A stretch of DNA of 32,000 nt from Promethearchaeota archaeon (GTDB lineage: Archaea; Asgardarchaeota; Hermodarchaeia; Hermodarchaeales; Hermodarchaeaceae), in assembly GCA_048938295.1 (NCBI GenBank), contig JBHLMI010000008.1, positions 30,001 to 62,000 of the forward strand, written 5' to 3'. This document shows positions 1 to 32,000 of this stretch, piece after piece. Each line of letters starts with the position of its first letter. Positions within the stretch are counted from its first letter, which is position 1. Under the pieces are notes generated by a model that saw only the letters and a program-made list of their open reading frames with translations, was not told the origin of the DNA and did no database searches. Both the position numbers and the translations under genes were made by a program.

Positions 1-2
1 TG

Positions 3-155
3 CCCATCACTTACCCCATCATCGCTATAGGGATAGCTCTAGCCGGATTGGGTTTTGTATTGCTATACCAGTTTTTGAGGAAGTATCCCAAAACGAGAGA
101 GAGTGAAGAGTTGTTTGAGGAATGGAATAATGAATTAGAGGGTGATCCAAAATGA
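3..155 (+). CDS. 3' end of membrane protein (partial, not in ORF track), paralog of the next gene
   Basis: Translates to PITYPIIAIGIALAGLGFVLLYQFLRKYPKTRES...GDPK*; LLYQFLRKYPK matches LLYQFIRKYPK in 152..766; ATGA overlap with next start. Confidence 0.8.
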   Translation, partial: PITYPIIAIGIALAGLGFVLLYQFLRKYPKTRESEELFEEWNNELEGDPK

Positions 156-766
156 GTAAGACCACTGATCTAAAGTCAATAGAACGACAGGCCTATCTTT
201 CCTACCATCAAGACGGATTAATCGACATCTTCGTTGGCATATTACTCATATTACTGGGGCTAACGATTTGGTTTTTACCGGAATTCTGGTTCTTCCTTGT
301 TGGCGGATTTTTTGCCCTCTTCTCATCATACGCTGCTGCAAAGAATAGAATCACAATTCCTCGGATGGGGTATGTCGAGTTCTCGTCAGCTCGACGACTA
401 AGGATCAAATACATCTTCTTGGTCTTAGTTTTACTCCTTGTGTTTGGTAATGTTTTGGGAATCATTGCGATGCTATATCCGCCATTAGGGGTGTTGATTT
501 TTGAGTCCGCTTTTACTATCCTAATAGTTGGTGTGGTTGGGAGCATCATTTTCGCTGTCATTGGCTTAGCTTCCAATATCCAACGATTCTATCTGTATGC
601 TGTTATCTTTCTTGGATCGGCAGTGTTCACCTTCTACTTCCCGATAATCACAGTCTTACCTTTGGTGGCTGTTGGGTTGATCATGACCGTGCTTGGGTCA
701 GTGCTGTTGTACCAATTCATTCGAAAATATCCGAAAGAATCGCTTGGAGAGATGGAGGGTGCCTGA
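152..766 (+). CDS. Multi-pass membrane protein of unknown function
   Basis: About 6 hydrophobic segments; coupled to upstream and downstream genes. Confidence 0.8.
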   Translation: MSKTTDLKSIERQAYLSYHQDGLIDIFVGILLILLGLTIWFLPEFWFFLVGGFFALFSSYAAAKNRITIPRMGYVEFSSARRLRIKYIFLVLVLLLVFGNVLGIIAMLYPPLGVLIFESAFTILIVGVVGSIIFAVIGLASNIQRFYLYAVIFLGSAVFTFYFPIITVLPLVAVGLIMTVLGSVLLYQFIRKYPKESLGEMEGA

Positions 767-1088
767 AGAGTCAGTTGACGCGAATTTCTCAATCATCGAT
801 GATATTGATCGGGTGATTCACGAACCTGCTCGATTAGCTATTATGTCCCATCTTTATGTCTTAGACCGTGCTGACTTCCTTTTTCTCAAACAACAGACAG
901 GGATGACGTGGGGGAACCTTTCGTCCCATATTACCAAACTCGAGAATGCCGGATATGTGGAAGTAATCAAGAAATTCGTTGACCGAAAACCGTACACGCT
1001 AATTCAATTGACGAAAGCAGGACGTCAAGCTTTCGAACAATATCAACGACAAATGCGGCATATGTTTGAAGGAATTAAAGAGAAATAG
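759..1088 (+). CDS. Winged-helix transcriptional regulator (MarR/ArsR-like, HTH_34 type)
   Basis: IHEPARLAIMSHL...DFLFLKQQTGMTWGNLSSHITKLENAGYV pattern; GTG start at 759 after GGAGG-like RBS, overlapping upstream stop. Confidence 0.85.
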   Translation: MPEESVDANFSIIDDIDRVIHEPARLAIMSHLYVLDRADFLFLKQQTGMTWGNLSSHITKLENAGYVEVIKKFVDRKPYTLIQLTKAGRQAFEQYQRQMRHMFEGIKEK

Positions 1089-1141
1089 CATACGTTGTGA
1101 TTTACTGACCAGAATAATACTTTGTCAGTTACAGTTGCTGG

Positions 1142-1501
1142 TCAAGCTTTTTCTGTTGGTGTAATAGCCCCAGCTACTAGGACGATGATTCCTGGGATGA
1201 ATCCAGCAAAGAGCAGACCCAAGATACCTGTGATGATGAGTCCTGTGCGATGAGGTAGTGGATCGCTTCGCCAGAAGAGCCAAATAATCGCTAGGATGAA
1301 ACCAATTATGATGAAGACCGCGAAGATGCCATAGTAAATTGGCATCAATATGTTGATCAGCCATTCGTATCCTGGCGGGATAATTAATGGGAGGAGCCTT
1401 GGAATCCAAAAAAGAATGAGATAGAGATAATAGACAATCATGAGGAATTGGAGAATTGTGCCAACAAGAACAAATGCCCGAATTGTCCCTTCTTCTACCA
1501 T
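1142..1501 (-). CDS. Small multi-pass membrane protein
   Basis: 119 aa, 3-4 hydrophobic segments. Confidence 0.7.
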   Translation of the reverse strand: MVEEGTIRAFVLVGTILQFLMIVYYLYLILFWIPRLLPLIIPPGYEWLINILMPIYYGIFAVFIIIGFILAIIWLFWRSDPLPHRTGLIITGILGLLFAGFIPGIIVLVAGAITPTEKA

Positions 1502-1554
1502 AGCGTTTACACTCCACTCTCAACGTCATATCCTCTTCGATTAAAGTGTTTCAA

Positions 1555-1809
1555 TTATGAGTGGGGTTGGGCTTCAGGTTCATCTAGGATTGTGAAATGT
1601 CGATACCCCCATGGTATCCATGACCAGATTCTTTCGTGTAGGAAGTATTCGATGAATTTAATGATGGTGTCAAGGCTACCCAGGATACCGGCGAATACGA
1701 TGTTGCCTGTCAAGATGAAGGTTACAATTATTGTGCTAAGAGAGGCAAGCAGTCGCCAGGTTATGCCTTTGATGATTGATCGAGTGCGTGTCTCTTCGGC
1801 TTTCCTCAT
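1555..1809 (-). CDS. DUF2061-like membrane protein
   Basis: ETRTRSIIKGITWRLLAS...YFLHERIWSWIPWG pattern; ATG at 1809 preceded by GGAGG. Confidence 0.8.
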   Translation of the reverse strand: MRKAEETRTRSIIKGITWRLLASLSTIIVTFILTGNIVFAGILGSLDTIIKFIEYFLHERIWSWIPWGYRHFTILDEPEAQPHS

Positions 1810-1910
1810 AAGGGATCCTCCTAAAATCCTTAGAGGAGCATAGCATTTATGCAAGGTTCTAATAAACAGATTGGTGGAGCCTGAGTTTTATTTCTCATAT
1901 TTGCTTTGAT

Positions 1911-2000
1911 AAAAGAGGGGATGGCCCGGGTCTCTGTACCCGTGTATTGGCCCCCGGACTCCGCAGCGACACCGGGCAGATTGGCGACGCTGGCACGTCA
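1911..2000 (-). ncRNA. Candidate structured non-coding RNA
   Basis: 54/80 GC at 1921-2000 in AT-rich surroundings; TTTATAT box at 2028-2022, T4 run at 1914-1911; two predicted stem-loops; no family recognised. Confidence 0.4.
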
Positions 2001-2146
2001 TTTCTGTGCTTGTAGATTCTGATATAAACTCCATACTTGCGCAGGATGAAAGGAAGAAGAAAGAGTCAATAGGTAATATATTCATCCTGTTTAGGCTGGT
2101 TTGTCACAGGCAAAAAGAAGCATGTAATAGAATGAATTCTGGCATT

Positions 2147-2914
2147 TTAGAAGTTAAGGATTATTGTGTTTTGGATTCGAGTGAGTCGTACGCCCTTGGT
2201 CTCTTGGGATTCGATTTCTGCATTCTTATCGACGAGCATTGTCAGGCTAACAGGCTTGCTCTCTCCCTTCTCTTTATCAACTTCGACGCTGACTTCAAAT
2301 ACGTCAAAGGAGGGATTCATCAATCGGAGTACAGCTTTTTGTTTCCCGATACTATGATCACCGGGTATCCATTGGTATCGTTCTCGAAGCAACTCGATTT
2401 GGAGCCTAGGAACTTTTACCCGCATGGCTTTGAATTCTTGGACTGAAAATTTGTCTATTGACGGAGGTTTTTTCTGATGCTGGTAGGGGCGGTGGCGGCG
2501 AAGGTTGTGGTATTCCATTGCCCATAGCAGTACGCCTTGACGTTCCGCCTCTTCGATGGGTACTTGTCCATAATAAGTGTACCAGGGTTTATTATCTGAA
2601 TCCTTGATTTGGTGTTTGTGCCATTGGAGTTGCGGATGTTGGGAAGGGAGGTTTTTGACTGTTTCTTGACCAGGTGACAAACAACTCATTGATAAGGCAA
2701 ATAGGGGTGGTGTATGCTCAGATTGTTTTAACATTTCGAAATAGCTACCATCGCGAGCAAACAGGTATACCCCTTCGTAACTGCCATCCGGTCGAGTGAT
2801 TGCTCGAGTTTCACAACTTTTCAGGACTCCACACAGGGCTGTGAGCCGTTTAATGGCCTGTGGGGGAAATGAATACATGAAGTGATCCAGGATTAACAAA
2901 TCCTGTAATGCCAT
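2147..2914 (-). CDS. Hypothetical protein, possibly glyoxalase/VOC-like (DUF5829-like)
   Basis: 255 aa ORF; N-terminal LDH...SYEGVYLF...YFEML resembles VOC-fold proteins. Confidence 0.55.
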   Translation of the reverse strand: MALQDLLILDHFMYSFPPQAIKRLTALCGVLKSCETRAITRPDGSYEGVYLFARDGSYFEMLKQSEHTPPLFALSMSCLSPGQETVKNLPSQHPQLQWHKHQIKDSDNKPWYTYYGQVPIEEAERQGVLLWAMEYHNLRRHRPYQHQKKPPSIDKFSVQEFKAMRVKVPRLQIELLRERYQWIPGDHSIGKQKAVLRLMNPSFDVFEVSVEVDKEKGESKPVSLTMLVDKNAEIESQETKGVRLTRIQNTIILNF

Positions 2915-3013
2915 AACTATCGCCTACGCTAGAATACCAATATCTCTGTGTGAAATACTATAAATCGCACTACTAGAGAGAATTGAATTCAGCTTTGCTG
3001 CCTTGAGTCGTTC

Positions 3014-4708
3014 CTAGCTTAGTGTCTTATCAATTAGAGGAACTTCATCTTTGAGAAGCACAGATAACGGGGGAAGGTCTAAAGTAAGTAAGAGGGGCTG
3101 GGCGATATACACATTCATTCGGGATTCATCGCAGGTGACAGTATATCCGTGTTGGATTAGTTCAGCTTCGGAGAGTCGGAGCCAGACTCCAAAGGCCTCG
3201 GTAAGGGATCCACGTATGTCGCTGTCAGGATCCAATGTATATAGATCATTGTAGCCAATCAATTCAGCTGCTTGCATTAGCACATGTTTTGCCGCCCAAT
3301 AATCTAATGCGATTGGATCAGTGCTTGCCATGAGGACATTGACGCGAGTGGCTTCATTATATGAGGTACTAGGTCCACAATTCGGTGAAGGATAGGGATT
3401 TGCATTAATCCAGATTGCGTCCATAATATTGAGGACCGGATAGCGCGTTTCAGAAAGAAGGGTACCCATTCCGCCATCAGCGATGGAATAATGGCCGTTA
3501 CCTAGTCCACCCGGATTGGCTTGTCCTTCCGATTGAACGCCCATGTAATGTTTCGTAGCTCCTGTAACCCCATAGCGCATGTGGGATTTGAGAATGGGGA
3601 AGTTAATCACTTTAAGGTGGTCATCGTAGGCGGTACCGTTCCAGATTCCATGTTTAAAGCTGATATAGGTTCCATCCGTTGTTTGGAATTTCGGATAGGT
3701 CACTCGGATGCCGGTATCGACGTCCATCATGGATGCTCGGATGTACCCATCGCCCATATCTCCTGTGGAGTACTCCTCGACTTCGGTGGGGCGAATTGAT
3801 TGCCAGTCGTATACGTTGACGGCATAGTCAGTGGCAAAACTAGCAACGACATCGGTAAAGGATTGACTTCGGTCTTCTGCATTGTTTTCAGCCCAATCCA
3901 TGTTGCCGAATCCTTGACCATTATCCGCGACCACTATTTCGCCTTCGAATCCGTCAGGGTGATCAATGATGGCTTGGATGAGTTGTCGTAGTAAATCAGT
4001 ATTTGTACCACCTCGGTATTCCCATTGACTATTGACTTTGATAAGCACAACATCATTGAATGCAATGAGCCCTGTAGGTCCTTGGTTGGCACCCGTTGTA
4101 CTCGACTGATAGAAATCCAGATCTTGGGTTCCCATGAGGTTAATGAGGTTTGGGATGGTCGCAAAGGTCCGTCCTTGAAGCACATAAACATCTGAGGCAG
4201 GTGATGAGGTGGCCACCTGAGGGGTCAAGGTGAGAAAGGCATCATTCCCCGATGCTTGCATAGTACACCAAAGGAAGACAATGCCAAAGCCAACAGTTGG
4301 TAATATGATCAGAAGAGCCAGGATGGGCTTCCAATATCGTTTAATGCCCGCTTTCATCTTTGCTATGGAGGGTTTCACTGATCGAAAGGAAAATCCAACA
4401 AAAAGTGATGTTATTGTAGCTGGCAAAATCACTTGTGCTGACATCGATACAGTCTCGATCGCCGCACGTTGGCAGGGATACAGGACTCGTGTTGGTTTAG
4501 TTCCTGTACGAAAGAGAAACCACAACAGGCTCGTTAAACCCAAGAGGAGGAGACCAGAATTGCGATTCCTTTTTTCCTTTTTGCCCCAGCCATTGATGGA
4601 TAATAGCCAAAGCACTGCTTGGCTTTTTAAGACCGTATAGAATATTTCAGTGCTGCTTTCAAAATGACACTCGTGTTCTAGCATATCGCTTGCCAAGAAA
4701 ACCACCAA
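3014..4708 (-). CDS. DUF362 domain protein with N-terminal membrane segments (true start uncertain, probably downstream of 4708)
   Basis: WFLFRTGTKPTR..YPCQRAA, VLIKVNSQW, LKSHMRYGVTGATKHYMG and DPIALDY motifs. Confidence 0.75.
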   Translation of the reverse strand: MVVFLASDMLEHECHFESSTEIFYTVLKSQAVLWLLSINGWGKKEKRNRNSGLLLLGLTSLLWFLFRTGTKPTRVLYPCQRAAIETVSMSAQVILPATITSLFVGFSFRSVKPSIAKMKAGIKRYWKPILALLIILPTVGFGIVFLWCTMQASGNDAFLTLTPQVATSSPASDVYVLQGRTFATIPNLINLMGTQDLDFYQSSTTGANQGPTGLIAFNDVVLIKVNSQWEYRGGTNTDLLRQLIQAIIDHPDGFEGEIVVADNGQGFGNMDWAENNAEDRSQSFTDVVASFATDYAVNVYDWQSIRPTEVEEYSTGDMGDGYIRASMMDVDTGIRVTYPKFQTTDGTYISFKHGIWNGTAYDDHLKVINFPILKSHMRYGVTGATKHYMGVQSEGQANPGGLGNGHYSIADGGMGTLLSETRYPVLNIMDAIWINANPYPSPNCGPSTSYNEATRVNVLMASTDPIALDYWAAKHVLMQAAELIGYNDLYTLDPDSDIRGSLTEAFGVWLRLSEAELIQHGYTVTCDESRMNVYIAQPLLLTLDLPPLSVLLKDEVPLIDKTLS

Positions 4709-4956
4709 TTGAAGCTCCTGTTTTAGTTTCCTAGGATTCTTTAAGGAAGGTGTTTTCAGATTTCTTTAAACACATTACTGAGCCATTCTAGCGAAGACCG
4801 CTATAACCTCTTAGGAACCGGCAGGTTCAGAAAAAAGTATACTGAGTGCCAATTTAACCTGGTAGGCTTCCGCATTTAAATACCTGATTTCCACTTGTTG
4901 AGCTGTCGAGTAAAAGAGGAAAGAGTCGGAGACTATTGGCTGTCTCCGATGACTTA

Positions 4957-6921
4957 CTAAACTCGTTCGTTGATGAGTTTTTCCACGACTGACGGGTCTG
5001 CCAGGGTTGTCGTGTCACCCAGATCCTTTATTTCGCCCGCTGCGATTTTCTTCAAGATGCGGCGCATGATTTTGCCGCTTCGGGTTTTGGGTAGTGCATC
5101 GGCGAACTGGATCTTGTCGGGTGTGGCGATGGGACCGATTTCTTTGCGGACATGTTCACGGAGTTCAGTTCGGAGCTCTTCGGTCTTCTCATACCCCATC
5201 TTGAGGGTGACGAAGCAGTAGAGTGCTTGGCCTTTGATGTCGTGTGGAAACCCAACTACGGCCGCTTCAGCAACGGAGGGATGTGAAACGAGTGCAGATT
5301 CGATTTCCGCAGTACCCATCCGATGTCCGGATACATTGACAACGTCATCAATTCGGCCAACGACCCAGAAGTAACCATCTTCGTCTTTTCGTGCTCCATC
5401 GCCTGTCATATAGTATGGCGGGAAGGTTTTGAAATAGGTGTCTACGAATCGTTGATGATCACCATAGACCGTACGCATTAGACCTGGCCAAGGTTTCTTG
5501 ATGACAAGGTAGCCCCCCTCGTTTATACCGACTTCTTGGCCGGATTCATCAACGATAATAGCTTCGATGCCTAAGAAGGGTAGGGTTGTTGATCCAGGTT
5601 TGAGTTCAACTGCCCCGGGTATAGGTGTGATGACCACTCCACCGGTTTCGGTTTGCCAGTAGGTGTCAACAATGGGGGCTTTCCCTTTGCCAACGACTTT
5701 GTAGTACCAAAGCCATGCTTCAGGGTTAATCGGTTCGCCAACACTCCCCAATAGTTTAAGGCTGCTCAGGTCGTGCTTGTTCACCCATTCGTCGCCCTGG
5801 CGCATGATAGCCCGGATTGCTGTTGGGGCGGTATAAAATTGATTAATTTTGTATTTTTCGACTATGGCCCAGAAACGGTCAGGTTCGGGGTAGGTGGGGA
5901 TTCCTTCAAACATGACGGAAGTGGCACCAGCCGCTAGCGGTCCATAGACGATGTAGCTGTGGCCAGTAATCCAGCCAATGTCAGCGGTGCACCAGTAGAT
6001 GTCTGTTGGGTGGTAATCGAAGATGTACTTGAAAGTGGTCATGGTGTAGGTTAGGTAGCCACCTGTGGTGTGGAGCACCCCTTTGGGTTTACCCGTTGAT
6101 CCGCTAGTGTAGAGAATAAATAGGGGATCTTCTGCGTCCATGGGTACTGCAGGGCATTCACCTTGTACAGCAGGATCTTCCATCAGTTCATGCCACCATA
6201 GGTCGCGTTTCTTCTTCATCTCAACATCGATGCCAGTTCGTTTAACCACGATACTGTATTTGACCTTGGGGCACTTTTTGAGGGCTTCATCAGCATTTGT
6301 TTTCAAAGGGATGGTCTTTCCACCCCGATAGCTGCCATCACTTGTAACGAGTCCTGTGCAATCAGCATCTAGAATACGATCTTTCAGGCTATCAGCACTG
6401 AATCCACCAAATACGATGCTGTGAATGATTCCTAATCGGGCACAGGCCAACATGGCAATTGTGAGCTCCGGGATCATGGGCATGTAAATAGCCAAACGGT
6501 CGCCTTTCTTGTATCCGAGTTTTTTGAGGACATTCGCGAATTTACTCACTTCTTCATGTAACTGCTGATAGGTGTAAGTTTTGCTCTGGTTCGGATCATC
6601 ACCTTCCCAGATAATTGCGATTTTGTCCTTTAGCTCTGTTTTCACATGGCGGTCCAGGCAGTTGTAAGCAGCGTTGAGTTTCCCGCCCTTGAACCAAGTA
6701 TGTTGGGCTTCAGTGGGATCCCAGGTATGCACGGGACCTGGCCATTTTTCGAACCAGTCAAGGTTTTCAGCTTGTTTGGCCCAAAATGCTGGAGGGTTCT
6801 TGATGGATTCTTGATAAAGTTCTCGTAATTCCTCCATACTTTTAATGAAGGCCTGTTTACTGAAAGCCTTCGATGGGGGGAATTTCCGAGCTTCTGTTGA
6901 TGTAATCTCGATTTTACTCAA
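4957..6921 (-). CDS. acs: Acetyl-CoA synthetase (AMP-forming)
   Basis: [18 protein letters not shown] and [11 protein letters not shown] motifs; 654 aa. Confidence 0.97.
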
Positions 6922-7191
6922 GGCTTGTCACCGGCTTTTAGACTAGCAAGCATATTGCTTTCAAGTCTTCAGATCTCTGTCCCCTCAGTACTTCGAACTC
7001 TGGTCTTTGCAGGGGAACGCGTTCCGGTCACGGAAAGCGCTATTTAAAACTTTGGGAGATTTAGGTGTGATTCACGCAGCTTTCAACGTTTATTTCTCCG
7101 AAACCCGAAACAGATATGTACTGTTTTTTGTCAGAGTTTTCTTTAGTCACTTGACTTAGGGGACCAACGAAAGACTTCTGCGTGCTCAACC

Positions 7192-10100
7192 ATGTCTTCA
7201 TACGAGCGAGACCCAAATACCGTCAACGGTGACGACGAGCCACGGTTTCGACTCTTTTTTGAAAATGCGCCCCTCTATTGTTATATGGTTTCACCTCAGG
7301 GAATCATTCTGGACATTAACAAAGCTGCTCTCAAGGTGTTAGGTTACACACGAACAGAACTAATTGGCAAACACATTCGCTCTATCTACGCACCAGAATG
7401 TGAGGATAAGGCTAAAGATCTGTTTATTTCGTGGGAGAATGAGGGTACAATTACTGATGAAGAGCTCATTATCCAAACTAAAACTGGTGAACAGCGTATC
7501 GTTCTCTTAAATGCGAACGCGATTCACGAATCTGATGGATCCTTAGCCTATTCGATTTCGATTCAGCAAGATATCACTGAGTTAAGACAAAAGAAAGATG
7601 AGCTCAAGGAAAGCCAAAATGCTTTGAAAAAATCTGAAAAGGAAAAATCTGTGATTCTGGATAATATTTCAGAACACGTTATCTTTCAAGATTTGGAGAA
7701 CCACATCATTTGGGCTAACCGTGCTGCTGCTGAATCGGTGAACAGCAGTGTAGAGGAACTTGTTGGTAAAAACTGCTATGAAGTGTGGAACCAGCGAGAT
7801 ACACCCTGTATTGAGTGCCCTATCGTCATGGCTAGGGAAACCGGTGTTATTCAAGAACATGAGATGCGTACACCTAACGGTCGTGTATGGCATGTGCGTG
7901 GGTATCCACTTTATGATGAGAGTGACACTTTAATCGGTTGTGTTGAGGTCACTCGTGACATCACAGAGCGAACGAGGGTTGAAGAAGCGTATCACAAACT
8001 TGTTGATCAATCAATTCAAGGTCTATTAATTATCCAAAATGGAAAGGTCGCCTTCGCGAATCCAGCGTTTCTCCGAATAAGTGGCTATACAGAGGAAGAA
8101 GTCTTAGCCTTTAGTCCCTGGCAGATATTTGATATCATTCATCCGGATGATCGGAATGTTCCCTGGGAACAGCTGCAGAAAATCATACAGGGCGAACCGG
8201 TTTCAACTACCATGGAGTTGCGTGGAATTCTAAAGGATGGTACCGAACGCTGGTTTGAACTTTCATTAGCTGTTATCGAATACCAAGGTCAACTGTCAAC
8301 GCAAGTAACGATTATGGATATCGACGAGCGTAAAATGATTGAAGAAGCAATCCGACTCGAAAGGGATTGGGCTCAACGGTATTTGGACATGGCAGGGGTC
8401 ATGTTCATTGCTGTTGATACAAAAGGGAATATCACTTTAGTTAATCAAAAGGCCCTCGAGATTTTTGGATACTCAGAAGAGGAAATGATAGAACAGAACT
8501 ACTTCGATTTGTGTATACCTGAGTCATTACGTGCTGAAATGAAAGGGAAATTCCGCGCTAACATGGCTGGAGAAATTGAACCACGTGCTTTTGTTGAGAA
8601 CCCAATCATTACCAAAGACGGCGCAGAAAGACTCGTATCATGGCACACCACTATGTTCTATGATCCCTCCGGAAATCCGATTGGTGCCCTAACAGCAGGA
8701 GAAGACATAACTGAACGCAGATTTGCAGAGAATCTACTACGAAAAGAAAGGGATCGAGCTCAACAATACTTGGATATGGCAGGCGCTGCATTTATCGGAG
8801 TGGATAGGAATCAAAATATTTTTCTCGTTAATAGAAAAGGCTGCGAGATTTTTAGCTACTCAGAAGCTGAACTTTATGGTCAGAATTACTTCGACTTATG
8901 CATCCCTGAAAGACTTCGTGAGGAAATGAAAGACCGATTTGAACGGGCCATGGTAGGAACATTTCAGTTAAGCGAATATGTTGAAAATCCTATTAAGACT
9001 AAACAAGGCACCGAGCGGATGATTCTTTGGCATACTACTGTACTTGAAGATGAGGAAGGAAATAAAACAGGGATCCTGAGTTCTGGAGAAGACATTACGG
9101 AAAGAAAATTTGCAGAAGAAGCTCTGCGCGCCTCAGAGGAAAAATTCCGTTCTCTTGTAGAGGACACCACGGATTGGGTATGGGAAATTAACCGTGAAGG
9201 AAGACTTGTCTATTCAAACAGTGCAGTTGAAGACATACTCGGCTATACTGCTGGACAAATCATTGGGAGATCCTTCTTCGATTATATGGATTCTACAAGT
9301 GTAGAAAATGGTGAAGTTATGTTCACTGAAACGGTTGAAAAGCAGAAACCGTTTAAGAATCTCGTGGATCGCTTCATTCACCGAGATGGTAACATTGTGA
9401 TTCTGGAAGGCAGTGGTCGACCAGTCTTTGATGAGCAGCAACATTTAATCGGTTATCGAGGGGTATGCCGTGACATCACGGAACGTATGCGGGCTGACCA
9501 AATCCTCCGAGAATCCGAATCTCGGTATCGCTCCTTAGTTGAGACATCTCCTGACGCTATTACGCTTACGAATCCAGATGGAATGATTGTCTTAGTCAAT
9601 GAACGCGCTGTTCAATTGTTGGGCTTTAATAATCCTGGTGAACTGAGAGGCAGGAATTGCTTTGATTTCATCGTCCCCGAAGAGCGAAACCGGGCCATTG
9701 AAACTTTGAAAAGCACCAAAGAGCATGGACCGTCAGTTCCCCTTCTCTTCAATCTCATTCAAAAAGATGGTAAGATTTTTCCAGCGGAGATCAGTGCCTC
9801 ACTTCTCATTGGAGCAGCGGGTAAGGCATCAGGATATATTATTGTTGCTCGTAACATCACTGAACGCAAACAAGCCGAACAAGCCTTGAGAGAGGCTAAA
9901 GCGCGGTCAGAGTTCTTCACAGACCTGATGGCCCACGACCTCAACAATATCAACCAGGCTATCCTCTCTGGAATAGAGTTACAGCTGATGAATCCAGAGC
10001 TCCCAGAAGAGCTACGTACACAACTTCAGTTATCCTTAGAGCAAGTGGAACGAAGTGCGGCTTTAATTGGACGTGTCAAGAAATTCTCAGGGATGGATGA

Positions 10101-10584
10101 AGTTCAAACCCTTATGGACATTCGCGACATAGAACCTGACTTTCGTTCTGCCTTAGAAGCAGTCAAGCAGGCTTTTCCCAAGAAGACTATCCTCGTTGAT
10201 ACCAACATTCATCCTGAAGAATTCAAAGTCTTAGCAGATGACTTCCTTGTGGATTTATTTTACAATCTCCTACACAACGCGGTGAAATTTGATCACAATG
10301 AAAAAGTCGACCTTGAAGTGAAAATCTATCCTGACACGAATAAACGTTTCCTCCGTGTAGAAATCAGCGATCATGGTCCAGGAATCCCGGGTGACTTGAA
10401 AGAGCGGATTTTTGCCCGGTACACACAAAAGGTGGGTGAGAAAGCTCAGGGATCCGGTATCGGCTTAACACTTGTTCAACGCATCATCGATCGATTTGGA
10501 GGTCAAATCTGGGTCGAAGATCGGGTCAAGGATACCTATACCCAAGGTGCAAAATTCATTTTTCTCCTCCCAATGTGGACGTGA
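7192..10584 (+). CDS. Cytosolic multi-PAS sensor histidine kinase (7 PAS + HisKA + HATPase)
   Basis: Seven PAS repeats ending in DITE-type motifs; H-box AHDLNN, N-box NLLHNAVKF, G1 DHGPGIP, G2 GSGIGL; no TM segment. Confidence 0.95.
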   Translation: MSSYERDPNTVNGDDEPRFRLFFENAPLYCYMVSPQGIILDINKAALKVLGYTRTELIGKHIRSIYAPECEDKAKDLFISWENEGTITDEELIIQTKTGEQRIVLLNANAIHESDGSLAYSISIQQDITELRQKKDELKESQNALKKSEKEKSVILDNISEHVIFQDLENHIIWANRAAAESVNSSVEELVGKNCYEVWNQRDTPCIECPIVMARETGVIQEHEMRTPNGRVWHVRGYPLYDESDTLIGCVEVTRDITERTRVEEAYHKLVDQSIQGLLIIQNGKVAFANPAFLRISGYTEEEVLAFSPWQIFDIIHPDDRNVPWEQLQKIIQGEPVSTTMELRGILKDGTERWFELSLAVIEYQGQLSTQVTIMDIDERKMIEEAIRLERDWAQRYLDMAGVMFIAVDTKGNITLVNQKALEIFGYSEEEMIEQNYFDLCIPESLRAEMKGKFRANMAGEIEPRAFVENPIITKDGAERLVSWHTTMFYDPSGNPIGALTAGEDITERRFAENLLRKERDRAQQYLDMAGAAFIGVDRNQNIFLVNRKGCEIFSYSEAELYGQNYFDLCIPERLREEMKDRFERAMVGTFQLSEYVENPIKTKQGTERMILWHTTVLEDEEGNKTGILSSGEDITERKFAEEALRASEEKFRSLVEDTTDWVWEINREGRLVYSNSAVEDILGYTAGQIIGRSFFDYMDSTSVENGEVMFTETVEKQKPFKNLVDRFIHRDGNIVILEGSGRPVFDEQQHLIGYRGVCRDITERMRADQILRESESRYRSLVETSPDAITLTNPDGMIVLVNERAVQLLGFNNPGELRGRNCFDFIVPEERNRAIETLKSTKEHGPSVPLLFNLIQKDGKIFPAEISASLLIGAAGKASGYIIVARNITERKQAEQALREAKARSEFFTDLMAHDLNNINQAILSGIELQLMNPELPEELRTQLQLSLEQVERSAALIGRVKKFSGMDEVQTLMDIRDIEPDFRSALEAVKQAFPKKTILVDTNIHPEEFKVLADDFLVDLFYNLLHNAVKFDHNEKVDLEVKIYPDTNKRFLRVEISDHGPGIPGDLKERIFARYTQKVGEKAQGSGIGLTLVQRIIDRFGGQIWVEDRVKDTYTQGAKFIFLLPMWT
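8362..9135 (+). repeat. Intragenic tandem duplication of a 129-codon PAS unit
   Basis: RDWAQRYLDMAG (8362) and RDRAQQYLDMAG (8749) are 387 nt apart; both contain QNYFDLCIPE and VENPI. Confidence 0.85.
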
Positions 10585-10661
10585 TCCCAAGTTTACAATT
10601 TGGGATGAGAGATTAAGATGGTGTAAAACGAAGCGTAATAAGGAACTGGTGTGTAACACGC

Positions 10662-10877
10662 TTATTGTTTCCAGCGCCGCCGTGCTGCTAGCCAGCAAAT
10701 CAAGGTAAAAGCAAACAGAAAGACTCCAGTAAGCACTAACACCTCACCAAGAAACTGCAGGTTCAACAGAAAGGCTACGCCTCCTGCAACAAGGATGGTG
10801 AACCCAATCACAACAGAAAACCCGATCGCTAATCGAGATGAACCAGAAAAGGGTGTTGAGGACTCATCAGAAGACAT
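10662..10877 (-). CDS. Putative small 2-TM protein
   Basis: MSSDESSTP...LICWLAARRRWKQ; two hydrophobic helices, basic C-terminus; overlaps the possible 5' extension of the next gene. Confidence 0.45.
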   Translation of the reverse strand: MSSDESSTPFSGSSRLAIGFSVVIGFTILVAGGVAFLLNLQFLGEVLVLTGVFLFAFTLICWLAARRRWKQ

Positions 10878-11535
10878 GGAACGACCGACTCCAAGGGCCT
10901 TAATCTTATACTTGATAATTGCTGTCACTATAACCCTTTTAGTCTATTTCCTGCCCCAACCCTTCTTCCTTGCTATTCCAACTGCTATCGTCTCTGCTGG
11001 CTTACTCAGCTGGATGGGTATTCCATCCGTGGCTCTGGTCGATTGGATATCGGGAGTAGTTTATGTTTACGTGATTGGATTCCAATATTACCAAATTGTA
11101 CGGGAATGTACAGGCATCCAAGTAATTGCAGTGTTCATGGGTCTGATTCTTCCGCTGCCCCGTGGAACCTGGTCCAGGAAAATCCTTGCTGTTGTTGTTG
11201 TAACTATTCTTCTGTTTGTAGCCAACGTCTTACGAGTCGTTTTTGAAATCTGGCTCGTCTACATGGGGATTCTCCCCTGGGAACTTGCTCACTATCCCAT
11301 GAGTTTCGTTTTAGGAGTAGTAGGGGTCTTTGTCCTTTGTATCGTGGCCATTTTTCTGGTACCAGGCTTTATCGAAACCTTTGAAGATATGATTTACTAC
11401 CTTTTTCCACCAAAACCCAAGAACAGCGATGCAGTCGAATCATCAAACACAGAAAAGTCTCCTAGCAATTTTAAAAAACCAAGCCCAAACCCGATGAGAC
11501 TAAAAATCAGTAGAGGGTTCGGTTTATACTTCTAA
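10795..11535 (+). CDS. Archaeosortase/exosortase family protein (start 10795 or 10876)
   Basis: Multi-TM with Cys (IVRECTG), Arg (NVLR) and His (AHY) triad pattern. Confidence 0.8.
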   Translation: MVNPITTENPIANRDEPEKGVEDSSEDMERPTPRALILYLIIAVTITLLVYFLPQPFFLAIPTAIVSAGLLSWMGIPSVALVDWISGVVYVYVIGFQYYQIVRECTGIQVIAVFMGLILPLPRGTWSRKILAVVVVTILLFVANVLRVVFEIWLVYMGILPWELAHYPMSFVLGVVGVFVLCIVAIFLVPGFIETFEDMIYYLFPPKPKNSDAVESSNTEKSPSNFKKPSPNPMRLKISRGFGLYF

Positions 11536-11547
11536 AGGCGCATTGGC

Positions 11548-12231
11548 TTATTTTTCAGCCCATTGCAATGGCTTGGTTTCATTATAGATTAACCATCGAG
11601 TATCCACCCGAGTACCTCGAAGATGATGTAACCGAATTTTGTGTCTGAGCTGGCTTTTGTCTTCTTCATCACAGATTTCTATAACACCATCCACGGAGAA
11701 TCGCAAAGTTGCTACTACATCGTTTGTATGAACTCCTTCCTCAAGAAGGTAGATTCCAGTTACGCCACGATCCTTCACCCGAGCACAGAGGACTTGGAGG
11801 AATTTTATAACGGATAGTGGTGCTGAATAAGTCATCAAAGTTGTCAAGTTATCAAGGCAGAGGTGACCATTCTCAAGGTCAGCAATCGCTTGAAGAAGGA
11901 GTAAACTAATTGTATTCAGGTCATAGAGATTCTGAAATGAATACGGTTCTTTAGAGGGTTGAGCTGTAACACAAGAAACCCCATCAGCTATCCGAAGCTG
12001 GGAGGCTACTGGCTTTCCTCCGATTTGGCTAAGAGTCTGGCGTATTTGGGCAGGGGACCAGAGAGTCGTAGCAAAAACGGCGGGTTCTTTTACCTTTAGC
12101 CGATCAGCTAAATAGCGTAGAGCAAGGGTAGTTTTCACCACACCAGGAGGTCCAATGAGAAGTAGTTGTGATCCCCTTGGAAGCTCAAAAGCACCCTGGG
12201 GAACAAATGTTGGACTAATAAGGTCAATCAC
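11548..12231 (-). CDS. RAD55/KaiC-like ATPase, predicted inactive
   Basis: Walker A GPPGVVKT (G to V), catalytic EE replaced by LW, Walker B LCLDN, HLRG finger retained. Confidence 0.85.
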   Translation of the reverse strand: MIDLISPTFVPQGAFELPRGSQLLLIGPPGVVKTTLALRYLADRLKVKEPAVFATTLWSPAQIRQTLSQIGGKPVASQLRIADGVSCVTAQPSKEPYSFQNLYDLNTISLLLLQAIADLENGHLCLDNLTTLMTYSAPLSVIKFLQVLCARVKDRGVTGIYLLEEGVHTNDVVATLRFSVDGVIEICDEEDKSQLRHKIRLHHLRGTRVDTRWLIYNETKPLQWAEK

Positions 12232-12931
12232 TATCGATTCCTCCTTGCAGGTATAGTCCTTCTTTCCCGACCTTCATTTCGTACCATTTTGTCTCATGCT
12301 GCACTCCAATTAGACTATATATACGGAGAAACCAGTCAAGTGAGCCCTTTGGTTCAGCAACAGTCTTGGTATGAATTGACCCTTGAACCAAGGATCGAAG
12401 ATTTGTGGTCAGTTTGGCATCATGGGCTTGGTCTTCTAAGACGAGGATGAGAATTTTGTTGAGAGTAATGATGCGCTGTGCGATACTGTGAACAAAAGTC
12501 CGGATGCGTTGTTCATCAGGAGCAGACAGACTAAGTCCTGAAACCGAATCGATGATGATAACCGAACCCGGTTTCAAAAGCTTTGCTTGATCAATCATTA
12601 TTAGATTGACTTCGTTCAGATTTCCGGGATTATTAATTCGATTAAAGGCAAAGGGATCAGTGTGCATTCCAATTCTCCAGCTATAAGCGTCCACAAAATA
12701 GATGGGGAGTTTCCCCGGCTGAGCGGGGAACGGAATTCCAAAACCACGAGCTTGCTGGACAAGTGTGGAAGGTGTGTTTTCTGTGGAAAGATACAGGACA
12801 TCAAGTCCATTATTCGCTGTATCCAATGCAAATTGGAGACTAAAACATGTTTTACCCGACCCTGGTTGTCCAACTAGGACGATACTCGTTCCTTTTGGGA
12901 GCCCACCCTGTAGGATTGGGTCGAGGATCAC
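12224..12931 (-). CDS. RAD55/KaiC-like ATPase lacking the Arg finger
   Basis: GGLPKG, Walker A GQPGSGKT, STEN, Walker B IIIDS; KMRG replaced by SLIG; GTG start after GAGGGG. Confidence 0.9.
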   Translation of the reverse strand: MILDPILQGGLPKGTSIVLVGQPGSGKTCFSLQFALDTANNGLDVLYLSTENTPSTLVQQARGFGIPFPAQPGKLPIYFVDAYSWRIGMHTDPFAFNRINNPGNLNEVNLIMIDQAKLLKPGSVIIIDSVSGLSLSAPDEQRIRTFVHSIAQRIITLNKILILVLEDQAHDAKLTTNLRSLVQGSIHTKTVAEPKGSLDWFLRIYSLIGVQHETKWYEMKVGKEGLYLQGGIDSD

Positions 12932-13126
12932 GATAGCCCCCTCTGTTCTCTTATTCGCACCTCAGATTGGCTCTGTAGCCAAGTTCATAATCTAGCTCTC
13001 CTGAATGGGAATAAAGCTTTTGGGAAGTCTGTAGTTGTTCATGGTTATATTGAGGAGAGACGGAAACCTCTTAAGCCATCATCTTGGTACTTGAATAGTA
13101 GGAGACTTACTAATCGGGGGATTAGT

Positions 13127-13867
13127 GTGGCTGAAAAGACAAAATCAGGTATACCAGGCTTAGATGAAGCATTGCATGGTGGATTTCCCACAGGCTCAGT
13201 GATTCTAATTAGTGGTGGACCGGGTACCGGCAAATCCATTCTACTAAACCAGTTTCTCTTCAATGGTGCGTCACAATTCAAGGAACCTGGGATCCTCGTC
13301 TCTATGGAAGAGTCACTCGCGTCGACGATTAGGAACATGAAACAATTTGGTTGGGATATGCAAGAACTCATGGATAAAGGCTTAATCGCCTTGGTCGATG
13401 CTTCGCCAATGATACAGAATGAACGTATTGTTCTCAAACCTGAGCACCCTGTTCTTGGACGAGAAGAATTTACAATGGAATCACTACTGTCCTTGATACA
13501 TCGTGAAATTCGACGCGTGAAAGCCAAACGTGTGGCCATCGACTCGATTTCGACCCTAACCCTCCAACACAAAGACCTCTTCCGGATTCGACACGACCTG
13601 CTTAACATGGTTCGTTCCCTTCGAATGAGTCAAGCCACCTGCTTGGTGGCAGTGGAAAGCCCCAACGAAGATAGCATCGGACGATTTGACGTCGAAGGCT
13701 TCCTTATGGACGGAGTCATTATGATGAAACTCATGAGCCAGGGAGCGATCCGCATACGAACTATCGAAATTAACAAAATGCGTGGAACAAACCATCAAAT
13801 GAATCCCCTACTCCTCATAATTGGAGAAAAAGGCATTCAAGTCTCCGACCTACCACCCATTCAATAA
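13127..13867 (+). CDS. Single-domain KaiC/RAD55-like ATPase, catalytically intact
   Basis: SGIPGLD...GG, GGPGTGKS, SMEES, VAIDS, KMRG; GTG start at 13127 after GGGGG. Confidence 0.93.
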   Translation: MAEKTKSGIPGLDEALHGGFPTGSVILISGGPGTGKSILLNQFLFNGASQFKEPGILVSMEESLASTIRNMKQFGWDMQELMDKGLIALVDASPMIQNERIVLKPEHPVLGREEFTMESLLSLIHREIRRVKAKRVAIDSISTLTLQHKDLFRIRHDLLNMVRSLRMSQATCLVAVESPNEDSIGRFDVEGFLMDGVIMMKLMSQGAIRIRTIEINKMRGTNHQMNPLLLIIGEKGIQVSDLPPIQ

Positions 13868-13964
13868 CCTCGATGAAAAATACCAGAATGAACCGACTAG
13901 CTTAAATCTCAACAAATGAAAGGAAATACCTGAGGGAAAAATCAACTGGGTTTGGTGACAAAAA

Positions 13965-14504
13965 ATGCGCCCCCAAAGCAGCCGTTACATGTTCAAGGTT
14001 TCGGTAATTGGCGATTACGCCGTGGGAAAAACCTCCCTAATTAAACGTTATATGACGGATTCCTTTGATGAAGGGTATAAAGCAACTCTTGGCGCTGCTA
14101 TTTCCTCGTTCCAAACCAGCGTAAAGGGATCTGATGTCGCGCTGCAAGTTTGGGATCTAGCAGGCCAAACCTCCTTCCGTAGAGTTCGGGTACAATATCT
14201 ATTCGGCACTGATTTCGCGATCGTGGTATTCGATTTAACAAGAAAAGATTCTTTGGACTGTGTTAAAGAATGGGTGAGTGATGTAAGGCAGGGTGCGCCT
14301 GAAGTACTCCTATTCCTTGTTGGTAATAAGGCAGATTTGAAGGAAGATCGAGTGGTGAACCCTGTGGCTGCTGAGAAAGTCGGAAAAAGTTTGAATATGC
14401 TTGGCTACCTTGAGACCTCCGCAAAGGAAGGAACCAATGTCAAAGAACTCTTTCACATCATTTCCGAATACCTCTTAGAACATACATTCACTGTAATAAA
14501 ATGA
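13965..14504 (+). CDS. Rab-like small GTPase (Ras superfamily)
   Basis: G1 GDYAVGKTS, G2 T (KATLG), G3 WDLAGQ, G4 NKAD, G5 ETSAK; no C-terminal Cys. Confidence 0.95.
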   Translation: MRPQSSRYMFKVSVIGDYAVGKTSLIKRYMTDSFDEGYKATLGAAISSFQTSVKGSDVALQVWDLAGQTSFRRVRVQYLFGTDFAIVVFDLTRKDSLDCVKEWVSDVRQGAPEVLLFLVGNKADLKEDRVVNPVAAEKVGKSLNMLGYLETSAKEGTNVKELFHIISEYLLEHTFTVIK

Positions 14505-15979
14505 CAAAAAAGGTGCTCGAACGCGTGACACTCCCAAGGGAAATCACTGAATTCCTGAACGAGGAACAGGGACAAACTCTACTCATCAAAGGAAAATCAG
14601 GAACTGGAAAATCCACACTAGCCTTATCCTTACTTGGTCATCTAGCCGAGACCCTACCTAAGAAATTCAGTGTTGAAAACTTTGTGTACCTTTCAACGCG
14701 TGTTGCAAGCTCGAGTCTGAAATCCCAATTTCCTTGGGCGTTTCAATTGCTTTCAGAAAATCAAATCATCGATGCGACACCATCGCTCATGGGGCTTCCT
14801 GAAACCACCTTAGCGTGTGGGGAGTCATCTAACAATCGGATGGTGTACTCCGATGAGTTGACGTTCATTAGCGCAGTAAATGATCGATTGCGGAACTTGA
14901 CCAATCCTGTGTGTGTCATTGACTCATTTGATGCGATTATCGAAGCCGCGCAAGCTGACCCCCAGCGCCTGACAAGCGCATTAACGAATCTTGGTCGCAT
15001 CCTATGCGGTAAAATCATTCTTATTGTCGAAGGTATTGAGGAGTCGACGTTAGATCATATAGTCGATGGTATTGTATGCGTCACTAAGGAATTCACGGCA
15101 GAGCGGATGTGGCGTAGTCTTCGGCTAATCAAGCTCCGTGGTACGCCAATTGATCAAAGTATGCGAGGATTTTCTCTTCGGGGGAGTCGTTTTACCATTT
15201 TGCATTCATTTGATGCAGAACAAGCCAACCGCGTATCAGATTTCGAGGTCATCGCCCACTCTGGTGGTCGATTTTCGTCAGGAGTCCCAGAACTAGATAC
15301 GGTTTTTGGCGGTTTCAGACGAGGAAGCACATTCTTCATTGATGTCGCCGAAGGCGTCGCCAACGAAACGGTTCACAGTCTAATCTTCAGCATGGTGGCG
15401 AACTTCCTACGCCAAGACAGCGGTGTTGTCATTGTTCCACCAAACAAACTGAGCTTCCGGCGACTCAAAGCAGCCTCACTTCGCTACGGATTTGTCGACC
15501 AACTCAACACACGCCTCCGCTTCTTCGCAAGTGCAGCGACTAGCCTAGGCGTTTCTAGTGCAACTGGAGAACTTGGTGAACCATATTACAAAACCGTGGC
15601 ATTCCGTGAAAGCTCTGATCTTGAGAATGCTTGGAGTATGGTGGTAGAAGAACTCAGAAATCAAGGGTGCAAAAACTTACTAAGCGTAGTAGGCTTTGGT
15701 TGGTTGCATTCATGGTTAGGCCCAACCGAATTACCACGTTGGGCTACGCGGATTGCCAATGATACCGCTACGGAAAGTAACCTAGCAGTCACCATAGGCT
15801 ATAGCAGTACAAAGGATATAAACCGATATCTGGCAGATTTAGCAGACATTCACGTTCAGTTAGCAGTAAAGGAAGGAGTCACAGTCTTTCATGGAATCAA
15901 TCCCTCGACTCCTCAATACTGCATCTACACACACCTTGTGGAGGGAAACCCACAAATTGGCTTCCAAGAAATCGGATAA
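14501..15979 (+). CDS. GvpD-like tandem RecA/RAD55-fold protein (N-domain with intact P-loop, degenerate C-domain)
   Basis: TLPREITEFL...TLLIKGKSGTGKS, VIDS, KLRG; second domain SSGVPELD..GG without P-loop; ATGA overlap with the GTPase. Confidence 0.75.
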   Translation: MTKKVLERVTLPREITEFLNEEQGQTLLIKGKSGTGKSTLALSLLGHLAETLPKKFSVENFVYLSTRVASSSLKSQFPWAFQLLSENQIIDATPSLMGLPETTLACGESSNNRMVYSDELTFISAVNDRLRNLTNPVCVIDSFDAIIEAAQADPQRLTSALTNLGRILCGKIILIVEGIEESTLDHIVDGIVCVTKEFTAERMWRSLRLIKLRGTPIDQSMRGFSLRGSRFTILHSFDAEQANRVSDFEVIAHSGGRFSSGVPELDTVFGGFRRGSTFFIDVAEGVANETVHSLIFSMVANFLRQDSGVVIVPPNKLSFRRLKAASLRYGFVDQLNTRLRFFASAATSLGVSSATGELGEPYYKTVAFRESSDLENAWSMVVEELRNQGCKNLLSVVGFGWLHSWLGPTELPRWATRIANDTATESNLAVTIGYSSTKDINRYLADLADIHVQLAVKEGVTVFHGINPSTPQYCIYTHLVEGNPQIGFQEIG

Positions 15980-16337
15980 GATTCGCATCCTATTAGCAGA
16001 TGATTCACCACACTTTCTCCGTTCAGCTCAGCTACTCCTTCGTGACTATGATATTGAAACTGCACTTGATGGGGAAGAGGCTCTCGCTAAACTTAAGGCT
16101 AATCCACCAGACATCTTCTTCGTGGACCTAGTACTGCCAAAAATTCGGGGTACCGACCTCATTCGCCTAGTCTCAAAGGAGTACCCTGACATTGCCATTG
16201 TCGCTTTGACTGCTATCGATGATCATGAAACTGTACAAGAAGTCATGGATTTAGGTGCAAAAGGTTATCTGATTAAGCCTGTATCATCGGATACCTTCAA
16301 GACAGAAATCAAGAAACATACCGAGTCTAGCGATTAA
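15957..16337 (+). CDS. Stand-alone response regulator receiver
   Basis: ADDS, phosphoacceptor VDL, ALT, IKP; probable TTG start at 15957 after GGAGGG, overlapping upstream stop. Confidence 0.92.
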   Translation: MASKKSDKIRILLADDSPHFLRSAQLLLRDYDIETALDGEEALAKLKANPPDIFFVDLVLPKIRGTDLIRLVSKEYPDIAIVALTAIDDHETVQEVMDLGAKGYLIKPVSSDTFKTEIKKHTESSD

Positions 16338-16348
16338 TCACTTAATAT

Positions 16349-16738
16349 CTACTTGAGGTCCTCGATGGTTCGTCCAGTCTTTTTGAGATATTCTTCAATG
16401 GCTTTATGTAGACCATCTGCAGCCAAGTTAGAGCAGTGCATTTTGATTGGAGGGAGGCCTTCGAGATTATCTGCGACGTCGCTACGGGTTATCTGGTAGG
16501 CTTCTTTTAGAGTCTTGCCCTTTGTGATTTCAGTCACCATGCTCGAAGTGGCGATGGCGGCTGCACATCCAAAGGTCTTGAAGCTGATATCAGTGATGAT
16601 ATCATCTTTAACTTTGATGTAAATCCAGATGAGGTCTCCACACGTTGGGTTCCCAACTTTTCCTATTGCATCGGCATCTTCCATTTCTCCCATATTTCGT
16701 GGATGGGTGAAATGTTCCATTACTTTTTCACTGTACAT
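16349..16738 (-). CDS. iscU: Fe-S scaffold IscU/NifU
   Basis: GNPTCGD, FGCAAAIA, LPPIKMHCS. Confidence 0.97.
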   Translation of the reverse strand: MYSEKVMEHFTHPRNMGEMEDADAIGKVGNPTCGDLIWIYIKVKDDIITDISFKTFGCAAAIATSSMVTEITKGKTLKEAYQITRSDVADNLEGLPPIKMHCSNLAADGLHKAIEEYLKKTGRTIEDLK

Positions 16739-16764
16739 TTTTGGTTCATCTCCTTTTCTGGTGC

Positions 16765-17976
16765 TTAATGGTGATGTTCATGCTCTTCGTCTTCGAAGAG
16801 TTCATAGGGTACATCCTTTGAAAGTGGTGACATTGCCCTTAGTTTTTTGACGATTGGCGGAAGCACTTCGACAAATCGATCGACTTGTACTTGAGTGTTT
16901 TCACGTCCAAGCGTGAGTTGGAGAGCGCCATGGGCTTCAGCTTCGGATACACCCATGCTGATTAAGCAATGAGAGGGTGCAAGTGTCCTAGAGGTACAGG
17001 CGGAGCTGGTAGCAACCAGAAAGCCCTGGAAACTCAGATGCAGAGTTATTGACTCGCCCTCAATATAGCTAAACCGGATGTTAGCGTTATTCGGTAATCG
17101 TTTTGTCGGATGTCCATTTAGATAAGCCTCATCAATTTCGTCGAGTACCCCTTTTATCAAGCTATCGCGTAGCTTTGAGAGGTGCTTAGCATCTTCTGGT
17201 TGCTGCTTTGTTGCAATCTCAGCAGCCTGTCCCATTCCAACAATCCCCGGGACATTTTCTGATCCTGATCGGATTCCATATTCTTGTCCTCCACCGAGGA
17301 TGATGGTTTGAACTGCATTGCCTTTCTTTACGAAAAGAGCACCGACGCCTTTGGGACCATAAAGATCATTTGAAGAAAGCGTCAGTAAGGAAATGTTCTG
17401 TTCAGAGACGTTAATGGGAATTTGACCTGCACTAGCGACAGCATCCACGTGTAGTGGAATATCAGCCGTTGAGGCGATTTTTCCAATTTCAGCTAATGGC
17501 TGGATTGTACCAACTTCATTATTGGCGTGTTGAATTGAAATGAGTATGGTATGGTCAGTTATAGCCTCTTTGAGGGCGGTTGTGTCCACTAACCCATATT
17601 TGTCAACAGGCACCAGGGTCGATTCAAAACCCTGTTTGTTAAGAAACTTCATAGTGTTGATGATGCTAAGGTGCTCAACCTGTGAGATGATGATGTGATT
17701 CCCTTTTCGGCGGTGAAGATAAGCATAGCCTTGCAGTGCTAAATTGTTGGCCTCTGTGGCTCCACTGGTGAAGATAATACGATCCTTCGCATCCGCACCA
17801 ATTAGTTGCGCCACTTGAACCCGGGCATTCTCAACAGCCTTTGCTGATTGTTGCCCTACCATATGCACGGAACCCGGATTTCCATAGTATGTGCGGAAAT
17901 ACGGTTGCATAGCTGCAAGGACTCGTTCATCGACCGGGACTCCAGCACTATGATTGAAGTTGACCTGTTCGACCAT
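16765..17976 (-). CDS. iscS: IscS-family protein with PLP Lys replaced by Asp
   Basis: FTSGATEANN, HANNEVG, SSNDLYGPKG, SSACTS; probable ATG at 17976. Confidence 0.93.
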   Translation of the reverse strand: MVEQVNFNHSAGVPVDERVLAAMQPYFRTYYGNPGSVHMVGQQSAKAVENARVQVAQLIGADAKDRIIFTSGATEANNLALQGYAYLHRRKGNHIIISQVEHLSIINTMKFLNKQGFESTLVPVDKYGLVDTTALKEAITDHTILISIQHANNEVGTIQPLAEIGKIASTADIPLHVDAVASAGQIPINVSEQNISLLTLSSNDLYGPKGVGALFVKKGNAVQTIILGGGQEYGIRSGSENVPGIVGMGQAAEIATKQQPEDAKHLSKLRDSLIKGVLDEIDEAYLNGHPTKRLPNNANIRFSYIEGESITLHLSFQGFLVATSSACTSRTLAPSHCLISMGVSEAEAHGALQLTLGRENTQVQVDRFVEVLPPIVKKLRAMSPLSKDVPYELFEDEEHEHHH

Positions 17977-18010
17977 ATTACATCTCTCCAAATTACTCGT
18001 TTATTAACCG

Positions 18011-18373
18011 TTAGAAAGTTAGTATTGCATCAGCTTCTAAAGCAAGGTCATTGAGGGTTGCTGATCCAACAACTCCACATTCTTTCACGTAACCACCACG
18101 TTCAATGCCTAACATTTGTGTGCTTTGGTCACAAGCCATGAGCTTGACACCAGCTTCGATAGCCTGGTCGATAACTTCATTTAGCGGAGGGAAGTTCCCC
18201 ATCTTGATTTTTTCAGCTTCCCCTTGCTTCATGACCGTCACGCCTTTTATTAGAAAATAGATAGTGGCATCAATATCCATTGTTCTAGCTGTGGTGGCTA
18301 ATACAAACGGAGCATAAAGCCGATGAGGCTCATCTGTTCCGCTTGTTACTACATACAAGATTTTTTTAGGCAT
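18011..18373 (-). CDS. DsrE/DsrF-like sulfur carrier / peroxiredoxin-like protein
   Basis: YFLIKGV...GVKLMAC pattern; ATG at 18373 after GAGGTG. Confidence 0.85.
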   Translation of the reverse strand: MPKKILYVVTSGTDEPHRLYAPFVLATTARTMDIDATIYFLIKGVTVMKQGEAEKIKMGNFPPLNEVIDQAIEAGVKLMACDQSTQMLGIERGGYVKECGVVGSATLNDLALEADAILTF

Positions 18374-18378
18374 TTTTT

Positions 18379-18648
18379 TCACCTCTCAGTCTTTTGAACC
18401 AGGAACCGGAGATAGTCATCACAATGTTCGATTTTTAAAATCGTGTTACCTGTGCGTTTTGCCCATCTTGAGATGTCTTCTTCTGAGGCAGGATCGTCAG
18501 CTAACACTTCAACAACTTCATCGAGTTTTGCCTCTAGCACTGCCTGCCTGGTCTTATACACAGGAATTGGACAATACAAACCCCGTGCGTCAACCGTATG
18601 GTGGATTTCGACCTTGTCGCTTGTTGATTTCTTTGATTCGTCCAACAT
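18379..18648 (-). CDS. tusA: TusA/SirA sulfur carrier
   Basis: DARGLYCPIP (CPxP), LADDP...DI..WA. Confidence 0.92.
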   Translation of the reverse strand: MLDESKKSTSDKVEIHHTVDARGLYCPIPVYKTRQAVLEAKLDEVVEVLADDPASEEDISRWAKRTGNTILKIEHCDDYLRFLVQKTER

Positions 18649-18674
18649 TCCAATATGCCTCCGGAATCACTAAG

Positions 18675-18706
18675 CTTAACAGTGTTAAGTTCAACCCGTA
18701 TATAAG
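18675..18706 (-). promoter_or_regulatory. TATA box and palindromic operator of the tusA-dsrE-iscS-iscU operon
   Basis: CTTATATA on minus strand at 18706-18699; inverted repeat CTTAAC-AGT-GTTAAG at 18675-18689. Confidence 0.55.
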
Positions 18707-18817
18707 CTTGCTCCAATCACGAATACCCTATCAAAGTGCAACAATGTAACGCATAAAGAGGGTGAGGCGTAACGCTAAAATGCCATGTTTTACTCACCAT
18801 GAGAATAGGGAAAGCCC

Positions 18818-19219
18818 ATGACCTCCTCATCTAAAAACAAAACGAGGCGAAGAGCTCCTGCAGCCTCAGTCTCAACAGATGACCTGGATATGACACCTGC
18901 GTTGAAACAGGAAGTAATGGAAGAACTAAAACAGCTCTTTATGAAAGGCGATCTCCCTGAAGCGAAACGTCGTGACAATATTGTGATGACCCGACTGTGG
19001 GATTCAGATTTGAGAATCGTCGATGCATTAATTGCACTAGAGATTTTCAAGAGCCGAAGTGAAGCTGTGGCGTTTCTAACTCATGAGGGTATCCAAGCTA
19101 AAAGCGAACTAGTAGACACAATTCTCCCAGCCATTGAGCAAATTGAGGAGATTAAACGGCAGACCCGTAAACAAGCTGTATCTGCTCTGCATAAGTCCAA
19201 ACAGCAGAAAGAGATCTGA
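18818..19219 (+). CDS. Ribbon-helix-helix (CopG/MetJ-like) domain protein
   Basis: IVMTRLWDSDLRIVDALIALEIFKSRSEAVAFLTHEGI strand-helix-helix pattern. Confidence 0.7.
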   Translation: MTSSSKNKTRRRAPAASVSTDDLDMTPALKQEVMEELKQLFMKGDLPEAKRRDNIVMTRLWDSDLRIVDALIALEIFKSRSEAVAFLTHEGIQAKSELVDTILPAIEQIEEIKRQTRKQAVSALHKSKQQKEI

Positions 19220-19320
19220 CCTTTCAGATTGCTAAAATTCTTTTTTCGAGCTTAGCGAAGCACTTTAAAAAGCCGCGTCTTATGTTTGTCGATTTAGCAC
19301 ATACTCGATATGTGATGACG

Positions 19321-20481
19321 ATGACAGAGATTGCATTCCTTTCTGAAGAAGAGATCAAGTTTCAAATGAAAGCTCGTAGCTTCGTACAGAAGACCTTGGC
19401 GCCGGTAGCGGAAGAGATAGAGCAAGGCAAAGTAGAAGCCTGGGATATTATCCGAAAATTTGGCAAAGCCGGCTATTTAGGATCCCGGTATCCGCTCGAA
19501 TATGGCGGAATTGGAAAAGGACTAATGTATGAGGTGTTGGTCACCGAAGAAATCTGTGCAGTTCACGCAGGTTTTGACATGGCACGAGTCGCGTCATGTA
19601 TACTCTTTGCACATCCAGTCTATGAATTCGGGACTGAGGCTCAGAAGAAGAAATATCTAACTCCCGTATCAAAGGGTGAGAAGATCGGTGCATTGGGTAT
19701 TACAGAACCTAACGTCGGAAGCGATGTTGCTGGGACTGAAACGCGTGCAGAAAAACGTGGGGACAAATACGTTATCAATGGTGAAAAACGATTTATCACC
19801 AACGGACCGGTCGCCGACTATCTACTGTGTTATACAGTCACCAATCCAACGGTGAAAGCCAAACAAGGAATGACTGCCTTTATCGTTGAAACCAAGACCA
19901 AAGGATTTGAAGTCGTAGAAGAATACGAACTCTTGGGAATGCATGGGGCGCATGTAGGTCGGCTAGCCCTCAATGATGTAAAAGTTTCAGAGGAACAAAT
20001 CCTTGGAGACCTTAATGGTGGATTTCGTGTTGTCATGGCTGGACTTGATGCTGAACGCACGATACTCGCAGCTGAAATGAATGGGGTTGCTCGTGCGGCG
20101 ATGGAAGAGGCAGTGAATTACAGCAATCATCGAGTGCAATTCCGACGTAAGATCCGTGAGTTTGAAGGGGTTAGCTTCAAAATCGCCGATATGGCTACAA
20201 AGCTCGAAGCCGCTCGGTTACTCACTTACAAAGCCGCCCGGTTAATCGATGCTGGGAAACCAGCCACCAAGGATGCAGCCATCGCAAAACTCTATGCTTG
20301 TGAGAAATCCATCGAAACAGCCACTGATGCCCTACAGGTGCTAGGCGGGATTGGATATACAAAACAGCGCCCAGTAGAGCGATTTCTTCGCGATGCCCGC
20401 CTGATGACTATTGGTGGAGGTACAGCTGAAATCCTGCGATACCTCATCCAACGTGAAGTCTTCAGGGAATACGACCTGTAA
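19321..20481 (+). CDS. Acyl-CoA dehydrogenase (start 19282-19321)
   Basis: GITEPNVGSD, INGEKRFITNG, RVQFRRKI, QVLGGIGY, RDARLMTIGGGT. Confidence 0.95.
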   Translation: MTEIAFLSEEEIKFQMKARSFVQKTLAPVAEEIEQGKVEAWDIIRKFGKAGYLGSRYPLEYGGIGKGLMYEVLVTEEICAVHAGFDMARVASCILFAHPVYEFGTEAQKKKYLTPVSKGEKIGALGITEPNVGSDVAGTETRAEKRGDKYVINGEKRFITNGPVADYLLCYTVTNPTVKAKQGMTAFIVETKTKGFEVVEEYELLGMHGAHVGRLALNDVKVSEEQILGDLNGGFRVVMAGLDAERTILAAEMNGVARAAMEEAVNYSNHRVQFRRKIREFEGVSFKIADMATKLEAARLLTYKAARLIDAGKPATKDAAIAKLYACEKSIETATDALQVLGGIGYTKQRPVERFLRDARLMTIGGGTAEILRYLIQREVFREYDL

Positions 20482-20557
20482 ATTTAGATTAATCTCCTAG
20501 ACAGTAGCTTAAAATAGTCCATCCACCTGGTGCCGTCTCTGCTTGAGGAGAACCATT

Positions 20558-21850
20558 TTGAGTAAGATGTTACGTGAGGATGCCATTGGCTATTGGCAAC
20601 GTATGCGCCAGTTCACACCCAATGCACAAAAGCTGATTCTTAGTAACGTCTTCTCGGCCTTTGGTTGGGGAATCACTCAAACCCTGTTCAATCTTTATAT
20701 CATCAGCTTAGGCTATTCTAACACCTTCGTCGGAAGCCTCATGTCCATCAACGCCTTCACAATGGCCATCTGCTCACTGTTTATGGGATTCCTTGTCTCA
20801 CGGTTTGGCACCAAACGTTCACTTATCCTGGCTTCATTCATCACGTTCTTCGCTTCAATAACCCAGGTTCTCTTTCCTATGCCTCCAATTCTTTATGCAA
20901 TGGCAATAATCAGCGGACTTGGTCAGGCAATGCGTAATGTGGCTTTTGGTCCCTTCTTAACCAAATGTAGCACCGCTTATGAACGGACCCATTTGTTTGG
21001 CACCTCCCAATCAGCGTTCATTCTGAGCTCCTTTTTCGCCAACACGCTAGCCGGATTTCTCCCAGGTATGTTCGCCTTCTATTTTGGATTCCCTTTGGAC
21101 AGCTCCATCACGTTTCAACTGGCACTTCTCGTCCAAGCGCTCCCATTATCGTTAGGCATTCTTCCACTCCTTCTTGTACGTGAAAAGAATCAGCCCATAC
21201 TTCGTGAGATTCTGTACGAAGTTGGAGATATCGAACCTGTCGTCAAACAGGATGTACGAAGACTGCTCCTTCAATTCGGGATTGTTAATGCCTTTATTGG
21301 CCTTGGGGCTGGATTCGTTATCCCTTACCTAACTATTTTCTTCTGGGACTTCTATAACCTCCCCACCTACATGGTTGGACTCGTTCAGGGATTTGGATCT
21401 CTTTCAGTTGCAGCGGGTGCTTTTCTCTCACCAGTATTATCAACGCGAATCGGAAAGGTGAAAACCGTTCTCGTAACCCAAAGCCTATCCCTTCCGTTTC
21501 TTTTCTTCATCGCCACCATCATCAACCCTTTTGTGGCGATTGTGAGCTACCTGTTTCGTGTAGTTCTCATGAATGCTAGCGGTCCGGTGGATCAGGCACT
21601 CCGAATGGAATTGACTCCAGAAGCCTACCGTCCACAGATGAGTGCGGCATCGTCGTTTGCCTGGAATTTCCCTTGGGCATTTAGCACTCTTGTGACTGGT
21701 CCGCTCTTCGATTTGGGATTATATTTAATTCCGTTCTGGTTCACTCTTGGTAGTTATTCAGCATCCACCCTTCTGTATGCAGCGTTCTTTTGGAATATCG
21801 AGAAAAGACAGAAACATACTCATGGACAAAACACCAACAAGGTGAGCTAA
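20558..21850 (+). CDS. MFS transporter (paralog 1)
   Basis: About 12 TM; motif A-like GFLVSRFGTK and STRIGKVK; TTG start after GAGGAG. Confidence 0.92.
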   Translation: MSKMLREDAIGYWQRMRQFTPNAQKLILSNVFSAFGWGITQTLFNLYIISLGYSNTFVGSLMSINAFTMAICSLFMGFLVSRFGTKRSLILASFITFFASITQVLFPMPPILYAMAIISGLGQAMRNVAFGPFLTKCSTAYERTHLFGTSQSAFILSSFFANTLAGFLPGMFAFYFGFPLDSSITFQLALLVQALPLSLGILPLLLVREKNQPILREILYEVGDIEPVVKQDVRRLLLQFGIVNAFIGLGAGFVIPYLTIFFWDFYNLPTYMVGLVQGFGSLSVAAGAFLSPVLSTRIGKVKTVLVTQSLSLPFLFFIATIINPFVAIVSYLFRVVLMNASGPVDQALRMELTPEAYRPQMSAASSFAWNFPWAFSTLVTGPLFDLGLYLIPFWFTLGSYSASTLLYAAFFWNIEKRQKHTHGQNTNKVS

Positions 21851-21860
21851 CAAGAGAGAA

Positions 21861-21899
21861 CACTGGACCGTGACAGGAATTTGCCCCATTGGTCCGGTG
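21861..21899 (+). terminator. Stem-loop downstream of MFS1
   Basis: CACTGGACC / GGTCCGGTG 9-bp stem with one U-G wobble, 21-nt loop; no U-tract. Confidence 0.35.
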
Positions 21900-21910
21900 G
21901 ATGGTGTGAC

Positions 21911-21979
21911 TTAGAATCGTCGTCGCATCAGTACATAGACAATGATGATGCCAGCAATCATGAAGATGAGGCCAATCAT
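21911..21979 (-). CDS. Possible single-TM microprotein
   Basis: MIGLIFMIAGIIIVYVLMRRRF; open frame extends upstream. Confidence 0.3.
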   Translation of the reverse strand: MIGLIFMIAGIIIVYVLMRRRF

Positions 21980-22066
21980 CAGTCCTAGCTTGAAGGATCC
22001 GAGTGTTTTTTTAGAAAAGGTGGTTGGCGATAGCGTTATATTCGATGAGATCGTAGTGTGAGAAGG

Positions 22067-22126
22067 TTTATATAGGTAGACTTCTACATAGCTATGTAGA
22101 GCACTACATAACTCGGTGACTACATA
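22067..22126 (+). promoter_or_regulatory. padR promoter with tandem operators
   Basis: TTTATATA at 22067-22074; TAGGTAG-n4-CTACATA at 22073-22090; TATGTAG-n4-CTACATA at 22093-22110; half-site CTACATA at 22120-22126. Confidence 0.8.
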
Positions 22127-22699
22127 ATGGCATTCTGTGGTAAAGGACGCATTGAAACTAGTGAAGGCAGCGTCAGCTTCGTAGAAATTATCATCCTCAC
22201 CCTCTTGAATCAGGGTCCAGCGCATGGCTATCGTGTGCTGCAAGGTCTGAAGGGCAGACTTGGTGGCTGGAGGCTGAAGAGCGGTACAGTGTATCCTGCA
22301 CTCCATAGAATGGCTGAACGAGACCTTATTTCTAGTGAACGGGTAACCCAGGAGGACCGCCCGGATGCCGTAGAGTATCAGTTGACCGCAAAGGGGAAAA
22401 AGGTACTCGACGAAGCGCTTCGTAATCTCAGGTCCGAGTTCAAAGCGCAAGACCATTTTTGGCGGTTCTTAGGAACCAGCATGAATGGCAAAGCCCAAGA
22501 CGAACTTTTAGATTGGAGTGTCCGCGAGCAAAGCCCTGCAGCTTTCATGGCCATGAAGATACAATGTGATTGCGAACCGGGCCATTGTACCCCACGACAC
22601 CTCCTATTCATGAAACGCTATCGAGAATACCTGGAACGTGAACTGAAATGGGTTGAAAAACGACTCACCGAGTTGAAAAGCTCTGACGAATTAGAATAG
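22127..22699 (+). CDS. PadR-family transcriptional regulator
   Basis: GPAHGYRVL...GTVYPALHRM...VEYQLTAKG; C-terminal helix with CDC...C. Confidence 0.93.
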   Translation: MAFCGKGRIETSEGSVSFVEIIILTLLNQGPAHGYRVLQGLKGRLGGWRLKSGTVYPALHRMAERDLISSERVTQEDRPDAVEYQLTAKGKKVLDEALRNLRSEFKAQDHFWRFLGTSMNGKAQDELLDWSVREQSPAAFMAMKIQCDCEPGHCTPRHLLFMKRYREYLERELKWVEKRLTELKSSDELE

Positions 22700-22712
22700 A
22701 GGTGAAACAGCT

Positions 22713-22916
22713 ATGTGTGGACCAACAGAACACCGCTTCGGGTTCCGAGGTATGGCTCCGTTCATAGGTCAGATGTGCTGCAGTCCTGGATATGAACCGA
22801 GTAAAGAAGCTCGCATCAAAGGTCTGGAAGCCATGAAAGCCCAGCTTGAAGACTACATCAAGCACATTGATGAACGGATCTCCGACCTTGAAAAAGAAGA
22901 GAAGAAAAGCGCTTAA
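22713..22916 (+). CDS. Small DUF5320-like protein
   Basis: Gly/Phe/Cys-rich N-terminus followed by coiled coil (LEAMKAQLEDYIKHIDERISDLE); RBS GAGGTG. Confidence 0.7.
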   Translation: MCGPTEHRFGFRGMAPFIGQMCCSPGYEPSKEARIKGLEAMKAQLEDYIKHIDERISDLEKEEKKSA

Positions 22917-22929
22917 GCCATTCTCGCAC

Positions 22930-22980
22930 CCAGGGCCCTGGAATCTTCGCGACGTCGCATTTCCTTTTTTCTTATCCTTT
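22930..22980 (+). terminator. Probable terminator region
   Basis: Palindromes CCAGGGCCCTGG and GCGACGTCGC followed by TTTCCTTTTTTCTT. Confidence 0.45.
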
Positions 22981-23004
22981 CACAAGCTTTTATTATTGTA
23001 AGCA

Positions 23005-23057
23005 CGAGGCAAGGACTACCGAATTGCCATACCAAGAACGCGGGGTAGTCGTCCTCG
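23005..23057. promoter_or_regulatory. Interrupted inverted repeat upstream of MFS2
   Basis: CGAGG..GACTACC-n23-GGTAGTC..CCTCG followed by GTTTTTT. Confidence 0.4.
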
Positions 23058-23088
23058 GTTTTTTGCATGGTTTTGGAGGAGCCATTCG

Positions 23089-24423
23089 TTGCACCTCGCT
23101 GAGAGTCTTAGTTCAGAGGCAGCTGCCTATTGGCATCGAGTTCAACGGTTCACTCCAAATGCACGACGAGTCATCATCAGCCAGGCAATCAGTCGATTAG
23201 GTTTTGGAATGTATCAAGCCATCTTCAACCTGTATTTGTTATCAATTGGCTTTTCCACGAGTTTCGTTGCCGGATTGCTCTCTTTGGGTTTATTCACTAT
23301 GGCAATTGGTGCCTTAATCGCAGGCCCCTATACCACTCGCGTTGGCGAAAAGACAACCATGATTTTGTCAGGAGTTATCATGACTGTCGCCGCCAGCGCA
23401 TTAATCACACTACCAATTCCTGAAATCCTGATCATGATGATGATCTTGTTCTATTTTGGAAACAGCCTTTCCATTACCTCATACAGCCCATTGATGGCCA
23501 GGAGTAGTTCCCCGTATGAACGGACTCACCTTTTTGGAACCTCGCAAGCCTCCCGTATAGGCTCCAGTTTCATCGGTAGCTTGCTAGGCGGGTTTCTACC
23601 CGGACTCTTTGCGCTGTGGTTCGTTGTTCCAATCGACAGCCCCCTTACCTTTCAGCTCACACTTATCATCTGGGTCATCGCAAGTGTTCTCGGAATTACC
23701 CCCCTCTTAGGAATGAAAGAGTCACGTCCACCTGCTAAAGCATCAGAGGAGAGCGATCTAATCCTAGATTCCATAACGTCTCCTGAGCCTAGAGGTCGGA
23801 TCAGCATTGTTCTTCGGTTTATTATCTGTAATATCCTTATTGGTCTAGGCGCAGGCCTCATTGTTCCATTAATAAATGTCTTCTTCTGGGAATTCTATAA
23901 CTTACCTACCTACATGGTGGGGCTTATCATCGGGCTTGGACAAGCGACCATGGCTACTGGAGTCCTCCTCTCCCCTATTCTGTCAACACACATTGGGAAG
24001 GTACCATCCGTGGTATTAACCCAGGCTCTATCGTTACCTTTCATCATCATCCTTGCCTCAGTGGTGAATCCTTTAGTGGCCATCATCTGTTACTTGCTTC
24101 GAAATGCATTGATGAACGCAACAATGCCCATCGGGCAAACTCTTCGCATGGAATTAGTTCCCAGCTCTTGGCGCCCGAATCTTCAAGCCCTCAACACCTC
24201 CGCCATGAGTTTTGGTCGCGCAACCAGCGTCCAATTCGCCGGACAACTCTTCGACCAAGGACTATACCTAATTCCCTTCTGGTTAACCCTAATATTCTAT
24301 GGAACTCAAACTGCGCTATATGCCTTGTTCTTTTGGAATGCAGAAAAGCAACGAGATAAGGACATCAAAGAGCACGAAACCATTTTTCCAAGGAATATGA
24401 TGATAGAAACTGACACCCATTGA
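23089..24423 (+). CDS. MFS transporter (paralog 2)
   Basis: About 12 TM; shares SSPYERTHLFG, FFWEFYNLPTYMVG and LIPFW with MFS1; TTG start after GGAGGAG. Confidence 0.92.
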   Translation: MHLAESLSSEAAAYWHRVQRFTPNARRVIISQAISRLGFGMYQAIFNLYLLSIGFSTSFVAGLLSLGLFTMAIGALIAGPYTTRVGEKTTMILSGVIMTVAASALITLPIPEILIMMMILFYFGNSLSITSYSPLMARSSSPYERTHLFGTSQASRIGSSFIGSLLGGFLPGLFALWFVVPIDSPLTFQLTLIIWVIASVLGITPLLGMKESRPPAKASEESDLILDSITSPEPRGRISIVLRFIICNILIGLGAGLIVPLINVFFWEFYNLPTYMVGLIIGLGQATMATGVLLSPILSTHIGKVPSVVLTQALSLPFIIILASVVNPLVAIICYLLRNALMNATMPIGQTLRMELVPSSWRPNLQALNTSAMSFGRATSVQFAGQLFDQGLYLIPFWLTLIFYGTQTALYALFFWNAEKQRDKDIKEHETIFPRNMMIETDTH

Positions 24424-24485
24424 GGTTTCAGCTTCATTTAACAATCTGTAAACTTATTAGGAGAGATTACGAATAGGAACCTTGA

Positions 24486-26399
24486 ATGGCATTTAAGGTG
24501 TGGGAGATATTGTCTAATAATCGCGGCTTACTTATCCTAGCATTTGTTTTTGCTTTTCTTTTAATTAATATATCAACACCTGCTCAAGTACCTGTGTTGG
24601 CTGAGAATTTTGAATTGAAACAGCCCGATTTTGGAAACGAACTGATAGCGTTTATTAGCCAAGTGAAAATGCAAAACGGAAATGATAACTGGACAGTTCT
24701 TGTATATCTTGATGGAGATAACAATCTAGAGGAGTACGCGTTCGATGATTTGAATTCAATGGAGACAATTGGATCAACTCAAGATGTGAAAATTATTGTA
24801 CTAGTTGATTTTTGGGATGGAACCTATACACCTTTTACAGGCGCAAAATGCTACGAAGTCAGCCAAGATTTGAATCAAAACGTTATTAACTCAATCGAAC
24901 TTGCTACACCACTACCCACGGAACCGGATATGGGTTCTCCCACTATTCTCCGAGATTTCATCGTGTTTGGTCAATCGTACGCTCCTGCTGACAATTATCT
25001 GCTGATTATTTGGGATCACGGGAGTGGGGCGTTTGGCTTGTGTGAAGATGAAACTAGTCAGTCTCAATTAACGATTGAGGAGTTGGAGCAAGCGCTCAGT
25101 GATTCACAAATTCAACATCTAGATATCGTGGCCTTTGATGCTTGCTTGATGGGGCAACTAGAGGTCGCTTACGAAATCCGTAATAGTACGGATTTAGTGG
25201 TGTTCTCGGAAGAATCAGTACCTGTGACGGGATTTCCATATGAAGATATACTACTTAACCTCACGACGTTTCCAACCTCAACACCCAAAACTGTAGCATC
25301 CAGTCTTGTCTATTATTATGTAACGGCCTACGATATTGGTGGACGGTACTATGACCCTATGAACCTTGCTGTGTGTCTGTCCGCGATCGAATGCGATATG
25401 CTTGATGCAGTTGCTGAGGCATTGAATGAACTTGCACAGTTACTTTATACTAGTGTCAACGACCCCCAGCTCTATGAGGCGATATCTTGGGCACGGGAAA
25501 GTACACAAAGTTTCTCATGGACTGAATTCATTGACTTGGACTCCTTCGCTTCAGCGCTTGCCACTCACCTTAATACTAATCCGTACTTTCAACGAGCCAC
25601 CAATTTGTCCTCTTTCATCCAAGCAGCCGTTTACGAGGAACTACATCTAAGTGACGTTCCTGGTGCTCATGGGCTAGGCGCTGTGTTTGGTACTTATGGG
25701 TCTCATCAACTCGCTCTTGCCACCGATACAGAATGGGATGAATTCATTGAGGCATATCTGAATATCGGCGCATCATTTACTGAAGCTTGTCCACTCGTGC
25801 AATATCAAGGCCCAGGAGCTATTTTGGGTCTGCACTGTGGATATCTTGAAGGCGCTTATGATTCTGTATATTATATCTACACTGCAACAGAAACAGGTCT
25901 GCATACCTTTACCATTGATGCAGCCTGGACCCAATTTGAAACTGACTTTGACCTCTACATCTACAATGCCTACCAAGGCCAACTAGCTGAGTCGATCAGC
26001 AGTGACTCGTCAGAAACCATCACCATTAATCTGAGCGAAGGTAACACCTACTATATTGAGGTGTATTCGTATCCAACGGGCGATCTTAGTGCCGGTATCT
26101 TTCTACTCCAAGTTTTCACCCCCTCAAGTACTGGTCCTGCCTTTCCAATACCTCCCCTAACCATGATCATGTTAATCGCAGGTATCGTCGTCGGTATCCT
26201 TGTTGGCGTTATCACCATCATTATCTACCGACGAAGACAAACCAGCAGTACCGAACCCCCGTCCCGCTACACTGCCACAACATACATGCCCGGTTCAGCA
26301 CCATCAACCACCGAAAGCACGAAATTCTGCGCCTATTGCGGTGGAGCAATCCCATCCCGTGCCCACTACTGCCCCATTTGCGGTTCCTCACTGGATTGA
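24486..26399 (+). CDS. Membrane-anchored clostripain-family (C11) cysteine peptidase with PPC-like domain and C-terminal zinc ribbon
   Basis: WTVLVYLDGDNNL, WDHGSG (His), FDACLMG (Cys), DFDLYIY, TM+RRR, CAYC...CPIC. Confidence 0.9.
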   Translation: MAFKVWEILSNNRGLLILAFVFAFLLINISTPAQVPVLAENFELKQPDFGNELIAFISQVKMQNGNDNWTVLVYLDGDNNLEEYAFDDLNSMETIGSTQDVKIIVLVDFWDGTYTPFTGAKCYEVSQDLNQNVINSIELATPLPTEPDMGSPTILRDFIVFGQSYAPADNYLLIIWDHGSGAFGLCEDETSQSQLTIEELEQALSDSQIQHLDIVAFDACLMGQLEVAYEIRNSTDLVVFSEESVPVTGFPYEDILLNLTTFPTSTPKTVASSLVYYYVTAYDIGGRYYDPMNLAVCLSAIECDMLDAVAEALNELAQLLYTSVNDPQLYEAISWARESTQSFSWTEFIDLDSFASALATHLNTNPYFQRATNLSSFIQAAVYEELHLSDVPGAHGLGAVFGTYGSHQLALATDTEWDEFIEAYLNIGASFTEACPLVQYQGPGAILGLHCGYLEGAYDSVYYIYTATETGLHTFTIDAAWTQFETDFDLYIYNAYQGQLAESISSDSSETITINLSEGNTYYIEVYSYPTGDLSAGIFLLQVFTPSSTGPAFPIPPLTMIMLIAGIVVGILVGVITIIIYRRRQTSSTEPPSRYTATTYMPGSAPSTTESTKFCAYCGGAIPSRAHYCPICGSSLD

Positions 26400-26553
26400 A
26401 TCCCACACCCAACCCTCCTTCCCCGAATATCCGTGTCACCTCAGACCACAGTAGGATACAAAAACTTCCCGAAAACTCTGACACAAACGCTGTTCTTTTG
26501 CATCCCAGTTGCCGACTTTAAGTAGGGTGCTGAGAGAGCCGTCCTGACCAACA

Positions 26554-28761
26554 ATGCGTGGCTGGATCCTCGACGTAACTCCCCGGTCCGACCACTTGGT
26601 CCTGTGGTTGCGCACGGCAGCAAAATGCATTCCCTTGGAAATACCTTATCAGCCACAATTCTACTTACACGCACCTGGCGTCCAATTCGAGAACTATGCG
26701 CCGCTGTTCGAGAATCACCCACTGGTATGCGCTGTGACCCCGGCGTTTCGTCGGCTGCAATTGCGAGGCGCGCGACGACCGGTTCTCGCCGTAACAGTCT
26801 CCTCCTGCACCCAACTCTCCCGAGTCGTTCACGAAATCAAAACCCTCGCTGTCCCCCGTTTTCGCGTCTTCAACGGCGATCTCTCCGCAACCCAGCTCTG
26901 GTACCTCGAGCAACGGCGCTTCCCCTTCGAGCAGGTGGAGGTCCACACCGACCAGTCGGGGTCCCGTGTTACCCACATCGACTCCTGCGACTCCCGGTGG
27001 GCCCTCGACTACGAACTGCCGTCCTTTGATACTGTGGACCTCCACCTAGAAGGAGAAGACCTGTTCTGTGCCACCAGCACCTCTGGTGAGACGTTGCAGA
27101 CCACAGAGCCCATGATGCTCCAGGATTGGATTAACATTCAAGATCCGGACATCATCTTCACCGAAGACGGCGACTACCGCATCTTTCCTACTCTCATTCG
27201 ACGCGTCCAAGAGGAGGGGATGTTGCACCAGTTTTCGTTGAGTCGGGACCAGACTCCCCATGTCTTCAGTGACAAGACTCTGCCTGCAGGTCGTGCTGTC
27301 TTCCGGTATGGCGGCCCAGTCTTTTATCGTCCACACCCCTTTCTGCTCCATGGACGTTTGCATCTGGACCGATCACACATGACCTTCGGTAACTTCGACG
27401 GACTCATCGAATCAAGTCGAATTACCGCCTTTCCGCCCCAGCGTATGGCGCGAAGCAGCCCGGGCACCGGTATCAATATGCTCCAGATGCAAGAGGCACT
27501 CAACCGTGGTGTCCTGATTCCCGAAACCAAAGCCGACCCAGAAGAGTACAAGACCGGGCTTGAACTCCTCAACGCTGACCGGGGTGGCCACGTCATCACC
27601 CCGCGTGTTGGCATCTTCAGTGAAGTCGGCGAACTCGACTTCCTGTCCATGTATCCGTCGCTGATGGTCAAGTATAACATCTCGCCGGAAGCCTTGTTCT
27701 GCGACTGTTGCCCCGAGGACGCCACTGTGGTGCCCGAGATAGGCTATTGGTTATGTCGGCGCCAGCGCGGCATTGTCCCTACCTTCCTTGAACCTATTCT
27801 CAAGAAACGAATCTACTACAAGCGACACCGCCATGATGACCCTATATACGAGGCGCGGCAAGCCGCGTTGAAATGGCTCCTCGTCGTCTCCTTTGGTTAC
27901 CTCGGGTTTCGAGCCTCACGATTTGGTCGCGTCGAAGCCTATGAATGTGTCACAGCCTTCAGTCGACGGGTCCTGCTGCAGACCAAAGCCGTCTGTGAAC
28001 GCAAAGGCTTTGATGTGCTCCATGGCATCGTGGACTGCGTCTGGCTGCAGAAGCCCGGCGCCACTGTCGAAGACTACCTGACCGCCGGCGAAGCCGTTGA
28101 GGAAGTGACCGGACTACCGATAGAATTTGAAGGCCGCTATCGGTGGATTATGTTCTTGCCTTGTCGCAATCAACCCTACGGCGCGCTGACACGCTACTGC
28201 GGAGTAAAACACGATGGTACCATTAAAGCCCGAGGCATTGAACTGCGACGCCGTGATACTCCACCGTTCATCAAGCAACTCCAGATGGACCTCCTCACTT
28301 GTCTGGCGGGAGCTGAAGACACTGATGAGATGCAGCAACTGCTCCCGCAATTGCTCGATATCGTCAAAGACTATCTTGACCTTTTGCACAGCGGTGGAAT
28401 GACAACGGAGGACCTCATCATCACTCAACGCATCAGCCGATCCCCCCACGAATACCAGCAGCAGTGCAGCCAGGCCATTGCCGCTGAACTCGCCATCCGA
28501 TACGGGCAAGACATCCAGCCAGGACAAGCCATTAAGTACGTGCACACCGACTCCACGTCTCGTCATCCATTGCGCCGTGTCGCGCTCCCCCACACCGCAG
28601 CAGCAGTCCACTATGACAAGGACAAATACACCGAGCTGCTGCTCCGCGCCGCCGATACCCTCCTGACACCCCTCGGTTGGAATTACGAGCGGCTCACACA
28701 ATACTTCAGCGATAAACCAGTCCAAACCTTGCTGGACTCTCATATTCGAGTGCGAAAGTAG
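26554..28761 (+). CDS. polB2: Family B DNA polymerase, PolB2 subfamily
   Basis: DFLSMYPS, KWLLVVSFGY, HGIVDC in place of YGDTDS, KARGIELRRRD; TTTAAGTA box about 30 nt upstream. Confidence 0.88.
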   Translation: MRGWILDVTPRSDHLVLWLRTAAKCIPLEIPYQPQFYLHAPGVQFENYAPLFENHPLVCAVTPAFRRLQLRGARRPVLAVTVSSCTQLSRVVHEIKTLAVPRFRVFNGDLSATQLWYLEQRRFPFEQVEVHTDQSGSRVTHIDSCDSRWALDYELPSFDTVDLHLEGEDLFCATSTSGETLQTTEPMMLQDWINIQDPDIIFTEDGDYRIFPTLIRRVQEEGMLHQFSLSRDQTPHVFSDKTLPAGRAVFRYGGPVFYRPHPFLLHGRLHLDRSHMTFGNFDGLIESSRITAFPPQRMARSSPGTGINMLQMQEALNRGVLIPETKADPEEYKTGLELLNADRGGHVITPRVGIFSEVGELDFLSMYPSLMVKYNISPEALFCDCCPEDATVVPEIGYWLCRRQRGIVPTFLEPILKKRIYYKRHRHDDPIYEARQAALKWLLVVSFGYLGFRASRFGRVEAYECVTAFSRRVLLQTKAVCERKGFDVLHGIVDCVWLQKPGATVEDYLTAGEAVEEVTGLPIEFEGRYRWIMFLPCRNQPYGALTRYCGVKHDGTIKARGIELRRRDTPPFIKQLQMDLLTCLAGAEDTDEMQQLLPQLLDIVKDYLDLLHSGGMTTEDLIITQRISRSPHEYQQQCSQAIAAELAIRYGQDIQPGQAIKYVHTDSTSRHPLRRVALPHTAAAVHYDKDKYTELLLRAADTLLTPLGWNYERLTQYFSDKPVQTLLDSHIRVRK

Positions 28762-28768
28762 TCTGCAT

Positions 28769-29950
28769 CTACTTGTGTAAAAATTCTGTTATGCGTGATG
28801 CTGCTTCACGTATCCGATTCGGTGGAGCAGAGCCCACACTGATGCGAATGTTATTGGGGTAGGCAGACCCAAATTGATCTCCAGGAACGACAACCACGCC
28901 CTTCTCTTCGAGGAGAGAGACAGCAAATTCAGGTCCTGTCATCCCAGTGTCTTCCACATCGGGAAACAGATAGAAGCCTGCCACAGGTTCATAGGTGAAT
29001 GTGAAGCCTTTGATGGGCTTGAAACTTTCAAGGGCCACTTTGCGACGATCGTCTAAGACATTACGATGCTGCTCAATGATTCCCTTGAAGGCGGTGGGAT
29101 TTGACAGCGTCTTCATAGCACCTACCTGAATAGGAGTGGGAGCACAGGCGGTATTATATTGGTGCACCTGATAGATCGGACGCATCAACTTCACAGGAGC
29201 TATGACATAACCAAGGCGTAACCCAGTCATCGCTAATGCCTTGGAAAAACTATTGGCGATAATGACATTATCTCGATCAAAGTTGGCAGCACAGGTGTGT
29301 GGATGACCATCAAAACGTAAGAATTCATAGCATTCATCGGAAATTAGAATACTATCATACTCGCTAGCTAGTTCAACAATTGTCTTTATACTCTGATCTG
29401 AAGCCACTGAGCCAGTTGGATTACACGGTGAATTAATAATGACCATTTGAGGAGGTTTCTTTTCAAATTCAGCACGATACTTGTTAGCATCTAGGTCAAA
29501 TGCTGAAGTCATTGGAATCAATTTCACCTCTGCTCCTGCAAGTTTTGCTTGGTTTGCGAAGTAACCAAACGCAGGGTCTTGAACAAACACCAAATCGCCA
29601 GGATTAATTAGAGCCAGCATTGCATCAAGCAGGCCCTCCAAGGCGCCACAAGTTACCAAAATCTCATCAGCCGTATAATCCAGGTTGTAGGTTTCCTGAT
29701 ACCGGTCGGCAATAGCTTGACGTAATTCAAGAATACCCGCATTAGAGGAATAATGGGTTTGCCCTGTTGCGAATGCGTCGGCAATGGCATCGCCTAGAAA
29801 GGGAGGGAGGGGTAAGTCCAAATCCCCAATGCCTAAGGAGATCACATCCACCCCTTTAGCTGCCAGCCTAGAACCAATTTCGAAAAACTCTCGAAGCCCG
29901 CTAGGTGAAACACCTTGTAAACGTGAAGCAGTTTTGACAGTCTTTGGCAT
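28769..29950 (-). CDS. Class I/II PLP aminotransferase (aspartate aminotransferase-like)
   Basis: SPCNPTG, DECY, SFSKALAMTGLRLG; probable ATG at 29950. Confidence 0.93.
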   Translation of the reverse strand: MPKTVKTASRLQGVSPSGLREFFEIGSRLAAKGVDVISLGIGDLDLPLPPFLGDAIADAFATGQTHYSSNAGILELRQAIADRYQETYNLDYTADEILVTCGALEGLLDAMLALINPGDLVFVQDPAFGYFANQAKLAGAEVKLIPMTSAFDLDANKYRAEFEKKPPQMVIINSPCNPTGSVASDQSIKTIVELASEYDSILISDECYEFLRFDGHPHTCAANFDRDNVIIANSFSKALAMTGLRLGYVIAPVKLMRPIYQVHQYNTACAPTPIQVGAMKTLSNPTAFKGIIEQHRNVLDDRRKVALESFKPIKGFTFTYEPVAGFYLFPDVEDTGMTGPEFAVSLLEEKGVVVVPGDQFGSAYPNNIRISVGSAPPNRIREAASRITEFLHK

Positions 29951-30104
29951 AAATTCAGGCTCCTCTCGATCATCGTCCCCTTTCCATACTCGTTTCTCCT
30001 TGAAAAAGTTCTGTACACACCAAATAATCAATACCTAGACTGATTGGTGAAATAAGATAGAAATTTCTAAAGCTATTTTAAGGAACAAAAGGCAATCTTG
30101 AGTC

Positions 30105-31505
30105 ATGAAAAAATATGATGCTATTGTAATTGGCTCTGGATCTGGTGGAATCATCCTCGATCAAGCTTACCGGGCAGGATTCAAAGTTGCTTATGTTGAT
30201 AGAGGACCTCTCGGTGGAACCTGTCTAAACGTTGGATGTATCCCGTCAAAAATGCTCATTTACCCCGCGGATCGAATCGTCGAAATCCAAGAGGCACACA
30301 AACTGGGAATCGATGCGGAGATTAAAAATATCGACTTCAAGGCAATCATGAAACGGATGCGGGAACCAATTGACGAAAGCCTTTCTCACATGCGGGCAGG
30401 CCTCCAACATGCCCAGAACCTTGACTTCTATGAAGCAGAAGGCCAATTTACTGGTAACTACACCATAGAGGTTGCTGGTGATGAAATTCGGGGAGAGAAG
30501 ATCTTCATTGTCGCTGGTGCACGCCCCTCCATTCCCCCCATCAAAGGTTTAGACCAAATCAACTATCTTACGAACGAGACACTTCTCGAGCTCACTGAAT
30601 TACCAAAGAGCGTTATCATTATTGGTGGAGGATATATCGCGGCAGAATACAGCCATTTTTTAGCAGCCATGGGCTCCGAGATTACTATACTGCAACGTGC
30701 ACCCAGATTGGTTCCCCAAAACGAACCCGAAATATCCCTCACATTGCAGAAAGCCCTCTCGAAGAGAATGCGCATCATCACAAATACTGCTGCCATTGAA
30801 GTGAAACATACAGCCTCGGGTGACACTGTTATTGCTGAAAACAAAACAACCGGAGAAGAGATGGAATTCACCAGCGAACGTATCCTTGTTGCAACAGGAC
30901 GACGATCCAATGCTGATGTATTGAAAGTTGAAAAGACAGGAGTCAAAACCGACGAACGCGGATTCATTGTGGTCAACGATTACCTCGAAACGAGTAAAAA
31001 GAACATCTGGGCCCTTGGAGATGTCACAGGACGTTACATGTTTAAACATGTCGCCAACCGTGAAGCCCAAATTGCTTGGAACAACGCTGTAGGCGATCAG
31101 AAACAGAAAATGGAATACCACGCTGTTCCCTACGCCGTGTTTTCCTACCCTCAAATTGCTGGCGTAGGACTCACTGCTGCTGAAGCAGCTAAGAAATATG
31201 ACATCCTTCTGGGAACAGCCAAATATTCAGATGTCGCTAAGGGTGAAGCTATGGTCGAAGAAGAAGGATTCGCTAAAGCCATCGTCGATAAAAACACCTA
31301 CAAAATCCACGGATTCCACATCATCGGTCCCTATGCAGCGATGCTTATTCAGGAGGTGGTTGACATCATGGCCATTGGCGGTAACATGTGGACTCTCGCC
31401 CAAGGCATGCATATTCATCCCGCACTGACCGAGTTGGTCGTATCTGCACTTGGGAACCTATATGATCCCACACATATCCATCATCATGAACACGAGCAGC
31501 ATTAG
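30105..31505 (+). CDS. Dihydrolipoamide dehydrogenase-like class I pyridine nucleotide-disulfide oxidoreductase
   Basis: GSGSGG, GGTCLNVGCIPSK, GGGYIAAE, GDVTG, HPALTE. Confidence 0.92.
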   Translation: MKKYDAIVIGSGSGGIILDQAYRAGFKVAYVDRGPLGGTCLNVGCIPSKMLIYPADRIVEIQEAHKLGIDAEIKNIDFKAIMKRMREPIDESLSHMRAGLQHAQNLDFYEAEGQFTGNYTIEVAGDEIRGEKIFIVAGARPSIPPIKGLDQINYLTNETLLELTELPKSVIIIGGGYIAAEYSHFLAAMGSEITILQRAPRLVPQNEPEISLTLQKALSKRMRIITNTAAIEVKHTASGDTVIAENKTTGEEMEFTSERILVATGRRSNADVLKVEKTGVKTDERGFIVVNDYLETSKKNIWALGDVTGRYMFKHVANREAQIAWNNAVGDQKQKMEYHAVPYAVFSYPQIAGVGLTAAEAAKKYDILLGTAKYSDVAKGEAMVEEEGFAKAIVDKNTYKIHGFHIIGPYAAMLIQEVVDIMAIGGNMWTLAQGMHIHPALTELVVSALGNLYDPTHIHHHEHEQH

Positions 31506-31516
31506 GAGCCCAACAG

Positions 31517-31849
31517 ATGGCAGATAAAATAATTGTAATCATCACCTCAGGTGATAGAGGTGTTGTAAAAACCGCTTTGATGTATGCTCGGAATACTCTG
31601 AAGTACAAATGGCTCGAAGATGTCAAAATCATCTTTTTTGGCCCCTCAGAACAATTGGTAGCCAACGACCCAGACCTTGCCAAGGAAGTTCAAGAAATCT
31701 GTATGCAAGGAGATGGTATTGCCTGTAAATTTATCTCGGATAATGAAGGCACCTCTAAATCACTTACTCAGCTTGGGCTCCAAATCGAATATGTCGGGGC
31801 CATCATTGCTGATTTCATTAAAGGCGGGTACATCCCAATGGTATGGTAA
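31517..31849 (+). CDS. DsrE-family protein
   Basis: VKIIFFGPSEQL...IACK...YVG pattern; RBS AGGAG; 11 nt after upstream stop. Confidence 0.85.
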   Translation: MADKIIVIITSGDRGVVKTALMYARNTLKYKWLEDVKIIFFGPSEQLVANDPDLAKEVQEICMQGDGIACKFISDNEGTSKSLTQLGLQIEYVGAIIADFIKGGYIPMVW

Positions 31850-31860
31850 CCAATTTGCTG

Positions 31861-32000
31861 CTATATCGCAATGCAGGTTTCTGTGCGATTTACTCCATCC
31901 ACACTATGGATACCTTCCATTACTTCCCTCAAATCCTCTGTAGAGGGAAGTACAGCATAAGCAATCACATCATAAGGTCCTGTTACGACATTGGATCGGT
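31861..32000 (-). CDS. Lrp/AsnC ligand-binding domain protein, 3' end (partial, not in ORF track)
   Basis: RSNVVTGPYDVIAY...IHSVDGVNRTETCIAI*. Confidence 0.8.
   Translation of the reverse strand, partial: RSNVVTGPYDVIAYAVLPSTEDLREVMEGIHSVDGVNRTETCIAI

What the first reader, a model, noticed from the sequence alone, without database searches (positions are those of the whole stretch)
7192..16337. Hybrid signalling locus joining two-component, KaiC/RAD55 and Rab-like GTPase modules
Seen within 9 kb: a PAS histidine kinase, a small membrane protein, an archaeosortase, three single-domain RAD55/KaiC ATPases, a Rab-like GTPase, a GvpD-like tandem ATPase and a receiver without output domain. Established: KaiC-like ATPases are proposed archaeal signalling hubs, and Rab-like GTPases are Asgard eukaryotic-signature proteins. 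Inference: phosphorelay, ATPase ring and GTPase switch act as one pathway, with protein-protein rather than transcriptional output, perhaps regulating surface-protein anchoring. I do not know of this combination being described.
Basis: partly seen in the sequence, partly recalled or inferred. Interest (0 to 1): 0.85.

Follow-up and report, generated by a model that had tools for sequence, protein, structure and literature searches.

The report
KaiC-type ATPase, Rab-like GTPase, receiver module
In a Hermodarchaeia (Asgard archaeon) genome, four KaiC-family ATPase genes and a stand-alone phospho-receiver, usually with a Rab-like GTPase and PAS histidine kinases nearby, recur together in distant relatives, which gives one eukaryote-like GTPase testable partners; the neighbouring archaeosortase does not travel with them.

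Summary
Observation: confirmed.

Interpretation: partly supported.
- Synteny within the genus is uninformative, because the housekeeping flanks are collinear too.
- Deeper comparisons show a real core: two defective KaiC-like ATPases (a/b), read divergently from KaiC_c, then GvpD-like tandem ATPase, then REC.
- This core recurs in the sister genus, in 50-64%-identity metagenome lineages, and in another Asgard family in unrelated flanks.
- A Ras/Rab-family GTPase lies in or beside the module in 5 of 6 lineages; the sister genus lacks it.
- More distant GvpD-like paralogs in two further families also sit next to small GTPases.
- PAS histidine kinases or other two-component genes adjoin the module in 4 of 6 lineages. 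One 14.5-kb metagenome contig has four kinases and three extra receivers around it.
- The archaeosortase and its small membrane partner are linked only within Hermodarchaeia. Their homologues elsewhere stand alone, so surface anchoring as the output is unsupported.

Best reading: a KaiC-hub signalling module with phosphorelay input through REC, a GTPase switch attached to the GvpD-like adaptor, and protein-protein output.

I found no paper describing the KaiC/GvpD-small GTPase link. This scan had already flagged the same module on other DNA (e1-2879198, e1-2536628).

The parts
7192..10584 (+). Soluble sensor histidine kinase (7 PAS, H-box His915, HATPase_c). Candidate phosphodonor for the receiver, and a lineage-variable input.
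   Evidence: Pfam; motifs; no TM windows. PAS kinases adjoin the module in genus g2, in G145 and in the L148 lineage, but not in L089.
10662..10928 (-). Small membrane ORF (71-88 aa), read back-to-back with the archaeosortase gene. It forms a unit with that gene and is not part of the signalling core.
   Evidence: Conserved at 59-90% identity in the genus. Paired with Art in g2 and weakly in family f15. Hydrophobic stretch at residues 29-83.
10795..11535 (+). Exosortase/archaeosortase-family polytopic protein (Cys105 in RECTG, Arg147 in NVLRV). A neighbour only.
   Evidence: TIGR04178 43.5 against 23; subfamily models below cut-off. Not linked to the module outside Hermodarchaeia.
11548..12231 (-). 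KaiC_a: KaiC/DUF7504-type ATPase-like protein with a degenerate Walker A (GPPGVVKT), no catalytic Glu, and the Arg finger kept (HLRG).
   Evidence: Pfam. The motif pattern is conserved in g1, g2, L089 and G145.
12224..12931 (-). KaiC_b: KaiC-like ATPase with intact Walker A/B, one Glu (STEN) and the Arg finger lost (SLIG). It overlaps KaiC_a by 8 nt.
   Evidence: Pfam. The motif pattern is conserved across lineages.
13091..13867 (+). KaiC_c: canonical single-domain KaiC CI-like ATPase (GGPGTGKS, MEES, IDSIS, KMRG). It is the most conserved gene of the module.
   Evidence: PF06745 E 9e-66; PDB KaiC E 5.5e-71; 81-93% identity in the genus; orthologue at 57% in G145.
13965..14504 (+). Rab-like small GTPase with complete G1-G5 motifs (K22, T41, Q68, NKAD, SAK) and no C-terminal Cys. 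Its stop overlaps the GvpD-like start by 4 nt.
   Evidence: GGTGA lies 6-7 nt upstream of the ATG.
14501..15979 (+). GvpD-like tandem RecA/KaiC-fold protein. The N domain has Walker A/B and an Arg but no catalytic Glu. The C domain has no Walker A Lys (GGFRRGST).
   Evidence: Pfam; alignment A2 invariants; AF2 model; Foldseek top 50 all full-length KaiC.
15891..16337 (+). Stand-alone receiver (DD37-38, D79, T107, K129), with its frame overlapping the GvpD-like gene. The likely start is TTG 15957.
   Evidence: PF00072 81.8 bits; motifs. Overlapping GvpD-REC arrangement in all 18 members of the clade.

Best explanation
The heart of the locus is a conserved KaiC-family signalling module. The nine genes are not one unit.

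Shown:
- Five genes travel together: KaiC_a/KaiC_b, divergent from KaiC_c-(GTPase)-GvpD-like-REC.
- The GvpD-like and REC frames always overlap.
- The GTPase and the two-component genes recur beside the module in unrelated flanks.

Inferred mechanism:
- The soluble 7-PAS kinase, or in other lineages the neighbouring kinases, phosphorylates the receiver on D79.
- The receiver has no output domain and is translationally coupled to the GvpD-like protein. It binds that protein in a phosphorylation-dependent way.
- The GvpD-like protein can bind ATP but lacks the catalytic Glu. It acts as a nucleotide-dependent adaptor, as GvpD does towards GvpE. It couples the receiver and the GTP/GDP state of the Rab-like switch to the catalytically complete KaiC_c ring.
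- KaiC_a (dead P-loop, Arg finger kept) and KaiC_b (live P-loop, no Arg finger) form a hetero-oligomer with shared active sites. This acts as a second ATPase or regulatory unit.
- Output is by protein-protein contact to a target that is not encoded in the module.

The archaeosortase/small-ORF pair and the IscSU-TusA operon are only neighbours.
For: Gene identities.

Within the genus, 9 genomes are collinear, including the ACS and Isc flanks. This is uninformative on its own.

Beyond the genus:
- g2 keeps HK-Art...KaiC_a/b | KaiC_c-GvpD-REC.
- L089 (60% identity) keeps KaiC_a/b | KaiC_c ... GTPase-GvpD-REC without kinase or sortase.
- L145 (62%) and L152 (50%) keep KaiC_c-GTPase-GvpD.
- G145 (another class, 38%) has REC-GvpD-KaiC_c | KaiC_b-KaiC_a-GTPase among three PAS kinase-type genes and a HisKA-REC protein, with unrelated flanks.
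- G223 and L148-150 (38-39%) have GTPase | GvpD-REC. In L148 it sits among 4 kinases and 3 further receivers.

Trees and wider associations:
- The GvpD-like tree gives a 100% SH-aLRT clade whose members all carry the overlapping REC.
- Of the 15 best-scoring GvpD-like loci outside the family, 10 have a GTPase-domain gene as immediate neighbour. These are f6; f23, co-directional with 4-50 nt gaps; and f18, convergent. Chance expectation is about 4% per locus in this genome.

Motifs and genome content:
- The complementary motif defects of KaiC_a and KaiC_b are conserved across classes.
- The genome has only 3-4 receivers and 5-6 HATPase_c proteins. Each of the three receivers that pass the Pfam cut-off has a kinase within 6 kb.
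Against: - No interaction, phosphotransfer or co-transcription was measured.
- The sister genus g2 lacks the GTPase in the locus, and no orthologue was found in its four genomes (80-83% complete). The module can therefore exist without it.
- GTPases beside the module in f6 and f18 fall in different clades from the window's. The link may therefore be repeated recruitment, or partly chance in GTPase-rich genomes.
- The cross-class examples are few: 2 of 76 f6 genomes plus metagenome contigs. Related genomes are not independent samples.
- L089 has no kinase within 10 kb.
- The output is unknown.
Confidence: 0.55

Rival explanations
1. One reading: all nine genes, archaeosortase and small membrane protein included, form one pathway whose output is the control of surface-protein anchoring.
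For: HK, small ORF, Art and KaiC_a/b are contiguous in all g1 genomes and nearly so in g2. Some distant GvpD-like homologues in Theionarchaea lie beside type IV pilus genes, another surface system.
Against: Art orthologues were not found in 76 f6 genomes, although two of them carry the module. L089 has no Art or kinase in the locus. In f23 the Art homologue lies about 790 kb away or on another contig. Art homologues outside the class have no kinase or KaiC neighbour. In g2 a phosphoribosyltransferase gene lies between Art and KaiC_a. Art converges on KaiC_a tail to tail, so they are not one transcript.
Confidence: 0.08
2. Independent units that are only collinear. The kinase signals elsewhere, the KaiC_a/b pair is separate, and only GvpD-like+REC (with or without KaiC_c) work together. 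The GTPase is a passenger in a genome with 29 such genes.
For: g2 lacks the GTPase. G223 lacks KaiC_a/b/c orthologues beside GvpD-REC. L089 lacks a kinase. GTPases linked in different families are not one clade.
Against: The GTPase is inside or beside the module in 5 of 6 lineages, in three different arrangements, and next to paralogous GvpD-like genes in f23 and f18. This is far above the roughly 4% chance rate. Its stop overlaps the GvpD-like start by 4 nt here. Two-component genes adjoin the module in three unrelated contexts.
Confidence: 0.22
3. A KaiC-based timer or hourglass: slow ATPase and autophosphorylation cycles of KaiC_c, with the kinase and receiver as input/output as in SasA/CikA-RpaA.
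For: KaiC_c is very close to the KaiC CI domain (E 5.5e-71). The GvpD-like protein has the two-domain KaiC architecture. Kinase and receiver are adjacent.
Against: No KaiB was found in the genome above cut-off. No protein here has two active domains. The CII-type phosphosites cannot be placed. The habitat is sediment, where a light-driven clock is not expected. That last point is an inference.
Confidence: 0.1
4. RadA/Rad55-type recombination mediators or an anti-virus NTPase system rather than signalling.
For: Weak RadB/RadA/DnaB-type hits for KaiC_b. P-loop-level hits to mad8 in PADLOC.
Against: These hits are P-loop-only and far below cut-offs. No nuclease, helicase or DNA-binding domain is present. 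The partners are REC, GTPase and PAS kinases. No PADLOC family matched beyond E 4e-5 over about 50 residues.
Confidence: 0.04

Closest known systems
Archaeal KaiC-like ATPase 'signal transduction hubs' (Makarova, Galperin & Koonin 2017, mBio 8:e01959-17, as summarised in PMC5847659), including KaiC-REC fusions in Methanosarcinaceae
   Same: RecA-fold KaiC-family ATPases, some inactivated, are genomically tied to receiver, PAS and kinase proteins. Output is presumed to be by protein contacts.
   Different: Here four separate KaiC-family genes with complementary defects form a fixed set. The receiver is a separate, frame-overlapping gene. A Rab-like GTPase is attached. I could not read the 2017 paper (not held), so I cannot exclude that it lists a GTPase neighbour.
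GvpD of haloarchaeal gas-vesicle clusters (repressor acting on the activator GvpE; Pfam PF07088 + PF20440)
   Same: Same two Pfam signatures above cut-off and similar length. A P-loop protein is thought to act by binding a partner rather than by catalysis (the GvpD biology is from my own knowledge).
   Different: There are no gvp genes in the window and no GvpE-type partner. The neighbours are KaiC_c, a GTPase and a receiver. Identity to KaiC in PDB is only about 18% over the fold.
Cyanobacterial KaiABC clock with SasA/CikA kinases and the RpaA regulator
   Same: A KaiC-family ATPase is coupled to histidine kinases and a response regulator. Receiver-like domains bind the KaiC complex.
   Different: There is no KaiB. 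KaiC is split into single-domain proteins. There is no DNA-binding regulator. A small GTPase is present.
Streptomyces conservon CvnA-D and Myxococcus MglA/MglB/RomR (PMC4316618)
   Same: A Ras-superfamily GTPase is encoded or works with a histidine kinase or a response regulator in one signalling unit.
   Different: Those use MglA-type GTPases with roadblock/MglB partners. Here the GTPase is Rab-like, none of the genome's 12-14 roadblock genes is on this contig, and the partners are KaiC-family ATPases.
ArlH and CirA, KaiC-like regulators of the archaellum and of motility/shape (PMC10983859)
   Same: Single-domain KaiC-like proteins act as nucleotide-dependent regulators of another machine.
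   Different: There are no archaellum or pilus genes next to this module. The target is unknown.

Membership tests
KaiC-like ATPase family (Pfam PF06745) / archaeal KaiC signalling hubs | RecA-fold P-loop domain scoring above the PF06745 gathering cut-off | tested here: met
   KaiC_c 222 bits, KaiC_b 98.9, KaiC_a 65.3, GvpD-like 48.1, against a cut-off of 26.6.
KaiC-like ATPase family (Pfam PF06745) / archaeal KaiC signalling hubs | Conserved genomic association with signal-transduction proteins (REC, PAS, kinases) | tested here: met
   REC overlaps the GvpD-like gene in all 18 clade members. Kinases adjoin in g1, g2, G145 and L148.
KaiC-like ATPase family (Pfam PF06745) / archaeal KaiC signalling hubs | Complete catalytic set (Walker A Lys, catalytic Glu, Walker B Asp, Arg finger) | tested here: inconclusive
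   Met only by KaiC_c. KaiC_b lacks the Arg, KaiC_a lacks the P-loop Gly and the Glu, and the GvpD-like protein lacks the Glu.
KaiC-like ATPase family (Pfam PF06745) / archaeal KaiC signalling hubs | Hexameric ring and autophosphorylation | not testable with these tools
   Needs biochemistry.
GvpD (gas-vesicle regulator) | GvpD_P-loop (PF07088) plus basic region 2 (PF20440) above cut-off | tested here: met
   50.7 against 24 and 33.6 against 27.9.
GvpD (gas-vesicle regulator) | Location in a gvp cluster with GvpE/GvpA | tested here: not met
   No gvp gene among the window's annotated ORFs. The genome search for PF00741 found nothing, but its controls were silent too.
Rab family of small GTPases | G1-G5 motifs with the catalytic Gln | tested here: met
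   GDYAVGKT, T41, DLAGQ68, NKAD, SAK.
Rab family of small GTPases | Closest solved relatives are Rabs | tested here: met
   All 60 matches listed are Rab/Ypt proteins, with Rab6B best at E 4e-35.
Rab family of small GTPases | C-terminal Cys prenylation motif | tested here: not met
   The sequence ends ...TFTVIK and has no Cys in the tail. It is therefore Rab-like, not a Rab in the eukaryotic sense.
Rab family of small GTPases | RabF1-F5 motifs | tested here: inconclusive
   By eye, against motifs recalled from memory, RabF2-like (LQVWDLAGQ) and RabF5-like (VVFDLT) are present and the others are weak. No formal test was run.
Two-component system (kinase + response regulator) | Kinase with H-box and N/G1/G2 boxes; receiver with DD, D, T, K | tested here: met
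   AHDLNN 914-919, LLHNAVKF, DHGPGI, GSGIGL; REC D37/D38, D79, T107, K129.
Two-component system (kinase + response regulator) | Cognate pairing (phosphotransfer) | not testable with these tools
   Only proximity is available. The kinase is 5.4 kb from REC. The other two receivers of the genome that pass the cut-off have their own kinase within 4 kb.
Exosortase/archaeosortase | Family signature TIGR04178 with the catalytic Cys and Arg | tested here: met
   43.5 against 23; RECTG and NVLRV.
Exosortase/archaeosortase | Membership of a named subfamily (heimdallarchaeosortase, ArtH, ArtA, ArtE) | tested here: not met
   59.1 against 130, 47.1 against 200, 29.8 against 75, 25.5 against 95.
Exosortase/archaeosortase | Cognate substrates with a C-terminal sorting signal | not tested
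   Not pursued, because the gene proved unlinked to the module.
KaiABC oscillator | KaiB partner and a double-domain KaiC with two active sites | tested here: not met
   The best KaiB match is 17.3 bits against a cut-off of 27. The C domain of the GvpD-like protein lacks the Walker A Lys.

The most novel reading that the evidence does not exclude
GvpD-like KaiC-family ATPases are the dedicated partners of a set of Rab-like GTPases across Asgard archaea, as effectors, nucleotide-state readers or GAP/GEF-like regulators. In the Hermodarchaeia/Thorarchaeia clade this pair is wired to a His-Asp phosphorelay through a frame-coupled receiver. That would be a prokaryote-style way of controlling a eukaryote-like GTPase, one that does not rely on longin or roadblock proteins.
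Probability: 0.3. Interest if true: 0.8.

Novelty: new variant of a known kind. Interest (0 to 1): 0.6.

Why it matters
Asgard genomes carry dozens of Ras/Rab/Arf-like GTPases; this one has 29 matches. These GTPases are central to ideas about how eukaryotic membrane traffic and signalling arose, yet almost none has a known partner or input. A module that repeatedly places such a GTPase next to a GvpD-like ATPase, a receiver and PAS kinases names concrete proteins to co-express, pull down and assay. It also extends the proposed archaeal KaiC signalling network to a three-way junction of ATP, GTP and phosphoryl switches. Showing that the archaeosortase is only a neighbour prevents a misleading functional annotation.

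Tried and rejected
- Complex prediction of the GvpD-like protein with the GTPase, using my own alignments A2 and A1: no verdict (score 0.01, mark 0.32). This is not evidence either way.
- Sequencing runs: no RNA holder was listed. Only DNA sediment metagenomes hold the stretch (two earlier attempts failed). Nothing can therefore be said on expression or operon structure.
- Literature:
  - The 2017 KaiC-hub paper is not held.
  - Searches for Asgard + small GTPase + KaiC and for Asgard + GTPase + KaiC returned nothing. GvpD + Asgard and KaiC + Ras-like GTPase + archaea returned nothing relevant.
  - Two reviews that cite the 2017 paper added nothing.
- PADLOC: only P-loop-level hits, so the defence reading was dropped.
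- KaiB: none above cut-off.
- GvpA search: nothing found, but the controls were silent, so it is uninformative.
- The 101-aa ORF between the GTPase and the GvpD-like gene in L089 was tested as a possible roadblock/longin partner. It has no Pfam hit and no homologue in the own genome or in any other locus.
- Rfam: no RNA family in the window.
- Within-genus synteny was set aside as evidence, because the ACS and Isc flanks are equally conserved.
- The genome-contig scan returned only lineages already seen.


Full report
**What is there**

The window is G000:C50:30001-62000 of a 2.5-Mb, 91.6%-complete MAG. Record titles of same-genus genomes read Candidatus Hermodarchaeota and Ca. Hermodarchaeum yapensis. 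A few are labelled Thorarchaeota or Odinarchaeota. The host is therefore an Asgard archaeon of the class Hermodarchaeia.

- A soluble 1130-aa kinase with seven PAS stretches, an H-box and HATPase_c.
- A small hydrophobic ORF on the minus strand.
- A polytopic protein that passes the exosortase/archaeosortase signature but no subfamily cut-off.
- Three single-domain KaiC-family ATPases.
- A Ras-family GTPase. All 60 of the best solved relatives listed are Rab/Ypt proteins, but it has no C-terminal Cys.
- A 492-aa protein with the GvpD_P-loop, KaiC and GvpD_bR2 signatures.
- A receiver with no output domain.

An AF2 model of the 492-aa protein (pLDDT 84, pTM 0.80) matches full-length KaiC over about 500 columns in all 50 top Foldseek hits. 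'Tandem ATPase' is therefore right as a fold. The C domain, however, has no Walker A lysine.

**Gene layout**

- KaiC_b and KaiC_a overlap by 8 nt on the minus strand.
- A 159-nt gap separates them from KaiC_c on the plus strand.
- A 97-nt gap with a GGTGA before the ATG leads to the GTPase.
- The GTPase stop overlaps the GvpD-like start by 4 nt.
- The receiver frame overlaps the GvpD-like end. The first ATG gives an 89-nt overlap. A TTG at 15957, preceded by GGAGG, gives the 23-nt overlap seen in relatives.
- The sortase gene converges on KaiC_a, and the receiver converges on iscU.

**Motifs**

- KaiC_c has the full catalytic set and is very close to the KaiC CI domain (E 5.5e-71).
- KaiC_b keeps Walker A/B and one Glu but has SLIG in place of the Arg finger.
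- KaiC_a has a degenerate P-loop and no catalytic Glu but keeps the Arg.
- The GvpD-like N domain keeps Walker A/B and the Arg but has no catalytic Glu.

These patterns hold in orthologues from both Hermodarchaeia genera, from the L089 lineage and from G145 in another class. The GTPase has all G motifs and the catalytic Gln. The receiver has DD, D79, T107 and K129.

**Is the set co-conserved?**

Nine same-genus genomes are collinear over the whole stretch, but so are the acetyl-CoA synthetase and IscSU-DsrE-TusA flanks. This says nothing about function. The informative comparisons are deeper. The lineages below are ordered by identity of the GvpD-like protein to the window's.

| Lineage | Identity | Arrangement |
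|---|---|---|
| g1 | 74-95% | Full set |
| L089 / L145 metagenome lineage | 60-64% | GTPase-TackOD1-TackOD1, then KaiC_a/b, KaiC_c, an inserted lipoate-ligase gene, GTPase, a 101-aa ORF, GvpD-like, REC. No kinase or sortase within 10 kb. L145 shows KaiC_c-GTPase-GvpD-REC. |
| Sister genus g2 | 56-58% | Kinase, sortase, an inserted phosphoribosyltransferase gene, KaiC_a/b, KaiC_c, GvpD-like, REC. No GTPase. |
| L152 | 50% | KaiC_c-GTPase-GvpD-like, then the contig ends. |
| G145, family f6, another class | 38% | REC-GvpD-KaiC_c divergent from KaiC_b-KaiC_a-GTPase. A HisKA-REC protein and three PAS kinase-type genes are adjacent. The other flanks are unrelated. |
| G223 and L148-150 | 38-39% | GTPase divergent from GvpD-REC, with no KaiC_a/b/c orthologues. 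In L148 the triad sits among four kinases and three further receivers. |

Counting over these six lineages:
- REC follows the GvpD-like gene wherever the downstream DNA is visible.
- A GTPase is present in 5 of 6.
- KaiC_c is present in 5 of 6.
- Two-component genes are present in 4 of 6; L145 and L152 are too short to judge.
- The sortase is present in 2 of 6, both Hermodarchaeia.

A tree of GvpD-like proteins puts all REC-linked members in one clade with 100% SH-aLRT support.

**The GTPase link beyond this clade**

Of the 15 best-scoring GvpD-like loci outside the family, 10 have a GTPase-domain gene as immediate neighbour (wider flanks):
- f6.
- f23, GvpD-like followed by the GTPase, co-directional, with gaps of 4-50 nt.
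- f18, convergent with a longer GTPase-domain protein.

One f18 genome shows GvpD-like, KaiC_c and GTPase in a row.

In this genome a GTPase gene would lie within 1.3 kb of a given gene about 4% of the time.

The GTPase tree places the Hermodarchaeia-linked and f23-linked GTPases in one weakly supported clade (SH-aLRT 87). The f6- and f18-linked ones fall elsewhere. The association is therefore either old and fast-evolving or repeatedly re-formed. In either case adjacency is being kept. Related genomes are not independent, so I count about four lineages rather than ten loci.

**The two-component link**

The genome has only 3-4 receivers and 5-6 HATPase_c proteins. The other two receivers that pass the Pfam cut-off each have a kinase within 4 kb. 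The window's kinase is the nearest one to the window's receiver, 5.4 kb away. Two kinases on C34 are orphans. Together with the kinase-rich surroundings in G145 and L148, this makes phosphorelay input to the receiver likely. Which kinase is cognate is not shown.

**The sortase**

- Orthologues were found in all 18 Hermodarchaeia genomes, always paired back-to-back with the small ORF.
- None was found in 76 genomes of family f6.
- In f23 the homologue is about 790 kb from the GvpD-like gene or on another contig.
- No kinase or KaiC gene flanks sortase homologues outside the class.

I therefore treat the sortase and the small ORF as a separate two-gene unit. The idea that the module controls surface anchoring has no support.

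**Mechanism**

Shown: the gene identities, the motif states, and the conserved adjacency and frame overlap.

Inferred:
- A kinase phosphorylates REC.
- REC-P binds the GvpD-like adaptor, which binds ATP but probably hydrolyses it poorly.
- The adaptor links REC and the GTP/GDP state of the Rab-like protein to the active KaiC_c ring.
- KaiC_a/b form a shared-site hetero-oligomer.
- The output is a protein contact with an unidentified target, since no DNA-binding or enzymatic output domain is encoded in the module.

**Comparison with known systems**

- The class is that of the archaeal KaiC signalling hubs, as summarised in PMC5847659, which also reports KaiC-REC fusions.
- The nearest named protein is haloarchaeal GvpD, but no gvp context exists here.
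- The KaiABC/SasA/RpaA system is an analogue for KaiC plus phosphorelay, but there is no KaiB.
- The conservon and MglA/RomR are analogues for a GTPase plus two-component proteins (PMC4316618), but they use roadblock partners. None of this genome's 12-14 roadblock genes is on this contig.

No paper in the searchable library combines Asgard, GTPase and KaiC, and the only one holding both GvpD and Asgard is unrelated. The 2017 hub paper could not be read.

**Earlier notes of this scan**

The same GTPase/KaiC-like/REC operon was reported before in another genome, labelled Thorarchaeota (e1-2879198). A GvpD-like/Rab-like pair was reported in Lokiarchaeia (e1-2536628). My results agree with both, and I reached them from my own searches.

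**Verdict**

This is a new variant of a known kind. Interest is moderate to high because it gives an Asgard small GTPase concrete, testable partners. The physical links remain to be shown.

Noticed in passing
window 26554-28761 (+): A 735-aa family B DNA polymerase gene lies in the only high-GC stretch of the window (0.54-0.555 against about 0.45 elsewhere). It may be a foreign or mobile-element polymerase.
   Followed up: no
window 10662-10928 (-) and 10795-11535 (+): The archaeosortase-family gene and a 71-88-aa membrane ORF are read back-to-back. With the internal Mets as starts, their start codons overlap (10876/10877). The pair is conserved in both Hermodarchaeia genera and weakly in family f15 (L110).
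   Followed up: partly
G000:C50:18085-19568 (outside the window, locus L002) and L089:2117-5145: The closest paralogue of the module GTPase (48% identity) is followed by a TackOD1-domain protein. In the L089 lineage the same GTPase-TackOD1-TackOD1 unit lies directly beside KaiC_a. This is a second GTPase-signalling pairing.
   Followed up: partly
window 16349-18648 (-): A TusA-DsrE-IscS-IscU operon converges on the receiver gene. It is collinear with the module in all Hermodarchaeia-type lineages but absent from the f6 contexts, so it is a neighbour only.
   Followed up: partly
L091:2961-9392 and L092:3-6210: GvpD-like homologues (30% identity) in Theionarchaea-labelled contigs lie next to a type IV pilus-like set (T2SSE, two T2SSF, A24 peptidase) and a radical SAM gene, with no GTPase.
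   Followed up: no
L087 (G081:C122:1-7900): Three GvpD-like paralogues and a KaiC_c-like gene lie in one 7.9-kb contig of family f18. This is a local expansion of the family.
   Followed up: no
L148:1-14516: A metagenome contig is packed with four histidine kinases and four receiver proteins (one REC-REC, one hybrid REC-PAS-GAF-PAS kinase) around the GTPase | GvpD-like-REC triad. It looks like a dense phosphorelay island.
   Followed up: partly
window 24486-26399 (+): A clostripain-family (C11) peptidase with a PPC domain, possibly a secreted or surface protein. It was not checked for a sortase signal.
   Followed up: no

Follow-up and report, generated by a model that had tools for sequence, protein, structure and literature searches.

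Reciprocal active-site motifs in an overlapping pair of KaiC-family genes from an Asgard archaeon: a candidate hetero-oligomeric ATPase

Gene pair and neighborhood

Two overlapping genes on the minus strand of the window (the whole 32,000-nucleotide stretch of Hermodarchaeia DNA that was analyzed) encode single-domain KaiC-like proteins, here called A and B, and a canonical KaiC gene lies next to them on the plus strand. The features are given below with the state of each motif among orthologues.

12224 to 12931, minus strand: gene A, 235 aa, GTG start, predicted single-domain KaiC-family ATPase, complete in its cis pocket but lacking the trans Arg
12848 to 12871, minus strand: Walker A of A, GQPGSGKT, intact in 47 of the 47 orthologues that cover the region
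12776 to 12787, minus strand: STEN of A, whose Glu51 matches the leading Glu of the EE pair in KaiC; this Glu is kept in 49 of 49 orthologues
12548 to 12550, minus strand: Walker B Asp128 of A (in IIDS), kept in 52 of 52 orthologues
12305 to 12316, minus strand: SLIG of A at the KaiC KxRG position, without Lys or Arg; Arg in 0 of 52 orthologues (I, V, or L instead)
12239 to 12244, minus strand: GGAGGA, a Shine-Dalgarno-like element for B within the last codons of A, read directly; a GGAGG-like element precedes the start of B in orthologous loci
12224 to 12231, minus strand: 8-nt overlap of the two genes, GTGATTGA, with the GTG start of B and the TGA stop of A, read directly from the sequence
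11548 to 12231, minus strand: gene B, 227 aa, GTG start, single-domain KaiC-like pseudo-ATPase by its motifs, with a degenerate pocket and the trans Arg retained
12130 to 12153, minus strand: degenerate P-loop of B, GPPGVVKT, with Val for the second Gly and Lys33 retained; second Gly in 0 of 48 orthologues (V, A, I, or T)
12058 to 12069, minus strand: TTLW of B in place of the catalytic EE; acidic residue in 0 of 51 orthologues
11851 to 11853, minus strand: Walker B Asp127 of B (in LDN), retained in 55 of 55 orthologues
11614 to 11625, minus strand: HLRG of B, with Arg205 equivalent to KaiC Arg226 and His203 at the Lys224 position; Arg in 52 of 52 orthologues
13091 to 13867, plus strand: canonical single-domain KaiC (GGPGTGKS, EE, KMRG), 222 bits to PF06745, a possible third partner

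An earlier sequence-only reading had described the pair at these positions, with GQPGSGKT, STEN, a Walker B, and SLIG in A and with a GVVKT P-loop, LW for EE, and HLRG in B; the coordinates and motifs were verified, and the 8-nt overlap that it reported can be read directly at 12224 to 12231. The start of A cannot be farther upstream, because its reading frame is closed by a TGA 11 codons ahead of the GTG and no start codon stands between them. The source genome spans 2.5 Mb in 66 contigs and is 91.6% complete. The closest proteins carry the database names Promethearchaeota and Hermodarchaeia, with A and B labeled "RAD55 family ATPase."

Gene order at the junction is kept, A always being directly upstream of B. 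The two genes overlap by 8 nt in the window and in three other loci and are separated by 1 to 4 nt in three more, while a further three are ambiguous. From this layout, A and B appear to be translationally coupled. Both genes are present in 14 to 15 of the 19 genomes of the family, and both are absent from the same four genomes (74 to 87% complete); two apparent exceptions to co-occurrence sit at contig ends.

The pair lies in a nine-gene arrangement that is syntenic through the genus and includes a PAS histidine kinase, an archaeosortase-like gene, and B and A on the leftward side and the canonical KaiC, a Ras-like GTPase, a GvpD-like ATPase, and a stand-alone receiver on the rightward side. 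The canonical KaiC is divergent from A at a distance of 160 bp, stands in its own operon, and was syntenic in 10 of 10 related loci examined. The GvpD-like neighbor is a two-domain protein. In the sister genus, the same arrangement is found without the Ras-like GTPase, and a deep-branching lineage has the receiver, the GvpD-like gene, and KaiC pointing left, in that order, with A, B, and Ras after them pointing right. In more distant Asgard genomes (loci L019 and L020), a canonical KaiC comes directly before a lone DUF7504-like gene, in the vicinity of Ras-like GTPases; in one of the distant genomes, the product of the DUF7504-like gene also carries a fused receiver domain. No DNA-repair genes were found among the neighbors of A and B, whose context is signaling, and no rotary-ATPase stalk or membrane sector is encoded at the A-B locus.

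Family assignment and reciprocal motif states

Both proteins scored well above the gathering cut-off of the KaiC model PF06745 (26.6 bits), A with 98.9 bits and B with 65.3 bits. B also matched DUF7504 (PF24336; 54.8 bits, cut-off 27), for which A was below the cut-off at 17.4 bits. The circadian KaiC model NF006799 (cut-off 408) gave 54.4 for A and 50.5 for B, both of which are single domains and not the two tandem KaiC domains of circadian KaiC (TIGR02655/NF006799). Against the recombination models, A scored 37.4 for RadB (cut-off 172), 31.7 for Sms (403), and 16.9 for RadA (259), and B had no match to the RadA, RadB, or Sms equivalog models of NCBIfam. The ArlH/FlaH model gave 58.6 for A against a cut-off of 215, and the neighboring genes are signaling genes and not arl genes. 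Since all specific NCBIfam models fell far below their cut-offs, "RAD55 family" is a broad COG label only, and the description of the pair as RAD55-like in the sequence-only reading did not stand as a family assignment. On profile scores, A and B are members of the KaiC family (PF06745) and not Rad55 recombination mediators. Neither A nor B matched PAXNEB at an E value of 0.01 or better, which bears on any link to Elp4/5/6. The canonical KaiC neighbor alone gave a faint PAXNEB match.

Structural comparison placed the proteins among the same relatives. The AlphaFold2 model of B (mean pLDDT of 94.1) had 2dr3 (TM of 0.80 over ~215 residues), 2w0m, KaiC CI, and FlaH as its top Foldseek matches, the nearest solved structures thus being PH0284, SSO2452, KaiC CI, and FlaH, and PH0284 (2dr3) was also the best sequence match of B (E value of 9.6e-16). 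A was modeled with a mean pLDDT of 89.2 and had a profile match to PH0284 (2dr3) over residues 3 to 228.

Phylogenetic analysis placed A and B in two monophyletic groups (support of 100 and 99) with long stems, inside the DUF7504-like family and apart from canonical KaiC, in a quick tree with a poorly resolved backbone (50 of 98 inner branches open). The tree did not resolve the A and B groups as sister clades, and it does not support an origin of the pair by a recent tandem duplication with later complementary loss. In the profile search with B, only three representatives at 50% identity exceeded 200 bits, the next score being 128 bits, suggesting that the B clade is small.

In KaiC CI, Lys224 and Arg226 of the adjacent subunit contact the gamma-phosphate, and Glu183 helps to hold the catalytic water (PMC9599734); the premise of the sequence-only reading, that such a site is completed in trans by the Lys/Arg of a neighbor, is thus established for KaiC. 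The Walker A residues of A are Lys27/Thr28. SLIG of A aligned on KMRG of the neighboring canonical KaiC and Glu51 on the first Glu of its EE, so that STEN holds only the first Glu of the KaiC E77/E78 pair, and Glu166 (in LVLED) aligned to KaiC CI Glu183. In profile alignments, hLRG of B fell on kMRG of PH0284 and on kfRG of KaiC, and ATTLW fell on ALEE; Glu164 of B (in LLEE) aligned to KaiC CI Glu183. As judged by these motifs, A has a complete cis pocket without a trans finger, and B has a crippled pocket together with the trans Arg. The division of the finger between the two proteins held for the Arg, which is kept in B and lost in A, but not for the whole motif, as the Lys of KxRG is absent from both chains (His in B, Ser in A).

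The complementary motif states are fixed across ~50 orthologues of each protein, including the deep-branching lineage. The orthologue sets contained 51 A relatives and 56 B relatives, with identities reaching down to ~45 to 57%, and the conservation of the substitutions, proposed as a check in the sequence-only reading, was borne out in both. In the deep-branching lineage (GCA_024275415.1), the A-like protein has GKPGSGKT/TTEN/ELLG and the B-like protein has GPPGSAKI/TMTL/YVRG. Around the finger position of A, R203 and G209 do not vary and S206 and L207 hardly vary; the last P-loop residue of A is T or S. Among orthologues of B, residues G27, P29, K33, and R205 are invariant, and the last P-loop residue is Ala in ~10. 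Because the degenerate regions are themselves strongly conserved, they are constrained surfaces under purifying selection and not decaying relics. A sequencing error at the GTG codon in the P-loop of B had been raised as a concern; the P-loop codons showed no differing letter in contigs from three sediment samples, all of a single study and two of them possibly the source of this DNA, and an error is ruled out by the substitution in every orthologue. Among the public runs, no RNA data set was listed as containing this DNA.

Motif states are mixed in the wider DUF7504-like family, where many relatives keep an Arg or Lys at the finger position whatever the state of their P-loop. None of the adjacent pairs that were checked there was complementary: at one locus (L025) both copies are dead, at another (L027) GPPGVGKL/HHLRG is found beside GLPGTMKS/KMRG, and the gene beside that of a SLIG-type protein (P0151) encodes an unrelated membrane protein. 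Within this family, then, a shared active site does not follow from gene adjacency alone.

A proposed heteromer weighed against other readings

We put at about even (roughly 0.5) the chance that A and B are two subunits of one hetero-oligomeric KaiC-like ATPase in which the pocket of A is completed by Arg205 of B. Such a heteromer is the most economical reading, and the coupling of the genes, their co-occurrence, and the reciprocal constrained surfaces of their products support association of the two chains indirectly. Physical association, its stoichiometry (ring or dimer), and a dependence of the ATPase activity of A on B are what we infer from that pattern. A would bind Mg-ATP in its cis pocket through Lys27/Thr28, Glu51, Asp128, and Glu166 and, with Ser-Leu-Ile-Gly at the finger position, would be unable to stimulate a neighbor. 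B would be a pseudo-ATPase, having lost the second P-loop Gly and the catalytic Glu and, in some lineages, having Ala for Thr; its role would be to insert the invariant Arg205 across the subunit interface into the pocket of A. Since both proteins are without the Lys of KxR, the finger of the heteromer would be an Arg only. Hydrolysis would take place only where an A pocket meets a B finger, the reciprocal interface between a B pocket and an A face being noncatalytic, in a layout like that of V1/A1 A3B3, F1 alpha3beta3, and Torsin-LAP1. Translational coupling would supply both chains together. The pair would form one element of a conserved signaling module with the PAS kinase, KaiC, the Ras-like GTPase, the GvpD-like ATPase, and the receiver, a setting that fits the role proposed for KaiC-like ATPases, including inactivated ones (iKaiC), as archaeal signaling hubs (PMC5847659, which cites Makarova, Galperin & Koonin 2017, mBio).

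Complex prediction of A and B with ATP and Mg gave a score of 0.50 (runs of 0.50, 0.02, and 0.51) versus 0.06 for the best of three controls. Of 80 solved complexes, 58 reach the mark that it passes, as do 2 of 110 mismatched pairs; passes at 0.60 or under, which came from 7 of the 80 solved complexes and from both passing mismatches, are wrong more often than right. Runs agreed in at least 92% of contacts, with a pLDDT of at least 89 for the partner. The pass may reflect memory of homo-oligomers, because KaiC-family rings have already been solved, and the prediction lends weak support to an association of A with B.

Possible assemblies would include an alternating A3B3 ring, an AB dimer, and a mixed ring with the canonical KaiC. 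The most specific version is that A and B form an obligate alternating A3B3 ring, a first KaiC-family counterpart of the F1/V1 and Torsin-LAP1 rings that is wired to the Ras-like GTPase, KaiC, the GvpD-like ATPase, and the two-component system, so that ATP turnover would read out assembly of the heteromer and serve as a coincidence detector in an archaeal signaling hub. We hold this version tentatively and think it somewhat doubtful. The term "AND gate" used in the sequence-only reading is a fair description of what is predicted and is not a result.

It is conceivable that the pocket of A is served by another partner. The canonical KaiC at 13091 to 13867 could also donate a finger to A, because it carries both EE and KMRG in full, lies at a distance of 160 bp, and keeps its synteny with A-B in all of the related loci examined; either its KMRG would complete the pocket of A or all three proteins would share one ring, with B as a regulator, cap, or adaptor. 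The canonical KaiC that adjoins a single DUF7504-like gene in distant Asgard genomes suggests an ancestral partnership of KaiC with one such protein. However, the tightest and most conserved linkage of A is with B (same strand, overlap, and a Shine-Dalgarno-like element inside A), while KaiC belongs to a separate operon on the opposite strand. An A-B interface is the simplest reading of the reciprocal motifs, and the invariant Arg of B would be left without a target unless that target were the canonical KaiC, which already has a finger of its own. We regard completion by the canonical KaiC as quite improbable. It is also possible, if very improbable in our judgment, that A and B are the CI and CII halves of a split two-domain KaiC, stacked as two homomeric rings. 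In its order and tight coupling, the pair looks like a two-domain KaiC divided between two genes, and both the GvpD-like neighbor and true KaiC are two-domain proteins; yet a homomeric ring of A would have no finger and one of B no pocket, so both would be dead. Further against a split KaiC, a search of proteins of 399 to 2,000 aa found no A-B fusion (weak evidence), both proteins fall within the single-domain DUF7504-like family and not with canonical KaiC, and their scores to the circadian KaiC model are 54 and 50 bits against a cut-off of 408.

A different kind of explanation dispenses with a shared active site. A might work alone as an ATP-binding switch, as a slow ATPase in which K+ replaces the finger, or as a nonhydrolyzing nucleotide sensor resembling ArlH/FlaH, and B might serve as an iKaiC-type scaffold that binds no nucleotide and in which Arg205 is structural or binds a partner. 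Loss of the Arg need not silence A, because RadA/Rad51 relatives work without a Lys/Arg finger and use K+ ions in place of these stimulators (PMC9599734), and inactivated KaiC-like domains are an established class in archaeal signaling (iKaiC, cited in PMC5847659). The finger Arg or Lys that many DUF7504-like relatives keep regardless of their P-loop and the adjacent pairs of the family that are not complementary point the same way. This explanation nevertheless leaves unaccounted for both the conserved translational coupling and the loss of the Arg in 52 of 52 A proteins against its retention in 52 of 52 B proteins, and we think it unlikely.

If the heteromer is real, its division of pocket and finger between A and B predicts activity only on mixing of the two proteins, to be lost with the R205A variant of B. 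"Inactivated" KaiC domains could then be functional activators and not relics. Because the conserved Asgard module that holds the pair also holds a eukaryote-like small GTPase, A-B may offer a tractable entry to GTPase wiring in archaeal signaling.

Comparison with known ATPases

Finger donation by a partner and inactivated KaiC partners are both already known. In V1/A1 A3B3, whose V/A-type B subunit has no canonical P-loop, and in the clamp loader with its delta-prime subunit, a nucleotide-blind relative donates an Arg to a finger-less ATPase. With the design principle thus known from AAA+ and from F1/V1 ATPases, the gain from A-B would be one of family and context and not of mechanism. KaiC-like ATPases have been put forward as the principal native signaling hubs of archaea, but to our knowledge almost no KaiC-like archaeal ATPase has been studied biochemically. 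Literature searches on DUF7504, on Asgard KaiC with a GTPase, and on KaiC hetero-oligomers found nothing relevant, and no description was found of a reciprocal split within a coupled KaiC-like pair that is fixed over a whole Asgard lineage.

PH0284 of Pyrococcus horikoshii (PDB 2dr3), a single-domain KaiC-like ATPase of the RecA superfamily, has the same domain size, is the best match to B, and also matches A, and its entry holds six chains. In contrast to A and B, it has GGPGTGKT, EE, and KMRG all in one chain, so that a homomer suffices. The CI ring of cyanobacterial KaiC (e.g., PDB 4tl7) shares the RecA-like fold and has its ATP between subunits, and the alignments of A and B with it span the entire CI domain; cyanobacterial KaiC, however, is a two-domain homohexamer and autokinase with KaiA and KaiB as partners, whereas A and B are single domains with cis and trans elements split between two genes.

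Rings in which catalytic and noncatalytic subunits alternate, the latter giving the Arg finger, are found in V1/A1 A3B3 and F1 alpha3beta3, which are of the RecA/F1 class but belong to another family and are rotary motors with a central stalk. The Rad55-Rad57 pair and other Rad51 paralogue complexes are likewise heteromers of RecA-superfamily paralogues with an unequal need for their ATPase sites, but what they share with A-B by name is a broad COG label, and the context of A-B is signaling and not DNA repair. In F1, the finger is Arg373 of the noncatalytic alpha subunit (PMC9599734). Torsin with LAP1/LULL1 offers a functional parallel: a finger-less ATPase receives a strictly conserved Arg from a partner of related fold that has no nucleotide-binding motifs. 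Activation of Torsin by the Arg of nucleotide-blind LAP1 is proven, and the two have been proposed to alternate in a (LAP1-Torsin)3 ring (PMC4358337); Torsin differs from A-B in being of the AAA+ and not the RecA/KaiC class, eukaryotic, and membrane anchored, with no homology at the family level. Within the KaiC family, archaeal ATPases with iKaiC partners are similar in that they too are single-domain proteins, one live and one degenerate, encoded with two-component or other signaling genes. Compared with iKaiC as described in PMC5847659, the loss in A-B is reciprocal: the live protein, A, is without the finger, and the dead one, B, has it.

Gene module surrounding the A-B pair

The ATPase with a complete pocket (A) and its pseudo-ATPase neighbor (B) are accompanied by a set of genes that also occurs, in a different order, in a deep-branching relative (GCA_024275415.1).

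Window 13091-16337 (+), with 7192-11535: PAS histidine kinase, archaeosortase-like gene, canonical KaiC, Ras-like GTPase, GvpD-like two-domain ATPase, and stand-alone receiver
L023:1646-6220 (GCA_024275415.1): the same module genes, rearranged

Synteny of A-B with the module, from the PAS histidine kinase to the receiver, extends across the genus, and in a sister genus the module is present around A-B with the Ras-like GTPase missing. In the deep-branching relative, the receiver, GvpD-like, and KaiC genes lie on one strand, and the A-like, B-like, and Ras-like GTPase genes form a single co-directional run on the opposite strand. The GTPase is thereby linked to the A-B operon.

The A/B junction

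Window 12232-12246 and orthologous junctions: GGAGG, formed by the Gly-Gly codons near the A C terminus and serving as the ribosome-binding site for B

The Gly-Gly close to the C terminus of A is nearly invariant. Since GGAGG both encodes these residues and provides the ribosome-binding site of B, the codons may be under a double constraint. At the junctions of three related loci (L014, L015, and L022), a canonical start codon was absent at the position homologous to the B start, and no candidate B start was found within ≤60 nt in L015. In these three loci, B may start at a noncanonical codon or farther downstream.

KaiC-like proteins in other loci and elsewhere in the genome

L020:1158-2468 (-): DUF7504-like KaiC domain with a C-terminally fused receiver domain, distant Asgard genome
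L019:1907-8525: two Ras-like GTPases, WD40 protein, roadblock-like protein, thioredoxin-like ORF, canonical KaiC, and DUF7504-like protein, Asgard locus
L027:393-2339: neighboring KaiC-like pair with motifs divided differently
L025:548-2047: neighboring KaiC-like gene pair

The L020 fusion gene comes after genes for a canonical KaiC and a Ras-like GTPase. Its KaiC domain carries GPPGVGKS, TTS, and HHLDG, the finger position being occupied by Asp. The single DUF7504-like protein of L019 retains both P-loop and Arg (GPLGSGKT, TTD, and ERMRG). One member of the L027 pair has GPPGVGKL, HHLRG, and a Walker B Asp-to-Tyr substitution; the other has a deviant P-loop (GLPGTMKS), a single Glu, and a complete KMRG. 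The L025 pair looks like two dead copies, one with TTPGINNT and the other with GPPGKEKN and Walker B Asp replaced by Asn.

The genome that contains the window holds about nine KaiC-family genes in total, and the highest-scoring KaiC match, at 262 bits, is located on a different contig, at G000:C44:15425-16129. Additional finger donors are thus present outside the A-B locus.

Follow-up and report, generated by a model that had tools for sequence, protein, structure and literature searches.

Results

Organisation of the gene cluster

In this study we focus on a gene cluster in the genome of a member of the Hermodarchaeota (Asgard), contained in a stretch of DNA of 32,000 nucleotides that is referred to below as the window. 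Three consecutive genes encode a GTPase, a GvpD-like ATPase and a CheY-like receiver, and had been described as a three-gene unit in an earlier sequence-only reading. The three open reading frames are real, with matches to Pfam Ras (4e-45), to GvpD_P-loop (2.6e-13) and GvpD_bR2 (3.8e-8), both above their cut-offs, and to Response_reg (3e-23). A transcription unit running from the GTPase through the GvpD-like gene to the receiver is in keeping with the observations, as the genus shares a TATA-like box, Shine-Dalgarno motifs, spacers of 14-26 nt and a conserved 23-nt overlap, and the three genes probably share one operon. The unit nevertheless extends beyond three genes, as a histidine kinase with seven PAS domains, an archaeosortase-like protein and three single-domain KaiC paralogues also belong to it (Table 1). 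No Rfam match was found in the window, and Pfam annotation revealed no gvp-like gene there; a search of the genome with the Gas_vesicle profile PF00741 gave no match, and the control genomes were likewise silent, so this search had no positive control.

Table 1. Genes and expression signals of the cluster, with positions in the window
Feature	Position	Strand	Characteristics
Cytoplasmic sensor histidine kinase	7192..10584	+	Seven PAS domains, H-box MAHDLNN, HATPase_c (Pfam, translation)
Archaeosortase/exosortase-family polytopic membrane protein	10795..11535	+	NCBIfam TIGR04178, 43.5 bits against a cut-off of 23
Single-domain KaiC-like protein (KaiC + DUF7504)	11548..12231	-	Degenerate P-loop GPPGVVKT (Pfam, translation)
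Single-domain KaiC-like ATPase	12224..12931	-	Pfam KaiC 3.8e-28; 8-nt overlap with the downstream KaiC-like gene
Single-domain KaiC ATPase	13091..13867	+	Pfam KaiC 9e-66; Walker A, EE and KMRG intact
TTAAAT, TATA-box-like element	13902..13907	+	About 58 nt upstream of the GTPase ATG
GGTGA Shine-Dalgarno-like motif	13954..13958	+	6 nt upstream of the GTPase ATG
Soluble Rab-like small GTPase, 179 aa	13965..14504	+	All G motifs, catalytic Gln68, no prenylation Cys
AAGGTG Shine-Dalgarno motif	14510..14515	+	9 nt upstream of the conserved GvpD-like start; conserved in close relatives
GvpD-like tandem KaiC-fold NTPase	14525..15979	+	484 aa if read from the conserved GTG; 492 aa if read from ATG 14501, which is not conserved
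GGAGG Shine-Dalgarno-like motif for the receiver	15940..15944	+	Inside the 3' end of the GvpD-like gene
Stand-alone CheY-like receiver, 126 aa	15957..16337	+	TTG start; overlaps the GvpD-like gene by 23 nt

The GTPase

The GTPase is a member of the Ras superfamily (Pfam Ras 153.7 bits against a cut-off of 21.6) in which G1 (GDYAVGKT), G2 (Thr41), G3 (DLAGQ), G4 (NKAD) and G5 (SAK) are all present. The complete G motifs, the segments LQVWD and VVFDLT and the lack of a C-terminal Cys, all pointed out in the sequence-only reading, are confirmed; the Cys of a Rab prenylation motif is absent from all 19 aligned orthologues, the protein of the window ending in EHTFTVIK. The segments LQVWDLAGQ and VVFDLT resemble what we take to be the consensus of RabF2 and RabF5, and the positions of RabF1, RabF3 and RabF4 diverge from it. 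The best PDB matches are Rab6, Ypt6, Rab43, Rab35 and Rab1, with Rab6 proteins as the best solved relatives, and identity with fungal Ryh1 amounts to 43-45%.

The genome holds about 29 paralogues of the GTPase, the closest of which is 48% identical. In the GTPase tree, which is poorly resolved (10 of 38 branches starred), its nearest relatives are such own-genome paralogues (support 92, unstarred) and not the GTPases found in clusters of family f6. One orthologue carries a frameshift. The reported absence of a Roadblock gene can be extended to the whole contig, where a profile search gave no Roadblock/LC7 match; all 14 Robl_LC7 matches of the genome lie on other contigs.

The GvpD-like protein

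The protein encoded downstream of the GTPase satisfies both Pfam models of the GvpD family, with 50.7 bits against 24 for GvpD_P-loop and 33.6 against 27.9 for GvpD_bR2. Its AlphaFold2 model (pLDDT 86) aligns by Foldseek with full-length KaiC over about 500 columns (E 4e-24), at a TM-score of only about 0.4 because the domain orientation differs, and as modelled the protein has the tandem RecA-like domains of KaiC. The N-terminal domain keeps Walker A, the Walker B Asp and KLRG and is missing the catalytic Glu: LS(S/T)RV aligns with TFEES of KaiC, so that the catalytic Glu pair is not found. The C-terminal domain has no P-loop and reads GFRRGSTFF...EGVxNE where GxxGxGKT is expected. As both Walker motifs and the Arg finger are retained, the protein would be expected to bind nucleotide; in view of the missing catalytic Glu, a role as nucleotide-dependent switch or adaptor is more probable than fast ATP hydrolysis.

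The receiver and its putative kinase

The receiver (Pfam Response_reg 82.4 bits) has retained the acidic pair (LLADD), the phospho-acceptor Asp (FVDLVLP), the Thr (ALTA) and the Lys (IKP) typical of the fold. Only 3-4 receivers are found in the genome, and the other two good ones lie within about 4 kb of their own kinases. The genome has about 6 HATPase_c genes. Among them, the PAS histidine kinase is located 5 kb upstream of the receiver in the same conserved cluster; a PAS kinase is also present in the orthologous clusters of the sister genus (g2), of L129 and of G145. It is likely the cognate kinase of the receiver; with H-box and HATPase_c both present in the conserved neighbourhood, phosphotransfer between the two is predicted.

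Junctions and expression signals

As first described, the receiver TTG (15957) lies ahead of the GvpD-like stop (15979), giving a 23-nt overlap that is conserved across families and kept even in families f1 and f6. The TTG and a motif at the GGAGG position are found in every orthologue, other families included; the motif is GGAGG in the window, 10 close relatives and L129, and AGAGG or GAAGGG in more distant orthologues. In several orthologues this TTG is the earliest possible start, and an alternative ATG at 15891 was ruled out, as it is missing from many of them.

A different picture emerged at the junction between the GTPase and the GvpD-like gene, read earlier as an ATGA overlap. The letters are present at 14501-14504 but probably do not form a real junction, as the ATG occurs there only in the window and one relative, and it was dropped on comparative grounds in favour of the GTG at 14525. 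A start codon (GTG, ATG or TTG) occupies that position in all 15 orthologues, AAGGTG or AGGTG lies 9 nt upstream of it in 10 of 11 genus-level loci and in L129 (L005 has GGAG), and the frame further upstream is closed by a stop in four relatives. Given the conserved start, the motif before it, the closed frames and the non-conserved ATG, the junction is likely a 20-nt spacer with a Shine-Dalgarno motif rather than a 4-nt overlap.

The TTAAAT box in front of the GTPase is present and conserved in the genus, but lies one base away from the 13903-13908 first assigned to it. It reads GCTTAAAT in the window and 10 close relatives (L005 departs from this at one base) and CTTAAAT in L129, within spacers that are otherwise divergent. 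GGTG at the Shine-Dalgarno position of the GTPase is likewise conserved in the window and 10 close relatives.

Conservation of the cluster in Hermodarchaeota and relatives

In a quick IQ-TREE analysis, the GvpD-like protein of the window falls in a clade with 100% support, all six members of which have an overlapping receiver. The KaiC encoded upstream of the GTPase shows 71-94% identity across family f1, and in g2 and G145 its orthologue immediately precedes the GvpD-like gene. The position of the GTPase has been kept throughout the genus and in L129, L125 and clade B, at identities as low as 56-67%, with a spacer of 135-388 nt to the GvpD-like gene in the more distant orthologues. Clusters of family f6 also include a GTPase, but at other positions: in G145 it comes after the divergent pair of KaiC genes, and in G223 it is transcribed divergently from the GvpD-like gene; these two GTPases are mutual orthologues (100% support).

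The trio is not an obligate set. In g2 (3 genomes, 80-83% complete) the kinase, sortase, KaiC, GvpD-like and receiver genes are all present in the order KaiC, GvpD-like, receiver, with the GTPase missing: none lies within 6-8 kb of the cluster, and the best match in the genomes is 39-45% identical. Conversely, three or four contigs (L127/L128, L130 and L133) carry an intact GTPase beside the archaeosortase-like gene and have lost the KaiC, GvpD-like and receiver genes from the locus, and these are close kin of the cassette-bearing L124 and L131 (IscU 96-98% identical). The archaeosortase-like gene precedes the GTPase there on the same strand, at 79-126 nt in L127 and L130 and 223 nt in L133. 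This gene, whose orthologues are annotated Exosortase_EpsH, is found in every Hermodarchaeota version of the locus. The earlier reading had named usual unlinking of orthologous GTPases as evidence against it; most orthologues are linked, with a sizeable minority unlinked. KaiC, GvpD-like and receiver genes are the conserved core of the cluster, and the GTPase is a modular part of it.

GTPases beside other GvpD-like genes

Of the 66 Asgard GvpD-like genes surveyed, 16, belonging to at least 5 separate clusters, have a Ras-like GTPase within 1.3 kb; with clustering at 40% identity this concerns 5 of 19 clusters, and at 50% identity 8 of 31. Chance expectation is about 3-4%, from a density of one GTPase per 83-173 kb; the resulting enrichment is approximate, as the loci were hand-picked for the survey and related loci do not count as independent cases. 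In two separate clades of GvpD-like paralogues, f23 (5 genomes) and f14 (2), the next gene, 4-18 nt downstream, encodes a Ras-like GTPase; in two f18 clades, the GvpD-like gene faces one for a GTPase of 304 aa. G038 has the order GvpD-like, KaiC, GTPase, and f28 the order Roadblock-Ras, CYTH, GvpD-like. The linked GTPases were not recovered as a single clade in the poorly resolved tree, and may have been recruited independently or have diverged fast. The pairing is recurrent in several Asgard lineages, yet not obligatory. Prediction of a complex of the GvpD-like protein and the GTPase with GTP and Mg gave an ipSAE of 0.00 in both runs, which is uninformative either way. Our literature search found no paper on the pairing and no accessible one treating KaiC, Asgard and GTPase together; the combination of KaiC, Roadblock, archaea and GTPase returned only irrelevant papers.

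Discussion

Several parts of the cluster are familiar from other systems. Haloarchaeal GvpD binds to GvpE and reduces its level, an effect that depends on the Walker motif (PMC4390858). The protein described here shares with GvpD both Pfam models, the P-loop and basic RR motifs, but it shows little identity with true GvpD (Pfam E about 1e-13), no GvpE or gas-vesicle gene is seen in the window, and its neighbours are a GTPase and a receiver. KaiC-type ATPases signal via partner proteins (PMC4858521), and the KaiC-REC fusions known in Methanosarcinaceae (PMC5847659) provide an archaeal precedent for coupling of KaiC to a receiver. As in cyanobacteria, where KaiC is linked to SasA/CikA-RpaA and to the pseudo-receiver of KaiA, a protein of tandem RecA-like fold is here tied by gene context to a histidine kinase and to a protein of receiver fold; unlike cyanobacterial KaiC, the GvpD-like protein has no catalytic Glu in its N domain and no P-loop in its C domain, no KaiB or KaiA was seen, and the receiver keeps its phospho-acceptor Asp. 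The cluster also resembles the archaeal KaiC-like hubs of Makarova, Galperin and Koonin (2017, mBio) in its grouped KaiC paralogues, some of them degenerate, with a PAS kinase and a receiver. As those hubs are described in citing papers (PMC5847659, PMC4858521), it differs from them by the eukaryote-like, Rab-like GTPase embedded in the operon.

The GTPase itself has the complete G motifs of Asgard Rab-like GTPases and of Rab6, Ypt6 and Ryh1, but differs by what look like partial RabF motifs and by its C-terminus without Cys. The genes recognised around it are of KaiC type and two-component type and not roadblock, longin, DENN or TRAPP. A small GTPase adjoining a candidate regulator recalls MglA/MglB and the Asgard LAMTOR1-like/Rab-like/DENN operons (10.1101/2020.10.19.343400), whereas here the adjoining gene encodes a P-loop NTPase of RecA/KaiC fold, on a contig without a Roadblock gene.

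We propose that the trio forms the distal operon within a larger signalling island of hybrid type, in which a KaiC hub, a His-Asp phosphorelay and an accessory GTPase are combined, an explanation that we rate the best and about evenly balanced between right and wrong. The proposal builds on the gene content, the co-expression signals, the intact catalytic and phospho-acceptor residues and the recurrent adjacency in Asgard archaea. The island would run from the PAS kinase through the archaeosortase-like gene and the two divergent KaiC-like genes to KaiC, the Rab-like GTPase, the GvpD-like gene and the receiver. Its conserved engine would be the KaiC-family hub, made of single-domain KaiC and the tandem GvpD-like protein, coupled to the phosphorelay: the receiver would be phosphorylated by the PAS kinase and would dock on the GvpD-like protein, altering its nucleotide or oligomeric state. 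In Hermodarchaeum and relatives, the Rab-like GTPase would have been wired into the operon as an accessory binary switch, either as output, the GvpD-like hub setting its nucleotide state, location or abundance as haloarchaeal GvpD does with GvpE, or as input, the GTP-bound form gating the hub. We infer all these physical interactions, and the direction in which the signal would flow.

Alternatively, the GTPase could be a passenger, a fast-duplicating paralogue that settled between KaiC and the GvpD-like gene and is co-transcribed with them with no direct functional link, its partners (roadblock, longin or others) being encoded elsewhere. The modularity of the locus in both directions, the closest kinship of the GTPase with paralogues of its own genome and the fourteen Roadblock matches elsewhere in the genome are in favour of this view, as is the statement that Asgard GTPases generally lie outside the operons of their regulators (PMC10933270). 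Against it stand the position of the GTPase, kept over the wide range of relatives described above, the promoter-like box that precedes the GTPase and not the GvpD-like gene, and the independent adjacencies in at least 5 other GvpD-like clades, at about 5-8 times chance. We consider a passenger unlikely, if far from negligible.

A functional link between the two proteins gains support because the adjacency recurs in other Asgard clades. Extended to a general rule, it would make GvpD-like tandem KaiC-fold NTPases a hitherto overlooked class of proteins that partner Asgard Ras/Rab-like GTPases directly, whether by regulating them, serving as their effectors or controlling their stability, and that in this cluster connect a His-Asp phosphorelay to a GTP switch of eukaryotic type; we put this forward tentatively, as a rather improbable generalisation.

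It is very doubtful that the archaeosortase-like membrane protein is the primary partner of the GTPase, for example in the control or localisation of surface-protein processing, with the KaiC/GvpD-like/receiver cassette as a separable insert. No Hermodarchaeota version of the locus lacks this gene, which is also the sole neighbour retained by the GTPase on the contigs that have no cassette, where the G motifs are intact; but g2 has it without the GTPase, and no archaeosortase match was found (by tblastn only) at the GTPase/GvpD-like loci of f6, f23, f14 and f18. To our knowledge, there is no precedent for a link between a sortase and a small GTPase. Equally doubtful is the narrow claim of the sequence-only reading that the GvpD-like protein is a specific GAP or GEF of the GTPase, for which there is the adjacency, with the invariant catalytic Gln68 and G motifs suggesting regulated hydrolysis, and against which stands the GvpD-like protein of g2, which does without the GTPase; we know of no GAP or GEF with a RecA/KaiC fold, and any effector, GAP or GEF activity would be ascribed to the protein purely by inference.

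Asgard archaea encode dozens of eukaryote-like small GTPases, seldom in operons with known GAP or GEF folds (PMC10933270), which is part of the reason why almost none has an identified regulator or effector. An otherwise partnerless GTPase here gains a testable candidate partner, and the recurrent link to GvpD/KaiC-type NTPases, which in this cluster extends to a PAS kinase and a phospho-receiver, points to specific proteins. Should there be no physical link, the locus would be one more lineage-specific KaiC signalling island. If GvpD-like proteins are truly a class of partners, GTPases in the archaeal relatives of eukaryotes would be regulated in a prokaryotic style. If the link is physical, GTP switches of these relatives would be plugged into KaiC-type and bacterial-type two-component signalling, which would bear on the origin of eukaryotic GTPase networks.

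Results

Gene content of the island

The window belongs to a 2.5-Mb genome (completeness 92%) whose close relatives are MAGs deposited as Hermodarchaeota or Promethearchaeota. The ORF listing and Pfam confirmed the three genes proposed by the sequence-only reading, encoding a Rab-like GTPase, a GvpD-like protein and a receiver; the three-gene unit drawn from them was too small, as KaiC genes, an archaeosortase-like gene and a PAS kinase gene lie upstream (Table).

Table. Features of the island in the window and of selected loci in other Asgard genomes.
Locus	Coordinates	Feature	Strand and remarks
Window	7192-10584	Cytoplasmic histidine kinase, 1130 aa	Seven PAS domains, H-box MAHDLNN, HATPase_c
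Window	10795-11535	Archaeosortase/exosortase-family membrane protein	Upstream of the KaiC genes
Window	11548-12231	Single-domain KaiC family	Divergent strand
Window	12224-12931	Single-domain KaiC family	Divergent strand
Window	13091-13867	Single-domain KaiC family	Same strand as the trio
Window	13902-13907	TTAAAT box	
Window	13965-14504	Ras-family GTPase, 179 aa	ORF listing and Pfam
Window	14525-15979	GvpD-like protein	Pfam: GvpD_P-loop and GvpD_bR2 exceed their cut-offs; KaiC also matches
Window	15957-16337	Receiver	ORF listing and Pfam
Window	16349-18648	IscU-NifS/IscS-DsrE-TusA string	Convergent to the receiver, 11 nt between stop codons
L127	72-662	Archaeosortase family	Directly 5' of the GTPase
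L130	677-1345	Archaeosortase family	Directly 5' of the GTPase
L133	1741-2160	Archaeosortase family	Directly 5' of the GTPase
L129 (GCA_975849785.1)	9001-9540	GTPase orthologue	Divided by a frameshift into 142 aa and a 35-aa ORF continuing ...METSAKDGTNV
L058 (G038, f18)	2114-11441	GvpD-like -> KaiC -> GTPase	A RagA-like GTPase and two TackOD1-domain proteins (one an AsnC-type HTH fusion) lie on the flanks
L061 (G212, f23)	2590-9364	GvpD-like -> Ras-like GTPase -> 428-aa RagA/Gtr1-like GTPase	18-nt gap before the Ras-like GTPase; second RagA-like protein (504 aa) on the other strand, 1.8 kb upstream
L093 (G239, f28)	3309-7731	Roadblock/LC7-Ras fusion (316 aa) -> CYTH -> GvpD-like -> Rce1-like CAAX protease	One strand

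All G motifs and the LQVWD and VVFDLT segments are present in the GTPase and a C-terminal Cys is absent, as had been read from the sequence; the catalytic Gln is also present, and 18 orthologues agree in each of these respects. Its best solved relatives are Rab6/Ypt6, and fungal Ryh1/Rab6 (43-45% identity) are among the nearest proteins beyond its own orthologue series; "Rab-like, soluble" appears a fair description.

The predicted structure of the GvpD-like protein comprises two RecA-like domains (pLDDT 86) and matches full-length KaiC (Foldseek E 4e-24). In the first domain, Walker A, the Walker B Asp and KLRG are retained but LS(S/T)RV occupies the site of the KaiC catalytic EE; the second domain lacks a P-loop. 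The receiver retains the DD, acceptor Asp, Thr and Lys residues.

Pfam HisKA was not detected in the PAS kinase, which matched HATPase_c only; orthologues measure 1446 aa in g2, the sister genus, and only 616 aa in L129. Since the genome holds just 3-4 receivers and ~6 HATPase_c genes, and the two other good receivers each lie within ~4 kb of their own kinase gene, the PAS kinase is likely the cognate of the window receiver. The same genome yields 29 Ras-superfamily, 14 Roadblock and 10 KaiC-family matches, against 3-4 receiver domains. The archaeosortase-like protein scores above the TIGR04178 cut-off, with weak heimdallarchaeosortase and ArtH matches. Downstream, the IscU-NifS/IscS-DsrE-TusA string occurs in all Hermodarchaeota loci, where no other neighbour is as well conserved (IscU 79-98% identity); the GTPase evolves far faster (56-82%).

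Junctions and putative promoter

The position of window nucleotide 14525 is a start codon (GTG, ATG or TTG) in 15/15 orthologous loci, giving the N-terminus M-[TSA]-LP-x-E, and AAGGTG or AGGTG stands 9 nt upstream in 10/11 genus-level loci and L129, GGAG replacing it in the close relative L005. This conserved start and Shine-Dalgarno motif make it likely that the GTPase stop is followed by a 20-nt spacer (14-26 nt over the genus), which holds the motif, and then the GvpD-like start. Such a spacer is tight enough for co-transcription, and probably also for coupled translation. The ATGA at 14501-14504, which had been proposed as the junction, does exist, but its ATG is shared by one relative only and the frame 5' of the 14525 start is stop-closed in four; it is probably not the junction in use.

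The 23-nt overlap claimed between the GvpD-like and receiver genes is well supported. All orthologues keep the TTG at 15957, and in several no earlier start is possible; a GGAGG 12 nt upstream is retained in close relatives, and the overlap persists in g2 and family f6. A TTAAAT box had also been noted, one base off its position. The motif GCTTAAAT, ~58 nt before the GTPase ATG, is found in the window and 10 close relatives, of which L005 differs at one base; in L129 it reads CTTAAAT. Its conservation amid an otherwise variable spacer supports a candidate promoter serving GTPase -> GvpD-like -> receiver.

Conservation among Hermodarchaeota and in family f6

At the genus level the whole block is kept in ten loci (75-95% identity), which says little because the flanking IscU and NifS genes are kept as well. 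A search of 5.8 billion proteins placed GTPase orthologues at 72-100% identity in the genus, then at 56-67%, before a fall to <=45%. We inspected gene order in the contigs behind the 56-67% tier. KaiC -> GTPase -> GvpD-like, with 179-193 nt before the last gene, was found in L124, L131 and L132; the receiver follows in the first two, and the L132 contig stops within the GvpD-like gene. In L125 the order is GTPase -> (388 nt) GvpD-like -> receiver. The near-identical L126, from a different metagenome source, has a GvpD-like ORF truncated to 394 aa plus an extra 65-aa ORF, probably through a frameshift or assembly difference. L129 holds the complete island with a frameshifted GTPase, which is a pseudogene unless the assembly is wrong.

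L127/L128, L130 and L133 show archaeosortase-like -> GTPase; in L127 and L130 a convergent IscU gene directly follows the GTPase, and KaiC, GvpD-like and receiver genes are absent there. These cassette-less contigs are close kin of L124 and L131 (IscU 96-98%, NifS 87-92%, GTPase 73-82% identity), and their GTPases retain all motifs. Judged by the refuting condition of the sequence-only reading (orthologues usually unlinked), the orthologues are linked to a GvpD-like gene in most but not all cases.

In g2 (GvpD-like identity 58%), the kinase, archaeosortase-like and two KaiC genes precede KaiC -> GvpD-like -> receiver, the spacer between KaiC and GvpD-like being only 89-130 nt. In these genomes, 80-83% complete, no GTPase lies within 6-8 kb of the cluster, and the best genome-wide match to the window GTPase is at paralogue level (39-45% identity). 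In f6, genome G145 has PAS kinases, receiver <- GvpD-like <- KaiC, and KaiC -> KaiC -> GTPase, and G223 has receiver <- GvpD-like with a divergent GTPase. The two f6 GTPases are mutual orthologues (support 100%) and do not group with the window GTPase. The GvpD-like proteins of the window, g2 (three) and f6 (two) form a clade (support 100%) with an overlapping receiver in 6/6. The conserved core consists of KaiC, GvpD-like and receiver, with a PAS kinase; the GTPase is a component of this island that varies.

GTPase adjacency across Asgard genomes

A six-frame search found GvpD-like relatives in 86/301 Asgard genomes, often as several paralogues. Neighbourhoods of 65 GvpD-like genes from 35 genomes (~5 kb per side, less at contig ends) were annotated with HMMs built from the window genome's own paralogues. 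Counting the window, a Ras-like GTPase lies within 1.3 kb of 16/66 GvpD-like genes. The order GvpD-like -> GTPase, with 4-18 nt between the genes, occurs in five f23 and two f14 genomes, whose GvpD-like proteins form two distinct clades; in two f18 clades the GvpD-like gene is convergent with one for a 304-aa GTPase-domain protein; G038 and f28 show the orders listed in the Table. The f23 locus holds two further RagA-like GTPases, forming a GTPase-rich island, and the prenyl-protease homologue beside the f28 GTPase is curious.

These genomes encode one GTPase per 83-173 kb, so ~3-4% adjacency is expected by chance. After clustering, 5/19 (40% identity) or 8/31 (50% identity) GvpD-like clusters were GTPase-positive under an "any member" rule that favours large clusters, giving binomial P ~7e-4 to 2e-5 at p = 0.04, with relatives that are not independent. 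The fetched loci were our choice from 128 matches; counting all unfetched ones as negative still leaves ~12%. In a weakly resolved tree the linked GTPases do not form a single clade, which fits repeated recruitment but could instead reflect fast divergence.

Discussion

The best-supported reading, to which we give about even chances, sees here a signalling island of hybrid KaiC/two-component type, in which the GTPase serves as an accessory switch. In this scheme the receiver, once phosphorylated by the PAS kinase, would act on the GvpD-like hub, and hub and GTPase would communicate; all of these interactions are inferred. There are precedents: GvpD binds GvpE and reduces the amount of GvpE in a way that depends on the Walker motifs (PMC4390858), KaiC ATPases are generally modelled as signalling via partner proteins (PMC4858521), and fusions of KaiC with REC exist (PMC5847659). 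The earlier proposal of the GvpD-like protein as effector, GAP or GEF finds no specific support in its GAP/GEF part.

That the GTPase is a passenger gene is a less probable alternative; in its favour, g2 keeps the cassette with no GTPase nearby, and against it, adjacency exceeds the chance expectation across Asgard genomes. A pairing of the GTPase with the archaeosortase-like protein, from which the KaiC cassette would be separable, might be suggested by the cassette-less contigs but is improbable, the g2 island having the archaeosortase-like gene with no GTPase nearby. Since GTPase and cassette are found separately in relatives, each partner can persist without the other.

KaiC hubs, GvpD, stand-alone receivers and Asgard Rab-like GTPases are each already known; among the papers open to our search, none describes the four combined. 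At the window locus, the link between the GTPase and the GvpD-like protein is plausible, testable and demonstrably non-obligatory.

Follow-up and report, generated by a model that had tools for sequence, protein, structure and literature searches.

The closest described counterpart of the locus analysed here is the IscS-IscU pair of Archaeoglobus fulgidus. In A. fulgidus IscS the position of the catalytic lysine is occupied by Asp199; the protein carries PMP, is without desulfurase activity, and contributes a Cys ligand to the [2Fe-2S] cluster of IscU (PMC8918507; PMC7585200). How the crystallised A. fulgidus IscS-IscU assembles clusters without a desulfurase is treated in reviews as an open question (PMC8918507). 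Methanosarcina acetivorans IscS1 was likewise reported to lack the catalytic lysine (PMC7585200). Reviews describe the minimal archaeal MIS system (MisS/MisU) as the least studied of the Fe-S systems and call its sulfur source unclear (PMC13066941). In the structure of the Escherichia coli IscS-TusA complex the loop Cys of IscS and the Cys of TusA are approximately 4 Å apart, so that the two can meet (PMC2854127).

Operon layout and residue patterns

Positions 16349-18648 of the window (the whole 32,000-nucleotide stretch of DNA that was analysed) are occupied by four co-directional minus-strand ORFs: tusA, dsrE, iscS and iscU. The features of the locus are the following:

tusA, 18379..18648, minus strand: 89-aa sulfur-carrier protein; PF01206 (TusA), 81.9 bits; acceptor Cys in YCPIP
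dsrE, 18011..18382, minus strand: DsrE3-like single-domain sulfur transferase, 120-123 aa; PF02635 (DsrE), 69.2 bits
iscS, 16765..17976, minus strand: 403 aa; A. fulgidus-type lysine-less IscS; PF00266 (Aminotran_5), 238.3 bits
iscS Asp204 codon GAT, 17365..17367, minus strand: position of the PLP Schiff-base lysine; E. coli K206, A. fulgidus D199
iscS loop Cys327 codon TGT, 16996..16998, minus strand: in TSSACTS; E. coli C328; the cluster-ligand Cys of A. fulgidus IscS
iscU, 16349..16738, minus strand: 129-aa U-type scaffold; PF01592 (NifU_N), 160.7 bits
divergent intergenic region, 18649..18817, no strand: candidate promoter and operator, from sequence
divergently transcribed 133-aa gene, 18818..19219, plus strand: defined by synteny and alignment

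The spacing between neighbours is 5 to 34 nt, in agreement with the original prediction that tusA and dsrE form an operon with iscS. The TGA of tusA is separated by 5 nt from the ATG of dsrE (18373), which lies 7 nt past a GAGGTGA motif and is the likely start; a GTG start at 18382 would create a 4-nt overlap instead. The gap from dsrE to the iscS ATG (17976) is 34 nt, the open frame of iscS extending to a TTG at 17991, and that from iscS to iscU is 26 nt. Because the spacing is tight and prediction found no terminator-like site on the coding strand of the operon, we infer a single tusA-dsrE-iscS-iscU transcript.

Upstream of tusA, the minus strand carries a TATA-like TTATATA (18699-18705), and pattern search identified a 7-1-7 palindrome, CTTAACA-N-TGTTAAG (18675-18689), whose distance from the tusA ATG is 27-41 nt. 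Six of nine Hermodarchaeia loci have this palindrome in front of tusA, and the two elements are a candidate promoter and operator. The 133-aa gene adjoins the operon in all nine Hermodarchaeia loci with enough flank and may encode a regulator. Its place in the system is uncertain: synteny is equally strong for the adjacent acyl-CoA dehydrogenase and receiver genes and so, by itself, does not tie the 133-aa gene to the operon. Its assignment as a ribbon-helix-helix regulator was not supported, as no Pfam family matched and the AlphaFold model was poor (pLDDT 58.5).

In the operon IscS the sequence LSSNDLYGPKG places Asp204 where the PLP Schiff-base lysine is expected. The best solved relative is A. 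fulgidus IscS2 (4EB5, E 2.8e-136, residues 12-391), and the HMMER alignment sets SSNDLYGPKG over SSNDIYGPKG of this protein and over SSNKIYGPKG of its D199K mutant (4R5F). Both residue claims of the original prediction, Asp in place of Lys and a preserved catalytic-loop Cys (Cys327 in TSSACTS), were thus confirmed; the A. fulgidus facts that it gave (Lys-to-Asp replacement, inactivity, Cys as Fe-S ligand) agree with the PDB matches, PMC8918507 and PMC7585200. PF00266 and the 4EB5 alignment place the protein in the type I IscS/NifS family, and it scores below every NCBIfam equivalog cut-off, including those of IscS and NifS. The C-terminal tail is rich in His and Glu (EDEEHEHHH).

Among the 120 database homologs nearest to it (58-100% identity), 102 match SSND or SSSD by pattern; the other 18 were unmatched by the pattern and left unaligned. 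In the tree, the lysine column is Asp or Glu in 54/54 members of the clade. A sequencing error or pseudogene as the source of Asp204 was ruled out, the motif being conserved across the clade and the frame open. Relative to E. coli IscS, the lysine-less clade shows K206 replaced by D and H205 by N; Q183 is Ala in 53/54 members, and the residue that holds the substrate carboxylate, R354, is missing from 54/54. T76, H104, D180 and S203 are retained, as is C328 (residue roles after PMC9978102), and the loop Cys is present in 62/62 lysine-less sequences. The operon IscS itself has Asp, Ala and Gln at K206, Q183 and R354, and so lacks all three residues (Lys206, Gln183, Arg354) of a canonical ISC cysteine desulfurase IscS (EC 2.8.1.7).

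As judged from these residues, the loss of desulfurase chemistry in lysine-less IscS extends past the lysine. Replacement of K206, H205, Q183 and R354 with retention of the ring binders supports, although only indirectly, an operon IscS that would be without desulfurase activity and would hold PMP rather than PLP-Lys. The lysine-less type is already known: A. fulgidus IscS2 shares this Asp, and its lack of desulfurase activity has been published.

The partner proteins carry the expected reactive residues. TusA has, besides the acceptor Cys, aspartates in ADDP and EDIS that correspond in pairwise alignment to D45 and D51 of E. coli TusA, and its PDB matches include E. coli TusA (3LVJ_C). It does not reach the NCBIfam TusA and YedF equivalog cut-offs, and hence is assigned as a family member rather than an ortholog of E. 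coli TusA. The conserved active-site Cys of DsrE sits in LMACDQS and aligns with that of the best solved relative, Sulfolobus solfataricus SSO1125 (3MC3, E 3.3e-17), which was classed as DsrE3A (PMC11094781). Among the subgroups DsrE3A, 3B and 3C, this best PDB match would hint at DsrE3A; against the NCBIfam DsrE2 model the protein scored 36.9, the cut-off being 210. IscU has C33, D35, C58, H101 and C102, exceeds the cut-off of NCBIfam TIGR03419 (199 bits), and also matches NCBIfam SUF_scaf_2.

Linkage of tusA and dsrE to lysine-less IscS

The co-occurrence of the Asp variant with tusA/dsrE, which the original prediction had offered as a check, proved strongly positive. The count took in loci flanked by 900 bp or more on each side and scored same-strand matches within 1.5 kb. 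By this measure tusA and/or dsrE lay beside lysine-less IscS in 41 of 46 loci, whereas neither was found beside lysine-bearing (K-type) IscS in any of 80. Among the lysine-less loci, the N[D/E] clade accounts for 37 linked out of 42, and all 4 of a second, mixed clade (NQ, SM, QT, HL) are linked; another 13 lysine-less representatives, which carry different substitutions, lie outside these counts. For the metagenome sample, peptide patterns away from the lysine site were used, and in this subset 12/14 lysine-less and 0/34 lysine-bearing loci were linked. A single-protein scan of genome contigs, run with poor patterns, supplied 12 Asgard loci, together with unrelated bacterial K-type IscS that served as controls only. 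Insensitive detection of TusA as the cause of the K-type zero was ruled out: the TusA profile finds E. coli TusA with E 7e-22.

Paralogs within one genome provided a further control. Among the IscS paralogs of five Asgard genomes, the Asp form is accompanied by iscU and tusA, in some cases also by dsrE; eight K-type paralogs of the same genomes have no same-strand tusA/dsrE/iscU set. Beside one of them (L179) those genes do adjoin, but in divergent orientation. The linkage, specific to the lysine-less type, is also deep. The order tusA-iscS-iscU, with lysine-less iscS, occurs in two Bathyarchaeia-like metagenome places (three loci). Two Calditrichota genomes with a Gln-Thr variant have iscS-iscU-dsrE-tusA and iscS-iscU-tusA, respectively, and carriers accompany 1 of about 33 Calditrichota K-type IscS loci. 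One Asgard genome combines a His-Leu variant with tusA.

About 10% of the adequately flanked lysine-less loci (L074, L077, L079, L117 and L140) have neither carrier nearby and many have no dsrE; a carrier gene in cis is thus not a strict requirement. Of the 65 leaves that descend from the common ancestor of the lysine-less sequences in the tree, 62 are lysine-less, and this node has weak support (0.355). The association may therefore go back to one or two ancient events, and the plain counts overstate how independent the loci are. Since tusA and dsrE adjoin lysine-less and not lysine-bearing IscS, the gene neighbourhoods support a functional link between the carriers and IscS-IscU. No published connection of TusA or DsrE with lysine-less IscS was found in the literature searched, and an earlier mention elsewhere is possible; it is this linkage that is added to the known lysine-less type.

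Fe-S machinery of Hermodarchaeia and the source of sulfur

By search, SUFBD_core was absent from the source genome (91.6% complete), and 18 of 19 Hermodarchaeia genomes lack it; the same search matched 14 of 14 control genomes. The source genome gave no match to an A-type carrier (PF01521). Genome search found one TusA, one DsrE and one IscU. Since SufB/D are absent and IscU, TusA and DsrE are single-copy, the operon probably is the sole Fe-S scaffold system of this genome; in Hermodarchaeia, too, it looks like the only one.

We favour, with somewhat more confidence than doubt, the view that the operon encodes a compact Fe-S assembly unit in which a DsrE/TusA persulfide relay feeds the lysine-less IscS-IscU pair. 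IscU would be the scaffold. IscS would no longer act on cysteine as an enzyme. It would be the dimeric partner of IscU, an arrangement known from the (IscS-IscU)2 structure of A. fulgidus, and would present Cys327 on a flexible loop. TusA, usually with a DsrE3-type protein, would carry sulfane sulfur as cysteine persulfide, which could pass from DsrE to TusA and then to the IscS loop Cys, or from TusA directly to IscU. DsrE might be loaded by polysulfide or thiosulfate from the sulfidic sediment, or by a cysteine desulfurase. Retention of the reactive cysteines, that of CPxP in 62 of 64 TusA sequences and that of the active site in 45 of 45 linked DsrE sequences, was counted in favour of the relay. 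The approach of the two cysteines in E. coli IscS-TusA (PMC2854127) and the one-way transfer from DsrE3 to TusA (PMC11094781) serve as precedents. We infer the contacts, the direction of transfer, the reductant and the source that loads DsrE.

Conversion of persulfide (S0) to cluster sulfide needs two electrons, and the operon encodes no reductase or ferredoxin. The TusA-contacting residues of E. coli IscS were uninformative on the binding mode: W45, E49, D52, R220 and R237 vary even among K-type IscS, and R55 alone is conserved everywhere.

It is very improbable that IscS is a pseudo-enzyme in decay, now without a use, and that the gene order is inherited synteny without function. Four catalytic residues have been lost and local synteny, including unrelated neighbours, is kept across the class, as decay would have it. 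However, neither Asp204 nor the cofactor-ring binders vary in relatives as distant as 45% identity, the linkage outlasts changes in gene order and spans domains, and the only IscU of a lineage without SufB/D is encoded in this operon.

The sulfur might still come from cysteine. A SufS-family desulfurase with intact SGHK lysine and HHCC cysteine is present in the source genome and in 16 of 19 Hermodarchaeia genomes, and SufE, SufU or SufBCD partners for it were absent from the source genome. This type II enzyme could send persulfide through TusA/DsrE to IscS-IscU, or could load the SufU-like IscU directly; IscU and SufU are homologous, and the SUF_scaf_2 match agrees with the second route. We consider a supply by SufS unlikely. 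The gene lies on another contig (G000 C23:31839-33110) beside a MoeB/ThiF/UbaA-type E1 enzyme, which suggests a role in thiocarboxylate chemistry (molybdopterin or tRNA thiolation) more than one in Fe-S assembly. Such a supply also leaves unexplained why tusA/dsrE accompany lysine-less IscS alone, even in genomes that encode K-type IscS-IscU as well.

The original prediction had the carriers supply sulfur from an inorganic source, by a route independent of cysteine. Its first half, the link to the carriers, gains from the linkage counts; independence of cysteine is weakened by the intact-lysine SufS-family enzyme. The direction of sulfur flow, the inorganic source and the cysteine independence thus stay presumptive.

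In another scheme free sulfide would feed IscS-IscU directly, and TusA/DsrE would buffer or detoxify reactive sulfane sulfur or, in a reverse flow, draw sulfur off IscS/IscU for thiolated cofactors. Sulfide was proposed for A. fulgidus IscS-IscU by Pagnier et al. 2015, as quoted in PMC8918507, and SMS scaffolds take sulfide directly (PMC13066941). The lysine-less loci without both carriers fit this scheme, and in E. coli the flow runs from IscS to TusA (PMC2854127). Against such reverse flow, the lysine-less IscS is predicted to be unable to make a persulfide to hand on, and transfer in vitro is one-way, from DsrE3 to TusA (PMC11094781). A generic outflow from IscS to TusA would moreover predict the opposite of the observed distribution, in which the carriers are linked to lysine-less and absent from K-type IscS. 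We regard direct feeding by sulfide as quite unlikely.

The relay can be drawn further. In its fullest form, sulfane sulfur of environmental or metabolic origin would pass from DsrE to TusA and on to the dead IscS-IscU with no cysteine desulfurase step, the unit being the sole Fe-S machine and delivering clusters to an Mrp/NBP35-type carrier. Besides Hermodarchaeia, many anaerobic archaea might use this distinct input pathway. We hold this extended form only tentatively, and rather doubt it as a whole.

Comparison with known systems

The operon suggests where inactive IscS-IscU pairs obtain their sulfur, and in Hermodarchaeia, where SufB/D were not found, it would be essential. It would be a clean example, provided by nature, of Fe-S biogenesis centred on a dead desulfurase. 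It comes from the archaea most closely related to eukaryotes, which themselves employ IscU- and NBP35-type proteins in ISC and CIA.

The relays of Metallosphaera cuprina (DsrE3A-TusA) and of sHdr-associated DsrE3B/C-TusA resemble the locus in having a single-Cys DsrE3-like protein beside tusA. Those relays feed dissimilatory sulfur oxidation, whereas here the partner is an Fe-S scaffold pair of an anaerobic Asgard archaeon. The sulfide-using, minimal SUF-like SMS system (SmsCB) is an archaeal Fe-S route without a dedicated cysteine desulfurase (PMC13066941), as is proposed here, but its scaffold proteins are unrelated to those of the operon, and SufB/D were not found in 18 of 19 Hermodarchaeia genomes. 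SMS has been introduced into E. coli deprived of isc and suf (cited in PMC13066941).

E. coli IscS-TusA (3LVJ) likewise combines an IscS-family dimer with a TusA that has the CPxP Cys and both conserved Asp residues. In E. coli, Lys206-PLP takes the sulfur from cysteine, IscS passes it to TusA, and the two genes are not linked. The operon IscS is predicted to make no persulfide, and for this reason sulfur flow would have to reverse or to bypass IscS. With MIS the operon shares an IscS/IscU-like core without chaperones, ferredoxin or A-type carrier, and by gene content the IscS-like and IscU-like proteins found here, without accessory parts, would be a MIS-type pair. Unlike the operon, MIS is described without sulfur-carrier partners in the literature searched.

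The nearest relative remains A. fulgidus IscS2-IscU (4EB5, 4EB7, 4HVK; D199K 4R5F), which has an IscS of the same subfamily with SSND.YGPKG and the loop Cys, and an IscU with Cys/Asp/His ligands. Here, by difference, the IscS has a His/Glu-rich tail, and the pair lies in an operon with tusA and dsrE and is apparently the only scaffold system. The linkage to TusA/DsrE recasts the sulfur question of A. fulgidus IscS-IscU as a defined experiment with four proteins. If true, the sulfane-sulfur relay would be an entry route outside the five described Fe-S systems, and would answer where A. fulgidus IscS-IscU obtains its sulfur.

The lysine-less IscS and its operon

Four co-directional genes fill window positions 16349-18648:

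tusA, minus strand: TusA (Pfam PF01206, 81.9 bits)
dsrE, minus strand, start ATG 18373 or GTG 18382: DsrE (PF02635, 69.2 bits)
iscS, minus strand, start ATG 17976: class-V aminotransferase of IscS/NifS type (PF00266, 238.3 bits)
iscU, minus strand: NifU_N/IscU (PF01592, 160.7 bits)

The TGA of tusA is separated by 5 nt from the dsrE ATG, which is preceded by GAGGTGA; with the alternative GTG start there is instead a 4-nt overlap. The dsrE-iscS and iscS-iscU gaps are 34 and 26 nt, respectively, and the end of iscU lies 11 nt from that of a convergent receiver gene. No terminator-like sites were predicted on the coding strand of the operon, and the four genes are likely to form a single transcript. 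A perfect 7-1-7 palindrome (CTTAACA-G-TGTTAAG, 18675-18689) lies between a TATA-like TTATATA (18699-18705) and the tusA start codon. It recurs upstream of tusA in six of nine Hermodarchaeia loci and is a candidate operator for an unnamed regulator. The divergent 133-aa gene (18818-19219, plus strand) is kept in all nine Hermodarchaeia loci that have sufficient flanking sequence, at 61-95% identity. Its product has a basic N-terminus and a core (...IVMTRLWDSDLRIVDAL...SRSEAVAFL...) that looks ribbon-helix-helix-like by eye; no Pfam family was found for it and the AlphaFold model was poor (pLDDT 58.5).

The IscS motif, LSSNDLYGPKG, has Asp204 (GAT, 17367-17365) in place of the Schiff-base lysine, and the loop Cys327 (TSSACTS; TGT, 16998-16996) is present. 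The closest solved structure is A. fulgidus IscS2 (AfIscS; 4EB5/4EB7/4HVK, E 2.8e-136), whose SSNDIYGPKG matches column for column; the D199K mutant structure 4R5F has SSNK at the motif. The codons and the alignment to 4EB5 bear out the Lys-to-Asp change with retained catalytic-loop Cys claimed in the original prediction. AfIscS has Asp199, binds PMP, lacks desulfurase activity and is thought to contribute one cysteine to the coordination of the [2Fe-2S] cluster that IscU carries (PMC8918507; PMC7585200), in agreement with the prediction's account of this enzyme. M. acetivorans IscS1 is likewise without the lysine (PMC7585200).

The 120 nearest homologs in the database (58-100% identity) come from Hermod-, Hod-, Thor- and Promethearchaeota and from Bathyarchaeota; in a pattern search 102 of them showed SSND or SSSD, and the other 18 fell outside the pattern. 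Among 150 IscS representatives, one per 50%-identity cluster, the lysine is kept in 133; the other 17 have D, A, S, G, T, Q, P, M, R or L at the site, and all 17 keep the Cys. Judged from these sequences, loss of the lysine in IscS* (IscS without the Schiff-base Lys) is a family trait and no accident.

Active-site positions in the lysine-less clade with the Asn-Asp/Glu motif (N[D/E] clade; 54 sequences aligned to E. coli IscS)
K206: D in 53, E in 1
H205: N in 54/54
Q183: A in 53/54
R354: Q, L, V or E; Arg in 0/54
T76, H104, D180, S203, C328: kept

Published work assigns binding of the substrate carboxylate to R354, hydrogen bonds with the cofactor to Q183 and D180, and stacking on the cofactor to H104 (PMC9978102). 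Read with these roles, the changes indicate a coordinated alteration in which the cysteine-binding and catalytic apparatus was lost, with a pyridoxal-type ring pocket and the mobile Cys still under selection. The C-terminus of IscS* (16765-16800) is a tail rich in His and Glu, ...ELFEDEEHEHHH. Tails of this kind (EEHEHHH, GD.DHHH, GDECSHVQ) occur in Hermod-, Hod- and related Asgard homologs, and the Bathyarchaeia-type homologs end in ...SPLTPKE instead. The tail may be a metal-binding extension, perhaps for iron delivery.

Linkage of tusA and dsrE to lysine-less IscS

TusA, DsrE and IscU profiles were run over the flanks of IscS genes in four samples: Asgard genomes (loci L052-L081), together with 12 Asgard loci that came out of a genome scan; the bacterial IscS loci of that scan; 80 metagenome loci drawn by two peptide patterns away from the lysine site; and 41 Calditrichota genomes. 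Only loci with a flank of at least 900 bp on both sides and same-strand matches within 1.5 kb were counted. The carriers TusA and DsrE adjoin 37 of 42 N[D/E]-clade IscS and, in another lysine-less clade (NQ, SM, QT, HL), all four, versus none of 80 lysine-bearing (K-type) IscS, so the predicted co-occurrence of the Asp variant with tusA/dsrE holds. The metagenome loci by themselves gave 12/14 for lysine-less and 0/34 for K-type IscS. Poor TusA sensitivity was ruled out as the cause of the K-type zero because the profile picks up E. coli TusA at E 7e-22. The reactive Cys is kept in 62/64 TusA and 45/45 DsrE.

In five Asgard genomes with both types, the Asp paralog is adjoined by iscU and tusA, with or without dsrE, and eight K-type paralogs have no same-strand set of carriers and iscU. 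There were two exceptions. Near one of these Asgard K-type paralogs (L179, G134:C1:3077831-3078979), tusA and dsrE are encoded on the other strand, and a distantly related K-type class-V enzyme from Caldithrix (L192, G400:C246; 33% identity) lies 124 bp from a tusA in the same orientation. A further Asgard paralog (L168, G067:C1:1236304-1237485) has His-Leu for His-Lys, with iscU and, at a distance of 397 bp in the same orientation, tusA; it is another substitution type with the same partners.

Hermodarchaeia share the order tusA-dsrE-iscS-iscU with several other Asgard families, and two Bathyarchaeia-like places (three loci) have tusA-iscS-iscU plus a small ORF. This ORF (49-56 aa; L083:6556-6705, L082:6548-6718) comes after iscU, overlapping its end by 4 nt, and no Pfam family was found for it. 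Two Calditrichota genomes with Gln-Thr for His-Lys have iscS-iscU-dsrE-tusA and iscS-iscU-tusA, respectively; about 33 Calditrichota K-type loci gave one weak exception with a carrier. Beside lysine-less IscS, the iscU reading frame runs to about 260-290 aa in L075, L078, L080 and L081 and to about 498 aa in L077, which suggests IscU fusion proteins in several non-Hermod Asgard lineages.

One node of the IscS tree, with weak support (0.355), unites both lysine-less clades with three atypical K-type IscS from Asgard archaea. Loss of the lysine thus occurred perhaps once or twice, and the linkage counts are not independent events. The argument rests instead on persistence across very deep divergence and rearrangement, plus the paralog controls; that the linkage is meaningless synteny seems very improbable. 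Lysine-less IscS itself is already known, and a full-text literature search, with incomplete coverage for key sources, found no published linkage of it to TusA/DsrE.

Fe-S machinery of Hermodarchaeia

The genome, a 91.6% complete Hermodarchaeia MAG, encodes TusA, DsrE and IscU just once each, always within the operon. Domain searches detected neither the SufB/D core nor an A-type carrier (PF01521) in it. SufB/D was not found in 18 of 19 Hermodarchaeia genomes, the lone match coming from a 74% complete MAG of 470 contigs; the same search gave matches in 14/14 control genomes, including methanogens with SmsB. Hermodarchaeia therefore appear to have no recognisable Fe-S scaffold other than that of the operon, which argues that the catalytically dead IscS-IscU pair works in vivo. 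An Mrp/ApbC/NBP35-type P-loop protein (G000 C2:84016-84753, PF10609, 330 bits) is likely the cluster carrier downstream of IscU.

Sulfur supply

We lean modestly towards a sulfur relay into IscS*-IscU. What is observed are gene and residue patterns; the individual transfers, the reductant and the original source of the sulfur we infer. DsrE, whose closest solved relative is 3MC3, a DsrE3A, would take up sulfane sulfur and hand it to TusA, the direction shown in vitro for DsrE3 proteins (PMC11094781). TusA would then dock on the IscS* dimer and the sulfur would pass to Cys327 or IscU; in the E. coli IscS-TusA complex the two cysteines are about 4 A apart (PMC2854127).

The genome also encodes a type II cysteine desulfurase of the SufS family, its SGHK and HHCC motifs intact (G000 C23:31839-33110; L001:1453-2727), that is conserved in 16 of 19 Hermodarchaeia genomes. 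This counts against the strict cysteine independence that the original prediction proposed, and it favours a version of the relay fed by SufS, which we regard as unlikely. SufB/D, SufE and SufU were not found in this genome, and a MoeB/ThiF/UbaA-like E1 enzyme is encoded beside the SufS gene (L001:2730-3482); the desulfurase probably feeds thiocarboxylate pathways. Eleven kb from the operon (30105-31505, plus strand) lies a class-I pyridine-nucleotide-disulfide oxidoreductase gene (Pyr_redox_2 and dimerisation domain). The family includes persulfide, polysulfide and CoA-disulfide reductases, and on this analogy the enzyme is a possible sulfane-sulfur source or sink.

The origin of the sulfur in AfIscS-IscU was posed as an open question, and sulfide was proposed (PMC8918507; PMC7585200). 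Direct use of sulfide, with the carriers in another role or in outward flow, is a shade less probable here than feeding by SufS. In the favoured relay through DsrE and TusA, IscU would build the cluster with Cys327 of IscS* as a ligand, as in 4EB5.
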